NCBI GenBank assembly: GCA_008632985.1
Contig: QPGO01000044.1
Coordinates: forward strand, 1 to 64,000
Length of the DNA stretch: 64,000 nucleotides
Reading direction: 5' to 3'
DNA from: Psammoneis japonica
Taxonomy: Eukaryota
Position 1 is the stretch's first letter. Every line of letters starts with the position of its first letter. The notes under the pieces are model-generated. The model saw only the letters and a program-made list of their open reading frames with translations, was not told where the DNA came from and ran no database searches. Shown piece by piece: positions 1 through 64,000 of the stretch. Position numbers and translations under genes: made by a program.

Positions 1-3000
1 CTGGTGCTTGGGCATCCTGCACAGGGGACAAGAACCTCCTCCATGCCTGTGCTCCTTTGGACCGGATGACCCTGCCTTTGAAGATGCTTCCTGCTGAAGG
101 CTCTGATGGGTTCCTCATGGCTTTGGTTGCTGCAGGTGCCTGCAGACAATCCTGAAGGTTTCTTCTTGTGCGCACTTTTTACCATCCCAGCCTGCGTTCC
201 ACTTTGATTGATGAACGTGATTTTGCGCGGGCTTCTGGTTTCAAACTCAGTCCATTCGCTCCGAGCTCCTTGAGAAGACATGCGCCGACGGCACTTGCAC
301 TTGCACTGCTTCCACTGATGCACACACTCAAGAGGCAGTTGTCCATGGTGTCTTCGACATGGCAAGGTCTTCACACAACCCCTGGTTCCTCCGTCTCCGT
401 CTTGTCCCTTCGACATCACGACCCCTGACTTGTCCTTGGTTGATGACATTGATGATGCATGTCAACGTGCAGTCTTTTTCATCAATGTCCAACAAGGTCC
501 ATCTGATCCCTTGCTGATGGATGCTGAGCTGTTTTCGATGCAGTGTGACTCGCTCCCATGTCTCCCTCCGTTGTCTCCCTCTGCTCCTGTCCGCTCTCTC
601 AAGGTTGAGACTGAACGTCTTCTGTGGCATCAACGCCTTGGACACCCTGATCACCTTGTGCAATGCTCACAAGTGCATCAAGGGCGTCCCCAAGTTCCAC
701 ATGCCAATCCTGTCCTTGACATGTGCCTGCGTGTGTCCAAGCCAAGCAAGTCAAGACTCCTGCTGGACCGAACACGACTTGGAAGGCGACCCAACCATGC
801 CAAGGTCTCACTGTAGATTTTGCTTTTGCTGGCCAGACTTCCAAGAATGAAGCCGCAAGGTTGATTCTTGGATGTGATGAAACGTGTTGGATTGCTGTCT
901 ATGATCATCACACACGGATGCTCCATGGAGTGGCAAGGGTTTCAAAGCCAGTCCTCTCAAGTGGCTTTGCCGATTCTTGGATCGACATTCACCAAATTGT
1001 CGTGACAAATGTGTTTGTGGACCAAGGTGGGGAATTGCAAAAACCCCAAAGTTCGTGACCTCTTTGAACGAGAATTCCAGTGACATCTGTCCTTCTGGCC
1101 TGGCGCATCCAACCAATGTGGGCCTGTTGAACGCTCACATTTGACTGTTGAAAACGCGATTCGTGCATTTTAATTGGCGCCAACCTTCCGATCGATTCTG
1201 GCCCTGTGCATTTTACCATCCTCCGCATCAAGAATGCCACTCCTGCAAAAGATCAAGATGCGGCACCCATCACTCTTGCTGCCAGAAAGGTCAAGATTTT
1301 ACTGCTCTGAAGACTTTCGGATGTCGAGCATGGTCCAAACGGTCCACTGCTCGTTCTGCTGCCTTCCGGACCAATTCCAAGAAGGGTCTTCCTTGGTTGC
1401 CTTCCCAACACCCTCAAGAATGTCATGTGTGTGGGATCCTGAGACTGACAAAGTCAAGACGGCCAAGCATGTGTGCTGCGATGAAGGCATGAATGACCTT
1501 TTTGGATCAACTCCTCCCAATGCTGTCCATTTGCAGCGTGTGGAAAATGGTCAGCCTTTTCCAGCTGAAACACAGGACACCACCGTTCCTGTGTTCACTC
1601 TTCGTTGAATCCTTTGCTGCGACTGTTGCATGCACCATGAAACGTCCCCAAAGGACCCACTGTGGTTTTGGATTTTCCAGTGTGCGCCAATGGACCGTGT
1701 CTGTGTCGGAAATCAAGCAGCACAGTCCTGCGGCTTCATTGTTTCTTCCCTCCGTGCTGCTCACAACAAGATTGTGGGTGCATGCATTGTCTCTGTCAAC
1801 AAGCGTGAAGTCTTTACTCCTTCGGATGCTGAAGAGGCCTCATCTCAGGTCTTCCATGATGAAATCCGACTTTCGAGATTGCTTTTGCGCCGGAACGACG
1901 ATTGGATTCTTGCACTCTTAACAAGGCATTTGAGGAAGCGGAGTCATTTGAGCCTGACTCTGGAGGACGACTCCATGTTCCTGAACTTGCTTTGGAGATG
2001 TGCGATCTGTTGTGGCTCTTCTCCCCGATGATGATTTTTCGGATGAGGCCATTCCCAGGATTTATGCACATCTCAATGCGATTGCTCCCGCTCTCTCACT
2101 CCGGAGGAAGCTGCTCTTGACCGCTCACCCGTGCCAAGCTTCGTAAACTTGACACATGGCCTGAATGGGAAGAAGGCGAGCAGCGTCAATGGACAATTTC
2201 ATGCCCTGGCATGTGTGGTCCTCCGCAACCACCCCCTGGCGAATCATGCGTCCGCATTGGGATTGCATGGCAAAGCCGGATGGCAACGTCGTTCTCGACA
2301 ATGTGGTGATGGTTCCAAGTCGGCAATGCCGGCCTTGCATGAGTTGACTTCCACCTTTCGTGTGTGGAACGTTCTGTCGAAAAGATGTTTTTCTCTCAGT
2401 GCGCTGTGTGTCGTGTCTTCGGGTGATGCACGGGATGCCTGCGCTCATTCTCCTGGCCTTCACAGCCGGTTTTTTGCTGATGATGCACATGCTGCCTGGT
2501 GTGAAAAGAATTTGGCAAGAAAGCACCCCGCCATGTGTTCTCCCTCAAGCATGCTCTTCAAGGCCATCCTGAAGCTGGTGTCCTCTGGGAAAGCACATCA
2601 ATTCGATTCTCAACGGGTGCAAACTTCTTTTCCACAATGCGCTCATGACAAGTGCATCTGTCCGGTGAATGTGATGGTGTCAAGGTCCTCTCCTTTCAGG
2701 TCGATGATTTTGCTCTTGCTTGTCCCTGAAAAGATTGCAAAAGAGATCTACGACCACATTGGCAGGCTCTCCAGATGGAGAATGAGGGTGCTCCTCCCTT
2801 CAAGCATTTGGGCTTGGTTGCTGAATTCAATGGTTGATGTCATTCAAAATGACGACTCAATCTGTCAACGTTGCCAGCTGCCTTGACCATGTTTTCAAGA
2901 CCCATGGTTGGGATGCTCCTGCTGCAATGAGTCTGATTCTGATTTCAAGGCTGCACCTGTTCCGGTTGATTGCACCCTGATCTGTGCACTGCTGAAGGTC

Positions 3001-3740
3001 CTGAAGAGGGTGCACCCGAGTGTGACTCTCGCTGAGTCCCAGGATTCTCTTGCNTCTCTTCTGGGTGAATTGGTCTTTGCCTGCTCCTGTTGTCGTTTGG
3101 ACATTGGTTGTCCTTTGGCCCCGGCTGAGCTTCATTGTGATTCACTCAAGCGCATGGCCAAGCATTTGCGGCGTGCCAAACATTGGGGACTGATGTGTGA
3201 GAAGTCCAAGCGCGATCCCGGTCTGCCTCCTCGTGATTTCAAATGGCTTGAGGATGACTCATCTCTCCCGGACTTCCCTCGTGCTGATGACCTTTTCCAA
3301 CTTGCAAGAGTGGTTGAATCACTTTTGGTGGACAAACATGTTGCAGCTCCAACTGCGCTTGTGTGTGCTGGTGTGTCAGCTGCCTTGGTGGCACGTCTCA
3401 TGTGCAATGGGCAGGAGCAGGCATGAAGCTTGTGCAAGAACCACAGCCTCTCCCCATTGTTGGGGCATCATTCAAGTGCACAAAAACCTTTTTGGTGCAA
3501 ATTTGATGGCTTCGCTGCACAAGAGTCCAGGGGTGGTTCGAGTGTGGCTGCAAAAAGTGAGAGAGCGCCAGCGTGCTTGCTGCTGCGTGCGCTGACAATT
3601 GATTGGGACAAAGGAGAAAGACACAAGAGATCTTCATTCTTTTTTCAAGGACCATCATTGCGTGCCGTGATTGGAGAGCTTTGGCTCATCTTTACTCCAC
3701 CATGGTAATCGAGTTTGTTGAGCGATTTTTTGTTTTGTCA
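1..3740 (+). mobile_element. Degenerate Ty1/Copia LTR retrotransposon (pol remnant, 5' end outside window)
   Basis: Motifs in Copia order across broken frames: GAG-pre-integrase LWHQRLGH (~622-648), integrase VDFAF..FVDQGGEL and KTFGCRAW, then RT/RNaseH-like fragments (RPHWDCMAKPDG, DAHAAW, AKHWGLM). Many frameshifts, and TpA is nearly absent. The 3' boundary is approximate and no LTR was defined. Confidence 0.85.
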
Positions 3741-3976
3741 CGAGGGCATGCGTCTCTACAGCACAGTGGAAAATCAAAATTGCCGGTGGCACACCCCGAC
3801 AAGTGTCAACAGCCAAAAACTTCTTGGTGAAATTCCTTTTCAAAAAATGTAAATTATAAAATTTCTCATATTTTATAGTTAAACTCCAACTCAGTGAATA
3901 CAAAATCGACTTTGCGGACGTTTCACGCGTTTCCTCAAATTTGGAATTCTCGCCCAACATCAACATCGCCGCCACC

Positions 3977-5599
3977 ATGAGCTTCGGTTCAGGGCTTCGA
4001 GCATGGCTTGCTTTAATCTTGATCCTCCTGACAGCATCATCATTGTCCATAAAACGCCCAAATATTGTGACTGTTTTGTGTGATGATTTGGATTCGGAAC
4101 TCGGTGGCGCCAACGCTTCAACTTTGAAGTACACTCGCAAGTGGTTCCAACAGAACGATGGAATGATTTCTGTCCAATTGGTTGTGCATACCCCCGTCTG
4201 TTGTCCCTCGCGTGCTCAATTATGGACGGGAAAGATGTTTCACAACTTGAAAACTCCACATTTCGGACACGAGGGTTGCATGCACGTGGACGTGAACGCC
4301 ACAAGAGAGTCTCTGTTCTATGCGCGCGACTATTTTGCCCCACACTTTAGCAAGCTCAATTATACAGTGGGTTTCTTTGGAAAGCATCTCAACAACGCAA
4401 ATCCCATTGACTTTATTCCAGATGGCGTCGACCAATGGCTTGTGAATGGTGGAGGGATGTATCTTAATCCGACATTTACATGGGCCTCCCGCAACAGCAA
4501 ACCCGTTGAGATCAAATTTGACAATTGTTCCCAATCAACCGGCATGCCTTGCTACTCCACTTCTGTCATTGGAAATGTCAGCCTCGCTTGGATTCGGCGA
4601 CACGTCCAATCATCGTTTTCTTTGAAGCCTTTTTTTGCTGTAATTTCTGTCAAGGCACCACATTTGCAAGACAGACCAGGCTTTCCCATGTCGATATCCG
4701 CCCCCTGGTATGAGAATACGTCGATACCCGAACAAATGGCGCCACGAACCCGAAACTACAACCTATCATGCCCTGATCATCATTGGTTAGTTCGTAGCCA
4801 ACCACCGCTGTCGAAAATACAGGGAGACATGGTGGATAAGCTCTACACCAGTCGCCTCAAGACATCCTCTCGGTCGACGACTTGATGAAAGACCTCGTAT
4901 CGACCCTGACCGACTTGAGGGTGTTGAATGATACGATTGTTATTTTTACAAGTGACAATGGCTATCGCTTGGGTCAGTTTCGAATGCCCCAAGGCAAATT
5001 TCACGCCTACGAAAACGACGTGCGCGTGCCAATGATGATTCGCGGTCCTGGCATTCAACCACAAAAGCAGAAGCCGTCCCCTATTGTGGGTACCCATGTA
5101 GACCTTATTCCCACTTTGTTGGGCCTGGTCCAGAACGATTCATCACAAATGATTGTTCCTCAAACCATGGATGGAACCAATCTTGCGGGTGACCTGCTTG
5201 CTGCAAAGAACGGAACATCAACGGGCGTGTCTAGCATAAAGTCCGTTCCTGATTGAATACATGAGTTTAGGCAACATTGTTCGCTACCAACATTTGGAAG
5301 ACACCTACAACCACACCTTTGTGGCACTCCGTATTATAAACTTCAATGTCAGAGCAGAGGACGGTCTCCGTAACTTGAAATATGTGCAGTACCGAGACTC
5401 CCAAGAGGATTGGAGTGGCACTGCCAAACCACCCTTGGAGGTTGAGCTCTTTGATTTGGACAAGGATCCATTGGAAATGCACAATTTGGCCAAGACTGCC
5501 TCACCCGTCTTGTTGCAAGCCCTACAAGAGAAGACTATGCGCATGTTTCGTTGCCAAGGAGACTCTTGTCGCAAGGAGCAACGCAGGGCGCTTTTTTGA
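3977..5599 (+). CDS. Secreted S1 family sulfatase (N-acetylglucosamine-6-sulfatase-like); two 1-bp frameshifts near 4865 and 5243
   Basis: Signal peptide, RPNIVTVLCDD, formylglycine motif CCPSRAQLWTG, FFGKHLN, FTSDNGY, ELFDLDKDPLEMHNL. Shifting frame restores LLSVDDL and FLIEY. Confidence 0.9.
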
Positions 5600-5843
5600 A
5601 TTCTTCACATGTTTGCTCCTTGATTGACAAGGAGTTACAAACAAACGCGGATCCTTTGCTCATTGTGAGTGAAGAAGAGTTTGAATCCTTCAGGGTGCAA
5701 AGCTCACAGATTAGCCATAACCCCTCAGTAACAACCATGACATCTATGTAGACTAAAGATGGCCGATAACCCATTGTGGGTAAGGTTTTCCGGTGCGATG
5801 TAAACAATGATTCATTCCTGCACACCGTCGACACAAACTTCAA

Positions 5844-7260
5844 TGCATTAGAGTCGGCATTGTGTTAGTCTGGGTTAAGGGTGGATCTGGTGAAACAGGC
5901 ACAGGGGTGGCATCATTGGAACCCTCCAGCACCATTGCATCATGACTTTTGGTGGGCAGCTGGGCAGCATTCCAGTCGGTGGGGTGGTGCTTGATGGTTG
6001 TGCACAAAATGATTGCAGTTGGTAATGTGGGACGCTGCTTCAGTGGCTGCACTGAACAGTGGTGGTGAGTTGGACTGTCCCATGCTGGCAAATGGGCTGG
6101 CATTGCTGGTGGTGGTGGTTTGCCATTTTAGCTGGGGAAAGACCACCCTGAGAATGGGTGTTTCTGTCAAGCCCAGTTGCAAATGTTGGAAGCAGTTGTT
6201 GGCCAGGTCTGTCTTCATGAGATGCATGCAGCCTTGGGCTGGGTCTGCCAGGAGGACATGTTGCAGAAGGTGGTCAAAGGTTTGCCCAAATTGTGTTGGT
6301 TCCATTGCTGCATTTGGTTGTGCAGTGATGTTCAAGCCACAGAAGGAGCAACCAACAACTGCTGCTGGGCATGTTTTGTGGGCTGAGGTGCAGGTCAGGT
6401 GCGTGATTTTTTGCCTTAGTGTGCAGGGCCATGACCCAAAAACCCTTGTCAGCCATGCCATCTTGAAGAAGTTGATGTGTCAGCAGACAGACCTGTGTGC
6501 TCCCCCAGGCAATGCCAGCATCTGGCTCAGCTTGCATCTGTGGGGCAGGCAGCACCATCAGCTGTGTGGTGATGGACGTGCCTTGGCACTTGCAGGGGCC
6601 TGCAACAGTTGGTGCACCAGATGTTGTTTGGTGCAGCACAGCTCTCCCCAGTCTCCTCTGCCAATTCAAATGCACAGCAAGTTGCTGAGTCCTCTGCAAC
6701 ACAACCTGCGCTTGTGATGAGGGGTGGCCACAGTGCTCTTTGAAGCTTTTCTCCACAGTCGGGGGTTGTGGAGGTGCCGGTGCTGGTGCCAACAAATGAG
6801 GGGCTCTTGACTGCAAGTTTCCAAACTGGAGCTGTTGCCAAAGACCTGTTTTGTCTTCCAACGCTCCACACCCCAATTGAAGCGGTGTGGCCATGCTCCT
6901 CCTTGGTGCGGTCATCATGAAGAGTCACGCGCTTGGCTCTCCCCACAAAGGAGTTGACTGTGCTGACCCTTGCAGCAGTGCAGCAGGCAGCAGACCACTC
7001 CTTTGTCATTCTTTGATGACTTAATCTTGCTGCATTTGCGCCAGATCTTGATGTCCCTGGACCTGGCACTCTTCCTCCTGTTGCAGAGAGGGGGCGTCGA
7101 AGTGCCAGTCACCCAAAGCTGCTCCTGCCATCATCACTTGGAGTGCATGCCCCACATTCAATGGCTGCATGGTGGACAAATTGGGTTGCACTGATGGTGG
7201 CAAAAGTGAGAGGTGTCAGCACCTGGCGGCTCCTTTAGCTGCCTCGTGGTTTTCGGTGCG
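5844..7260 (-). mobile_element. Decayed DIRS/Ngaro-like (tyrosine-recombinase retrotransposon) RT fragment
   Basis: Minus-strand fragments QFGQTFDHLLQHVLLADP, MKTDLANNCF and MGQSNSPPLFSAATE resemble MQFG..LxRLL / KxDLxDGF / PMGWxNSPPxFCAATE of this RT class. The island is TA- and CG-depleted; boundaries are approximate. Confidence 0.65.
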
Positions 7261-7486
7261 TTGTCCTGAGGGATGTCTCCGCACGAGCGAAGGTCAAACG
7301 CCGAAAATGGCGTCCATTTTTCGCGCTCGCAACAAATCGCGTTGCGACCGCTTCATGCACCTAAGCGATCATGTTCTAGCCAATAACCAAAGACACTCTC
7401 TTCTATCTCCAATACTCTCTCGAGTCCTATAGAGACTCCCAATCGCGAGATCGCAAGGAAAACAGAAGATTTCCGAACGAGCTACG

Positions 7487-8671
7487 ATGCAATTGACGGA
7501 GGAACCTCAACAGCAGAATTGCAAACTCAGAAAACCACACCTCAAGGCGTGTGTGGCTACGATTCTCGCTCTATGCATAGCACTCGCGTTCATATCAAAC
7601 AGCAAAAACATCTCAAGACGTTCTTCCGAATCTGGTTTCCGAAAAAATCTCGAGACATTCTGTTCCCGCAAACCTGCATGGATCGATACCTGCGAATGAT
7701 TCGGCTGTACCGGTATATAAGATCGGCGCCAATCGGACGCTGGTTGTGATTATAGGTAATTTGCGAGGAGGAGAATTGGCCTGGCAAACATTGTACAAGC
7801 ATGTGCTGGACAAAAATATTGCCGATTTGGCGCTGGCGATCGGTGAAGTGCCGGTTGAACAACGAAACTCTTCGCTGTACGCGAGAGCAAAGTATCTCTG
7901 GGAATTTCCAGAGTATGATGATTGGGCTGATGCCATTGATTTGATCAATGGAACAAAATGGCGCGATGAGCTGCTCCCTCACGTCCACAAAGGAACGTAC
8001 GTGTGACTTATTTTCCACTGTGGCCTGATAATAAGTCTGATGAGTGCTTTTTTCAAAAGATGTTCTTACACTCGTTTCGTTCTGCTTACTTAGCGGTCTC
8101 CTCGGAGGAGTCAGTGGTCGCGCTGGAAGCGGTGCTGTGGTTTTTATGGCACGCTGGTTCCTCTCAGAGCAGATTAAAAAGCTTGGTCTCCTGGAGAAGT
8201 ATGATAGGTTTCTTGTCACGCGGTCAGATCACTACTACGAGTGTGCTCATGATTTAGCCATGCTGGATCCAACCTTTATGTGGGTCCCGAAGTTCACTGA
8301 TTATGATGGAGTGACTGACAGACATGTGGTCTGCAACAATCGTCAGATTCTTAGGGCATTGGACATTCTTCCACACATGATAGAACATCCAGAGCTTTAC
8401 ATTGCGAACTTGAAAAGAAGAATTAATGCCGAGGGGCTAGTTTTGAAACGATGGGAGATGGAGAATCTGGTGCCCAAGTTGAGAAAGTTGATCGCACCTT
8501 TTTACGTGCGCAAGTGACGGTGATAAGACACGGTGGCAGCAGCCCACAGATTACACGGTAGAGGAAGGTGTTCATCTCAAGTATGTGGTTGAATATGAAG
8601 CAGCAAAATGCGCTTGCAGAGGGTGGCACCCCAGGGCAGTTAATCGTGAGACCATATCATGCTGGAAGTAA
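7487..8671 (+). CDS. Type II membrane protein with an unknown, possibly glycosyltransferase-like domain; paralog of the C-terminal domain of 37657-40994
   Basis: N-terminal TM anchor (VATILALCIALAFI) and GT-AG intron 7997-8093. Highly similar to 40030-40994 (RTLVV.GNLRGGELAWQTLYKHVLD ... YDRF.VTRSDHYYEC). Homopolymer indels near 7645 and 8485-8500. Confidence 0.8.
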
Positions 8672-8827
8672 TCGGGCTATTGATATTCGAAATTGAAGCG
8701 CAACCGGGATTAGGGATTATATCGGCACGCTATGGAAATGCTGGTAGGCCGAAGCCGCTGCCTTCATGACGAAGGCTTTGTTTTGAAAAGTTAGGGATGT
8801 GTGAAGCGTTCTGTGCTCGCTTCCAAT

Positions 8828-10165
8828 TCAGCTGATTATTTCACTCATACACTTCACAATTGACTTTTCCGCAGTCGGATCAGGAGCCTCTGCGGTTGCT
8901 GCCAGTCCCAACGCAATCAAGAAAGCAGACCCTCCGACAAACCCTTGCATCCCTATTGTCTCACCTAGAAATACATAACTCATGATTGACGCCCACATTG
9001 GTTGCGACGCGTAGAGTGTTTGCGCACGAGTGGGCCCAACGGCTTGCTGTCCGCCGACTTGCAAGAATGGAGCGACAGCATTCACTGCTACTCCACTCCA
9101 CAAAACTGTCACTGCTAGTGGGACCAATTCATATACGCTGCCTATGGATGCAAAAAAGTCAGTTGTCTCGCTCCAACCGCATGTCGACAAGAGCCCGAGG
9201 GAGAATATTGCTTGCGAAGCAATCTTGTTCGTGATTAGTTTTCTTGGGACAACTAGCTTGCCCCACGAAAACAGTCTTAAGTCATAGGTAGCATAGAATA
9301 CAGCAGCTAGGACACACAATGCATCCCCAATAGATGCTTGACTAAAGAGACCTTGTGACAGAACGTCTTGATTGGCACTTGTAGCTGAAGCCGCATCTTG
9401 AGTAAACAATACGACTCCAGCCAAAGCTAACCCAACAGAAAACTGAATTCGTTTTGGAATGGGCACGCCCATGAGACCTTGGACAAGGGGTACAATTAGT
9501 GTTGTAAGCTGAATTAGGAAAGCTCCATGACTCGCAGATGTGAGAGACAAGCCGTAAATATTAGCAGTTGTACCCAAGAACTTCCAGAGGCCAAGTTCCG
9601 CCCCAGCCTTGAGCTCTTGGAGTTGTTGGTCGTTATCTGATTGCTTTTCAAGATTTTGTAGCAAGGTGCTTGGCAGGGGTGTACTAGACTCAAGCGCTTT
9701 TCCACCAAATAGTAATCCTGACAATGCTACAATACTGACAGCGGCATTGATTAACAACACTGGTGGTGACATTGACGAGTCGGCAAAGACAGTGTGCAGA
9801 ACTGGAGAATTAGATGCAAAGAGCAGCGTGATGAACCCAATGGTCAGCAATCCGCGTCTATATTCTTCTTGGTCTGACTCTCCAATCCGTTCCTCTTTTC
9901 CCGTGTCTAAGGACAAATCAGGCATGAAGGACGGCATTGGTCGGTTGTTTGTGATACGTGTCGTTGCATCTACCTCTGTTGAAGTGATGGTGGAGAGATT
10001 CAACTGAACGCGACTTGGAGAAGTCGGTCTATTTATCCACGGCACTTGCGACTGGCGTAACGGCCCTGTTCTTCCCGAAAAGGCATTGGTCCCGCTAGAA
10101 TAAAATAGCACAGTCCAAATTGCCAACGACGAGGAGGCACGGGGATGAAAGTGGCTTCTTGTCAT
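8828..10165 (-). CDS. EamA/DMT family transporter, probably plastid-targeted
   Basis: 445-aa ORF with about 10 hydrophobic segments in two EamA repeats (GDALCVLAAVFYA; GQQAVGPTRAQTLYASQP). Signal peptide ends TNA-FSG and is followed by a Ser/Thr/Arg-rich transit-like stretch. The extreme C-terminus may be frameshifted. Confidence 0.85.
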   Translation of the reverse strand: MTRSHFHPRASSSLAIWTVLFYSSGTNAFSGRTGPLRQSQVPWINRPTSPSRVQLNLSTITSTEVDATTRITNNRPMPSFMPDLSLDTGKEERIGESDQEEYRRGLLTIGFITLLFASNSPVLHTVFADSSMSPPVLLINAAVSIVALSGLLFGGKALESSTPLPSTLLQNLEKQSDNDQQLQELKAGAELGLWKFLGTTANIYGLSLTSASHGAFLIQLTTLIVPLVQGLMGVPIPKRIQFSVGLALAGVVLFTQDAASATSANQDVLSQGLFSQASIGDALCVLAAVFYATYDLRLFSWGKLVVPRKLITNKIASQAIFSLGLLSTCGWSETTDFFASIGSVYELVPLAVTVLWSGVAVNAVAPFLQVGGQQAVGPTRAQTLYASQPMWASIMSYVFLGETIGMQGFVGGSAFLIALGLAATAEAPDPTAEKSIVKCMSEIIS

Positions 10166-11470
10166 CGTATTGAGCAGAAAATGAGATTGCTAATCAAAAA
10201 TAATGATTGATCCTTCCGGAATGTTCGAACGATGACACGGGAATCCAAGATTGTGGAAGGGAATGATGCGCAGATGTTCCTCCGGCAACAAAATGTGACG
10301 GGAAATCCTCGAAATGCAAGTTGCCGGTAGAATACCGCTGACGTTGTCTTTCGTGACGTAAAATTGTGTGAGATTTCAGTGCAAATAAAATTCCCGCGCT
10401 TTTCTTTGTAAATTTTTACCCCTAAAAGTATGAATAAAAATTAATAACGCAAAATGCCCGCACCTCTTGCTCAACTTCAATAATCGCCACGTGCTTCTCA
10501 CGAGAGAACGCAGTACATGTGTGTCCGATTTGTGTCGTACGACTGACTTTTACGTCATATCCGGGTCTCCTTCTATCGGCGAGAAAAAAATGAGACTCGA
10601 AATCTTGCTTTCAACTCTCTGGAACTCGCTCTTTATCTTATATCTTATCCATCACAATCGAACAAACACAGAGAGCGAAGAATCATCATCAACCATCAAC
10701 GGTAGGGCTTTCGACAACTTTGGTGGCTGCTCGGTCAATCGCCATAAACAGCCAAGGTGTACAATTTCGTCAACAATCGGTGTCGTTCTCTTAAATCATG
10801 TCTCCCAACAATGAAGTTGCCACACGAAATTCTCAACTCATCTACGCAAAACACGCGTCCTTTGTCACATCTGATTCAAGCTTAACTGAAGCTGACAGCA
10901 TTATGGGAGCTCAAGAAGGCGATATTCATTCCATTGTATCATCTGAGGATTGGCACTCGGTAAGTTTTGTCTCGTTTCGTGCCTTCGCCGATCAATGATT
11001 TGAATGCGCATCGATTGATTAGATGCGATCAGTGTGGTGTCGGTTTCAATTTCGTCTCTTTTGCACTGTGGCATTATACAACATTGAAATACTCTCTTTA
11101 GCAAGAAATTGACTGCTTCTGTCATGTTAAGCGTGTTTGAATGCCGTATTCGTCATTGTCGTTCCCAGCAAGAAACCGCCAAGCGATCCTTCGGGAGACA
11201 TCAAGAAAAACATCAAATGCAACCTCCAGTATTGTAGAAAGCATTGGGGTTCTTTGTGCGTACGAGTTTCAACTTGTGATGTCATTTGCAATGATTATCT
11301 ACAGCAACGATTTGTTTTTATTTCTCAGTTCGATCCGTGCCAATGATCCAGATCATATCAGTTTGTCTGATTGTCACGTGTGTGCGCGTGCTACCCGTCT
11401 CAAACAACCTGACCTGTAACGCACATAGTTTTTTCTTCTCACATTTCTTCTTCTTATCTGCGGCATCACC

Positions 11471-13035
11471 ATGACGACTCGACCGAAACGACCACGTTTT
11501 TCCCGTGACAATTCCTATCTTCAGGAGGGCCTTATTGTGGTTGTGATTGGAGCATCAGGTGACTTGGCCAAGAAAAAGACGTATCCTTCGCTTCTCGATT
11601 TGTTCGCCAACAAACTCTTGCCTGAAGACACAATTATTTGGGGTTACGCCCGGTCCCCCAAGACGCACGAGGGATTGCGTTCTCATCTCCGGCCTTTTCT
11701 CTTGAAACATACCAAACATGAGGAGTGGACCGTTGATGCCTTTTTGGAAAAGTGCTTTTACAAAAACGGCAAGTCTTACGGGGATTTTGAAGCGTACTAT
11801 GAAATGCTCAACAACTTGAAGGAGCACGAGCAAAAGTTTCCTGAAAAGTCAAAGCACAATCGACTCTTCTACCTTGCAATTCCCCCGAGCGTCTTTGGTG
11901 AGACGGGCATTGCCATCAAAAGGACTTCGATGCAACTACACGATTTGGGGTGGTCTCGCCTCATTATCGAAAAACCTTTCGGACATGATCTAGCGAGTTG
12001 CGAGGAGCTTTCGCAGGTGTTAGCATCGCAATTTCGCGAAAACGAACTATATCGGATAGACCATTACTTGGGCAAGGAAGCTGTGCAAAACCTAATGGTG
12101 ATGAGGTTTGGGAACTCGTGGCTGGAATGGATGTGGCACCGCAACGCGGTTCAGAGTGTGAAACTCACCTTCAAAGAGAATTTTGGGACCGAGGGACGCG
12201 GTGGCTACTTTGATAGTATCGGAATTATCCGTGATGTCCTCCAGAACCATTTGTTACAGGCACTTACGCTATTGGCCATGGAGCCGCCAATCGAGGTGGA
12301 GGGTCCTGCCGCTAGCGACTTGATCCGCGATGCCAAGGTGCAGGTTCTCAAAGCAATGCCTGCCATTGAGTTGGAAGATTGTCTCTTGGGCCAGTACGAT
12401 GGATACGCGGACGATCCATCCATTGAGAACAAGGACACGAATTGCCCCACTTATGCCATGATGCGGCTCTGGGTCAACACTCCTCGTTGGGCAGGTGTTC
12501 CGTTCATTCTAGAGGCCGGCAAGGCCTTGGACGAACGCGTATGCGAAATGACGGTATCATTCCGTCAAGCACCGGCGGCAGACATGATGTTTGGCCTTCC
12601 TCCGTCAGCCAGCTTGCCTCGCAACGAGTTGGTGATGCGTCTTCAGCCAGATCCAGCCATCTTTCTCAAGACCAACGTGAAGACGCCTGGCTTTTCCTCG
12701 GCTCCCGTCCAAACCGCGCTTGGATTAGAGTACAAGGACACCTTTGCGAATGGTCCAATAGCAATCCCGATGCGTACACGAGACTCATTCTTGACGTCCT
12801 TCGTGGTCGGCAAGGCTCCTTTGTCCGTGATGACGAGCTACACAGGAGCTGGGAGGTCTTTACTCCACTGCTTCACAGGATTGAACGCGAAGGGGTTCGT
12901 CCCCACCCATATAGTTACGGGTCGGATGGACCCGAGGAACGCGTCGAGTTCATGGAACGTATGGGTGTCCATGTAGAAATAGGAGAAGGAACCACTTTGA
13001 GAAGAGTTGACGAAAAGATTGTCAGCTCGTTATGA
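11471..13035 (+). CDS. G6PD: Glucose-6-phosphate 1-dehydrogenase; 1-bp frameshift near 12755
   Basis: GASGDLAKKK, IIEKPFG, RIDHYLGKE, GRGGYFD, RDVLQNHL. The C-terminus PDAYTRLILDV..FVRDDEL..WEVFTPLLH is in the adjacent frame. Confidence 0.97.
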
Positions 13036-13672
13036 TACGTACCCGTGAGCGGAGAAGAGGAGAACATCATTATTTCCTGTTTTGTTTATTATTTGTTACA
13101 TTCCATGATGCAACGTCAAAGCCCAAAATCACGTGAAGAAAAGCTTACTACATTAAAACTATATCAGTCGACTCGAAGCAGCGTCGGTAATCACAAATGC
13201 GGCACGCCAAGCTCTAATCTTAAGATCTACTAGAGTATACACGAATCCTTTTTCTTTCTTCATGCCGTACTAATCATTTTGTTGATTTTGAACTATTACC
13301 ACTGGTACGCCATGTTATGTGTTCCTTGGAAAGGAAGATTAGGTCCCTCTACTAGAGTGTAGGTTCTACAAGAACGCGCGTTGCCCACACAACAAAACGC
13401 GGCGAAAGTCACCCTTGCCAAGCACCAGCCCTACCTCACCAACACATAAGCTATTCTCAGTGTTACATCTCTGCAAAGAATTTGGCTTCACGAAAGCCCG
13501 TGACTTGGTCCATACTCAGTTGACTCGAGGCAGAGTCAGCAATGCAGCCGCCAATCTCGAGACTCTATGCCATATAACGTTAACTACTGACGTAGTACAC
13601 GATACGTAAAACTTCATCTTGAAACACTACCGGTATGTAATTATTATTCTCTTGATTCACGCTACCGTATTT

Positions 13673-14685
13673 CTAATATGCCATGTGTTCCTTGACAGAG
13701 GCCGGATCGACATTGCCCTCCTTGAATCGGTCCTTGGCAACAGCGGGTGGCTTCGGGGGTCCCTTAAGAAGCGTAGTCTTGCCAAGCGGTCCTTCACAGC
13801 TCACTTGTCCATTCATGGGCAGCGAGCCCCACTTGCCCATGGGTGGTGGCTTGCCTACCTTGCACGCTTCCAACAATTCAATCGTTGTTTTCGGCGTCAG
13901 GCATTCATAATAATCATCATTGAGCTGAATCATGGGAGCGTTGGCGCATGAGCCCAAACACTCAACCTCCAGTAGAGTAAAGAGCCCATCCTTGGTGGTT
14001 TCACCCTCCTTGATACCCAAATGATCCATAATTGTCTTTTTAATATCTTGCGCACCACAAATCATGCACGGCGTGGTGCCACACAGTTGAATAAAGTACT
14101 TGCCCACTTTTGTTCGGTTAAACATGGTGTAAAAGCTAGCAACCTCGTAGACACGAGCGGGATGCACGTCTACGATATCCGCCACCTTGTCCATGGCGGC
14201 TACCGGCAACCAACCGCCCGATTGGCGTTGTGCCAAATCCAAAAGGGGTATAATGCCGGATTGCTTGTAATTGGCAGGGTATTTAGAAAGAACCTTTATT
14301 GAATATAGTAGAAAGAAACGTGAGATTGTGAGCTCAAATAAGTAGAGAAAACAAAAAAAGCTATCGATGAATGATCATGACGCAAACTTACATTATCCAC
14401 CAGTTTGTAATTTTCTTCCGTGAAATCAAACTTCATTTCCCGGTTATTCTCGGGAGTGTTGAGATGCTATGGGAGAAAAAGAAAACATGATGTGATGAGT
14501 TTTGTGAGGCTGATTCATCACCGTAGAATTCTACGAGACATGTACCAGCAAGGGCAAATCCATGCAGTTTTCGTTCTTGTTTGTTGTTTACTTACAAAGG
14601 ATGCTGCCGTTCCCATGGTTCGTTGTTGCACATGGCGAGCTGCAAAACGGCGACAAGCACTCATGGTGCTTCGTGACGCCAACAT
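13673..14685 (-). CDS. NDUFV2: NADH:ubiquinone oxidoreductase 24-kDa subunit; exons 14685-14596, 14466-14392, 14293-13673
   Basis: YEVASFYTMF, CGTTPC and ECLGSCANAP 2Fe-2S motifs; mitochondrial-type leader; both GT-AG introns keep frame. Confidence 0.95.
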
Positions 14686-14941
14686 GGTGCTCTGCTTTAT
14701 CGACAGCGACGACAACGTACACAGTGCAGTCGATGTGTGTGTGTTGTTCGTTCGTGTTGAAAAAAGTGCGCATGAAAAAAATGTCCGTGAGAACGTGTGT
14801 CCGTGTACCCTTACCAGTGTATTTGTGGTAACCTTTTACCTCTGCATGGTTTTGAAATGTGGGATAGATTTATTCAAATACCTTAGTGAAGGAATAAACA
14901 TATACCATTTCACTCCACTGCGCGCATCACGCATCACGTCA

Positions 14942-14968
14942 TAGGGCCCTACTAGGGCCCTAGGGCCC
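14942..14968. promoter_or_regulatory. Three TAGGGCCC copies in the divergent NDUFV2 / nucleotide-sugar-transporter intergenic region
   Basis: Copies at 14942, 14953 and 14961; two form the palindrome TAGGGCCCTA. A regulatory role is inferred only. Confidence 0.35.
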
Positions 14969-15098
14969 CGACTAGCTAGGTAACATAACCGTCATTTTTT
15001 CTCGTTTTTGTCATTTTCAGGGTCATCTCAAATAATCTCAACGGCCAGTCGGTCCCATGTTTCCGTCATCCCTGCGGAGTCAAAAGGTTACCACCCCC

Positions 15099-16446
15099 AT
15101 GTCGGACAACAAAAACAACACCAAGGGCGACGATTCAACGACTGCCTCTCCTGATATTGTCAAAGAGAGTAGTACTGCAGACATGAAGGATGGTTCTTCG
15201 GGAAACAAAATGGCCACCTTTCGGTTGATTTTGCTAATTTTCATGGTTCTGCAGAATTCCTCGACGGTACTGGTGGGACGACACACACGTTCGTCCGTGC
15301 CTGAAGATCAACTCTATGTCGTGAATCATTTGATTTTGATTACAGAAGTTGGAAAGGTAAGAGGTGTTTTGTGTGTGTAGTAAAATCTACCGTACAGTGT
15401 GCAAAAACACGTATGGTACTTTGAGGTGAATAAAAACCCATCATTTGAAATTGCTGAAGCGCTAACTAACCAGTTTTCGTCGACTGTGCTCTGTTCTCTT
15501 TCGACACTGATCATATTATGTGACTTATGCTGAAAACAATGCAATATTCTAGTGTCTCTTGAGTTGTGTCTTTGAGCACTTTAGCACTGGTGGCCGTTTA
15601 TGGGAGAGTATTCAGCAAAACATTCTGGCCCGTCCCATGGATGCGCTCAAAATTTCGGTACCGGCCCTCTTGTATCTGGTACAAAATTCGCTACTCTACA
15701 CAGCGCTTTCCAACTTGTCTGCTCCCCTCTTTCAAGTTACCTATCAGTGCAAGCTCGTCACGACGGCGCTCGTTTCCGTACTCATGCTCGATCGCAAGTA
15801 CTCGTCCAAACAGTGGATTTGTCTCGTGGTGCTCAGTGTCGGCGTGGCTATTGTTGTGCTGGGAGAGTCATCCTCTGATAAAAAGCAGGAAATCAAGGAG
15901 GATGCTCCTGCTCAGTCGCTTGTGAAGGGATTGGTTGCCGTGTCGATTGCGTGCATGTCCAGTGCCTTGGCTGGCGTGTATTTTGAAAAGGTGCTGAAAA
16001 AGCCAGCTTCTGCGGAACAAGGACAAGCTCCACCCGTGAGTGTTTGGATGCGCAATATGCAATTGGCCTTTTTCAGCATGATTATTGCCGTTGTGCAGGG
16101 CGCCATGCAAGGCAACTCTTCCGAAGACGAAGAACCCAAGCCCTACTTTTATGGTTTTACCTTTTGGGTATGGATTCTTGTGGGCCTTCAAGCCGGTGGT
16201 GGATTGTTGGTGGCGGCCGTCATCAAGTACGCGGACAATGTCCTCAAGGGCCTTGCGACGGGTGTTTCCGTCGTTGTGGCTACCGCGTGCTCCACTCTAC
16301 TCTTTGGAACCATGCTTTCGGGACAGTTTCTCTTTGGGGCCAGCATGATTTTGACTTCTGTCTATCTATTTAGCAACAATGTTCCGGCGTTTTGTACCAA
16401 GAATTCGTCGGCTGTGGAAATGAAGCCTCTTGTGCTTCCAAAGTAA
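15099..16446 (+). CDS. SLC35A-family Golgi nucleotide-sugar transporter (UDP-Gal/CMP-Sia type); intron 15357-15552
   Basis: VPALLYLVQNSL, FQVTYQCKLVTTA, LAGVYFEKVLK, SVWMRNMQL, GGLLVAAVIKYADNVLKGLAT. Confidence 0.95.
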
Positions 16447-16802
16447 AAATAATTAAGAGTGTGTCTCTAGAGAAAAACAAGTGTTCCTACTAGCTAAACG
16501 TGAAAATCTCTCCAACTTGCGGGATGTTCTGAAGTTTTCCTCGTCTACCTCCATCCGCCATACCTACTACCTTCCACAGTTCATTTTGAAATGCATTTTC
16601 TTCCTCTGCTCGTTCCTATCTACTTTCGAGAGATAGAAATATTTGGCATCTTTCTCCTGATATCCGTCTGCCGGGATTTCCGTGGTTGCCGATCGATGCT
16701 ACTCTACTAGCGGCACGGATTCGTGAATCGGCGATCTATGAAGCTGCAATCTATCGGATATTAGATTCGATCTATGCAATCAGAAGAAAGACTGCAACAA
16801 TC

Positions 16803-18140
16803 TCACCCCCACATTGAGTCGAGGGCTTGCTCAAACTCGGTCAAGTTGACATAAGTAATGTCATGTGTTGAGTTTGATGCATACAAAATGTGGTGGTATT
16901 CTACCCATGGCGCTGAGTGATACATAGAGTAATAGGTTTTTCGAAATCTCTCCTTGGACGGCTTCTTTGGCGGCATGACCTGATAGGAACCCGGGCCAAT
17001 CAAAAACTCCAAGACTTGTGGTCTCCCAGATTGCTGCCTACAAAAGTCTTGCTCCAATGCACCCATCCACATGACGTTAGCAAAGGCCCCACCATGACCT
17101 CCAATGATTGTTTGTGCGAAACGAAATATCTCAAGCTGCTCGTCTAATGACATGGTGACATTGTTTTCCTTCATGCCATTATGCACAATCAATGTCTCGT
17201 GTCGCCCGTGTCGCTTCATGGCCCTTTTGATTACGGCAATCAAATCTGCCTCGTGCGTCGGATCGACTCGACGGCCATGACGAGCATCTGGCGCGTTTCG
17301 CGAAAGGTAAATGACGTACTTAGGTTTTGTACTGTTTGCGACGTGTTTCGCTTCTGCTACCCACCTTCGCAAAGAACGAAAGTATTCCTGATGCCTCAGT
17401 CTGTCGCCCTTGTTTACAATCGCCGTCAATGTGCCGCGCTTTATTCGAACATTGTCCTCTGGTTTCATCCAAACAACTCTCTCTGCGACAAACTGTGGAT
17501 CAATCCACTCCAAGAGCCTTCGCATAACGTCTGTTTCACATAGGAGCACCTTGCGAGGGAATCCTTTGGTAGTTTTCATTCGCTCTCGAAGCCATGCAAT
17601 AAACGGAAGGTGATCCATAACAACATGAGCAAATACCGTATGAAACCAACCAAAGTATGCGACATGATCCCCATGAAGCTCGAGTAGTCCTTTACTGCCT
17701 TTGCTGGTGTGTCTTGAAAAATCTACAGCTACGTGGTTGCTTTCTACTTCAAAAGAAAGTCGCCCATTCCTCTCAACATGCATCAAACGTTTCAACGTCT
17801 TTTTTCTTGAAGGCTGTCTTCCACTCCAACCAGGTAGTAATGATTTGTATTCTTCTTGCAACTCTTTACGTCCGTGAAGCGCTGGTCCACTCAGGGGATG
17901 GCAAACTCCCTTTTCACTTTTACTGACAGTAGGAGATGCTTTGGAAAAGGCGTTGGTGTTTTCATGAATCGCTCCTGATGGAGTCTTGATCGACTCGGTT
18001 GATGGCTTCAGTTTGTGGATCATTATTGCTTGGTTCCTTTTTGCAGAATCTACAAGCAGCAAAATCACGAAGAAAGGCATAGAGTATGTCAAAGCAATGC
18101 GTGTGCGCTTACTGGTTGAGAAGACAAAGCGTCTCATCAT
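16803..18140 (-). CDS. GT61/DUF563-like glycosyltransferase, type II membrane
   Basis: N-terminal TM, FAHVVMDHLP, IYLSR..RR, MSLDEQLEIFRFAQTIIGGHGGAFAN (GT61-type xHGAxxxN motif). Confidence 0.8.
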   Translation of the reverse strand: MMRRFVFSTSKRTRIALTYSMPFFVILLLVDSAKRNQAIMIHKLKPSTESIKTPSGAIHENTNAFSKASPTVSKSEKGVCHPLSGPALHGRKELQEEYKSLLPGWSGRQPSRKKTLKRLMHVERNGRLSFEVESNHVAVDFSRHTSKGSKGLLELHGDHVAYFGWFHTVFAHVVMDHLPFIAWLRERMKTTKGFPRKVLLCETDVMRRLLEWIDPQFVAERVVWMKPEDNVRIKRGTLTAIVNKGDRLRHQEYFRSLRRWVAEAKHVANSTKPKYVIYLSRNAPDARHGRRVDPTHEADLIAVIKRAMKRHGRHETLIVHNGMKENNVTMSLDEQLEIFRFAQTIIGGHGGAFANVMWMGALEQDFCRQQSGRPQVLEFLIGPGSYQVMPPKKPSKERFRKTYYSMYHSAPWVEYHHILYASNSTHDITYVNLTEFEQALDSMWG

Positions 18141-18605
18141 GCCAGGAGTTTCAATGAAGAAAACGATCTAAAAATAGAACCCCATAGGCAACCAGGACCT
18201 AGAAACGAGTGGAAAGATCTCTGTTGAAAACGAAGATATTCATAGATGAGAGAGGTTCGTTAGTTGAGCCCGTTGAGTTGGAATGTGAGATGCATGATGC
18301 ATGAGATGTAAGCCTCGCGGCGCTCGGCGGCAAGTTTGGATCGTACATAGATGTCTTCGTGATTCAATATTTTTTAATGTATTGGTGGCAGACACGACTC
18401 GACAAATTTGTTCACCAACGCTTCCGTTGGATGTGTCACATTTTTCAATTTTCTGCGCTTTACAGTACATGATGCACTGTTCGCCTCTAACGTCCCGGTT
18501 TACCACCACGTCGTCGCCAGACAGCATCTAAAACGACTTCCACAGCAATCACCATTCCAGGGCGCAACGAATACGACACAAACCGAGAGGTTGTGCGATT
18601 GGCTC

Positions 18606-19910
18606 ATGAAGCACTATATCTTTCTGAGTTTTCTCCATGCGTTTGTCATATTCCATCTGCTTGTCTCTAATACGCAGTATCAAACATCGGATTTCACGAC
18701 GTCGCCGCCACCCCGATTGGTAGTGACACAATCACGGCGCAAAACTAGTGAGACGTCCCTCTTGTCCGAAATGCTTTTAGCCTCCGGCAGCAATGACAAG
18801 TCAGTTTGCCACCCCCTAAGTAAAGCTCCTCTCCATGGCCACCAAGAGTTACAGAAAGCATATAAATCCGACTTGCCAAAATTAGGAGGAGGGCACATCT
18901 CAGGACGAACATCATTAGCAAGCTTGGTGCATGTCGAGAAAAATGGACAATTATCATTTGAAATAGAGAGCAATCACGTGGATGTGGATTTTTCGAGGAG
19001 GAATACAAAAGGCGATGTACTCAAGCTCCACGGCGATCACGTTGCGTATTTTGGCTGGTATCACAAGGTGTATTCACATGTTGTTATGGATCACCTTCCG
19101 TTTATTGCATGGCTAAGAGAGAAACTGATAGCCAGTGGAGACACTTCCACCAAGTTGCTTTTGTGTAAGACGCGCGTCACACGGGGACTGTTGAGGTGGC
19201 TTGATCCGCAATTTGTTGACAAACGCGTTGTTTGGATGACACCCGGGACGAAGGTTCAAGTTGAAAATGGCACGCTGTATACTGTTGTGAACGAGAATGA
19301 AATGCTCAGGCATCAACGATATTTCCGTTCACTACGAAGATGGGCCGGAGAATCGAAGCGAACCGGAAACGGAAATCAAAACTACATTGTCTATGTGTCA
19401 CGAAACGCCCCAGATGCTCGTCATGGCCGCCGAATAGACCCAATCCATGAAAAAGATTTGCTCTCTATACTGAAAAAGGCAATGAAACGACACGGACGAA
19501 ATGAGACATTAATTGTGCATAATGGTATGAAGGAAGTCAACGGAACAAACACCACGATGACATTGGATGAACAGTTTGAATTGTTTCGGTCGGCCAAAAC
19601 AGTCATCGGAGGCCATGGAGGTGCCTTTGCTAATGTCATGTGGATGGGTTGGCTAAAACGAGATATTTGTAAACGAGGGACTAGGCCTCAAGTCTTGGAG
19701 TTTTTGATTGGTCCGGGGTCGTATCAGGTTCAGCCAGCACGGGCAAACACAAAGTCAAAGGAGAGATTTCGAAAGAGCTATTATGCCTTATACCACTCGG
19801 CGCCATGGGTGCAGTATCATCATATTTTGTACGCATCGAACTCGACGAGTAATGTCACCTACGTCAACTTGACGGAGTTCAAGCAAGCACTGGATTCGAT
19901 GTGGGGGTGA
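18606..19910 (+). CDS. GT61/DUF563-like glycosyltransferase, paralog of 16803-18140
   Basis: Same motifs (YSHVVMDHLP, VIGGHGGAFAN) and near-identical C-terminus VNLTEFKQALDSMWG. First ATG before the TM is at 18606. Confidence 0.8.
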   Translation: MKHYIFLSFLHAFVIFHLLVSNTQYQTSDFTTSPPPRLVVTQSRRKTSETSLLSEMLLASGSNDKSVCHPLSKAPLHGHQELQKAYKSDLPKLGGGHISGRTSLASLVHVEKNGQLSFEIESNHVDVDFSRRNTKGDVLKLHGDHVAYFGWYHKVYSHVVMDHLPFIAWLREKLIASGDTSTKLLLCKTRVTRGLLRWLDPQFVDKRVVWMTPGTKVQVENGTLYTVVNENEMLRHQRYFRSLRRWAGESKRTGNGNQNYIVYVSRNAPDARHGRRIDPIHEKDLLSILKKAMKRHGRNETLIVHNGMKEVNGTNTTMTLDEQFELFRSAKTVIGGHGGAFANVMWMGWLKRDICKRGTRPQVLEFLIGPGSYQVQPARANTKSKERFRKSYYALYHSAPWVQYHHILYASNSTSNVTYVNLTEFKQALDSMWG

Positions 19911-20541
19911 TGGTTCTTGCGACAATTTTCGTCTTGCATTGATTGAATCTGCAAGCCGGAATACACACAGATATTTTTTTTCTACTCTTTTTTCAATGTC
20001 ATACTGTAACTCTACAATCATTTCATTTACTGGACTACACACCATCTCTATTGTAGCAGAGAGAGCAACTTCACAAGACGTTACGTGTTACTCTACTTTC
20101 TCCTCTGTAGTTGCCTCTGCGGAAGAGAACGGCGGAGAACCACAAGGATGGTAGTTGGGAGTGATAGCAAGAGGTTCCGTTGTCTATGCAGCTCACGTAC
20201 AGACCTCCCTATAGTGCGTTCTACTCCTTGTTTTCTTACAATTCAGTTCAAGGACCAAGCTTGAATAGCCTCGCAACGCATGGAGAAAGGTTGACTGTAG
20301 TCTACTCTAGCTAGTGGAGGGCCCTACCGTAGGTGGCCCATGGTGGCGGTAAGGATTTGGGTGGCGGAACACGACTGAATGCCAACGCACAACGCACATT
20401 ATTTTTTTGGAACACACAAAAACGCAACGACCATTCTACAAAGAACACAGCTTCAAGCTAGCTAAACTTTCATTGATTTCAACGAAGAAGCCTTTGTCGA
20501 ATGCCGCTGTCGTACTTCTAGTAATCCAACGTCAGTGAAAA

Positions 20542-21576
20542 ATGGTTACAAATGTCGATCAAGATCAGAACTGGCGACGCTGCAGCCTGCTAAGACGCGA
20601 TGTAATTTATGCACTGACTGGATTCGTTCTGGTGCTCAATTCATTCACCTTCGACGAAACCTCGAGAGCCTTCGGCAACACACAAGGAAAGTTCACTATT
20701 TCATTATTCTCCGCGTCTCAATATACGCTCCCGAAGAATTACGATGGTTCCATTCCGTCTATTGAAAACCCCTTCATTTTCTTTCATCAGCGCAAAGCGG
20801 GAGGCTCCACAGTTCAAAAAGAAATCAATCGTACAGCATCAGAGCTGAATCTAACGAAGTTTCTCTCGTGCTATTCTGGAGTCAGCTGTCAGACTTACTA
20901 CCCACCCCAGACACAACATGCAGAGCCTGTTCCAATCTATGGTGGTCATCTACATTACCCTGCCTTTCAGAAAACTCTTTATCTTCTGCACAATAAACAA
21001 CATGCTACTGCCATGATTAACCCCCCATCGCACCGGTTCACATGCTTTACGATGTTTCGAGAGCCAGTTTCAAGAATTCAATCCTGCTGGAACTATCGAA
21101 TGGTCCAAGTTCACGCCAATGGTGCAAATGTTTCAACAGCTCCAAAGCTGTCCTCAATACACCCAAACAAAATCAAGGCATATTTAGTGAAGGCCAGGTC
21201 TCAATATGGTGAAGGATGTTTAAACGAACCCATGCGAATATTTAGTCTTTTTGGGAATGATGAGGCGGCGTTGAATCGACTTCATGAAAAACCTCTCAGT
21301 CAGATAGAGCTTGCAATGAACCAAACCATGGAGCGCGTCAGTAAGTGTGTAGTAGGTATTTTAGAACGATGCGAAGACACCACCAAGGCTCTGGAGAAGT
21401 ACCTTCCATTTTTTGCCCCCTACTTTTCATGCACGGAACATGCAAACGACGGAAAAGTTGCAAAGAACGAGCTGAACGCGACACAGGTGAAAGCCATTCG
21501 AGATTTGACTGTTTACGAGGATCATGTCTATCAAGCAGCTAACAAAATTTTGGACATTCAAAGCTCAAGTCATTAA
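20542..21576 (+). CDS. Golgi-type sulfotransferase
   Basis: N-terminal TM; 5'-PAPS-binding FFHQRKAGGST; 3'-PAPS-binding TMFREPVSRIQSCWNY; VGILER. Confidence 0.85.
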   Translation: MVTNVDQDQNWRRCSLLRRDVIYALTGFVLVLNSFTFDETSRAFGNTQGKFTISLFSASQYTLPKNYDGSIPSIENPFIFFHQRKAGGSTVQKEINRTASELNLTKFLSCYSGVSCQTYYPPQTQHAEPVPIYGGHLHYPAFQKTLYLLHNKQHATAMINPPSHRFTCFTMFREPVSRIQSCWNYRMVQVHANGANVSTAPKLSSIHPNKIKAYLVKARSQYGEGCLNEPMRIFSLFGNDEAALNRLHEKPLSQIELAMNQTMERVSKCVVGILERCEDTTKALEKYLPFFAPYFSCTEHANDGKVAKNELNATQVKAIRDLTVYEDHVYQAANKILDIQSSSH

Positions 21577-22459
21577 TGGCGTGCATTAGACGGCTATAAT
21601 TGTGTAAAACTAATCATTACCTGCTGTTTGTCAGTGGCAGACGTTATCCACAAATCTCTACCACAGATTTTCTATGAAATAATAGTGAAAATTGTGTTCT
21701 GTACGGGTTGCCGCTCAATGACAGGACAGACGAGACTCCGTGCTTTTTGTCCACCAATCGCTGTCATCAGCCTTCTTGAGTTCGCTCAATGTCGTTTGAC
21801 AACTGGGACGACATTGAGTCGGGTTGTGACTGGGCCTCGTTTCTAGCAGCGACCGTGTCTTTCTTTTTCGTTATGGAGTTTCTTTGGGTCTAAAATATCA
21901 TCCTGCTCTGATTCGAAGACACCGCCAAGGCTCTGGAGAAGTACCTTCCATTTTTTTTTCCCCCTACTTTTCATGCTCAGAACACGCGAATGACGGAAAA
22001 GTTGCAAAGAAGCAGCTGAACGCGACACAGGTGAAAGCCATTCGAGTTTTGACTGTTTACGAGGATCGTGTCTATCAAGCAGCTAACAGAATTTTGGACA
22101 TTCAAAGCTAAGTCATTAATGGCGTGCATTAGACGACTATAATTGTGTAAAACTCATCATTACCTGCTGTTTGTCAGTGGCAGACGTTATCCACAAATCT
22201 TTACCACAGATTTTCTATGAAATACTCTTGAAAATTGTGTTCTGTAGGGGTTGCCGCTCAATGACAGCACAGACGAGACTCCGAGCTTTTTGTACACCAA
22301 TCGCAGTCATCAGCCTTCTTGAGTTCGCTAAATGTCGTTTGACAACTGGGACGACGATGAGTCGGGTTGTGACTGGGCCTCGTTTCTAGCAGCGACCGTG
22401 TCTTTCTTTTTCGTTATGGTGTTTCCTTGGGCATCTAAAATATCATCCAGCTCTGATTC
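21372..22459. repeat. Tandem direct duplication, about 543-545 bp per unit (21372-21914; 21915-22459)
   Basis: Both units start (c)gaagacacc.ccaaggctctggagaagtacc and end ...ctctgattc. High identity, with scattered substitutions and small indels. Confidence 0.95.
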
Positions 22460-24660
22460 AATGCGCGCTGCAGACAGCAGATTTGGAGGAGGGAAAAACC
22501 TTCCTTTCTTTCCATCCGATGAAGCATTGCTCATAGCAGATGAACTGTCTTCGTCGTACATAACACTTGACAAAGATACCCCGTAGACAATGCTTGCTCC
22601 ATCTTGATAGTACGAATAAACGGATTGCTCGCTCTCCATATCTTTGACCACTACACTATTACTGATGTCAAAGTTCTTCTGCTCCATTGGATTCTGTCCA
22701 CTTCCCGAGTCAGCTGTAATGTGTGAGCCGTTATCATTTCCGTCATTCTTTTTTTCAACCGCAGTACTTTCCTTCATAGCTCGTTCTTCTCTTCGAAGCC
22801 GCACAATCACAGTCGTCAAGAAGACAATGACTCCCACACCACAGACGATTGCCAGGGAAACACCAACTTCGGCGGTCCCACTCATTCCCGTCGTGTCTTC
22901 TTCATTTGTGCCTCCGTCGCTACCAAAGGGATCAGTGTATTCATCCAAGGTCAGTGTGATCTTTGTTGTAGATGACAAGGTCTGATCATCTGATTTTTGA
23001 ACCTTCAAGAGAAACTCTCGACTCTTTAGGGCTTCAAAGGTGGCTTGTTGAAGCTCATTTTCTGAGGGTTGTCGAGAGTAGAAGAACACCCGGCCAAAGA
23101 GCTTTTCAGATACCACGGTCGCAATCTTCTCCATCTGCACTCGTCCCTTTGACAGTACAAGTAACTGAAGGGCAACAGCAGGTTCAGACAGGGTGGCATT
23201 GTAGTACTCCAATAAGTGCGGATGCACAACATCATACAGTGCATCGGAGACACTGTTCCCAACCTCAGCGGACTTGAACAAGCTATCGCTCTTTTGCATT
23301 GCAAGGCCCAACACAACAGGGGCAAGCTCAATAGATAGCAGATCACCGGATTCAATTGTACCCTGCGTGGGCCGTGGTGACGACAGCTGCGTGGGTGCCG
23401 GAGTGACCGTTACCGTAGGTCCCTTTGAACTTTGAGAAGGCGATGGCGTGTCTACATGTTTAGGCTTTGCGGTAGGCTTTGTAGCTACCGGTATGGGTGA
23501 GACTTGTGTGGGCAATGGCGACGGCGTTTCTACATGCTGAGGCTTTTCGGTAGGTTTATAGGTAGGTTTGGGCCAGACTTGTGTGGGCAATGGCGATGGC
23601 TTGTCTGAAGTTTTAGGCATTTCGGTAGTCTTGGGAATTTGTGTTGATGGCACTGGTGTAGACAGAAAAGAGGGCATAGGGGTTGCGGGAGGTGTTGCAG
23701 TTGTCGGGGTCTCTGTAGTTGTCACCGTAGAAGGTGAGGAAGTTTGAACGGATGTCGGATTTGCAGAAGGCTTCCTCGTGGTGGGTTCTTCCGTACCAAG
23801 AAGGGAACAAGTCTTGTGAGTGCTAATGGACAGTCGCAAAGCCATAATGGCTTAAAGATGATGTTAATCAAAATACGGTACTCACCAGCAGAAGGTCTTG
23901 GTGTAGGTTTGGATGAAGGTCTTGGTGTAGGTTTGGATGTAGGTCTTGGAGTATGGAGTGAGGTTGGTGCCGGCGTTAAAGCTTTTGAAGGTCCCGGAGT
24001 TGGAGGTGGCGGAGGAGGCAAGGTTGACTGCAACGTGGGCGGAGGAGTGCGTGCTGCATCACAAGATTGGGGGGGATAATCTTGTTAGTGTTTCTGTGTG
24101 CACAAGCAAAGGCGATTTCATCACATAAACCAAACTAAACTTAAAGTACATACGTGCAGTTGGACGCCCGGTTGGCTGAAAAGTCTGATCTGGCGCATTT
24201 TTAGTGCCTTTGCAAGCATCCGTATCCGCGCAAAAACCCCAATCCTTTCCATTTTCGAGGAAACACCACAAAAATCCGCTTTCGCTAACGCATCTGTCTG
24301 TATATTGAACTCCGTTATAAAAAAATGGAAATCCGCACTCTTTGTCGAACTTTTCCTTTTGATTTGTCGTCTCGTAACAAATACCTGTTTCGAAGAAATC
24401 GAAAGGAAACCTGCACGCTTTGTTTTTGTTTTACTTGCATAACAAATTCCTGTGTTGAAGTTATTGAAAGTGTTGTGAGAAATTCATGATGTAGCTCATT
24501 CTGATGCAGAAATGTAGAGCAACAAATGGAGCCCACCTTCTTCGTCTTTTTTCAAATCGCGAGACACCAGACTTCGGAGCTTCCGGTCTGCAGAACCATT
24601 GGAAGCCGCCTTGCCCAAACAGGATGCAATTGTCAGGGTAAAAATCACGGGAACTCTCAT
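22328..24660 (-). CDS. Single-pass cell-surface protein: signal peptide, FN2-like domain, Pro/Thr-rich mucin stalk, TM; exons 24660-24537, 24384-24154, 24053-23886, 23787-22328
   Basis: MRVPVIFTLTIASCLG signal; exon 2 encodes CGFPFFYNGVQYTDRCVSESGFLWCFLENGKDWGFC; PT repeats; TM VSLAIVCGVGVIVFLTTVIV. Three phase-1 GT-AG introns give a continuous frame. Confidence 0.75.
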
Positions 24661-25419
24661 CGTAACCACAGTATCCAAAAGTAGAAGCTTTGGTGGTAAG
24701 AAAGAAAATGTGAAAGCGAAATGCCATGAAGGATGGATAACAGGGCCCTGCAGTACGACGCTCAAGCCCGCGTGCGTTGAATTCGAAAATTTGAAAATCT
24801 CGAGTCCCGCCAGTGAATCCCGCAGGGAGCTGCTGGAAAAAACGATTGTGCCGGCAACACGCAGCCACGTGGTCCTGCGCGTTGGGCACAGACAGACGCC
24901 ACCCGCAGCAGCACATGCCGCCATGCCATGCACTGCATTGCCACAGATGCCCAACACCAAAATCACAGTCTCGATGTGAAAAAAGCCTTCCATGACACCA
25001 ATGTTGTCTGACTTCATTTCCAAAAGCATTCGCTTGTCCACTCGCGCCGGTGAATTTCAAGATTCTCTCGCTCGCTCGCTCAAGAGCCCAACGACAACCA
25101 AAAAAGCACAAAAGCCCGAAACAATTGAGTCAGGTCCCATGGTCAGACACACCCAGCATGAGGAATTGCAGACAAGCTGGCCAGGCAGATGACAATGTAC
25201 AGTGTGACGCTGGGGCAACAAGCAGGCACAACAATTTTGTCATCGGTGCATTTTCAAATTTCCCGCCACATGCATCACGTGGTGCACGACAGTCTCCAAG
25301 TCAGTTCTCAGCTGGTTCTCTTTTCTTCTGCTCACTCGTGAGAGCATTGCAGCAATGACGAGATCAAGAAATGTTCACGGCAACAATGCTTCCACAAAAA
25401 AATGCTTTTTGCTGTTGTT

Positions 25420-26398
25420 TCAACCATCAAAATGCTCGGCATCAAATGGCGTGCAGCCCATCATGAGGGCCAACTGTGTGGTGTTGGCCACGGCATGAAA
25501 CACATGGTGATGTGTTTCCTTCACATGGTGGCATCTTTTCTGAAGTGTTCCAAAATGCTTGAACCATCCATTGACAGCCTCATGCCTTGCCCTTGTTGTT
25601 GTTTTCATGGCCTCGTCTGCATTTCTCAGGCCTGATGGTGTCAAGCTGTGCTGGCAGCCGTTGCTGCAGCCACCATCGGCCAGATGCATCTCACCATCTT
25701 CAAGCTCTTCAATGGTCCATTTGCGAGCAATGCTCAGATCTGGCAACCCAGCTGGGTGTGGCCCATTGACCCAAACAATCCACCCTGTTTGAACGCATGT
25801 TCCAATTTCATGCCGCAGCCCAGCACCGTGGAATTTGTGGGAGAACCACATTGGATCTAATGGTGATGGCTCATAGATTCTGAAATCAGTGCCGTTGAGT
25901 GTCACCAAATAAGCACTGCCATTGTCACCAATGAAGTGGTCTTCCCAGTGAATCTAAAAGAAGGTGTCTGCTCACTTGTTTCACGCACATGAGCTCATCT
26001 GGAATGGTGCACACCAAATCCAACTGTCCAACAAGTTGAGTGCCAACCCAAACCCATTTTCTCAGCATGTCTTCATGAATTTTATTACAGATTCCGGCAA
26101 CGACTGTCTCAGATTCATGCAATTTGAGAAAGCAAAGGGTGCACAGCAGGTGAATGGGCAAAAATCCTCGTGGCATTTTTCCGTCGTCTTCCAGAAGCCC
26201 CCACAACTCAGATGCTGCTTCTTGTGGGGTGCAGAAGCATGATGCAAAGTGATGGTTCCACACTGCGGGTGACCCTTTTTGCTTCTGAATGACAGTCTGT
26301 GCCAAGCACTCCATGGCCTCTTTGGGCAGATGCATGATTGGCAATTGCTGGCATGCATGATCAAGTGCCACTTTGGACTTTTTTCCATTGGACCGCAC
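25420..26398 (-). pseudogene. DDE_Tnp_4-type (Harbinger/ISL2EU-like) transposase remnant
   Basis: VTLNGTDFRI (DGTD decayed), WFSHKF.GAGLRHEIG, WVNGPHPAG, LADGGC (ADGGY), RARHEAVNG. Probable intron near 25960-26015. Confidence 0.85.
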
Positions 26399-27303
26399 GT
26401 GCCACCTGCCATTCTGGTTCTTTGTTGAGAGTTGTGCTTGTTGTCTTGGGCGCAGTTTGGGTTCTCATTTGGAGAGGCCTTTTGTGAGATTCTGTCGTTT
26501 GTGACGAAAATGCAAAAAAAATGCGATTCCGGTGCGGTTTCAGAATGGTGACTTCGAAACAAACGCAAAAGGCAAGTTTGGGTGTCCTCATCTCAACCGG
26601 AACCAGCACACTGACTGCTCCAAGGCATGCTCTTGGCTCAACTGACACAGCAGCAGAGCTGCAACATGTGGTGCAGCATTTTAATCCCACGATCCATTGA
26701 TGGCGGGGCTTCAAAGAAATTCACTTTTCTGCAAATCGAAATGAAAACGCCTTTTCATGGATGAAGAGCACACGTAAACTTGCTGCTGAAAAGACAGAAC
26801 GAACTTGCATGCTGAAGTTTGCTGTCAGTGCCATTGTCATCATAAGCTGTGGATGCATTTGAGCCAATCATTTCTCATTTGAGACGGCCCAAAGTCGTCG
26901 TTCTGGAGCCGGAAATTGTTTTGTGTGTGATTTGTGAACGATTTTAGTGCGGTCTTGGAACGTTTCTCATGTGCTCTTGAGGGAATCTAGGCCCCCCCAC
27001 AATGTCAAGAGGCTCTTTCTCACTTTTGGCAGTTGGGATTCTCTCAAATCTCATTTTGGCGGTTGGGTTTTTTCAGATTTGAAAATGGCAGTGTCAGCCG
27101 GGAAGTGGTGAGGTGGGTTGGTCATGACCCATTCAAAAATGGGGTTCTCGTTGCTGCCCATTGATGCAAATGCGGATCTTGACCCCTCTCAACTTTGCAC
27201 CATCCATCCTGTCATAAAAAAGAGAAAACAAAAGAAACACCATGCCCAAACTCAATCAACGAACCAAATCGGTTCTTGACACGGAGGCCGCCGGTCCCCT
27301 TGT

Positions 27304-28418
27304 TTGTCCACAGTGGCGCGCAAGGGATTCGCCGCCTGCAAAGTCCTGAAGGAGATGTTGATGGAGGGCAAGACAAGCCCCGGCGCAATGCCAAAAGAGA
27401 TCCAGCAGATGCATGCAGAGTTCATGTGCCATCCACTGGACAGATTCCGTGCTGGCTTGTGCAGGCTCAAAGACAAAACCGGGTTCAATCTTCGTCGTGT
27501 GATGAGTGCCAACAATGAGAACCCTGACGGTGAGTTTCGATCATTGATTGTGTCCCTGCATGAATGTGCAATGGTTGGAAGTGACGCCACATCGTTGCTG
27601 ACACTTGCATTTTCATTTTGACCACACGCTGCATGCGTTGTTGTTGTTCTCGCCGTGCTTCACCAGACACCGATGATTCCGACGACAAGCAGCTGTTCTC
27701 AGGCAGCCTTGACAGCACTCGTCAGATGAACACATCAGCTCCAACTCCTGCCAACAACAATGATGCCGCTGGCATTGTGAATGGAGCTGGTGTTGCTCTT
27801 GTGGTGGAGGGATGTGGTGGTGGGCAAGGAGGAGGTTGGAAGAGCTTCAAACCCATGGTCTTGCAAGCCACTTGCAAGAACTCTGTCACCAAGACCAATC
27901 ACACCATGTTGCTTGTTGTGGCTCCATCTGGTGTTTGCACCATGGTCTTCTCTGGCATCCAGCTGTCTGTTGTGGGCAATGGAATGATGTTCAGCTGCGT
28001 TTCCCAATGGCCTCAGCACTCCATGGACATGGATGCTCTCCATGCAGTTCTCCTTTCTGAAGCTTCTGCTGAAGGGGGCAGCCATGGTGGCGATGATGAA
28101 CTGCATGACATGTGCAAGCGCCTTGAAGCTCTTTCAGATGAGCTGGCTTCAATGAGGCAGTCTGACTCTGAGGTCCTGTCTTCCACGGCTGTCATTCCCT
28201 TGCCAATCCAGGTCTCCAGGAAAATCAACAAGGTCAATTTGTTGGGTGGGTGCGATGGGTCCAGGGTCATTCATGTGGACCTCAAGTCGGAAGATTCAAC
28301 ATGCTGCGCTGTGGAGAATCCAAAAGTCAAATTGATTGATGCTGCAGGCGACGGTCTTGGACTCATTGGTGACAATTGGGAGCCTTCATGTTGGCAGACA
28401 GGATGCACACGCATTTGA
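27304..28418 (+). pseudogene. Second (accessory) ORF of the Harbinger-like element, function unknown
   Basis: Two protein-like ORFs between the TIRs, joined by a probable GTGAGT...CAG intron (~27530-27665). Start uncertain. Confidence 0.5.
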
Positions 28419-28660
28419 CTCAATGCACAGACCAGGATTTGGGATCATCAGTGACTGATTGGTGTGAGAAAATGCTGCTTCAGACAATGGTCTTAGCACA
28501 ACCAGTTGTTTGTGTGAAATGCACAACTCGGCTCAATCTTTGGCTTGTGCTTCGTCGGCATGTGGTGCCGGCACGGCAACATGCAGTCGTCGTCTGCTCG
28601 TGTTTTTCATCAAAAAAATGCGTGCAAACGATGCAAGACGTTTTTTCCAGCAGCTCCCAG

Positions 28661-31600
28661 ACTTGGTTTTTCATTTTTCTTTATGACCCATTTTTTGTTC
28701 CTTTCACATGAAAAGATGCAGGAAGTCGAAGCCAAATTGCGCGAAACACATCAGGAAAGACTTTCTCCAGTGTTGCTGCAGCGCAGCCAAGCACAATCCA
28801 ATGAGATGAGGTGGCACCACTGTGTTGAAGAGTGTGGTTGGTTGTGTGGTCATGGTGATGCAGTGGCCAGGACATGAAACTTTTGTGTGTGCCATCACAC
28901 AAAAATCTTGCATTTGCCACAAACAAGAAGTGCGCACCAACAACAGCGGCAACAGCACAAAGGAAACACATCCTTGGCATCAGCCAGCACTGGGTTGCTG
29001 CCAAGGGAGGGTGCACTGTGACATTTTTTTCTGCTCACAATTGCTGGTGCCAGCAACTTTGCAGGGTGCAGCACCCACTGTGAACAGGAGTGTGTGTGCT
29101 GCTGCCCCTCTTGTTGGGGGGCAACAGGCAGCGTGCTGTTGCCCCAGCTCTCGCATGCCAACAAATGCAGATGCTGTGCAACCCTGATGGCCTTCTCCAT
29201 TTTTCTCCTGCTCCTCCAGCCCCTGGCACAGGCTTCACCCTGACTGCTGACATGCCAAGGACAAGCAGCCATCTCCCAGCCCTTCCACAACGTCTCTGAG
29301 CTTGGCATCTTTGGAAAGCAACCCTCTCTCCAGCACGCATTTGGCAATTGACAGAGCATGTGCCAGCTGTCTCATCAAGAACATGCAACCACACATCTTG
29401 TTGAGTTGGGTCTTCCTTTTAACATCAGCTCAGAACCAACTGTGTTTGCAGGCTCCTTGATTCTAAGTTGCACCCCACTTTGAACAACTTGTCATTTCAT
29501 TCTTGCCCACAATTTCAATCTCAGCCCTTCATCACTCCTTTGTTGCATCTCTTGCCACCTGTGGTCCAGCATTGGTGCATGAAACATCCTTCTGCATGTT
29601 GTCTCTCTGTGTTGTTGCTTTAAAAGCAAATCTTTGTTAAAGAGCCATTTGTTCTTGACAAATGATCACACTGCACCCTGTCTTGTTGTTTTCATTCATT
29701 GTGTTCTGGATTTTATCCTTTGTTGTGCAATTTATGTTCACACACCAGTTTGGTTTGTCACCATGGCTGTGACTTCTTTTGCACCATTGCCAGCTGCCAC
29801 CAGCTGCAAGAGCAGCTCTTCTCCCATGGGTGTGTCCCATCCATCCTCTTTCTCCTTCCTTTTCTCATCTCTCTTGCATTTCTTCTCAGCCTCCTTGGAC
29901 AAGTTCACTTTCTCTTGCCTCTGTTCCTTGAGTCATGCACCAAAACCTTGGTTGTTCTCTCTGTCTTGCTTTGCTCACTTGTGCACCAGTTCATTGCATT
30001 TCTGGACGCCCTCCTTGCTCCATCCTTGGCTCTCCTCTTTGCTGATTTTCTCCTTCCCTGTGCTGCACATTTTGCATCTGTTGCATCTTTTGCCATCAGC
30101 TTTCTGCGTCTGGCAATGTCATCATCCTCCTTCTTCAATTTTTCCACCATGTCAATCAACTTGTCACAGAAGTTTTTCAAGCACCCCAGCAGAGCAAAGG
30201 CCTCAGATGATGTGGTTGGCCACCAACTGTGCCTGGCCCACCACAGCCAGCACTGCCATTTCTAAGAACCATCCACATGTGTGTCTTTGTCAGCCCTGCC
30301 CTTGATCAAATCTTTGCACTTCACCAGTGACAACCCCTCCAGAGCAAATGCTGCATGGGTGCAAACAATGGAGTTTGCACCAAATCTGCTGGACAATCCA
30401 AGCAACCAACCATTGCATGTCAGCATTTGTGTGACTTGCCTGACATCCTCCTCCTGACATTGTCCTCTGCACATTGTTGTTCCTCTTCCTGTTGAGTTTG
30501 TCCTGAGCACATCTTTGTGTGTGTTCCAAAATGCTTCTGGCACCAATGCAATGCTTCTCAAGAACTCCTGCAGAACCACTTTGATGTGCTCTTCTCCCAC
30601 TGTGAGTTCTTTGTTGAAGATTGTGGACTTGTGGCATGGCCACACACACACTCATTGATGACCTTTGTCAACATTGACCCAATCAATTTTGTGATCCACT
30701 GCATGATGTCCCTCCACAGGAGTGACAACAGAACTTGAGCCACTTTTTGCAAACTGGAATCAGCTCAACTTCTGATGCTTGTTTGTTTGTGCACTCAACA
30801 AGCCCACAAGCACAGCACTCATGGTTGCTGCAAAGCCCACCAAAGTGGCCAACCCTGACTTGTTGGTGACAGTGTCTCTCTTTGCTGTGCCCTCCTCATC
30901 ATGACTTGCAGCTTGACACCACACTCCCACCATCTTGCATTGTCACTCCTGCAAGAACTGTCCCCTCCATCTGCTTTCCTGCTCCAATTGGCCATGCTTG
31001 TGTTTCTCCATTTTGGCATTGTTGGCTTCTCCCAGTTTCTTTGAAACAGGTCTCTGCATCAGTTTTATGAGCACATTTCTAACTTGACATTTGAATTTTT
31101 CAAAACCTTCTGCTATTTTGAATTGTGCTCCACTGCAAAAACACACAAGTGCAAAGTCTTTTTAACTGTTTCTGCACCCGCGGGACAAAAAATTTTGTCC
31201 CGGCATTTTCTCTGTTCAAATCAAGTGTGGTTGCCATTTCATTGTCATTTTTGTGTTTAACCACATGTTTCTTGGTGTAAAACCATGATGTCATTTGAGA
31301 ATGGAAAATGTTGACTTTCCTCTTTGTCAGCAACTTCAGAAGAATGACTCGGCTTGACACTTTTTGACCTGCAGACATTTGGTTTAGACGCTCATGAAGC
31401 AGGGTGCACAGCCCTGCCTGCAAAACCCATGCACAATGCAAAACTTTGAACGGGGCCAAAGATTTCAAAAATTGTTGCCAAAAGTCACTTTTCCATGGTG
31501 TCTGCATGCATCCCCTGTGTTTTTTGGGTTTGTGCAAGGCACAGATCTCTTTGCAATTGTCCAAACTGCAGGTCTAAAATCTGTTCTGGGGCTTGCAATG

Positions 31601-34600
31601 CCATCAGACATCACATTTGTTTGCTTTGTTTGAGTGCAAGAGTTTTGTTGTTTGTTTTGGCATTCTTTGCTTAAATGCAGCAATTGCGTGAAATGGCATG
31701 GGTGCAGAAAAAGTCAAAGTTTGGTTTGTGGCTGAGGGCAGCAGTTGTTCATTTCCTCATCTTTTCTGATGCCCTCCTGTCGTCAATGCACCACAACTTC
31801 ATTCAGCACAACAAATGCAATGCTTCTGTCTCCAACTGGCACAACTGTTGTCCAAAGAGAGCAGCTGCACCTTCAAGCAATGGACATCTGTGTGCACTCA
31901 GCACCAACCCACTTTCTGCCAGAAAATCACACACTCTCTGCTCCCATCACAGCTGGTTGAAGCTGGTGCTGAAATCACATTGATTTTGTGGTTGCAATGA
32001 ACTGCCACAATTGCCAGAATGCATGTTCCCTCTGCTGCTGTCATGTGCCAGAGATCAAGCATCAATTTGGTCATGTTGCTGACAGCAGCAGTGTGGAGTC
32101 ACATGGAGGCATGGTGAATTTTGACTTTTCCACCAAGGTTTTTTGCCACCCTGCCCTGTTGGCCACTCTTTCCAGCAGCACACACAGGATCTTTGATCTT
32201 GGTGGTGGTTGTGGCAACTTTGCAATTGCTTGTCATTTGCTTGTTCACACCAGAGCCAGGCATGCATCAGTGTCAAGCTGGTGCATCATCCTCATCACAA
32301 GTTGGGTGGTGTCTGGTGTGCTGGCATCTGGCCCAACACAGCACCCCAGCACTTTTGTCAATTGGTCCTTCCTTGATGAAGATGATGCCATGCATGGTTT
32401 GCATCATGGGACCAACACCAAGTGTTTTTTTTGCTGCAGCTGCAGATGGATGCTGTTTGATGACAACGCATTGCAAAATTGCCTGGAGGAGATCTTGACA
32501 AATGATGGTTTGGTTCTATGATCACCCCCACAAATGGAGTCACGAATCCTTTTTTGTTCCTGCAGATGAAACAGATTTGTCATGGCATGGTGGGGTTGAA
32601 ATGCATCTCCTTCACACCACAAGCGCACACCAAAAAAAGAGATGATGTCATCAAGCCAAGGCAGTCATTGCAGCAGAGAAATTCACAATTCACCCAAAAA
32701 GGAACAAGCCAATGATGAGATGCAGCAAGAAATGGAACTTGGTCATCCTGAACAAGTGAGTGTTCACTGTTGTGCATCAAAGGCAAGCTTTTGTCTTGAA
32801 AATGAGCAAAGCAATGCGGCACATGAATCCACCTTTCCAGTTTTTGCATGACAGTCCTTCCCACATGTGTGAAATGCACAGAACAAAAGCAAGTGATGCA
32901 ACAACTTCAGCAGATTGTCCACTCTGCAATCAACAGATTTTTTGGCCACTGTTCCCTCCTGTGCAAGTGTCATGAAGGATTCAGGAAGATTGTTCTTCAC
33001 TTCCATGCAAATGGTTGTGCCGGGCAATTTTGTTTTGGTGAGAAGGCATTGTCATCCATTTGCACATCTTGCACGCAAAAGTTGTCCTCACCCTTTGCAG
33101 ACCCTTCCAGCAAGCCATCGGGCCAGGGATGGACAATTGATCTGCAGAAGTGATGAGTTGTCAATGCTTCTGTTGCAATGATTTTGTCTCTTTCCAGATG
33201 ATTTTTGGCACAACAGAAAGTGATGGTCATCCAACTGTTTGGAAAAAGGTTCCCAGAATTTGGACCAAGTGACCATGCTGATGCATTTGTTGCATCACAT
33301 GTGGTGCATGATGCTGGACCTCACATGGATCATGTGGGACATCCAACCACACCTCTTGTGGTTTTTCAGCTGGCAGTGGTGCAGCAACAGATGCAGCAGT
33401 TTGGTCAGTTGCAGGTTGTTCATTGTTCAGTGGATAGATCAGCAGAACCATCATCCTCATGTTTGGGTTCACTTGCAAAAGATTTGGTCATTTGTTCCTT
33501 TTGTTGCTTCTTTCCCATAAAAACCCATCAGCCACTGTTTTCTTTTTGCTGTCAAAGGAAGAATCACACCTCATCTCCAGCAGTTTTCTGCCAGCCAGAA
33601 TGTGGCCAATGACAATGGCCAACACAAGCAGCTTGCTCATTTTCTCATCACAAGTTGAGCTTGGCTGGCCAAGAAGGGTGGGAAGACCACCATTCACTCA
33701 CAAGCATGGGTGGTCATGCCTCTGACCTGGACACAACACCAAGCTGTGCAGAACAATTCCAAGGACACCCCATCATGTTCCTCTTCTGTTTGTCAGGCAT
33801 TTCTCCAGCTGTTGCCTCCATCATTTGAGGGATGACACCTTCCCCTGTCATGTGCATTGTGTGTCAGAGATGGTCATGCCGAATGCACCACGGGGGTTGT
33901 CACCCACGACAATGGGAAAATGCACATTGTCAACAGTGTGCTGACCAAAAACTTTCCTGGGTGTTTTGGAGCATGTTTTCATTTGCCAATGCAGGGAAGA
34001 AGAAAGCTCGTTCTTTGCCTTCTTTTGTGCAGTCATTGTGTGGTGCTTTTGAGGAACTTGTTTCACATGCTGATGCCAATGGCTGTTGTCTTTGCCAGGA
34101 TCATGACCCAATGCAGAGACAGTGAGCAACTCAACAAAAGCTTGGTTGAAGAGCTTGCAAGCATGAAGAGGATCATCTGCAAGGCATGAGGGCACATGGC
34201 AATTGTGCATTGTGCAACAATTGTTCCATCTTGCTTTGGCTCATGACTCTGCCACAAATTTGTTCTTAATTGAGGATGTCACCCAACAGGGAGCTGCAAT
34301 GCATTGTGGCTCTCACATGCTGGCACTCAGCTCCAATGATTGCATGAACAATGGGTGGATTGGCCTGGCAATGCAGCAGTGCACAAAGCACCATCTTTAG
34401 AATGCAGCAGCAATTGGCAACAACAAGGGACCCAGACTTGTCCTTCTTGTCTTGCTTGTCTGCATTTGGAATGAACCCAAGAGGATGCCAGCAACAAGAA
34501 TCCTGGTGACTGCCTTCTTGAGTCATTGCAAGTGCCCACATGAAGGGCTCTCCATCCCATGTGGATTGAAAACAATGACGCCATTCTTGTTGGAACAATT

Positions 34601-37470
34601 GACAAGGTGAACATGAAAATTGGGTGCAGTTTCCCAAGCATCATTCGAGCAACTTTGGATTTGGAGCCACTCTCCATCTCTCACATGTCTTGCCATTGAG
34701 CCAACAATTGCCAGTCACCAGGACAATTTGGAAACCAGGTGTGGCCACTGTCAGGGGGGTGTCACAATCTAAATCACTCTCCCCAGGAGGAGGGCACATG
34801 TGGCAACCAAACATCAATTGGATTTACCTGCAACTTTGAAAGATCATGGAAATTAGGCTCTGTGAACAGGTCCTGCAGAGTCTCAATGAAATTACAAACT
34901 GGGAAACTGTTGGTGAATTGGATTGTTGCACTCAAGCATCACAGTCACAGTGTGGGGGAGAGGCACACTGGGGAACAGCTTCAGAAGTTGCTTCATTTCC
35001 ACAGGAGTTGCAGTGGGAGGCTTTGTCAAATCCAGTTGCTTTTTGGTGTGCTCTCTGTGAACCATTCTCATCACTTTGTCAATTGCAACACCAAGTCAAT
35101 GACAAAATGCAGCAGGTGAGCCATGGGTGCAATGCCAGGTGAGTGCACTGGAGGAACGTCAAAGTCCTCATCAGGGACAAGATTGCACGCCAGTCCTGGT
35201 GGATTCTTGGGAACAACAGAGGAATCCGCAGCCAAGTCATCACCAACAGAGTCAAAGGAGGTGATGTGTCCCCCCTGCCAGATGTGACATTAAAGGAGGA
35301 CCCCAAGCACTGTCAAGAGAAGTGGCTGCAACAAACTTGGGAGCATCTCCTGCAGGACTGTTCTCTCCAAGGGCAGATGCACCATCATCAGAAAACAAGA
35401 CAAATTGGCAAATGTTTGCAGCAGCTGCCTTGGCAGCAGCAGATGAGCAACCTGAACATCAAACAGAGGGGTTGCAGACTGTTTTCAATGGTGGGAGAAC
35501 CAACAAGAGAGTCATTGTCAGAGTGTGCAGGAGCAGGTGGGTCTGGATGATTCAAGCGGACTTCAGGAAGGGGTGGGAGGATGGGGTGCATCATTGGCAC
35601 AAAACTGGGCATGGGGGGGTCATTGACAAAATTGCCTGCTGCACCCTTGTCTGGAGGGGAAAATGCATTGACAGCATTGGAAAAAGCAGCAGAGCATCAT
35701 GGGGAAGCATCCTCCTTCTCATGGCAGGGTGCACACTTCTGGAGATGCTGGGCAATGTTGGAAAAGGGAGCTTGGCAATGGGGACATTTTGGTCAATTGG
35801 CAGTGGACCCAACAGAGGCAACAGAGGCGCAACATCCCAAGGAAGCAAAGCAACCCCAAAATCCAACCAGACAGGGAGGATGTTTCAGTTCTTGCATGTG
35901 ACTGCATTCTGGGGGAAGGGAGAACAGCAAAAGCAGTGTGGCAACATGAACACAAAGGTGATGCTGCACCTGGTTTTCCAAGTCAAAACCACATTGTCCA
36001 CACAATGAAGACAACCAAAAGACTTGGTTGGACCAAGTGAAATGGCACAGTTCTTGGTGGCAAGATGACAACAAATGTTGCACTTGGAACTGAACCCAGA
36101 ATGTTTGCAACATGGACACACAAGACCATCTGACTTCATCACCAATGAAATGTGACAGACAAAAATGAAGGCAACAATCGACTGAAAAGAATGTGCACAA
36201 AGCAAACATCAATCCCCAAGTGCAGCAAGCAATTGGCAAAAAGCAAGACCACAAGCTGACAGCAAATGAAGAAGAACAACACGGGGGTCATTGCTGCAAC
36301 AAAACAAAGGATGGCCAACTTGACATGTGACTGCAGAGTTTTGGATCCGCAGGTGTTGGGTGCACTTTGTTCAGGACATGAACACAAACAACATTGCACT
36401 CTCACCCATGCAGCAGAAAAATTGTTGACCGCATGAAGGGAGACATTTGTTGTCAAATGTTTCACAAATGCAGATTTGTCAAAGTGGCATCATCTCATTG
36501 GATCAAACGGAAAAATCACCTGATTGCAAATCAAACATTGTTGATGGCGGGGACAAGACCCAGATTGTTGGTGGCCCAGATGACTCGTGTGCCAGCTGAC
36601 ACAGTGGTTGACTCAGCTGGTCATTTCCCAGCACTCCTGCTTTGCTTTCCCACAGCTGCACAACAAAATTCAAGCCCAAGGCTGTCAAGCAGACCACTCT
36701 GGCTCTTGTTGCCTTGGGCACTCTTGTGTGTGAGACAGCAAAGGGCAACTCTGACAACCCCACAAGCCCATGGTGTCCCTTGGTTTTGAGATGATGCCTG
36801 GCTTTTTTGTGGTGACATTGCTCCCAACACCTGTCAAATGTTTCAGCCAGCATTTTGTCATTGTCTTCGCCTTTCTCAGCACATCACCATGGCGCTTTTG
36901 GGGTTTGGGAGCTCACCATGCTGCCATTTCTTTTCCCAGCAGCTTCGGAGATGACACAGCAAGTCTTGCACTGACCATGCATTCAGCCATGATTGACACA
37001 AGCAAGTCAAGTTGTGTCTCTCTCCCTCTGTGACTCTCCTTCTCAACTCAGAAGAGAGTGCTTTTGCAGCAGCAGCCCACAAAAAAGAGCAGAGAGAGAG
37101 AGAGCCTTTTCTCCAAGCAGCCATTCGTGTGAGCACCCCCCCCCCCCAAGAGAGAGCCAGCAGTGTTGATGGGTTGGACATCTAAACCCAGATTCTCCAT
37201 TTTGGTGCAAACCAGTGGCACAGAGCGCTGGTGTGCTTGGCCAGTGGAGATGACTTCGGCTCGGGTGGGTGTTTGTGTGAGGAGGCAGGCTGGGCCGTCT
37301 TGGCGTGCAGTTGTGCTGGTGCTGCTTCTGCCTGGGCTGAAGCTTGCACCTCTGTTCCAGTCAATGACAGAAGTCTGAAAATTATGGTCATTGTTGAGAT
37401 TGCGATTGCCATTCTTCGATCGGAAAAGTGAGGTTCAAACAGAGTTCGGAGATGGCGCAATGAGTCTTGC
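28661..37470. repeat. Heavily decayed, unclassified repeat/TE-derived block
   Basis: TA and CG almost absent, TG/CA saturated, no intact gene. Only scattered protein-like remnants. Confidence 0.6.
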
Positions 37471-37656
37471 GTTGATGACGCACTCAGTCGTAATCCATGA
37501 TCAAGTTGAATCGTGACTCACATTTTCCTTCCAACGCCAACCAACGGTCGAGAATTTGAAAATTTCGGGAGCCTCAATGCCTGGAATGCGTTGAGCGATT
37601 CGACCCCCACCTCACGACCCTCACAAGAAAGGAGAGCACAATAAGTGCAACAATTG

Positions 37657-40600
37657 ATGATGAAGAGCTATGATGCTGAAGCAAGCCCCATCATCGAACG
37701 TGGCAAGAGTCATGAACGATTTGTGTCATCGACAGCAACAGCCAATGAAGAGCTTCGTAGCAAGTGCAACGATGCCTTTCGACTACTTTCTAAGTATGTG
37801 CTGCTTGGTTGTAATGTGGGTGCCTGGTACTACACAAATGGTATGAATGGCATAGCCATGCAGTCCTTTGCGGCGGCTCAAATGGGAGACCATGATTCTA
37901 TAGCCCTAGTGAACTATGTGGCAGTGACATCCATTGTGACCGCCGCACAATTGGGGCTGGGTGCGATTCTTGGATTGATAATCATTTGGCTTATGCAACG
38001 ACTGCAATGCTGGGAGAGGCCAAAAAGTTCGTATCAACCTGCTGATAACGAATCTGCACTATCCTTGCTCTCTTTACTGCACAGTTGTGGTTCTCTTTTT
38101 ACCAACTTGGGCTTTATGTTTGGTTCGGCGTCACTCGTACAAATCTTGAAGCTTCTGGAGCCTTTTGAAACGCTAGTTTTTAGTCGAATATTGCTGCCGC
38201 AAGAGACATCAATCTCTTTTGGACTTGTTGGTAGCATGGCATTGATTGTTGGTGGAGCTATCTCCCTGATCACTACGAGGCCGAGTTCTCCACAAAGTCT
38301 TTCAATGTTGTTTGCCGTACTTTCCGGTTTGAGTCTCTCCCTACGAAACGTACTGCAAAGAAAAAAGCATGTATCTGAAGCAAAGACCACGGGCTCTTCA
38401 AACACCGGCAAAGTGCAGCGGGCAGTGCACCATTTTTGTCGAATCTCGCGGGAATCATTTGCATTCATGGCGGTCTTTGCCTTTGTGTGGAATGGGTTCT
38501 TGGCCTTTGCGTCCAAGCAATTCAGAACAAGCCTTTATGGCCTTTTGAAAATCTATTGGGGTTTTCTGATGTGGCATCCCACTTACAATGCCTTTTCTAT
38601 GATTGTCTTGGGATACTGTTCGGCTCTCACACATTCCTTATTGAATGTTGGGAAGCGCGTCTCGGCTATAGTTATGGCCATTGTTTGGTTCCATGAAAAT
38701 GTAGGACTTTCCATGGTGTATGGACTTGCTGCGGTTGCCGTTGGTGGCTGCTGGTATGCCATGGAGTCCAAGAAGCCCAAACAGAATTGCAACTTTACAC
38801 CGCAACACCACAATTGGCACAAGATTGTGATTTTATTCACAATTCAAGTTTTGGTCTTGATTCGCGTGTTCATTTCAACCGGAAAAAGCATGGGAGTAGC
38901 TGAAAAACCCCTCCACCTGTTGAGAACAAATGCAAAAACCCGTTGGACGAGAAACAACGTGTCCTTCTTTCACGAGAAGGATGTGTCTTACAATTGCACT
39001 GTGAGATTCAAAGACCCTGAAATGTCCCTCTGCTACTTTGTTCCGTACGGCATGAACTTTGGTGACACGTTGGGACCGGCGGTCATCCAGAAACTGCTGG
39101 AAAACCATTTCGGATGTTCCGCTCAGAATGTTTCCCTTCTCGACTTGGCCCATGGGGGTCAAAAACAGCGAAAGGATCGCACGTGCCTCTTTGCATTGGG
39201 ATCTATTTTTCACTACGTTAAAACAGGTGATCACATTTGGGGAACAGGTATAAATCCAATGTGGCAAAAGCAATATCCAAAATCTGTAACTACTTACTCG
39301 GTTCGTGGTCCAAGAACAGAGGCCTTAGCTCGAGAGCATTTGAACATTTCCGAGAGCACTAGCATTGATAATGGCGATCCTGGTAAGATCTACTGGAATA
39401 CAAAAGTATTGCAATGTATATACCAGTATCTGTGATATCTTCTCTTATAAAAGTTCTTTGTCTGACGCGATTAACAGGATTTCTTATTCCATTCTTGTAC
39501 AAAGAATACAAACGCAAGAATGCAACAGAGTCTTCGGCAAATCACGTGTGCTTCGTTCCTCATTATCAAGACAAAAAAGAAAGAGCGGTTTTGTCTCCTG
39601 GAAACGTTCAAATTATTTCGGTCCAACAAGACTGGCGTTCGGTTTTGTCGCTCATTAGAGAGTGCGATTTTGTGGCTTCGTCGTCTCTTCATGGGATAGT
39701 TATTGCCGACGCTTTAGGAATCCCTACCATGTGGTTCCAATTCTCAGGGTCAAAAACCGCAACCACAGAAGGTTATTTCAAGTATCGCGATTACTTCGAG
39801 AGTGTCAATAGATCCGTGTCAAAACCTGAGAGCTATTTTTCGCACATTTTAAAGGCTGATCGCTATCAACCTGTTATTCCACTTCCGAAACGAAAGTTGA
39901 TTGCAAAGCGGACTGCAGAGTCCTTTCCAATGCATTTGTTTGAATCGATTCCTTGGCATTCTCATGAATCTGTTTCAGTGCACTTGCCTGGGTCGATGTC
40001 AGCGGATTCTACTCCATCAAATATTGATGCCAATCGGACGCTGGTTGTGATTTTAGGTAATTTGCGAGGAGGAGAATTGGCATGGCAAACCTTATACAAG
40101 CACGTGCTGGACAAAAACAGTGCCGATTTGGCGCTGTCGATCGGTGAAGTGCCGCCCGAGCAACGAAACTCTTCATTGTACGCAAGAGCCAAGTATCTCT
40201 GGGAATTTCCGGAATATGATGATTGGGCTGATGCCATTGATTTGATCAATGGAACAAAATGGCGCGATGAGCTACTCCCGCACATCAACCCAAGATCGTA
40301 AGTGTGTGAAATATTTGTTTTTCTAGCGAATGAAATGACTTGCCATTAAAAGTTCTTGGATCAAGATATTCTTACAAGACCTTGCTTCTCTTGTTCTGGT
40401 ATTTTGCCCAGGGGTCTCTTTGGAGGAGCCAATGGTCTCCGTGGCAGCGGTGCGGTAATTTTTATGGCACGCTGGTTCCTCTCAGAGCAGATTAAAAAGC
40501 TTGGTCTCCTTGAGAAGTATGATCGATTTGTTGTGACCCGGTCAGATCACTACTACGAGTGTGCACATGACCTAGGCACACTAGATCCAACCTTTATGTG

Positions 40601-40994
40601 GACCCCGACGTTGAGTGATTTTGGAGGAGTGACTGACCGACATTTGGTCTGCAACAATCGTCAGATTCTTAGGGCTTTGGATATTTTTCCACACATGATA
40701 GAGCACCCAGAGCTTTATATTGCGGACTTGGAAACTAGAAAGACTAATCCCGAGAGGCTAATTTTGAAACGTTGGGAGATGGAGAATCTTGCACCCGAGT
40801 TGAAAAGGTTTGGTCGCACGTTTTTTACGTGCGCAGGTGAAGGTGATCAGACACGATGGCAAAAACCGTCAAATTACACGGTCGAGGAAGGCGTTCATCT
40901 CAAGTATGTGATTGAATATGAAGCAGCAAAATGTACCTGCAAAGGGGGTGTCGCCAAAAAAGTTGCTCATGAAACCGTGTCATGCACAAAATAA
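37657..40994 (+). CDS. Fusion protein: TPT/SLC35E-like transporter + polysaccharide pyruvyltransferase + unknown GT-like domain; introns 39383-39477 and 40298-40411
   Basis: TPT-like: SLVQILKLLEPFETL, SLRNVLQRK, SALTHSLLNVGKR. Pyruvyltransferase: NFGDTLGP, IWGTG, SVRGPRT, GDP|GFL across intron 1, VPHYQD, SSSLHGIVIADALGIP, FKYRDYF. The third domain follows in the same exon without a stop. Confidence 0.88.
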
Positions 40995-41464
40995 TGCCAT
41001 ACTTAGTCGCACCTTTGTCACCAATCCCATGCTCACAGTGTCTACTCATGGCCATTACAGGTGACGCGCTGTAGTCTACGTCATGTTCGATGCAGACTGC
41101 ACCAGTCTTTTTGAGTTAGGCTAGGCCATCTAAGAGAGGGCCCTTGCTTTACGGCACTAGAGTGCTTCTTGCTTGCTCACTTTACTGTAACCTTATTTTC
41201 AATTTTGCTCTTCATTCATTTCTACTCGGAGTAGTCGTATCTTCATTACACCCAAAGCATTCACCCCCAAATCTGATAAAGAGTCAACAAACCGCTTACT
41301 AAAATTGGAAGCAACCTGGGCTGCCGTAGATTTTGTACCGTGAGTTTGCGAGGTTGAGCAGAGGCCGTAAAACAAACAGCTCTTGCTCGACACCGCCTTC
41401 TTCTTGTTGTCGTTGTTGCTGAACAGCGGGTTGATTGTTAAACAGTAAAAACAAAAATCACAAT

Positions 41465-41815
41465 ATGCAAGAGATTGCCGCATTAATGCTGTGTAAATTG
41501 GGAGGCAAGGGTGGATCAGCCGACGAATGCAAGGCTGTTATTGAAGCTGCCGGTTTGGAAGCCAATGAGGAACAATTGACGAAGTTGCTGGGCGATGTGG
41601 AGGGAAAAGATATTAATGAGTTGTTGGCTGCTGGTATGGAGAAGCTCAAGGATGTGCCCATGGGTGGTGGAGGCGGCGGCGGCGGAGGAGGAGGAGGCGG
41701 TGGTGCTGCTGGTGGCGCTGCCGAGGAAGAAGAGGAGAAGGTTGAGGAAGAGGAAGAAGCGGACATTGGAGGGGGGATGGATATGTTTGGCGGAGATGAT
41801 GGCGGAGACTACTAG
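41465..41815 (+). CDS. RPLP2: 60S acidic ribosomal protein P2
   Basis: AALMLCKLGG...VEGKDINELLAAGMEKL, Gly/Ala hinge, acidic tail ending GGGMDMFGGDDGGDY. Confidence 0.93.
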   Translation: MQEIAALMLCKLGGKGGSADECKAVIEAAGLEANEEQLTKLLGDVEGKDINELLAAGMEKLKDVPMGGGGGGGGGGGGGGAAGGAAEEEEEKVEEEEEADIGGGMDMFGGDDGGDY

Positions 41816-42049
41816 AAAACAAATCGAACGGCATTGTTTACATGATATCCACTAATTCTGCATAGTTGTGCCGAGCGTCACCCACATGAGGGGCGCTCGA
41901 ACTACTGCGTTCTGAGGGTCTTGTAGTCTTTGTACTTTCTTTTCATAGCTTGTTGTGATCGTTTCTTTTGAGATGGTTGATTTGCTTTGTAGAGCTTTAG
42001 GTTTGAGATATTATGATGCAACAGAGGAGAAGATTTCAAATGCAAATAA

Positions 42050-45000
42050 TGGTTACAGTGCTCACCTGTGGTCCTTTCGCGCGCCGCCTGTGCAGCGCTG
42101 AGCACGCAGGCAGTAAGCAAGGCAAGCAAGTGAGAGACCGAGAAGCGTCTGTCGTTGCTCACACTCCAATTGCTGCACGAAGGTGCAGCATTTTTCAAAA
42201 CGCGCTTTGTTCTGGTTTAAAGGATGGATCTCCGTGCTGCGGTCTGTTTTTTTTTTCAATCGTCCAGCTACGTAGGCAGCTCTTTATAAACTGTGTAGAA
42301 AATGCACCAGGGTTTGTGTAGAATTTGATGATGACACAATTCCATTTTGATGGCGACAAGTGGAAACACACATGGTTTTCCTGCACAAATTTGACAGTGA
42401 CGCCACAGACGGAATCATTGTCAACGTGCCAATCACTGCATCATTTCAGGTGTTTTGATCACAGGAAATTCCTTGTTTGTTGCTGAATTTCCCTGGACAA
42501 GGAAAGACAAGGAAACAAGAAAAGGAAAAATTGAGCAGTGGTTCAATGCGCAGTTGCAACCGTCATGATCCTTTCATCAAGTTGCCCGCAGACTTGGGTG
42601 GCCATGGGTGTGGGAGGAGGAAAATTGGTGTTTGGGAGTTGGGCGGTTGTGTTGCAGGGGGCAAGATGGGGTGAGCGGGTGGGTGGGTGGGTGGGTGCAT
42701 GGTCGGTGAGAAGGAATGCCCAGAAACATGGGTGACGATTGTTGATCAGTGGTGTCACAGGAGACGGTTGCAGGGCAATGGCAATGTGTCAGTTAAAGCA
42801 ATGAAAGGGGGGAGAAAAAAGAAAATGTGTGCTGCACGTTAAAGTGACAGTGCAGTTGGCAAACAAAAGAAACAAAGGGGGGGGGGAACATTGGGAAAGG
42901 GGATGTTCAAACAGGAACCGTGCAGAAAAGACATTGGGAATGTCGCAGACATGTTCATTTTCACAGTGGAAGAGCACTGTTGCAAAAGTGCTTGAGGGTG
43001 GAGGTGTCACAATGAACAATGTGCCCATGCAAGCAATCGTGACAATGATGGAGGGAAGTTTGGAGTGTTTCAAAAGCAAAGCACTGGAGTGTTTCTAAAA
43101 CAAAGTGGCGGCAGTGTTTCTGATGACGATGTGATGGAAAACAACAGGAATGGATGAAACAAGGGAGAGAAGGACAAGAAGAGAGGAAGGGAGGAAAGAA
43201 AGAATGATGAAAAAATTGGGAGATTGAAAAAGGGGCAAAAGAGAGAGAGAGAGCAGGAAGAAAGGAAGGCAGTCCGATCAGCTCCGATTCCGGTGGTGCC
43301 CATTTTGCCATGTCCTGTTCAGAATGATGCGGCATCATTGCATGATGCATGGAGTTCAAACATTTGCAGAAGGATGGAACAAGCCTGTTGTGTTTGGAGT
43401 GCAGTCAGTTTTGCTTGTGTTTGATTCAAAGCAAATGTCAAAACATGCCAGAGCAAAATTCAAGATGCGTCAACATTGGCAAGAGGTGGCTTCAAAGAGG
43501 AAGAAGTTGAGAACTGAAGTGCAAATAAAGAGAATGGAAAGTGCGTTCAAGAAAGGAATTGATGTGAAGAATGTGACAGTGGACAGTGCTGAAAAAGGCA
43601 AAGGAAAAACTTGGAAATGCAGGAAGTGTTTTGCAAAGCAGCCGCATGGTGTGACGGACTGAAGTTGTGTTGGATGTGTGTGATGGTGCAAAGGTGGAAT
43701 GCAAGGCAGAAGCAAGGAGGAAAGTGGACACATTTGATTTTGTTGATGACAATGAAGGAGAAGACAATGACACGTGGCTGCCAGAGGATGATGCAAAGGA
43801 AATTGAAAGGAAGAAGATTGTTGAACAAAAAAGGATCGAAAAAGAAAGCCGTGGAAAAGGGAAAGGAAAGAAAAAGAAATGGGTTGATGCAGAGGTTGCC
43901 AATGAGATTTGGTGGGAAAGCACAGCAAATGTAGAAGAGACACTTGCCAAGGAAAGAATTGGTGGCTCAGAAGAAGCACACAAATGGGGATTGGCAGTCT
44001 TTGTCCCCAAGATTCTTGTTTTAAGGATGGATCCACATGCTGCGGTCTGTTTTTTGGGAGCTCATGATTTTTATAAAAATGACCCTGGTTCATCACACCA
44101 AACATGTGCATTTGCCATTGGCAAAGTTTGTCCACTTCAAAGCATCATGGATTGCACAGACAATGGTCATGACTGTGCACAACTTTTACATTGTCAACTG
44201 CAGACATGTCCATGGCCAGTCAAATGCTGCCCATCGGATGTTCCCAGAAAGCTGCAGCCTGTCTCCCACAAGAAGCCCGATTTTGGCAATGACTGGCTTC
44301 TCTTTCAACCTGACAACAGGGCACAGGTCAACAAGTGGCACCTGAATCTTTGAATGTGCAGCTCTCATGCAGGTGTGACAGCCCTGAGAAGGGCTTGACA
44401 AACACACAAGTGCTTGGGGGTTCTCCAAAGCAGGTCAAAACAACATGACAAAGTGCAGAAATGCAAGCCATTTTAAATTAGACCGCAGCATGTAAATCCA
44501 TCCTCAACGCTGGATTGGCAAGCTTGCAATTTTTTGGAAAAAAAAAAACAGGATGGATCTGCGAGCTTGCAATTTTTTGAAAAAAGTCAGACACTCTGAA
44601 TGCACACACGTTTGCGAAAAAAAAATTCAGCAACAGGTCCAACTTTGTCCTTTTGTCAGACATCACAGAGTGCACAAGCAACAGTTGTGACCATGCATGA
44701 TCTTTGTCTTTAGCATGACTGCTGCAGACATGTCTGCAGCCAGCCACACGCCAATTGTTGGCATTTTCTGGAAAGTTCTTGTGGCTCATCTCCCCCAAGC
44801 AGTGCTTTTTGGCAAAAAATGGTGGTTTGTCAACAACTGCACCAAAACTGACAATTGGTGTTTGAAAGTTGAAATGTGTGGTTCACACACAGGTCTAGCA
44901 ATGGCCCTGATGGAGGCTGGATGCACTCACAAGTGTTTGCAAAACAACATGGGCAAAGTGCAGGAAAACAGGAAGAAATGTGAGCCAATTGAAAAATGCC

Positions 45001-48000
45001 TCTGCTTGACAATCTGTCATTGACTTTGCAAAGCTTTTCATTTTTTGCAACATGCAGCACACCTGATTTATGATGCAAGAACACCACAACTCATGAAATG
45101 TTCTCAGAGGAGCCCGGTTGCACATCTGACTTTAAAAAAAAAAAAAGCAGCCCGAGTTTTCAAGTGCTGTCAGCGCTTTTGCCCAGCAATGCTGACACCA
45201 GCTGACCCACACTTCCAGCACACTAAAACAGTGTGGCATGAGCAAGTGTGGTTGGCCAGAGTCAGCACCACCAGCAGGTGGCACCCAATGAAAGCAGCTG
45301 AGCATGGCACAGGTGTGGTGAAGCAACAGAAGTGCTTTGATTTCTTGGGATGTGTTCCAGCTGCACGTGAACCAAAGCACATGAAAATGACATTTGCACA
45401 ATTTTTGTGTGGCCTCTGACTGGCAAATGAGCTTTCACAACCAAAAGCACAGCTTTGTCTAAATTTTGATGTTTTGCAACACTGGCAAGACTCGTGTCAG
45501 TGTCACAGTGACATTGTTTTTGTGCAGTCAATTTTTTTCCATTGTGGCAGATGAGTTGTGATGCAACAGATGATTTTGCCACAATTTTTGAAGATTTGTG
45601 TGCCATTGCTGTTTGGAGGCTTGCAGCAGTGGTCTGCTTGCACACAATTCTCTGCAATGTGTGCACTTGCACACACAGTTGGTGTTGTTTCTGCAGAAAA
45701 ATTTTGTGACACATGCCCCGTGAAGACTTGAGCACTGATGAAAAAAGTGCTCAAATGTTCACACTCTGATCAAATGTAAAAGCCAGAGTGCACATGCATT
45801 TTCAATGAACAGCCTCAACACACAAAGCTCACACAAATTGTGCTCAAAAGGGAGTGTTGTTTTGTGCACTGCCTGGGGCTGGAGCATGTCTTGGGGCTGT
45901 TGCGCAATCCAGGCTTGACCACAACAACCCAATTCACAAGCCTCTTCATTGAGTGCTGCTTGCCCTCTGCCAAAGAATCCATCCAGCCAAACATTGTGGT
46001 CTTTTGCCAGATGTTTCTGTTGCTTTTGCTGAGCAGATTGCCTGGATTCCACATTGTGTCCACGAAAAGTCTTGTTGCGGGGTTTTCACCAAGCACTCCA
46101 AATGCACGGGCCAATTGGAGCTGACCAATCAGGGAAGGTCTCATTGTTTTCTTGATGTTGCCAGAGAATGCCCACCCCCTTTGCACAAGCCCATTGTGCT
46201 TTGTTCCAATTGTTGGAAAGTGCTGGCCACTGAAAATGTGGTGCCAACCAGTGGCTGACTGACAGAAGAACAGCTCACAAAGATGGGGGTCATCCTCATT
46301 TGTGCACAGGATCTCTTGCTTGAACCAAGACTCAATGGACAGGAATGAGAAGTCCCGCAATTGAGGCATTGTTTCAAGCTTGTCACAATGCTTGCACAAG
46401 CAATGTTTGTGCCTGGACATTCAATCAATGCTGGTGCATTGTGCACTCACCAACTTGCAACATGTGAAAAATGTGTGTGCTCCATGTGCAAAAACTGTTC
46501 AATGTGAAGAACCTGTGTGCAGTTGTGTGCCTTCCGACATGAGTGTTTGGCTTTTCAAGTTTGCAAAACTTGTCAAAATGCAATGACGATGGAGACCGCA
46601 AATGCAGCACACTCCATCAACAACCCAAACTCACCATGACACTGGCATGTGATGACAGCTTGAAATTGGTTTCACATGTGTGCACCTCACTGTGCTTTGA
46701 AATTGATTGATGGCAGCAAAAACAGCTGAAATGTTCAATTTTTTGTCAACCACATTTGTGAGTGCTGTTTGAACTGATCATTTGATTGCTGAAATTGCAA
46801 TGAAGACAATCAACAATGGCACACTCAATGCAAACTTGCACACCACCAATTGTGATCATGTTTGAATGTCAAAGCAGTTAAAATTCAGAAGCATTGGAAG
46901 GAGCATCATGTGTTGAGTGTCAAGAGAGAGGTTTGAAATTTTTGCAACAGCAGTCTTCCTGAGGACCTGTTGCACAACACGATTGGAGCAACACAGGCAG
47001 TCAACACAACACATTACAACCGGCAAATGCAATGGCAAGGAAGAAGGCGAGGAAGGAGAGGATGTTGGCAGAAGATGCCCCAAACAGCCCAAGGCCAACA
47101 GCAGTGTTGCAGCAGGTGGGAGCTGCTGGAGATCACCAATCTCTGAAGAGAGAGGTGGAAGAGGTGGCACAGAAAGAGCTCTTCCCAAAAGCAAAATTCC
47201 TGGTGAAGGCAGACATGGAGAGTGGTGGCAAGGTGTCATGGCCAATGCAGAAAAACATGGCCAATGGCAAGTTCAGCAAACAAGACTGGGCAGGATTGTG
47301 GGAAGACTGGGCAAAGAAGTGCATCCTTGATGCAATCAATGCAAAAAGGAACATCATGACCCAGATGACAATGAAGAGTGCAACAAGTGGCAAGTGCTGT
47401 GGGTTGCATTTCCAAGAGGGCATTGTGTGTGGTGCTGCCAACAAGACTCTCGTTTTTCTGCAGTTGTGATGACAGAAGAACAAGCCAAGAAAATCCATGA
47501 GAGAAAGAAACCTGCAAAGAGAGCAAGAACTAAAAACAAAAAAGGAGCAAAAAGACCCAAGCAGACATTGAAGAACAGTTCCTGGCAACTTGGGAAGATG
47601 AGACAGTGGACACCATTGTGAGTGAGAAGCGGAAGAACAAGGAGGCATGTGCCTGGTTCTGCGACAACATTCTAAAATTCATGAAGAGCACTGCAATGTG
47701 GAGAAGGATGGTGGAGTCCAACAACACAAAGGCTGCAGAGCCAACTGTGGCAAGCAACAAGGCACTGGCACTGTTGGTGTTGGAGAAAACTGCTGGAAGG
47801 TTTGGGAGCATAAATCCATGCAAGAAGGAAAGGACAAAGGGAGCGAAGAGGAGGAGAAGGAAACAAAACCAGTGCCCTTGCACACAGACCCATTGCAACA
47901 ACATGACTCTTGGAAGGATGAAGGAATGAAGTGATTCAATGCCCTGCTTGGGAAGGTGAAGGAGGACAAGGCAAGTGAGCCAGGTGTGTGCAGTGCAACA

Positions 48001-48500
48001 CATGGCACACCAACAGAAAGAAAAGGGAGAGCAAAGAAAAAGGAAAAAAGACAGAACCACTAAAAAAACAGCAGAGATGGAGACAAGAACACAAGCAATG
48101 ACAGAGCTTTCTAGCAACGATGAGGATGACAAAGACAAAATGGAAAAACTGAGCAACAGAAAGGACGAGGAAGAAGATGAAGAGAGTGAAGAAGACAACA
48201 ACACAATGAATGTGAAGCAAGTGCAGTGTGGGCCTGTTGCAAATGAAAAACGGCCGACACCACAGCATTGATTTGGCTTCATTGACAAGCCACGTGAAAC
48301 AGCAAAAGCAACAGCTCATTGTTCATGAGGAGTGCGGCACAAAGTTCATTGCACAATTCACATCAAACGCAAAAATTGCCATGTGACGTTGAAAAACAAA
48401 TGCTGTTGATTGTCAGCTTCTACAGTGAAAGAGGGCATGCACACCAACAGGACAAAGAGGAGGCTGTTCGACAGCAAATGATGATTTTTTGCAGTTAAGA
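42050..48500. repeat. Heavily decayed, unclassified TE-derived block
   Basis: TA/CG-depleted. Remnant ORF 47030-48270 (ELFPKAKF; WFCDNIL; SNKALALLVLE; acidic tail) looks like a decayed element-borne gene. A 25-bp motif is repeated at 42222, 44025 and, inverted, 44479. Confidence 0.55.
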
Positions 48501-48559
48501 TGAGGACTCCACAGCAAAATTAATTGTCTTTCACAGGCAATTGATCATTGCCAGCCACA

Positions 48560-48908
48560 CAACTGATGAGGTTTGAAACCATAAAAACAATGCCTGCAAA
48601 AGGAGTGAAAATTGCCATGACAAAGGAGGTGTCAATCACTGTCATGCACACTCTGATGCTTGACTGTTGCTTGTTTCTTGGAGAACCAATCAGCCGGAAA
48701 CTTGTTGAGGAAATGGATGATGCCCACAACAGAGTGTCCGGTGATCATGCAATGGAACAAGTTGGTGTTGACACAATGGGTCATGGTGACAAACATGCCA
48801 AGTGGCTTGGGCACATCTTGCGGGAGGAGCTCTTCTGCCTCCCCACACACAGACTGAGCCCAGTTGCACACAGGCTCAGGAAGGTCCAAACAGCTGGGTT
48901 CTTTGATG
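48560..48908 (-). mobile_element. Outer Copia element, RNase H part (continuation of 56817-61690)
   Basis: THCVNTNLFHCMITGHSVVGIIHFLNKFPADWFSKKQATV matches decayed YVDANL.H..TGRSVTG..PIDWYSKKQ.TVE. It joins the RT at 56817 across the TSD. Confidence 0.85.
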
Positions 48909-48913
48909 CACAC

Positions 48914-49150
48914 AGTCAAGATGCAGTCCTGCAGCTGGGTGGGATGGATGAGACCTCGGAGGTTGGCAGCAATGTGAGCAGCAACAGAGCAAACAGACGC
49001 TTGATTCAAAGTCGTTGTCTAAAAATTATGATGAAAGTCGTTGATTCTGTTTTGAATCGGATTGTTGTGATGAGCCAAATGTTTCAAAGAAAAGAGCTGA
49101 GTCTTGGTTGCAGTCGTGAAATGCGACCAGGATGACGTTGAGTTGTGACT
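48914..49150 (-). repeat. 3' LTR of the nested Copia (237 bp)
   Basis: Direct repeat of 56576-56811; termini AGTCA...TGACT. Confidence 0.95.
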
Positions 49151-51424
49151 CTCCCTCTCAACCGAGAGAGCTTGCCAGCCCACAAGAGCCTTTCTAGCTG
49201 CGCAGAACGCATCGGTCCGCAGTCCCTTCATGAACTGATTGGCCAGTTGCTCCAGAGTGCTGACAGGTTGGATGTTGATCTCCAATTGTTCGACTTTAGT
49301 CCTAAACCAGTGGTGTGGGATGCCGATGTGTTTGGTTCGCGGAGACAACTTGGGCATGCATGCGAACTTGAGGCACGCGGAGTTGTCTTCACACACAACG
49401 GACACAGGTGGGACATTCTGCTCAACAGGCGAGTCATTGGTGCCTTGGTTTGCGAGCTCAAAAGCCTTGGAGTGAGTCGTGATGGGGTTTTTGTGGTCAG
49501 ACTTTCCGAACACGTGGTGGTTGAGCTCCTTGAGAACTTCACGAATGGGGATGAGATCGTGCATGGCTTGAGAAAGTGTGGCACATTCCACTTCCACAGT
49601 GGACAATGCTGCAAGAGTCTGTGGCTTGAACACCCAGATGAGTGGGCAGCCAGCACAGTGGACAAGGTGTCCAGTCCTGGACTTGACAGAAACTGGGTCT
49701 TGACCATCTTCTACACCAAACAACCCCGTGAAGTCAGAATCAACGCAACAATCAACTCGATGATCTTGCGCAGGCTTGAGAATGAGACCTTCAGCAGCAG
49801 TGGCTTTGAGGTGTCGGAGCATCCGCTTTGCTGCAGCAGGGTGGGACACTCGGGGTGCAAATGAAAATCGAGCTGCTTGATGTGCAGCATGCGCAATGTC
49901 TGGCCGGCTGTTTGCTGCCAAGTGCATCAACATTCCAACAACTGAGCGATGATCGCAGGGTTCATCAAAAGGCAGGCCATCCATGTTGGCACCAACAGGC
50001 ACAGGCAGAGCTGGAGTGGATGCTCCATTGCAATCCTGCATCTGTGTGGCACGCAGGACCTTGTCAATTAGACCGGGTTGAGTGAGCAGAAATCGACCCT
50101 CAGAGAGCTTTTCGATCTTGATGCCGAGAAAGTTGCCGACTTCTCCTTCGTCTCTGAGTTCAAATGCATGTCGATGCTCGTCATTGGAGACTCCCAACTT
50201 GCAAATTTCTTCTTCTAAAGCTTCAGCTGAAGCTCCAGCAAATGCTGTGTCGTCAACGTGCACCACACACATCACACCCTCTTTGAAATACGAACAGGGG
50301 TCTGTGGCTGAAGGCACCCATCCGCACTTGATCAAACCAGCTTGTAACTTCTCGCAGAAGCCCTTGGGAGACTGTTTTAGGCCATGCAGTCCTTTCAAAA
50401 GTTTGAGGACCACATTGAGTCCTGACCTTGGCACAAAACCCTTCGACGGTGTTGCACAAACTTCCTCGGCGATGTCAGCTTGGCAGAAGGCTGTGGTGCA
50501 GTCCACCTGACGTGCAGTCCATCCTTCCTTCAATGCCGCAGCAAGCATGAGTCGGATGCTTGACCATTGCACGACCGGCGCACAGGTTTCAAAGTGATCC
50601 ACTCCTTCTTTCTGCAAATCACTGCGGACGCAGCATCAGGCCTTACACTTCAGAGGGGTTCCATCTGGGAGTCTCTTGAGCTCAAGTGCCCATGCACCTG
50701 GAAGCACATTCACACGCAGCTGACACTCGACTGCTTTCCAGGCTTGACGATGTGTGAGTGTGTTGACCTCAATTTTCATTGCCTCAATCCATTCATCAGT
50801 GTCCGGACCTTTCAGAGCATTGTGCAACGAGGGCACATCAGGGTCCTTGGTCTTCTTGCTGGGCTGCGCAGGCTCGTGGATCATCGATGTTGATGGCGCC
50901 ACTGTCCAAATCCGTCTCAAGAGTCTCCAGGTGCACCAGCTGAGCCTCGTGTCCAATCGGCATTGGCATTTCCTTGACGGAACTGAAGCAGACTTCGTCT
51001 GTGAACTTGGCAGAGTTGAGCTGTCCTTTGGTCGACCTTGAAGACCGTTGCAGCCCTGACACTCCCTCTGGATTCGTCACAGGAGGTGTCTTGACTGGGG
51101 GAGGAGCTGTTGGTTCCGTCGGCGCTTTGGGTGGCGGAAGTTCGTTGCTGTCTTGAGGTTCAGGTGGCTGAATTGGCACAGATTCCACAGAGTCTGCAGG
51201 AGTTTGAGTTGCAGGTGGGACTGGTGACGTTGGCTGTTGAGTGGCAGGCATGACTCGATTGGAAATGTTGTCACAAGCCTCTTTGCGTTGACGCTCTGGA
51301 GGGGTGAGCCACTCATTGTGCAGGTGGACCGTCTGATCCTTCTCCAGAGGGATGCATGTCAATTGGTTGAGACACAAGTGCTCCCAGTGATCAGGTGGAT
51401 CCGTCTCCCTCTTGATTGATGGTG

Positions 51425-51972
51425 CGATCCTTCCGAGATCAACAAGCTTCTGCAATGACTTCCAAGTTCAATGGTCGACTTGAGATTTTGGACGGTCCCA
51501 TCAACAAGCTTGACAAGGACCACTTCGTCAAGACCATCAGAGATCCAGTTGAAGCCCACGGCCAGCAGATGTTTTGCCATGTCAGGGACAGCGACAAAAA
51601 GGTTCAACATGTCTTTGATCATCTGCACGAGTTCACTGCGACCGATCTCGTGAACGAGTGCAAAACAGGAACGCAGCCACCAATGACACCAGGTGCGACG
51701 AGATTGAGCTCGATGATGTCGGGCTCTCTCAGCTCCTCGTTCACTTGAGAATCTCCAATGCCTTTTGCGAGAAAATCGAGACCAAGTTCAACCATCTCAA
51801 GGACCACCAAGACTGCCCTGGATCTGTTCCGTTCATGATGGCTCTCGACACTTGCAACACCAGCGCTCCAATGGACATTGAGACGGCTAAGAAGCAGCTA
51901 GAAGACCTCAGTTTGGCCAACCATCCTGGCGAGGATTGCACGGACTTTGCTGCCAAAGCTCTTCGCATTGTG
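51425..51972 (+). repeat. Inverted copy of the element's own gag segment (55631-56179) inserted in pol
   Basis: Colinear with the reverse complement of 55631-56179. The insertion 51425-52156 is flanked by duplicated tctccctcttgat(tgat)ggtg. Confidence 0.92.
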
Positions 51973-54900
51973 TGAGCCCACTCAGAGCAGAAATCAGCGT
52001 GGACAAAACCAGTGGTGCCGCAGGAGCTGGTGCCGCTGTCGCGGTTTCCTCCCACTTGACACCAAAGCACACTTTCTGCTGTGCAAACTCTGTTTTTCTA
52101 CTCGTCATGCATGTGCGTAGAACTTGACGCTCATTCACATGGCTTCATTCCTCAACTCTCCCTCTTGATGGTGACACGGCAGTGAAGAGATGGTCAAAGA
52201 CCACATGACACTGAGGAGCGACGCTTCCATTTTGAAGATTGAGGACCAAAGGAACCTCAACCAAAGGAACCTCACTGGAATGGATGGCACTGAGTCCCAC
52301 GAACAAAGCGTGACAAGTGCGTGGTTCCCAACGTGGGAGTTTCTTTCCGGAGGCGAGTTTCGGATCAAGGACGTACGCTGGACATCCCCATGTGTGAATG
52401 TCTTGCAACCGATGTTGAGGCACTGTTGAACCAGCGAAAATGTCCGCTGGGCAATGTCCCTTGGAATTTGGGGTGACATTGTAGATGTGCGTGGCACAAG
52501 AAACAGCCATGGGCCACAGGGAGCTGTCAATCCCTCCCTTCCAGTGGATGGATGCATGAAGCAACATTGCTCTCGCCATGTTGGAGATGCTTTGGATGCC
52601 CCGCTCTGCAACGCCATTCTGATGATGAGCATTGGTTCCACAAAAACGGAGACGTTGTTCATGTTCTCGTGTGTGTTGCACAAAAGCGTTGGCCTTGAAG
52701 GGGCCACTGTTGGCAAGAAATTCTTGGACGATTGCACTGTGGTCCAAAGCATGTTTCTCACATGCTTGCTTCGCTTGCATCGTCTTGACAGCGGAGAAAC
52801 CCAGTTGATGCTAGACCTGGATGCATCCAGAAGCATGGTCGACAAAGATGCAACCGCCCTTGAATTGCTTGGATGTGGCTTTCCCACATGAGTCAAAGGT
52901 TCGGCCTGAAAGGCGCGACTCAAAATGATCAATGCTGACAGCCTGACCCGGTCGAAGATGGTCAGCGCAAAGGGCCCCATTGCGTTCAGGGACTGTTGAC
53001 TTGTGGGTAGATTCAAGAGAGCGTCTTTGACCTTTGGCATGCTCGCACACCTCGCATCTTGGGTGGTCACACTTCGCTGTGGACTTGAAACGGTTTGACA
53101 GGAACGGAGCTGCGCGGAGAAGTGCTTGGACTTGACCAAAGTTTAAATGACCAAAACGGGTGTGCATTTCGAGAAGAAGCTTTTGGCCTGCCGTGAGATT
53201 CTGGTTCTCCTTGTTGAGGATTTGTGGATTCACTTGGGGAGCTTCAGATGCACCCTTGGTCATTGACGCAACAGGCAAGTGGCTGGATTGGTGACATGGC
53301 ATGACCAACTTGCCCATCCCATCAACATGTAAACGGAAAGTGCTTTCATCACCCTCATGCTTCCCACATGCACCTTTCTCTTCGTCAAAGAGGCATTGAG
53401 GCGATGGCAGGCATTGACGGGCTCCAGGGATGCAATGTGCCATGGTGTTCAGCTGGATGGCAGCACCACTTGGCATTGTGAACACCCACGCAACCGGACC
53501 GGTCCCCTGGATGGTGAGACTGTTGGCAATCCCATTGATCTGCAAGGGTTTCTTGGGAACAGTCATGGGTCCTGTGAAATCATCTTTGTCGGAGGCACCA
53601 GCATCCATGACGACCGTGAGGGCCTCATTGGACAGACCGATGAGTGCCTGCAGATCGGATGCAAGAAGGTTGGCTTGAGATTGTCTGGTGAGCAGTTGGA
53701 TGGTGGAGGTGTTGTAGACAACTGGTCTAACACGTGCTTCTTCCAGCAGTTCCACAGGATCTTGAACATGGGCAGTGTCCACGACGTGATTGGGCAGACA
53801 GAGCTCATCGAACTGGAAGAAATCAGGGCTGAAATCCTCAAGAGCGTCAAAGAAGTGCTTCTGGTCGTCGAGAGGTTCCAATTCCTCACAGGTGTCAAAG
53901 AAGGCTGATTCGTCTGTCATGTCAGACCGTTCAGCTACTTCTGGGGTCTCCCAGCAGGCCTTGAGACGAGTGCTCAGTGCGTGTGACGGATGGCGTGCAA
54001 CAAACTCGGTGAGCACTTGCGTGCCCTTGATCCTGTGACATTCGAACAGTGACCCCGCATCCAACACTATCCGGTCATCTGGCTCTTCCACAATGTGGTA
54101 GACTTGAGAGCTGGCGGTCGAAAAACGGCTTGGCACGTTCAAGAATGGATGCTCGGGCTGTTGACCGGCGTAAACTGTGGACCACACCACAACTGCAACG
54201 GATGGGACCATCCAGGAGGCTGGAAACCCGTGCAAGGTTGGGAGTTTGCGCTGGCGGCATAGAGCTCGAGGGATGCTTGGGATCGGAGCAAAGCAAAGAT
54301 GCAACGCCGTTTCCCAAAACATGGTGGCGAGCCAGAACATGAAGAGCTTGACTCGTCCCAAAAACGATCGACGCGAAGTGGGTTCCTCTTCGACGTCCTC
54401 ATGACAATCATCCGCATCCAGGGTCTCTGGATCGTAGAAATCGAAGCCACGATGTGTAACACACGGAGGTGAGTCGTCGCAAGCGTCTTCAAAGTGCACT
54501 TCGTGTTCAAGAATGAGATCTGACTTGGTGTCATCTGACAGCATGTCCGTCAAATTTGCGGGAGCGTCAAAGAACTCATCTGGATGCTTGACAGAGTGCA
54601 GCTTCGAGGCCGGAAACAACTCAACAGCTGGTGGTTCGTTCTCAAATGCAGATGAAGCGTTGGAGCATTCGCAGAAGTCATCGGCGTCTTCGGGAGTGAC
54701 GGTCTCAACCACGATGGGAGACACAACTGGATCCATGACTGAGGTGAGTGCAGGTGGGCTTGTTTCGTTGCAGAGCACCTCAGTGCTAATGACTGCATCG
54801 CTCTCCCTCTCGGCCGAAGAAGCCGGAGTGACAACAATTGCCACAGTGTCGGCAACGGCGTCCGTAGCCGCGCACCACATTCCCGTGAAAACCAACTCGT

Positions 54901-56575
54901 TCGGATCGGACTCGTCTCCCTCTGGTTCCTTGGCAGTCTGAGCTGGCGGACCCATGGGCATGCCACTATCTGGATCAGCTACAGAAGACAAATTTCCCAC
55001 TGGGGTTTCCTTGGGAGCATGCTTGAAGTCGTCCTTGTGTTCCGCGGTAGAGTGACGTTGGCAGACTCCAGGTTTGTCGGCACCCTTCACCGTGCATGTG
55101 GCACACCACTTCCATTCCTTGCCATTCTTATCCTTCTTCGTTTCTCCGTCAAATTTAGTGCACCAGGCAGCGATGGGTTTCCGCTTCTTCTTGGAAGGGT
55201 CATCTGCAGGCGGTGGATTCGTAGGAGGATCGTCGCGCGGTGGTGTGGCGTTGCACTTCGGGCATGTCTTCTTGGTGCACCCCTCGAGACCGCACCCAAA
55301 ACAATGCTTCATCTTCCCAGGGTTGTCCGCAGTCGAAAGGTTGCTCTCGGGTAGCTCAGCAACCAATGCAGGCCACTCCCCGTCCTTCACGAGCTCGTTG
55401 TGTTGCTCTTGAATCCACGCAATGATGCCGACTGGTCCGAGCGTGTTGCAATCGCTGTCTGACTTGATGTCGGCAGGATTCTTGAGGCGGCACTTGTGTT
55501 CCATAGCTTTAACGTCGTCAAGCTTGTTGTGGACTCTCTGATTGAAGCATTCAGAGGACGTTTTGGAAATCTTGTGAAGTGGCTTGGAGCTTGTGTTCAC
55601 CGGAAGCGCGCAGTCGGTCTGCATGATCTTCACAATGCAAAGAGCTTCGGTGGCAAAGTCTGTGCAATCCTCGCCGGGATGATTGGTCAAACTGAGGTCT
55701 TCTGGCTGCTTCTTGGCCGTCTCAACATCCGTTAGAGTGCTGGCATTGCAAGTGTCGAGAGCCATCATGAATGGAACTGATCCAGGGCAGTCTTGGCAGT
55801 CCTTGAGATGGTTGAACTTGGTCTCGATTTTCTGCGAAAGGCATTGGAGATTCTCGAGTGAATGAGGAGCTGAGAGAGCCCGACATCATCGAGCTCGATC
55901 TCGTCACACCTGGTGTCGTCGGTGGCTGCGTTCCTGGTTTTGCACTCGTTCACGAGATCGGTCACAGTGAACTCGTGTAGATGATCGAAGACATGTTGAA
56001 CCTTTTTGTCGCTGTTCTTGACATGGCAAAACATCTGCTGGGCCGTGGACTTCAACTGGATCTCGAACAGTCTTGACGAAGTGGTCCTTGTCAAGCTCGT
56101 TGATGGGACCGTCCGAAATCTCAAGTCAACCGTTGAACTTGGAAGTCATTGCAGAAGCTTGTTGATCTCGGAGGGATCGTTCTATCGAGTCAAGAGCCTT
56201 GGGATGATGGCGCTGAGAGGCGAGTCGGCAGGTTCTGTCGTTGGTTTGGTCGCACATGTCGTCGAGTTGGGAACCACCAATGTAGACCCCGTGGGTTTGG
56301 TGAATTCCACCACGTGACGGCTTGGTTGGAGGCGGAGGAACGCTCGCAGCGGTGTCAGCGGCCACAGCAGCGGCAAACGCCTTCGCCAGGACGTCCGAAT
56401 TGATGGCAGTCATGACAGAGAGTGCAGTGTGGGAGGTTCTTGTTGGAATGAAGACAAGAGAAGCAAGTGAGGCTCAGCCATTTCCCGGGTTTGCTTCAAA
56501 ATCAAAACCAAAAGCGTCCGTGATGATGACTCGGTCAGGAGCTCTCGTCAACGCGCAAACTTGGTCTCCACAACC

Positions 56576-56811
56576 AGTCAAGATGCAGTCCTGCAGCTGG
56601 GCAGGATGGATGAGACCTCGAGGTTGGCAGCAATGTGAGTGGCAACAGAGCAAACAGACGCTTGATTCAAAGTCGTTGTCTAAAAATTATGACGAAAGTC
56701 GTTGATTCTGTTTTGAATCAGATTGTTGTGATGAGCCAAACATTTCGAAGAAAAGAGCTGAGTCTGGGTTGCAGTCGTGAAATGCGACCAGGATGATGTT
56801 GAGTCGTGACT
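56576..56811 (-). repeat. 5' LTR of the nested Copia (236 bp)
   Basis: Direct repeat of 48914-49150. Followed on the minus strand by GGTTGTGG, a candidate mutated PBS. Confidence 0.95.
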
Positions 56812-56816
56812 CACAC

Positions 56817-59800
56817 TCAGAGGGCACCATGTCGCATCTTGGACAGTCATCTGCAGACATGTTTGGCACAATCTAGATGGCCTTGATGGGGTGCCGTGTG
56901 GAAGCTGGACAGGGACATGACAGCCGCAGTGATGTCAATGTGACCAAGTGATGCAGCCCATTGTGGGAAATCAATCAAGGACTGGAGTTGGTGGATGCCA
57001 TCAGGGCTGAGCAGCTCAGAGGTGTCGGGCTCAGGGTGGTCTCCCTTTTGCCAGCATGAGGCTTTTCCCCAAAGAGGTGTGCACAGTTGTCAACCATGTG
57101 CTCAACGCACTTGCAAGGAGCAAGGCACAGTGCGCCATTGGAGTCATGGGAGAAGTTGCAACCAAGGTGAAACTCCAATGATCCAGCACCCTTGAGCTTG
57201 AACTTGCACTTCTCTGTGAGAGTGTCTGCAAAAGCCTGAGGATCCTTCATGGCAAAGGCTGGGTTGTCCATGCACACTGCCACACATTCACAATGACTGC
57301 CACTCTGGCACAACCAGATGTCGGGTTTGGCACAGGCACGGGAAGAAATCTTCAGCACAAAAGCATTCATGCCACCTGAGGCTGGAGCTGCAGAGACCAT
57401 GTGGAGCCTTGTGAATGACAATGATGTGTCCTTCCAATTGGCTGAATTTGGGGCCTGCCACAATGTGCAGTTTCTCCTTGGTTGTGGCTTTGAGATGGGC
57501 ATTGCTGATGTTGGTCACCCAAGTCTCCAGGTCATTTTGAGTTGGGCCCAGGAAGATCATCAGTCGGAGGCCACAGAGGGACACTGCTCCAGAGTGGACA
57601 CTGTTGACAGGCACATCTGTGAGGTGTCCATCAGCAACAAGAGTTGTGCTTTCTGCCTGCCATCATGTTTGACTCCACAGACAAGATGCGCCCCAATCTT
57701 CTTGTGTCCTGCTGGGGCACTGGAGTCCTTGCAGTGTCCGCAATTGTGAAAGACCTCACACTCACCAAGCTGATTCATCTCAAGGTTCGTTGCGCCTCCC
57801 CATTTGTGGTTGCCGTTGCACTTGTCAAGGGCCAAGGCATGCTTGCAGTCCCGGGCACTTCACACCTGCACTTGCATCATGGCACAGTGCAAAAGGAGTG
57901 CAGCTTGGCTTGATTGGCCGTGCGGAACAGCTTCTTCTGGCACAGGGCTGCAGTTCAGAAGTGTTTCCAACCTTTGGTTTCAAGCAAACCATGTTCACGT
58001 GTGCAGATGGCACAGGTGATGGGAATGTCCTTGGCAATGATGGCAAGAGGTTTGGACGTGATCTCCCCATTCTCCCATTCAAGCATGACTTTGCAGCTTG
58101 AGCCTTTCCAAGAGGGGTCATGAGGTCTCAATGGTCCTTCATGTGAAACAATGTGCCGGAACTTCGAGAGAGTGGAGTCCTCATCTTCTTGCTCAATGTG
58201 GTGCATGATGTTGTTGCAGGCAAGGATTTCCTTGCGCTCATTGTTGTTGATGGAGCAGATGAATTTGACCAGTTCCAGGTTGTTGCCAATTTCCCAGTCA
58301 TGGTCTTCAACGGCCTTGATGATGTGGGCTCTACTGTGTTGTCTGTCCTCTTGTAGCTTCATGAGGAAGGTGCGACCAGTGATGTCCTCGGGGTCAAAAA
58401 CCGGCATGTTGGGCATCCTGATTGCCTCCCCATCTAGTGAATCCTTGGAATCGTGTCAGGATTTGATGATGGGTTCAGCAGATTTTCCATCAGGAGGGTC
58501 AAGACACAAGTTGGAAGTGGATGGGTCTTTGGCAGAATGCACGTTTTAGTGGCAAAGAATCTTCTGAGTGTCAGCAGAAAGAATTTTGAATGTCATTTCA
58601 TGACCCACGTGTTTGGCAATGCCGACAAAGCGATCGCATGACTCGCGGGATTCAGACAGCCAGTCAGAATCATCCAGGTGGTGGCACATGGGTTCCCACC
58701 ATTGAAAGCAGAGAAGGGGGCTGATGTCGGGGGTGGAGCCAGACAGCACTTCAGTGGGAGTGTGCCAGTGAAGCTTGGCAGATGTGTGGTTGAGCACAAA
58801 GCAGATGCACATGATGGTGAGGAGCCAGGTGCAGGCCGGGGATCCAAAGCAATCCATGATGGTGTTGGCCATGTTTTTCACAGTTTGGCAGTGACATTCA
58901 GCAAAATTCTGGTGCTGTTGATTGGGCTTGCTTTGCCAGCTAGAGATGAAGAGGGCATGGAAGATGCAGAGAACCTTGTTGCTGATCTCAACCTGAGCAT
59001 GATCACTGATGAGTTTGGACGGAGCACCATGGTTGCAAATGTTGTCTTCAAGAATGTCAATGAATTCCTTGCCAGTCTTGGTGCCAAACATGTCCATGAC
59101 AAGGGATCACGCACCAATGAAAAGCTGTGCACTGACACATCCAGAGTCAATGGCAGGGGTGTCAGAGTGCACTGTGTCAGCGGCAATGAGTTCATCATGT
59201 CGGTGGACATTGAGAGCCGGGTTGGGTGACTTGTGCACCTTTTTCAGGTGCATGATGGCGGGCATGCTGTGTCATGCAATCAAAAGCACGGCAAACAGTG
59301 TCTTTCAGGAGGAAGCCAAAATGAGGGCAGAGGGGCTCACAGTCAGGGTCCTTGGGGTTGATCTTGCGCTCATGGCATTTGCAGAAGAAATCAACATCAA
59401 GAGAATGTGTGATCATCAAGGATGGAGTCTGCAAACATGGCATTGTTGATGACATGTTGGTGATGACAGTTGCCGAACTCATCAAAGAGGTTGGAAGTCG
59501 GGTTGTCTTGGAGGTTGGACATGGCATCGCACCACGTCTCATCATCTGTGAACCGGTGGTCGAGGGCAGATGGGTCCCAGGTGTCATCACCAGTGAGGAT
59601 GACACATGGGGCAGAGTGTCCCACTCGGCATTGGTGTGCAGGTGCATGGCGATGTGTGGCAGGCTGCCTTTGATGTTGACAGGAGTGATGCACCCATCAA
59701 CGGTGGTGATGCGCTGCAGGCCATTGGCAACCTTGATCGACCGATCATTGATGCTGTGCTTGTGCCACTCAAGTTGGCTGCAAGAGCGCATGGTCTTGCC

Positions 59801-61690
59801 CTTTCCAGTGCAGGCAAGCTGGTGAAGGATGGCAATGATGGGTCCACGTTGTGTGTAGATCACACCACTGGCAGTGACAATGGGAGTGTCAACAAGCTGA
59901 CAGTTGTCGACACCTTGCACATCAACTTGGCAATCAGTGTGGGCAATGACACAAGCATCATCACCAGCGATGCCGCCGTTCACACCACGATCCATGAGAG
60001 CACCCTTGCGAGTCAAGTTGTGGGTCGAGGTGGAGCAGACAACATTGTGGTTGTTGACGCGATGGCAAGTGTGACCACTGTTGTCAGTGTCGGCAGCAGC
60101 ATCACGTGAGGATGTTGATCCAGGGGGCTTCTTGCCAGAGTGGGCCGAGGGTGGCCGGTTGGGTGCAAGAAGACATTGCAAGTCACCAGGTGGCAGAGGC
60201 TTGCACCTGGTGAGATGCACCAGGATGGGGTCAGCATCAGTTTCATTGGCTGCAGCATCGGGTGGTTCAGGGGCCAACGCAAGATTGCAAGCATTGGCAG
60301 GCAAGTTGACATCGCCATCGCTGCCCAGACAGAGGTCATGCAGGTTGACAGCCATCAAGTCATGGCAGTTGCTGGTGTGGGCAGTGCACGAGCCAAGGAT
60401 GATGGCCTTGGTGGACTGGGGCAAGGTGTCCCAGATGTGCTGGTGATCTGGTGGAATGTGACACCACTGTTCCCTGGTGAGGGAGTTGCCGTGAGTCTGT
60501 GCCGCATGAGCTTGAATGATGTCAATGTCGCTGTTGATGTTGAATGACACATCATCATCAGGGTCACAGGGAGCCAGGTCATGGGCACAGATGGCACAGT
60601 GCAGGGCACGGGAGGCTGTCTTGGGTGTGAATGTGCTGTTGCACTGTGCCGCCACAGAAAGCAGGAGCCCACAACGTTGCTTGTGTGAAAGGCTCATGCC
60701 ATTCTGTGTGCGACATTGGTCAGCTTGGTTCTTTGCCGAACAGAGTTCTTTGACAGGATGAACGGCATTCTCTGGCATGATGCATTTCCGGCCAGCAGAG
60801 AAGCAGTCTGCAGTTGGGATCAGAGCTTCACACTTGCGGAGTTGGTCCTGCCAGTGAAGTGTGAAGGCATGGGTGGAGCCTTTCCAGGTGCCATCACCAA
60901 GGCGAGCGGTGGCAAGGAGGTGCATGAGAAGGGTCGATGACTCCAGGGATGCACAAGCAGATGCAAGGGCATGCTTGGATGGTTCGCGGTGCACTGCTTG
61001 GGCATCAGAGGAGCCAACATGTTCATGAACTAGTGCCTTGCCTTTGTCATTTTGCATGATGCATTCAAACATGGCAAACATGTGCTTCTGTTGTTTGGCG
61101 AATGGGGCCTTTTCCTCAGCTGCAGAGAGCTTGTGTGTCAGATCAAGGATGTGGTCGACGTCCTGAGAGCGGGCCTGTGCAACAACAGAGGTGTGCCATG
61201 TGTGCCACTGTTTGACAGACTTGAGAGTCGCGAAGGCAAGTGGGTCACATCTGATGCCTTGTTCAAAGTCACACACAGGGTCACGTGGTTTTGGGGGCAA
61301 TGAGCCAGGTGTGGGAGCAGATGGCACCGCACCCACGGAGAGGGATGCTGCACACTCAGGACCAAGATGATGGTTGGCAAACTCTTCATGTGTGAACAAG
61401 GTGGGGTTTTTGCTGACATCGGCACCTCCACACATTTTTGCCGTGTGCAGACCAATCAATGCAGCCATCTGTGCCTTGCAACCGCATGGCAAGGGCGTTT
61501 GATTGGCGCCGTCATTGCAATGAGCTGGGGCACTGAGTTGCGTCAGGGCAAAAGTCAAGAGATCCTGGTGTGAGTTGGTGCCATCAATGCTGAGTGCAGA
61601 GCACAATGGACTGTCTGCGGCTTGATTCAGAACAGTGCCTGCATTGTGCTTGAAACCATTGGTTTGTTGCTGCCTGGTGAGGACCATGGT
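56817..61690 (-). mobile_element. Outer, older Ty1/Copia element (gag-PR-INT-RT), strongly decayed
   Basis: gag from ~61687 (MVLTRQQ); protease LMDRGVNGG; integrase SDHAQVE and HQNFAEC; RT HLVCGVKHDGRQKA, ISNAHLKA, KAPHGLCSS, CVAVCMDN, FHLGC. No LTR identified. Confidence 0.9.
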
Positions 61691-62534
61691 GCAACTGAGT
61701 GGGTGCCGGGACTGGAGTTGGAGAGCGAGCTTGAAACAACTTGAAACTTGACTTGAAACTTGGGACTTGAAGTCTTGAACCATCTTGCAAATCAGAAGCC
61801 ACCGGGCTGTGACATCCTGTTCACAGCCAGATGCTGAGCTTCCCATCCGGTCTGCAGAGTTGTGCCGGCATGCCCGAACCCGCAGCTGTTGATGCTTTGG
61901 GTTGCCTGAGAGCGGAGTGACGGGTTAAAAAGCCCTGCTGACAAGCCAACTGGAGGTGGACAAAACCTCTGAACCTTTGTTGTTTTGTGTCGGTTGGATG
62001 ACCCGATCAGGCCGGCCAAGCAAGGCGCTGTGGAGGAAGGAACAAACGCAGGAAAATCACCCTTGCCCCAACACAAGCTGCAGCCGCAGATGCTTTCTCT
62101 CACAGTTGTCCTTGTGGACCTTGTGGAACTGCAGAAGACCAGCAGTCCGGGGCAGATGCGGAGCAATGGACTTGGCGTGCGTGCAGCAGGTTGGTCTGTC
62201 TGTCAACCTGGGCAGGATCCGCTGAAGGGAATTTGGAACCCCAAGTGCCGGAGGATGTGGGAATTCCTGAGTGAACAAATGATGTCCATTGAGCTGACAC
62301 ATTCAGCAAGGTGGGCACATGCTCCCACCCCAACAATGTGCTTCGTGGAAAAATTTCTCGATGACGATGATGAGCACTCAATGGACGAAGATGAGCGAGA
62401 CTGTCAATCTGACAGAAATTGAAGACAACTGGGTGGAAGAAAACAGTGACTCCTTGCTGCTGTCCAAATGGCAGATGAGTCTCCGTGCAGAGACCGTTGC
62501 AGGAGCCGAAAGACTGGCATCGTGATGTCAGTGC

Positions 62535-62788
62535 TGCTGCTGTTGTTGTTCTTGTGAGCCAAGTGGCTCAAAAGCAAACCACATCGCGCATTGTGCGCGG
62601 AACCAAGAGCACACACAATTGTGTGTGATGAGCTGGAATCTTGTTCAAATCCTGTCAATGTTGGCACTGCTGTTGTTGTTTTTGTGAGCCAAGTGGCTTG
62701 AAAGCTGCATCGCATGTCACACACGGAACTGAGAGCGCACATGATTGTGCAGGACAAACTGAAACCTTGGTCAAATCCTGTCACTGCA
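62535..62788. repeat. Two diverged tandem units of about 130 bp in a decayed block
   Basis: Both units contain tgctgttgttgtt.ttgtgagccaagtggct ... ggaac..agagc.cac ... tcaaatcctgtca. Differences are mostly TG/CA/CG exchanges. Confidence 0.7.
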
Positions 62789-64000
62789 AGAACACTTTGT
62801 TTTTGTGATGCTTTTTGCAGCAAATTGGTGTGTCCATCTTGACATGAATGGCAGATCAACGGCAATCTTTCACACTGCAAAGTTGTTGCTCAGAGCCACT
62901 GTGCAGAAACTGTGCAAACCACCAAGAAAAGACAACAAATTGTCTGCCCATCTTCCACATTTGTCTGCACACATGTGCCTGATCAGTTGCCAGTTTTGCA
63001 CCAAAGTGTGAGGAGACAACAGCTTTGGTGCAAAAAGGTGCAGGTTCTGCAGACATCCCCAAGCAATTTGTTGACTGCACGACACACCCACTTTCTTGTT
63101 CGCTTCCTGTTGAGACCATGTTTGTCAACATTTGTGAGCTGCTGAGTGCCCTGGGGTTGGCAATTAGAAGCAACTGTGCCCATCCATTGACGGTCAAATG
63201 TGCTTTGTTGTTGTTGATGTGGCCGCCGATGAAAAAGGGGGCTGTCGTTGTTGTTGTTTGTTGACATTGCTGCCAAGAAAAGAAGGAAGCTGCGATGAAG
63301 AAAAAATGATGTCCAGCATTGAACTGTTCATCTCAGGCTCCTTTTGCCAAGATCTTAAACTGGCCCTCTCCCAAGTGGCAACAAATGGCAACATTTCGCA
63401 TCCAATTTCGAGCACTTGTCAATTCAAACCATGTTGGCATGATTCGTGCAAAACGACAGTGCTTTTTCATCAGATTTGCCATGCAGGGTCATGTTGTCAG
63501 TGCTGGGCAGTTGTGTTGGGGTCTGAAAAGCCATGGGAAACACCTGCTTTGGCAAAAGTTAAAAAGGGGCAACATCAACGAACTGGTCTTCTGCGCAGAG
63601 GTGATGAGCTGGCATGCTGTGACCACATCCCAACTGACAACATGATCAACTGACACCACTCGACAATGTCTGCTGGACATGCCAGCCACAGGAGACATCA
63701 ACAACAGCACATGACGGACTGGTTTGGCAGGAGACCCACACGCATTTTAAAAAAATCACAATTTTCTTGTGTGATTTCACATTTGAATCTTTGTCGAATG
63801 AGAAAAACACATTCGGGAGAAAACGGTTGAGACAACATCTTTTTACTTTTGTTGTTCAAAGCTGTGGGGTGGTCATTTGTTGCTTTTCTTGGCTCAAATT
63901 TGGCCGAAAAGCTCATGATTTGCACGAATTTTCCTGAATTTCACCGTGCTTCAATGTGGTAAAAACATCAAGCCATGTGTCTGTGACAGAGATGGCCCGT

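What the first reader, a model, noticed from the sequence alone, without database searches (positions are those of the whole stretch)
37657..40994. Tri-domain fusion: TPT-family (putative PEP) transporter + pyruvyltransferase + unknown GT-like domain
Seen: a single stop-free ORF joins a multi-TM TPT-like domain to a pyruvyltransferase whose GDPG motif is completed by a GT-AG intron, and the third domain follows in frame. Established: polysaccharide pyruvyltransferases use PEP. In fission yeast, Golgi pyruvylation needs Pvg1 plus separate TPT-family PEP transporters (Pet proteins), and bacterial ExoV-type enzymes pyruvylate exopolysaccharide. Inference: a self-supplying Golgi module that imports PEP and pyruvylates a glycan, with the third domain possibly making or modifying the acceptor. 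This implies pyruvylated EPS or glycoproteins in this alga.
Basis: partly seen in the sequence, partly recalled or inferred. Interest (0 to 1): 0.8.

Follow-up and report, generated by a model that had tools for sequence, protein, structure and literature searches.

The report
Transporter–pyruvyltransferase–glycosyltransferase-like fusion gene in a diatom
One diatom-type gene joins a phosphate-exchanging membrane transporter to two sugar-modifying enzyme domains, probably importing phosphoenolpyruvate into the Golgi and using it there to add pyruvate to glycans, a process known so far only from separate proteins in fission yeast.

Summary
A three-exon gene at 37657-40994 (+) encodes 1042 aa.

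- **Exon 1** is one stop-free ORF. It runs from a TPT-family transporter through an extra, 11th membrane helix into the N-half of a PS_pyruv_trans domain.
- **Exon 2** finishes that domain and starts a third domain. **Exon 3** completes it.

The transporter profile matches only the plastid-type phosphate translocator among solved structures. It keeps all four phosphate-binding residues. The 11th helix should place both enzyme domains in the lumen. The third domain is a distant DUF7796 relative. A homologue's model has a GT-A glycosyltransferase fold (GT6/GT8-like) without the DxD motif.

The architecture is not unique:
- Three-domain relatives form four other protein clusters, one with a transcriptome ORF spanning all three domains.
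- TPT+pyruvyltransferase fusions form four more clusters, including a gregarine transcriptome.
- Six of 52 metagenome loci show the same junction.

All are unannotated, and my paper searches found no description.

Best reading (about 0.6): a PEP/phosphate antiporter fused to a luminal pyruvyltransferase and a glycosyltransferase-like module. PEP transport, Golgi location and pyruvylated diatom glycans remain untested. I rate it a new variant of a known kind.

The parts
37657..39382 (+). Exon 1 (aa 1-575 plus the first base of Gly576): transporter, 11th helix and N-half of the pyruvyltransferase in one ORF
   Evidence: ORF 37645-39435 is stop-free. The donor G|GTAAGA is at 39382/39383.
37792..38772 (+). 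TPT/DMT transporter core, about aa 46-372, ten helices by alignment to GsTPT2. Phosphate tetrad: K165, Y310, K333, R334.
   Evidence: PF03151 E 6.4e-22. The profile hits only 5y78/5y79, E 1.1e-10, chain 38-319. Residue roles come from 10.1101/169169.
38818..38880 (+). 11th hydrophobic helix (aa 388-408, WHKIVILFTIQVLVLIRVFIS), the predicted link that carries the chain into the lumen
   Evidence: Highest Kyte-Doolittle peak of the protein, 2.43. A similar C-terminal helix is present in 88 of 101 stand-alone relatives with a tail of 25 aa or more (sequences).
38974..39382 (+). Pyruvyltransferase domain, N-half (NFGD, GSIFH, GDH, VRGP, GDP motifs)
   Evidence: No Pfam hit alone. Aligned with full-length PS_pyruv_trans relatives.
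39383..39477 (+). Intron 1, 95 nt, GT...AG, phase 1, splits the last Gly codon of GDPG
   Evidence: The junction is confirmed by intron-free relatives.
39478..40297 (+). Exon 2: pyruvyltransferase C-half (to about 39960) and the first ~90 aa of the third domain (from about 40032)
   Evidence: PF04230 E 8.7e-9, profile positions 227-276 of 280. Translation.
40298..40411 (+). Intron 2, 114 nt, GTAAGT...CCCAG, with an in-frame TAA.
   Evidence: The junction RS/GLFGG matches relatives.
40412..40994 (+). Exon 3: rest of the third domain (GT-A-like, distant DUF7796 relative) and the stop codon
   Evidence: DUF7796 scores only 12.5-12.8 bits, below the cut-off of 27. 49 relatives found. Fold of relative P0123.

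Best explanation
The gene encodes one polypeptide with three working parts. I propose it acts in the Golgi or a related endomembrane compartment.

1. **Transporter.** An 11-helix member of the TPT/DMT family has the phosphate-binding site of plastid-type phosphate translocators. It would exchange cytosolic phosphoenolpyruvate (PEP) for luminal inorganic phosphate.
2. **Link.** The 11th helix brings the chain into the lumen.
3. **Pyruvyltransferase.** A PS_pyruv_trans (GT-B-like) domain would transfer the pyruvyl group of PEP onto a glycan as a ketal. This releases one phosphate per PEP, which is exactly the counter-substrate a strict 1:1 antiporter needs.
4. **Third domain.** A GT-A-fold, glycosyltransferase-like domain would build or modify the acceptor sugar.

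Shown here: the gene model, the domain identities and folds, the conserved phosphate tetrad, the extra helix, and the recurrence of the fusion.

Inferred: PEP as substrate, the direction of transport, the compartment, the acceptor, and any catalytic activity of the third domain.
For: **Gene model.**

**Transporter.**
- PF03151 E 6.4e-22.
- A 29-sequence profile hits a single distinct PDB sequence at E <= 1: the Galdieria phosphate translocator 5y78/5y79, E 1.1e-10.
- In that alignment the window's K165, Y310, K333 and R334 fall on Lys204, Tyr339, Lys362 and Arg363. These bind phosphate and are needed for exchange (10.1101/169169, passages read).
- The tetrad K-Y-K-R is kept in 113 of 115 stand-alone relatives (the other two lack residues at the last positions), in 5 of 6 three-domain rows and in 7 of 9 two-domain rows.
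- The first 45 residues hold no hydrophobic signal peptide, and the first strong hydrophobic segment starts at aa 81.

**Topology.** The extra helix at aa 388-408 has KD 2.43. There are 10 N-x-S/T sequons after aa 400 against 2 before.

**Pyruvyltransferase.**
- PF04230 scores above its cut-off.
- Motifs NFGD, VRGP, SLH and FKY are conserved.

**Functional link (Rosetta-stone argument).**
- TPT+pyruvyltransferase is fused in the Selenidium transcriptome proteins P0108 and P0280, and in P0235, P0262 and P0271.
- 6 of 52 metagenome loci have both parts in one ORF.
- These two-domain forms lack the third domain. So the transporter's recurring partner is the pyruvyltransferase.

**Known precedent.** Pvg1p in the fission-yeast Golgi depends on the PEP transporters Pet1p and Pet2p (PMC4872226, passages; PMC6801904 section 5.1.3). 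Phosphate is released from PEP on pyruvyl transfer (PMC10435577).

**Third domain.**
- The model of P0123 has pLDDT above 90 over the domain.
- Foldseek's top matches are GT-A retaining glycosyltransferases (XXYLT1 E 1.7e-6, glycogenin, GTA/GTB, LARGE1).
- Pyruvyltransferase+D3 is the commonest multi-domain form among the collected relatives (27 + 11 proteins, the 27 counting the window's own exon-2 piece).
Against: - No transcript evidence exists for this gene (no RNA run listed). An internal start at Met371 could in principle give an enzyme-only isoform.
- PEP specificity is not readable from the sequence. The residue equivalent to His185 (the carboxylate contact in GsTPT2) is Ser. The Phe263 equivalent is Leu, neither the Phe of TPT nor the Asn of AtPPT1.
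- TPT-family proteins also include nucleotide-sugar transporters, and a GT-A-like domain is present. A sugar-nucleotide importer is therefore not excluded.
- The residue at the position of Pvg1p Arg337 / CsaB Arg306 (the R of R-L-H) is Ser in the window and in 48 of 52 relatives. This assignment rests on motif position, not on a structural superposition.
- The pyruvyltransferase profile finds no solved structure by sequence. The fold match to Pvg1p is tied with UDP-sugar epimerases and other GT-B enzymes.
- The third domain lacks DxD; T-R-S-D sits after the central strand. It has no assayed relative.
- One three-domain relative, P0155, has lost the Lys-Arg pair (K-Y-E-Q). In some lineages the transporter part may therefore be only an anchor.
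Confidence: 0.6

Rival explanations
1. The transporter domain imports a nucleotide sugar, or another phosphorylated donor, for the GT-A-like third domain rather than PEP for the pyruvyltransferase.
For: PF03151 also covers nucleotide-sugar transporters (recalled, not from a call). The language-model look-alikes after the diatom TPT cluster are nucleotide-sugar, PAPS and SLC35 clusters. The third domain has a glycosyltransferase fold. The pocket residues away from the phosphate site differ from both TPT and PPT.
Against: No solved nucleotide-sugar transporter matches the profile at E <= 1, while the phosphate translocator matches at 1.1e-10. All four phosphate-site residues of the translocator are kept. 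Fusions without the third domain exist in four protein clusters and in metagenome loci, so the recurrent partner is the pyruvyltransferase.
Confidence: 0.15
2. The transporter part is mainly a polytopic membrane anchor with reduced or lost transport. The protein is in effect a Golgi-anchored two-enzyme glycan modifier supplied by separate transporters.
For: The three-domain relative P0155 has K-Y-E-Q instead of K-Y-K-R. The transporter parts of the other three-domain proteins are only 25-28% identical to the window's and sit on a long branch. Stand-alone transporters of the same clade are abundant (112 TPT-only proteins).
Against: In the window itself the tetrad and 45 invariant columns of the family alignment are intact. 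Its transporter part is 42-50% identical to stand-alone relatives over about 370 residues, so it does not look relaxed.
Confidence: 0.12
3. The PS_pyruv_trans-like domain is not a PEP-dependent ketal-pyruvyltransferase. It would be a GT-B-type enzyme with another donor, and the transporter's cargo would differ accordingly.
For: The Arg337 equivalent is Ser in this whole clade. The Pfam match in the window covers only profile positions 227-276. The fold match is no better to Pvg1p than to epimerases or SenB. There is no sequence match to any solved pyruvyltransferase.
Against: PF04230 is above its cut-off in the window and covers positions 98-276 in relatives. The equivalents of Asp106, Arg217 and His339 are conserved in 43, 50 and 43 of 52 relatives. 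CsaB tolerates some changes at PEP-binding positions (H308K and H308S stay active; PMC10435577).
Confidence: 0.08
4. Gene-model artefact: two or three neighbouring genes that only look joined.
For: No RNA data for this locus. Met371 followed by a basic stretch and a helix could serve as a type II start.
Against: A 596-codon ORF crosses the junction without a stop. Both splice junctions reproduce conserved motifs. The same order is seen in proteins of 1025-1034 aa (P0155, P0174, P0308/P0312) and in a transcriptome ORF, P0146. Six metagenome loci have the junction in one ORF.
Confidence: 0.05

Closest known systems
Fission-yeast PvGal pathway: Golgi pyruvyltransferase Pvg1p plus PEP transporters Pet1p/Pet2p
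   Different: In yeast these are separate proteins; here they form one chain with a third domain. No sequence-level match to Pvg1p was found. The Arg337 equivalent is Ser. Kinship of the transporter part to Pet1p/Pet2p could not be tested because no Pet sequence was available to the tools.
Plastidic phosphate translocators (GsTPT2, PDB 5y78/5y79; plant TPT and PPT)
   Same: This is the only solved structure matched by the transporter profile. The phosphate-binding Lys/Tyr/Lys/Arg are conserved, so strict phosphate-linked exchange is expected.
   Different: Identity to GsTPT2 is low (a profile was needed; the single sequence found no solved structure). There is no plastid-type presequence. An added 11th helix is present. 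The pocket residues His185 and Phe263 are Ser and Leu. It is fused to enzymes.
Bacterial ketal-pyruvyltransferases (CsaB, WcfO, ExoV/WcaK type; Pfam PF04230)
   Same: Same Pfam family. The conserved Asp, Arg and His positions are implicated in acceptor and PEP binding.
   Different: The bacterial enzymes are cytoplasmic and act on lipid-linked intermediates (PMC6801904). This one is predicted luminal, eukaryotic and fused.
Retaining GT-A glycosyltransferases of families GT6 and GT8 (GTA/GTB, alpha-3GalT, BoGT6a, XXYLT1, glycogenin)
   Different: Identity is 5-13% across the two searches. There is no Pfam match to GT6 or GT8, and no DxD motif (T-R-S-D instead). The nearest sequence family is the uncharacterised DUF7796, whose look-alike clusters are mostly from giant viruses and haptophytes.

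Membership tests
TPT family (Pfam PF03151, DMT superfamily) | Profile match above the curated cut-off | tested here: met
   78.7 bits against a cut-off of 30, E 6.4e-22, profile positions 25-290 of 291.
Plastid-type phosphate translocators (pPT) | Phosphate-binding residues Lys204, Tyr339, Lys362, Arg363 (GsTPT2 numbering) | tested here: met
   The alignment to 5y78, with an offset of 89 worked out by hand, puts K165, Y310, K333 and R334 on them. Their roles come from 10.1101/169169.
Plastid-type phosphate translocators (pPT) | Plastid targeting presequence; in diatoms, a signal peptide first (recalled) | tested here: not met
   There is no hydrophobic segment in the first 45 residues by hydropathy. 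No dedicated targeting predictor was available.
Plastid-type phosphate translocators (pPT) | PEP-preferring pocket (Asn at the Phe263 position, as modelled for AtPPT1) | tested here: not met
   Leu occupies this position in the window and in 101 of 115 stand-alone relatives. This says nothing firm about PEP use.
Golgi PEP transporters Pet1p/Pet2p of S. pombe | Sequence kinship and PEP transport | not testable with these tools
   No Pet sequence could be obtained. Transport needs a bench assay.
PS_pyruv_trans (Pfam PF04230) | Profile match above the curated cut-off | tested here: met
   36.1 bits against 25.3 on exon 2, profile positions 227-276 only. Relatives P0155 (48.4 bits, positions 98-276) and P0174 (44.0 bits, positions 98-276) are covered further.
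PS_pyruv_trans (Pfam PF04230) | Two-lobed GT-B-like fold as in Pvg1p (5ax7) | tested here: met
PS_pyruv_trans (Pfam PF04230) | Equivalents of Pvg1p Asp106, Arg217, His339 | tested here: met
   D470 (NFGD), R550 (VRGP) and H647 (SLH) are present. They are conserved in 43, 50 and 43 of 52 relatives. Equivalence is by motif position and the roles come; no structural superposition was done.
PS_pyruv_trans (Pfam PF04230) | Equivalent of Pvg1p Arg337 / CsaB Arg306 (R of R-L-H) | tested here: not met
   Ser645 in the window, and Ser in 48 of 52 relatives.
GT-A fold glycosyltransferases (GT6/GT8-like) | GT-A fold | tested here: met
GT-A fold glycosyltransferases (GT6/GT8-like) | DxD metal/nucleotide motif after the central strand | tested here: not met
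   A nearly invariant T-R-x-D (T222, R223, D225 of P0123) follows strand 218-222. The position is judged from secondary structure, not from a superposition.
DUF7796 (Pfam PF25072) | Profile match above the curated cut-off | tested here: not met
   12.5-12.8 bits against 27 for the window's exon 3. The distant relative P0167 reaches 32.1. So this is a remote relative, not a called member.

The most novel reading that the evidence does not exclude
This would be a self-balancing 'import-and-cap' machine. The phosphate released by the luminal pyruvyltransferase would be the obligatory counter-substrate of the fused antiporter, so each pyruvyl transfer pays for the next PEP import.

On this reading the abundant stand-alone diatom transporters of the same clade are the so far unidentified Golgi PEP transporters of diatoms and other SAR protists. 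They share the Ser/Leu pocket and a C-terminal 11th helix.

The fusion to pyruvyltransferases would have been gained or lost several times. Diatoms would then make pyruvate-ketal glycans, which the review I read (PMC6801904) does not list for them.
Probability: 0.35. Interest if true: 0.75.

Novelty: new variant of a known kind. Interest (0 to 1): 0.62.

Why it matters
Fission yeast is the only eukaryote for which the papers I read name an enzyme and transporter system for glycan pyruvylation, and there the parts are separate proteins.

A natural fusion of a phosphate-translocator-type transporter with a pyruvyltransferase is genetic evidence that the two work together. It points to a whole clade of diatom transporters as candidate Golgi PEP carriers. 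It also predicts pyruvate ketals, an anionic and acid-labile cap, on diatom glycoproteins or extracellular polymers. These materials matter for adhesion, aggregation and carbon export.

The fusion also offers a compact, testable system for substrate channelling between a transporter and a luminal transferase, and it gives a first functional context for the DUF7796-like GT-A domain.

Tried and rejected
- **RNA runs:** none was listed for 37400-41200.
- **Own genome:** none is held for this window.
- **'Longer' protein search with exon 1:** no hit. This blank was a false negative, because proteins of 1025-1034 aa with the same order were later found from exons 2 and 3.
- **Single-sequence search of the transporter against solved structures:** no hit at E <= 0.01. 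The profile was needed.
- **Pyruvyltransferase profile against solved structures:** only a chance-level row (miniGq, E 0.048).
- **Pfam on the pyruvyltransferase N-half and on the first part of the third domain:** nothing.
- **Independent origin of the window's fusion:**
  - The free tree nests the window's transporter inside the stand-alone clade (SH-aLRT 91 and 94). That is apart from the other three-domain proteins, which form their own clade (100).
  - The AU test does not reject one clade for all four (delta lnL 18.7, p 0.148). I therefore make no claim of a separate fusion.
  - On the pyruvyltransferase tree, starred branches force at least 5 changes of the 'fused to TPT' label among 9 rows. 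Short 'solo' rows may be fragments, so this is only a hint of repeated gain or loss.
  - Rows left out of the trees: near-identical isoforms or fragments (9 in each tree) and every second stand-alone transporter.
- **P0254 (668 aa):** I suspected a hidden transporter, but it has one N-terminal helix and no TPT match.
- **Language-model look-alikes of the transporter:** only the general DMT superfamily.
- **Paper searches:**
  - Searches returned no listed paper on a transporter-pyruvyltransferase fusion.
  - 61 papers hold the Pfam names, and the 40 listed deal with bacteria or phages or are general.
  - 2 general reviews hold pyruvyl*, diatom and Golgi together.
  - 0 papers mention DUF7796 or PF25072.
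  - Searches were poorly posed and uninformative. One search was a format error.
- **Earlier findings of this scan:** nothing by place, words or sequence.
Full report
**Observation**

The region 37657-40994 (+) is a real, intact gene. A stop-to-stop ORF of 596 codons (37645-39435) starts with ATG at 37657. Two further ORFs in one frame follow (39387-40301 and 40350-40994).

Reading the DNA gives two short GT-AG introns.
- **Intron 1** is 39383-39477 (95 nt, GTAAGA...ACAG) and splits the last Gly codon of G-D-P-G.
- **Intron 2** is 40298-40411 (114 nt, GTAAGT...CCCAG) and contains an in-frame TAA.

Other acceptor choices for intron 2 run into stops (my reading). The spliced CDS is 3129 nt and encodes 1042 aa with no internal stop.

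Both junctions recreate motifs that relatives carry uninterrupted. These are GDPGFLIPFLY (P0155; P0185 and P0172) and GLFGG...GSGA (P0155, P0146 and P0123). The second intron was missed, so 'single stop-free ORF' holds only for the transporter-to-pyruvyltransferase junction, which is the junction that matters.

**Domains**

Pfam gives three results.
- TPT (PF03151): E 6.4e-22 on exon 1.
- PS_pyruv_trans (PF04230): E 8.7e-9 on exon 2, above its cut-off but covering only the last 50 profile positions.
- DUF7796: a sub-threshold hit on exon 3.

The N-half of the pyruvyltransferase has no Pfam hit alone. It aligns throughout with full-length relatives whose Pfam match covers profile positions from about 88-99 up to 276.

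Hydropathy shows the strongest hydrophobic segment of the protein at aa 388-408, directly after the transporter core. There are 10 N-x-S/T sequons after residue 400 against 2 before.

**The transporter part**

- A single-sequence search of solved structures found nothing.
- A 29-sequence family profile hit exactly one distinct sequence at E <= 1. It is the Galdieria phosphate translocator 5y78/5y79 (E 1.1e-10, chain 38-319 of 329).
- No solved nucleotide-sugar transporter appeared.

I used the preprint on that structure (10.1101/169169; passages read). It names Lys204, Tyr339, Lys362 and Arg363 as the phosphate site and His185, Thr188, Phe192 and Phe263 as the sugar side. I mapped these residues through the printed alignment by hand, with an offset of 89.

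The window has K165, Y310, K333 and R334 at the four phosphate positions. It has Ser at the His185 position and Leu at the Phe263 position.

| Group | Rows with K-Y-K-R | Exceptions |
|---|---|---|
| Stand-alone relatives | 113 of 115 | two lack residues at the last positions |
| Three-domain rows | 5 of 6 | P0155 has K-Y-E-Q |
| Two-domain rows | 7 of 9 | the Selenidium pair has K-F-K-R |

The Ser/Leu pair is shared by most stand-alone and most fused forms.

The preprint also states that these translocators are strict 1:1 exchangers. The first 45 residues are not hydrophobic. I therefore see no signal peptide of the kind that, from recall, diatom plastid proteins need.

**Relatives and architectures**

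*Exon 1 as query.* It returned 117 hits, nearly all stand-alone diatom transporters of 320-600 aa that cover only the transporter part. Their named sources are Nitzschia, Fistulifera, Mayamaea and Bacillariaceae. One of the 117 (P0108, a Selenidium serpulae transcriptome ORF of 741 aa) also carries the pyruvyltransferase and ends there.

*Exon 3 as query.* It returned 49 relatives at about 30-59% identity, of which 6 had PF04230 on record.

*Exon 2 against 1.84 billion representatives.* It gave 4221 hits at E <= 0.001.

Pfam scans of 12 and 31 of the long ones, sequences and cluster members give three groups.
- **Three-domain proteins.** P0155 (1025 aa), P0174 (1034 aa), the P0146 cluster and the fragment P0173. 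The P0146 cluster holds a transcriptome ORF of 881 aa spanning all three domains, plus 1031-aa members on contigs of about 3.3 kb.
- **Two-domain transporter+pyruvyltransferase proteins.** P0108/P0280, P0235, P0262 and P0271.
- **Pyruvyltransferase+third-domain proteins without a transporter.** These are numerous.

With my own HMMs over the 321 collected proteins and pieces plus the spliced window protein, the counts were as follows.

| Architecture | Count | Note |
|---|---|---|
| Three-domain | 8 | includes the window |
| TPT+PvT | 12 | includes the window's exon 1 |
| PvT+D3 | 27 | includes the window's exon 2 |
| PvT+PvT+D3 | 11 | |
| TPT only | 112 | |

By my reading, eight of the 150 listed representatives are transporter fusions.

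A scan of JGI metagenome contigs found 52 loci with a transporter relative. In six of them (L031, L033, L034, L036, L041, L042) the end of the transporter and the pyruvyltransferase lie in one stop-free ORF. For L041 and L042 I judged this from the frame of the second transporter segment. The closest stand-alone loci with 1.7-4.6 kb of downstream DNA (L003, L005, L006, L010) have no pyruvyltransferase there.

So the architecture is recurrent but nowhere annotated. Source names are 'hypothetical protein' or 'DMT-like permease'.

**The 11th helix**

Stand-alone relatives also end in a hydrophobic helix. Of 101 with a tail of at least 25 aa, 88 have one. Its pattern is W-[FH]-K-[LI]...Q..LL, which resembles the window's WHKIVILFTIQVLVL.

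I infer that this transporter clade already ends on the luminal side. In the window the enzymes are simply appended to that helix, replacing the N-terminal anchor that stand-alone pyruvyltransferases and third-domain proteins carry (N-terminal helices in P0123, P0185 and others).

**Evolution**

- The window's transporter part is 42-50% identical to stand-alone relatives. It is only 25-28% identical to the transporter parts of the other three-domain proteins.
- Its pyruvyltransferase is closest to those proteins (45-51%).
- Its third domain is closest to transporter-less proteins (about 61%).

A quick maximum-likelihood tree nests the window inside the stand-alone clade (SH-aLRT 91 and 94). 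The other three-domain proteins form a separate long-branched clade (100). The AU test does not reject a single clade (p 0.148).

On the pyruvyltransferase tree the fused forms are scattered, and starred branches force at least 5 label changes. Fragmentary rows weaken this. I therefore report repeated gain or loss as a possibility, not a result.

**The pyruvyltransferase part**

Passages in PMC4872226 and PMC10435577 name the key residues.
- Pvg1p: Asp106, Arg217, Arg337, His339, Lys361.
- CsaB: Arg148, Arg306, His308, Lys328.

By motif position the window keeps the Asp (NFGD), the first Arg (VRGP), the His (SLH) and a nearby Lys (FKY). It has Ser where R-L-H has Arg, as do 48 of 52 relatives. 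The same CsaB paper measures phosphate released from PEP on transfer.

**The third domain**

A model of P0123 has pLDDT above 90 across the domain. P0123 is a type II helix plus this domain alone, and is 61% identical to the window's third domain.
- Foldseek's best matches are retaining GT-A glycosyltransferases.
- The family has many near-invariant charged residues. T-R-S-D sits where DxD is expected.

Relatives are fused to other glycan enzymes: Fringe plus Nucleotid_trans, STELLO, and Methyltransf_22. Language-model look-alikes are DUF7796-bearing clusters, mostly from giant viruses and haptophytes. No paper mentions DUF7796.

**Mechanism proposed**

I propose three coupled steps.
1. PEP enters in exchange for luminal phosphate.
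2. The tethered pyruvyltransferase uses PEP on a glycan and regenerates the phosphate.
3. The GT-A-like domain prepares or extends the acceptor.

The yeast precedent is Pvg1p with Pet1p/Pet2p, read as passages only. The original Pet paper was seen only as a reference.

The steps that remain inference are PEP as cargo, the compartment, the acceptor, and activity of the third domain.

**Surroundings**

Nothing glycan-related lies nearby.
- A 60S acidic ribosomal protein ORF follows at 41435-41815 (+).
- A copia-type reverse transcriptase lies at 49019-50635 (-).
- The other 13 of the 15 ORFs I picked from 28-50 kb and scanned have no Pfam match.

**Verdict**

I rate it a new variant of a known kind. 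It is of real interest to glycobiology and diatom cell-surface biology, and it is directly testable.

Noticed in passing
window 41435-41815 (+): ORF with a 60S acidic ribosomal protein domain (PF00428, E 1.9e-12) and a long Gly run, just downstream of the gene.
   Followed up: partly
window 49019-50635 (-): A 538-codon ORF with a copia-type reverse transcriptase (RVT_2, E 1.3e-26), so a retrotransposon copy lies about 8 kb downstream.
   Followed up: partly
window 42001-44000: Strong positive GC skew (0.355) and AT skew (0.189) in one 2-kb bin, unlike the neighbouring bins.
   Followed up: no
protein P0155 (three-domain relative, 1025 aa): Its transporter part has Glu-Gln where the family has the phosphate-binding Lys-Arg, and it gets no PF03151 match at E <= 0.01. 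It may be a degenerate transporter kept as an anchor.
   Followed up: partly
proteins P0294, P0301, P0178, P0209, P0302: The third-domain family and the pyruvyltransferase are each fused to other glycan enzymes: Fringe+Nucleotid_trans, STELLO, Methyltransf_22, Gly_transf_sug and GT8. These protists seem to build many multi-enzyme Golgi proteins.
   Followed up: no
locus L042, 5413-6423: A third-domain-like coding stretch lies about 2.8 kb downstream of a transporter-pyruvyltransferase ORF on the same strand. It could be a separate gene or one joined through something unrecognised.
   Followed up: no
protein P0123 and look-alikes: The nearest ESM-Atlas clusters of the third domain are mostly from Nucleocytoviricota (79% and 84% viral members), which hints that giant viruses carry this GT-A-like family.
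   Followed up: no

Follow-up and report, generated by a model that had tools for sequence, protein, structure and literature searches.

The stretch of Psammoneis japonica DNA analysed here (GCA_008632985.1, QPGO01000044.1:1–64000; all 64,000 nt are called the window) raises the question of why its repeats have almost no TA dinucleotides, while its genes have plenty. An earlier note, made from the sequence alone, had described this pattern for the transposable element (TE) blocks and attributed it to a DNA-level mutator that converts TpA to TpG or CpA in repeats with a RIP-like logic. Sliding-window observed/expected (o/e) ratios bear the pattern out. TA o/e is 0.06 in the pooled repeat/TE blocks (154 TA in 39,302 nt) versus 0.57 in the gene blocks (1006 TA in 24,402 nt), and genes and TEs thus differ in the very ratio on which the idea depended. 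CG is lowered as well (o/e 0.40 versus 0.90), CA (1.73 versus 1.21) and TG (1.67 versus 1.22) are raised, and the TE-versus-gene gap for the other 12 dinucleotides, AA, AT and TT included, is at most 0.08 (AA: 1.22 versus 1.20). Counts from the pooled blocks correspond to a loss of about 1263 TA and 1217 CG and a gain of about 2386 CA plus TG. The dearth of TA in the repeat blocks is confirmed as real and large.

Its borders are sharp. Per 1-kb interval, 0–14 TAs are found in repeat blocks and 28–60 in genes, with 20 and 14 in intervals straddling a border. At 250-bp resolution, TA density switches at about 3.69–3.85, 5.88–6.02, 7.24–7.36, 24.75, 37.64–37.76 and 42.32 kb. Block 1 (1–3692) has 3–11 TA per kb, dense TAs first appear at 3693–3850, and a weak gag_pre-integrase match lies at 319–813 on the plus strand (Pfam E 0.0023, below cut-off). 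Block 2 (5877–7235) holds three TAs in total between 5876 and 7236, with CG o/e 0.15 over 6001–7000; a Pfam search of the five ORFs of at least 90 aa in or overlapping it gave no match and no recognisable domain. Block 3 (24755–37641, delimited by TA counts and border positions) contains the longest run without TA (1892 bp, 35291–37183) and, in its 29–37 kb part, the strongest CpG decay (o/e 0.04–0.18). It also carries a degenerate PIF/Harbinger-like DDE transposase frame on the minus strand (25423–25953), a weak match (DDE_Tnp_4 E 5.9e-4, 19.9 bits versus a Pfam cut-off of 24.8), whose translation does read ADGGC as had been noticed before. Block 4 (42320 to the window end at 64000) encloses an LTR element; dense TA stops at 42319 and the next TA is at 42794. 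At this border a unique-depth contig (41724–42329) ends within 10 bp of the start of the TA-free zone, and the depth bin spanning it (42003–42669) has a value of 1055 versus 89 in the preceding bin.

The depletion is restricted to these blocks and host genes are spared, with the TE identity of most blocks being assumed: only 1 of 198 ORFs from the repeat blocks passed the Pfam cut-off and repeat depth covers 42–58 kb alone, so the TE label is an assumption for much of their length. The depleted DNA includes the weakly matching DDE-transposase remnant and unclassifiable single-depth DNA.

The direction of change can be read from the Copia element in block 4. Its RT/RNase H frame (49022–50635, minus strand, 538 aa, RVT_2 E 1.3e-26) has HVDD for YVDD and translates to DHFETCAP, LHGLKQ, VVHVDD, CCVDSD, VCEDN and PHHWFR at conserved positions. 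Compared with 150 homologues, Tyr is kept in 0 of 11 consensus-Tyr columns (7 His, 4 Cys), and non-Tyr consensus residues are retained at 46–100%. The proposed replacement of Tyr by His or Cys therefore holds in all 11 columns, and one of the examples given for it, YEDN, is not confirmed, since the homologue majority in that column is Phe. By protein polarisation, the 64 changed consensus columns comprise 19 single-step TA losses, 9 CpG losses, no TA gain and 1 CpG gain, which is the direction from TA to TG or CA suggested previously; the remaining 35 are of no diagnostic type, a point against. The seven nearest relatives, run through the same pipeline, show 8 TA losses in 269 changed columns and keep Tyr in 8–11 of 11 (Fisher p = 1.4e-9). 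Both strands are affected, as had been claimed, with 9 TA>TG and 10 TA>CA changes in the sense strand. Among 266 database Copia proteins, five carry the same Tyr>His/Cys pattern. Against this stands the Copia gag-protease-integrase region (52049–53908, minus strand), located by tblastn with the 266 Copia proteins and by weak SH3_retrovirus and gag_pre-integrase matches: its four consensus-Tyr columns hold one Tyr and three Phe, and Phe is not a product of such a process. The substitutions are shown to be A:T>G:C transitions at TpA, with TpG and CpA as products.

The rate of loss depends on the base that follows the target A. With gene DNA as the context baseline, TA-loss rates are 0.44 for A, 0.89 for G, 1.78 for C and 2.21 for T (likelihood ratio test, chi2 120.6, 3 df). 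At the target site the 5′ T is absolute, and on the 3′ side C and T are both favoured over G and A. TAY is thus shown to be lost faster than TAG, and TAG faster than TAA, and this order recurs in metagenome loci that are independent and partly depleted (L070/L059 and L068).

CpG decay through deamination of 5-methylcytosine in diatom TEs likewise ends in TG and CA and occurs in the same blocks, but it cannot remove TA. The earlier note had considered it powerless to explain the TpA loss, and related loci agree. In 80 related Copia loci TA o/e is 0.31–0.98 and none is lower, although six of them have CG o/e 0.20–0.28; CpG-decayed Copia loci elsewhere still have TA o/e 0.44–0.73, and the closest relatives from the same Copia lineage have 0.44–0.75. 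Loci L059 and L070 have lost TA though their CG o/e is near 1, and TE intervals of the window with CG o/e 0.71–0.92 are already down to 0.09–0.20 for TA. CpG decay accounts for part of the CA/TG gain and does not explain any of the TA loss. Diatom TEs are described as major targets of CG methylation (PMC9998398).

Copies within the window bear on the timing of the loss. The Copia LTRs, both on the minus strand (48913–49157, the 3′ LTR in element orientation, and 56575–56818, the 5′ LTR), are 93.9% identical. Eleven of their differing bases are CA/TG doubles or CG<->TG/CA, as previously counted, out of 14 differing bases in total rather than 12. These TG/CA doubles are weaker evidence than had been assumed, because an ancestral CG can also yield them, and the TG/CA differences exceed the CpG-decay prediction only marginally. 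A gag segment (55631–56196, minus strand) has an inverted copy at 51409–51972 (plus strand, 91% identity), which shows the element to be rearranged or nested. This pair shows 5 TA<->TG/CA differences, 5 CA/TG doubles and 21 CG<->TG/CA differences, and the individual examples pointed out before (51888, 51899, 51625 and 51805–51806) are present in the sequence as described. Over both copy pairs, 26 differences are CG<->TG/CA, 8 CA/TG doubles compare with about 3.7 expected under CpG decay (p = 0.035), and TA<->TG/CA makes up 5 of 11 non-CpG transitions versus 1.9 expected (p = 0.027). The case for post-insertion TA loss in the copy pairs is marginal. At the 21 best-supported positions (48590–56353) where all other contigs differ from the window, 11 read CG elsewhere against TG/CA in the window and none reads TA, so most of the TA loss may be common to the copies, or the loss may be saturated.

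Three gene duplicates retain their TAs (82% identity over 957 columns, 93.6% over 551 and 70.6% over 1039). Shared TAs number 25 of 37 and 20 of 22–23, with an ordinary mix of substitutions. The mutator thus appears not to be triggered by sequence duplication as such. This sets it apart from fungal RIP, which acts on duplicated DNA as such, above thresholds, whereas here the duplicates of 82% and 93.6% identity retain their TAs. RIP changes C to T at CpA and so creates TpA, whereas TpA is destroyed here (TA o/e 0.06, CA o/e 1.73), in keeping with the earlier description of a defence running opposite to fungal RIP. Both share dinucleotide-specific transitions on both strands that strike mobile DNA, spare genes and are detected by dinucleotide indices.

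The closest described process is that of the rhizarian alga Bigelowiella natans. A mutation-accumulation experiment in this species yielded, within integrated viral DNA, new A:T>G:C changes at TpA and nowhere else (Mettrop et al., preprint 10.64898/2026.01.13.699255). Of 231 new mutations in two viral insertions, 230 were A>G or T>C changes, each of them at a TpA; they arose in resident single-copy DNA, and the rate is about 1e-7 to 1e-6 per site and generation. The long-term footprint consists of 1-kb clusters depleted of TpA and enriched in CpA and TpG, with DDE-endonuclease and RT domains enriched among the coding sequences; an NCLDV region has Rho 0.45 and a virophage region is still TpA-rich. 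The authors read this as genome defence and favour adenine deamination (10.64898/2026.01.13.699255). The window is like B. natans in the restriction to A:T>G:C at TpA, in the TpG and CpA products and in the confinement to mobile or foreign DNA. It is unlike it in a host with diatom-like genes, in the saturation of all repeat blocks and in the co-occurring CpG decay.

The signature was therefore known before, shown experimentally in B. natans, and the process is no longer undescribed in general; for diatoms, where the earlier note knew of no description, literature searches returned no report. The words "flanking", "trinucleotide", "diatom" and "stramenopile" do not occur in the main text of the preprint, and the TAY>TAG>TAA order is accordingly absent there (10.64898/2026.01.13.699255). 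Nothing in the literature covered matched the diatom host, the degree of saturation, the preference for a 3′ pyrimidine or a TA loss separable from CpG decay.

Based on this dataset, we hypothesize a repeat-restricted, DNA-level TpA->TpG/CpA hypermutation by an adenine deaminase that spares genes, and put the probability of this whole explanation at roughly 0.7. Direction, TpA specificity, strand symmetry, sharp restriction to repeats and flanking preference are direct results; together with the spared genes and the B. natans parallel, they support the mutator that had been proposed. The T:A pair of 5′-TA-3′ would be turned into C:G on either strand until TA is nearly gone. Chromosomal DNA would be mutated in place, by analogy with what was measured in B. 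natans, and it would probably be the silenced chromatin of mobile DNA that attracts the process, rather than sequence duplication as such. Chemically, a polynucleotide adenine deaminase may convert adenine to hypoxanthine, which is read as G. Mobile elements would be inactivated fast and irreversibly, their catalytic Tyr becoming His or Cys, and the stop codons TAA and TAG would be erased as a side effect.

As to the enzyme, TadA and ADAT2-3 likewise target an A after U or T, and their natural substrates are RNA loops, whereas the target here is DNA. The editing site of bacterial TadA lies within UACG, where its action changes Tyr codons (UAC) to Cys (PMC11472039), and both the TAY preference and the change of Tyr to Cys in the window are parallel to this; by this analogy the 5′-T/3′-pyrimidine preference may recall the UAC(G) specificity of TadA and suggest a candidate deaminase. 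The only ADAT2 with measured DNA activity, BjADAT2, is described as preferring adenine in GAA, not TA (PMC10354150).

Among the alternatives, an attack on thymine survives best, though we regard it as unlikely. TET/JBP-type oxidation would convert T at silenced TpA to 5-hydroxymethyluracil or a further modified base, and mispairing with G or faulty excision would give T>C. Since TA is palindromic, direction, symmetry and TAY context fit equally well with an enzyme that is directed at T and prefers RTA, and in dinoflagellate DNA 5-hydroxymethyluracil is enriched at TpA and TpC. Such bases are not known from direct evidence in diatoms, though, the B. natans authors prefer adenine deamination (10.64898/2026.01.13.699255), and the enzymatic parallel for a 5′ T with a 3′ C is TadA (PMC11472039), none having been found for T-oxidases.

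Less probable still is editing of RNA or cDNA in the transposition cycle, fixed at integration and leaving resident DNA unmutated. ADAR and APOBEC3 also inactivate repeats and viruses by mutation through deaminases. They act on RNA or cDNA with a strand bias, APOBEC changes C and not A, and ADAR prefers a 3′ G, which is the reverse of the TAY order. The best-supported private differences are of CpG type and not of TA type, which fits TA loss at insertion, and reverse transcription can produce LTR differences. Yet the two strands are equally affected (9 versus 10), non-retroelement repeats have lost TA too, all repeat blocks being depleted together with the DDE remnant and the unclassifiable single-depth DNA, and an RT with every Tyr replaced would be unable to copy itself. 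ADAR does favour a 5′ U, as stated in the Discussion of the B. natans preprint. The B. natans mutations arose in resident single-copy DNA (10.64898/2026.01.13.699255).

A sequencing artefact, in which modified bases at the TAs of repeat DNA are miscalled as G or C while the genome truly has TA, is highly improbable. It draws on the fact that the only read run with this stretch (X1, library type not on record) is possibly the assembly's own sample. Exact 31-mer contigs at 58–79x, which need accurate reads, differ at 0–1 positions from the TA-free DNA over 44627–45490, 45469–46742 and 48082–48574; accurate reads, which the earlier note allowed might show TA, thus reproduce the TA-free sequence at about 60x and make a base-calling artefact unlikely. 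The independent metagenome assemblies (L059, L070 and L068) and the five of 266 Copia proteins, all with the same Tyr>His/Cys pattern, likewise argue against it, as do the Illumina data from B. natans, in which new mutations emerged over time (10.64898/2026.01.13.699255).

Error-prone repair synthesis concentrated in heterochromatin, of the Pol-eta-like WA>WG type, would explain A>G after a 5′ T on both strands. WA includes AA, however, and the fact that AA is not depleted in repeats speaks against this alternative of the earlier note, which we consider about as improbable as an artefact; a roughly tenfold, near-complete loss of one dinucleotide would also be unlike a polymerase error spectrum. 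Composition or selection, with elements arriving TA-poor by horizontal transfer or with TA/UA counter-selected in transcripts, can point to the mild under-representation of TA in most genomes, in the window's genes (0.57) and in related Copia loci (0.31–0.98), but is barely credible, as selection would not exchange the catalytic Tyr (YVDD to HVDD) at all 11 of the conserved columns, the depletion is common to unrelated repeat blocks and the closest same-lineage Copia relatives retain TA at 0.44–0.75.

Returning to adenine deamination of repeat DNA, a bolder version may be entertained tentatively, though we find it more doubtful than probable: a TAY-specific DNA base-editing defence, independent of cytosine methylation, probably TadA-like and widespread across SAR-lineage protists, which would be saturating here and faster than CpG decay on every repeat class. 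Such a SAR-wide reading covers diatoms, chlorarachniophytes and further environmental taxa.

If the pattern is genome-wide, a defence known from one 2026 preprint on one rhizarian alga would be at work in a diatom-like stramenopile too, and with far greater thoroughness, and would be a candidate general eukaryotic system and not a curiosity. The responsible enzyme could be sought by comparing deaminase-fold and TET/JBP genes of the present species and B. natans, with diatoms whose Copia elements retain TAs as the subtraction set and the TAY preference as a biochemical fingerprint for matching candidates. Base-editing research would be interested in a natural enzyme of defined specificity that edits adenine (or thymine) in DNA. 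With TA o/e, any genome can be screened for the process in one line. In practice, too, the repeat blocks here, which lack TAA and TAG, give rise to long ORFs that are spurious and lead gene callers astray.

Dinucleotide observed/expected ratios (o/e) were computed along the window, with 39,302 nt of repeat blocks set against 24,402 nt of gene blocks. Judged by TA counts and o/e, four blocks are depleted (1–3.69 kb, 5.88–7.24 kb, 24.76–37.64 kb and 42.32–64 kb), holding 0–14 TA per kb versus 28–60 in the intervening gene DNA; the two 1-kb windows lying across a border contain 20 and 14. The dearth of TA in repeats described in an earlier note is thereby confirmed: TA o/e is 0.06 in repeat blocks (154 sites) and 0.57 in gene blocks (1006 sites), it is at most 0.20 in 40/40 one-kb repeat windows, and the longest TA-free run measures 1892 bp. 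CG o/e is 0.40 in repeat blocks versus 0.90 in gene blocks, CA 1.73 versus 1.21, and TG 1.67 versus 1.22, while the remaining twelve dinucleotides, AA included, differ by no more than 0.08. If the repeat blocks began with the ratios of the genes, they have lost approximately 1263 TA and 1217 CG and gained approximately 2386 CA+TG, a gain that balances the losses if TA and CG both became TG/CA. The borders of the depletion are sharp. At 42320, a contig of unique depth (41724–42329) ends no more than 10 bp from where the TA-free zone starts, and the depth bin across this border (42003–42669) reaches 1055, versus 89 in the preceding bin.

The direction of change was read from the RT/RNase H frame of a Copia element (49022–50635, minus strand; RVT_2, E 1.3e-26), onto which 150 homologues were projected; in 230 columns a single residue accounts for at least 50%. 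The frame keeps the majority residue in 166/230 columns, but in 0/11 of those with majority Tyr, which now read His (7) or Cys (4), so that YVDD has become HVDD. Other classes are kept far better (Leu 24/32, Gly 15/19, Asp 13/16, Pro 14/15, Arg 11/12, His 4/4). At the codon level, 19 of the 64 changed columns lie one TA>TG or TA>CA step from the majority residue, including, beyond Tyr>His/Cys, the changes Val>Ala, Ile>Met, Ile>Val, Lys>Glu, Thr>Ala and Leu>Pro; 9 fit a loss of CpG, 1 fits a gain of CpG, none fits a gain of TA, and 35 match no such step. The seven nearest metagenome relatives (52–56% identity, two of them near-duplicates) served as control in the same pipeline; of their 269 changed columns, 8 fit a loss and 5 a gain of TA, and they retain 8–11 of the 11 Tyr (Fisher p = 1.4e-9 for the contrast with the window). 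Against a larger set of 266 Copia proteins, RT/RNase H has 14 consensus-Tyr columns, of which 9 read His, 3 Cys, 2 Phe and none Tyr, and the integrase region has four, of which 1 reads Tyr and 3 Phe; Tyr>Phe in the integrase region is not a product of the TA to TG/CA process. These data bear out the replacement of Tyr by His or Cys reported in the earlier note, and support its core reading of a TpA to TpG/CpA hypermutation restricted to repeats.

The 154 surviving TA sites stand in non-random contexts, with survival relative to the expectation from gene DNA of 0.41 for TTAA, 0.15 for CTAG, 0.02 for GTAC and 0 for ATAT. A model in which both adenines of each TA site are lost at a rate set by the 3′ neighbour, with gene DNA as proxy baseline, fits 16/16 contexts (likelihood-ratio chi2 120.6, 3 df). 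The rates (95% bootstrap) are 0.44 (0.23–0.66) for a 3′ A, 0.89 (0.69–1.14) for G, 1.78 (1.54–2.18) for C and 2.21 (1.95–2.58) for T, which gives the order TAY > TAG > TAA. In agreement with the model prediction, Tyr codons after a purine became His in 6/7 cases and those after a pyrimidine Cys in 3/4, in a small sample (Fisher p = 0.088). Two further, partly depleted elements from metagenomes (L070/L059 and L068) display losses confined to TAT and TAC (rates 0.6–1.4), with TAA and TAG near zero (−0.11 to 0.28), on a proxy baseline of the other 77 metagenome loci.

A single relevant work was found in the literature, a 2026 bioRxiv preprint on Bigelowiella natans (10.64898/2026.01.13.699255). 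In mutation-accumulation lines of this species, 230 of 231 mutations in integrated NCLDV and virophage DNA are reported as A>G or T>C, all 230 of them on TpA, at a rate of about 6e-7 in viral insertions versus 3.5e-10 elsewhere and in some lines only; the genome contains clusters depleted of TpA and enriched in CpA and TpG, and its low-TpA coding sequences are enriched in DDE-endonuclease and RT domains (10.64898/2026.01.13.699255). The window is a further case of this very recently described hypermutation. It shares the TpA signature and differs in that it comes from another supergroup, is saturated, and concerns a retroelement and other repeat DNA. The main text of the preprint mentions neither diatoms nor stramenopiles nor flanking context, and no earlier account of a flanking preference of TpA loss was found in the literature. 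The statement in the earlier note that no such process is known in diatoms thus stands as far as our search goes, although a process of this kind has been described in B. natans. What the window adds is that the host is diatom-like, that saturation extends across the repeat classes, that TAY is preferred and that the loss of TA can be separated from CpG decay.

As mutator, the authors of the preprint propose an ADAT2-like DNA adenine deaminase (10.64898/2026.01.13.699255). Bacterial TadA is reported to edit within UACG, recoding Tyr to Cys (PMC11472039), a specificity that parallels the preference of the window for a 5′ T and a 3′ pyrimidine. On the other hand, the single ADAT2 whose activity on DNA has been measured prefers GAA (PMC10354150), which does not match the TA target seen here. 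Since TA reads the same on both strands, an enzyme that acts on the thymine and prefers RTA would fit the sequence data equally well.

CpG decay, which does accompany the loss of TA and is accounted for by the CG methylation of transposable elements reported in diatoms (PMC9998398), is ruled out as its cause. TA o/e ranges from 0.31 to 0.98 across 80 related Copia loci, and six of these with CG o/e of 0.20–0.28 retain a TA o/e of 0.44–0.73. Conversely, TA has been lost in L070/L059 at a CG o/e near 1, and in the least CpG-decayed windows of the LTR element (CG o/e 0.71–0.92) TA o/e is already 0.09–0.20. CpG-decayed loci keep TA and TA falls without CpG decay, so the loss of TA is separable from, and faster than, CpG decay. 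The Pol-eta-like repair considered in the earlier note (WA>WG) predicts a depletion of AA; this was not borne out, as AA o/e is 1.22 in repeats versus 1.20 in genes. ADAR-type editing is rejected because the TA-loss columns divide into 9 TA>TG and 10 TA>CA on the sense strand, that is, both strands are equally affected. Selection cannot account for the loss of catalytic Tyr, and a horizontal origin of the elements was likewise rejected.

Hypermutation of TpA does not appear to be triggered by duplication as such, because three gene duplicates retain TA with an ordinary mix of substitutions. These are a duplicate of about 950 bp (7728–8662 and 40029–40985; 82% identity) with normal TA content (37 each), a tandem pair of about 550 bp at 21.4–22.5 kb (21368–21914 and 21910–22459; 93.6% identity), and an inverted pair of glycosyltransferase-61 (GT61) paralogues (16763–17786 and 18924–19950; 70.6% identity), the latter two not TA-depleted either. 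CA/TG changes make up 2/31, 0/3 and 4/73 of the double differences in the gene duplicates, and 8/10 in two transposon pairs. Both copies of the 950-bp duplicate adjoin TA-depleted blocks, and their substitution mix is ordinary. Besides the GT61 paralogues, the window genes encode G6PD, sugar and triose-phosphate transporters and a 2Fe-2S thioredoxin-like protein. Among the best named matches of G6PD, at no more than 64% identity, the great majority come from diatoms, and those at the top do so without exception; the host is thus diatom-like and not Bigelowiella, and the collection searched contains no close relative of it.

The Copia element, which corresponds to the stretch given in the earlier note (48914–56811), lies on the minus strand between LTRs at 48913–49157 and 56575–56818 (93.9% identity). 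Its gag-protease-integrase region (52049–53908, minus strand) was recognized by tblastn with the 266 Copia proteins, which match the window only at 49046–51419 and 52049–53908, and by weak Pfam matches. A gag segment is present in two copies, inverted relative to each other (51409–51972 and 55631–56196; 91% identity), which indicates that the element is rearranged. The LTRs differ at 14 bases (3 CA/TG doubles, 5 CG<->TG/CA, 3 transversions), and the gag copies at 47 (21 CG<->TG/CA, 5 TA<->TG/CA, 5 CA/TG doubles, 9 others). Differences between the LTRs are rich in TG/CA and CG, as the earlier note had pointed out; the doubles are weaker evidence for TpA loss than it assumed, and we downgraded them as proof of mutation after insertion, since they can equally arise from a CG in the ancestor that mutated on a different strand in each copy, and their excess over the two pairs is marginal (8 seen versus about 3.7 expected from shared and single CpG counts, p = 0.035). 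TA<->TG/CA changes account for 5/11 non-CpG transitions, versus 1.9 expected (p = 0.027). Among the 21 best-supported positions at which all other genomic copies differ from the window copy, 11 are CG elsewhere versus TG/CA here and none is TA elsewhere; the loss of TA is therefore either saturated in all copies or largely inherited by them.

Summed contig depth at 42–58 kb is 120–8658, i.e. repeated, versus 89–197 in gene bins (single contigs there 53–68x); the blocks outside 42–58 kb are putative repeats, classed as such by composition only. Pfam returned one match above cut-off from 198 ORFs of at least 90 aa in repeat blocks and a few weak ones, among them a DDE_Tnp_4 (Harbinger-type) remnant at 25423–25953 and a gag_pre-integrase trace at 319–813. 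No copy of the RT above 69% identity was found in the protein collection. The least decayed repeat DNA of the window is the LTR-element part 53450–56450 (CG o/e 0.71–0.92, TA o/e 0.11–0.20), which has no domain recognisable by Pfam or tblastn downstream of 53908 and may have entered the element later or from a foreign source.

TAA and TAG occur 1.7 and 1.1 times per kb per strand in repeat blocks (genes 9.4 each), and this near-absence leaves 202 stop-free frames of at least 90 aa; gene callers should be expected to report spurious long ORFs there. Two of these frames span 1024 aa (52814–55885, minus strand; a weak gag_pre-integrase match only) and 909 aa (59198–61924, minus strand; no Pfam match). 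On the plus strand, CA o/e (2.2–2.4) strongly exceeds TG o/e (1.6–1.8) at 59001–61000, and the skew is reversed at 30–31 kb and 47–49 kb; the original composition of the DNA or a strand bias of the mutations could account for this.

Among the public sequencing runs, X1 is the one real match to the window; X2 and X3 contain next to none of its words, and no RNA run was among the matches listed. Contigs built from X1 k-mers at 58–79x show 0–1 differences to TA-free DNA at 44627–45490, 45469–46742 and 48082–48574, and agree equally well with the genes. Exact 31-mer contigs at this depth require accurate reads; X1 may be the own sample of the assembly, with no library type on record, and is thus not a fully independent check. 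Five of the 266 Copia proteins, from other sources (P0230, P0176, P0283, P0276 and P0136), contain less than 1.2% Tyr and raised His and Cys, and the named relatives of P0230 in a homologue search are diatoms. L070/L059 (L070:1428-5045 equals L059:687-4304, one element seen twice) and L068 carry Tyr>His/Cys in 5–7 of 12 consensus columns at a TA o/e of 0.1–0.35 and a CG o/e of about 1. These proteins and loci are independent support against an artefact. In the two metagenome elements the footprint matches that of the window but is less far advanced.

The assembly contains a lone N at 3054, within the first repeat block. At 38001–40668, X1 yields an exact contig (58.6x) and a second one of equal depth (67.5x) with 47 differing positions and 12 gaps over 38585–39027, and X2 contigs over the window genes are about 10% different, which suggests that the sample contains a diverged second haplotype, a paralogous region or the genome of a relative.
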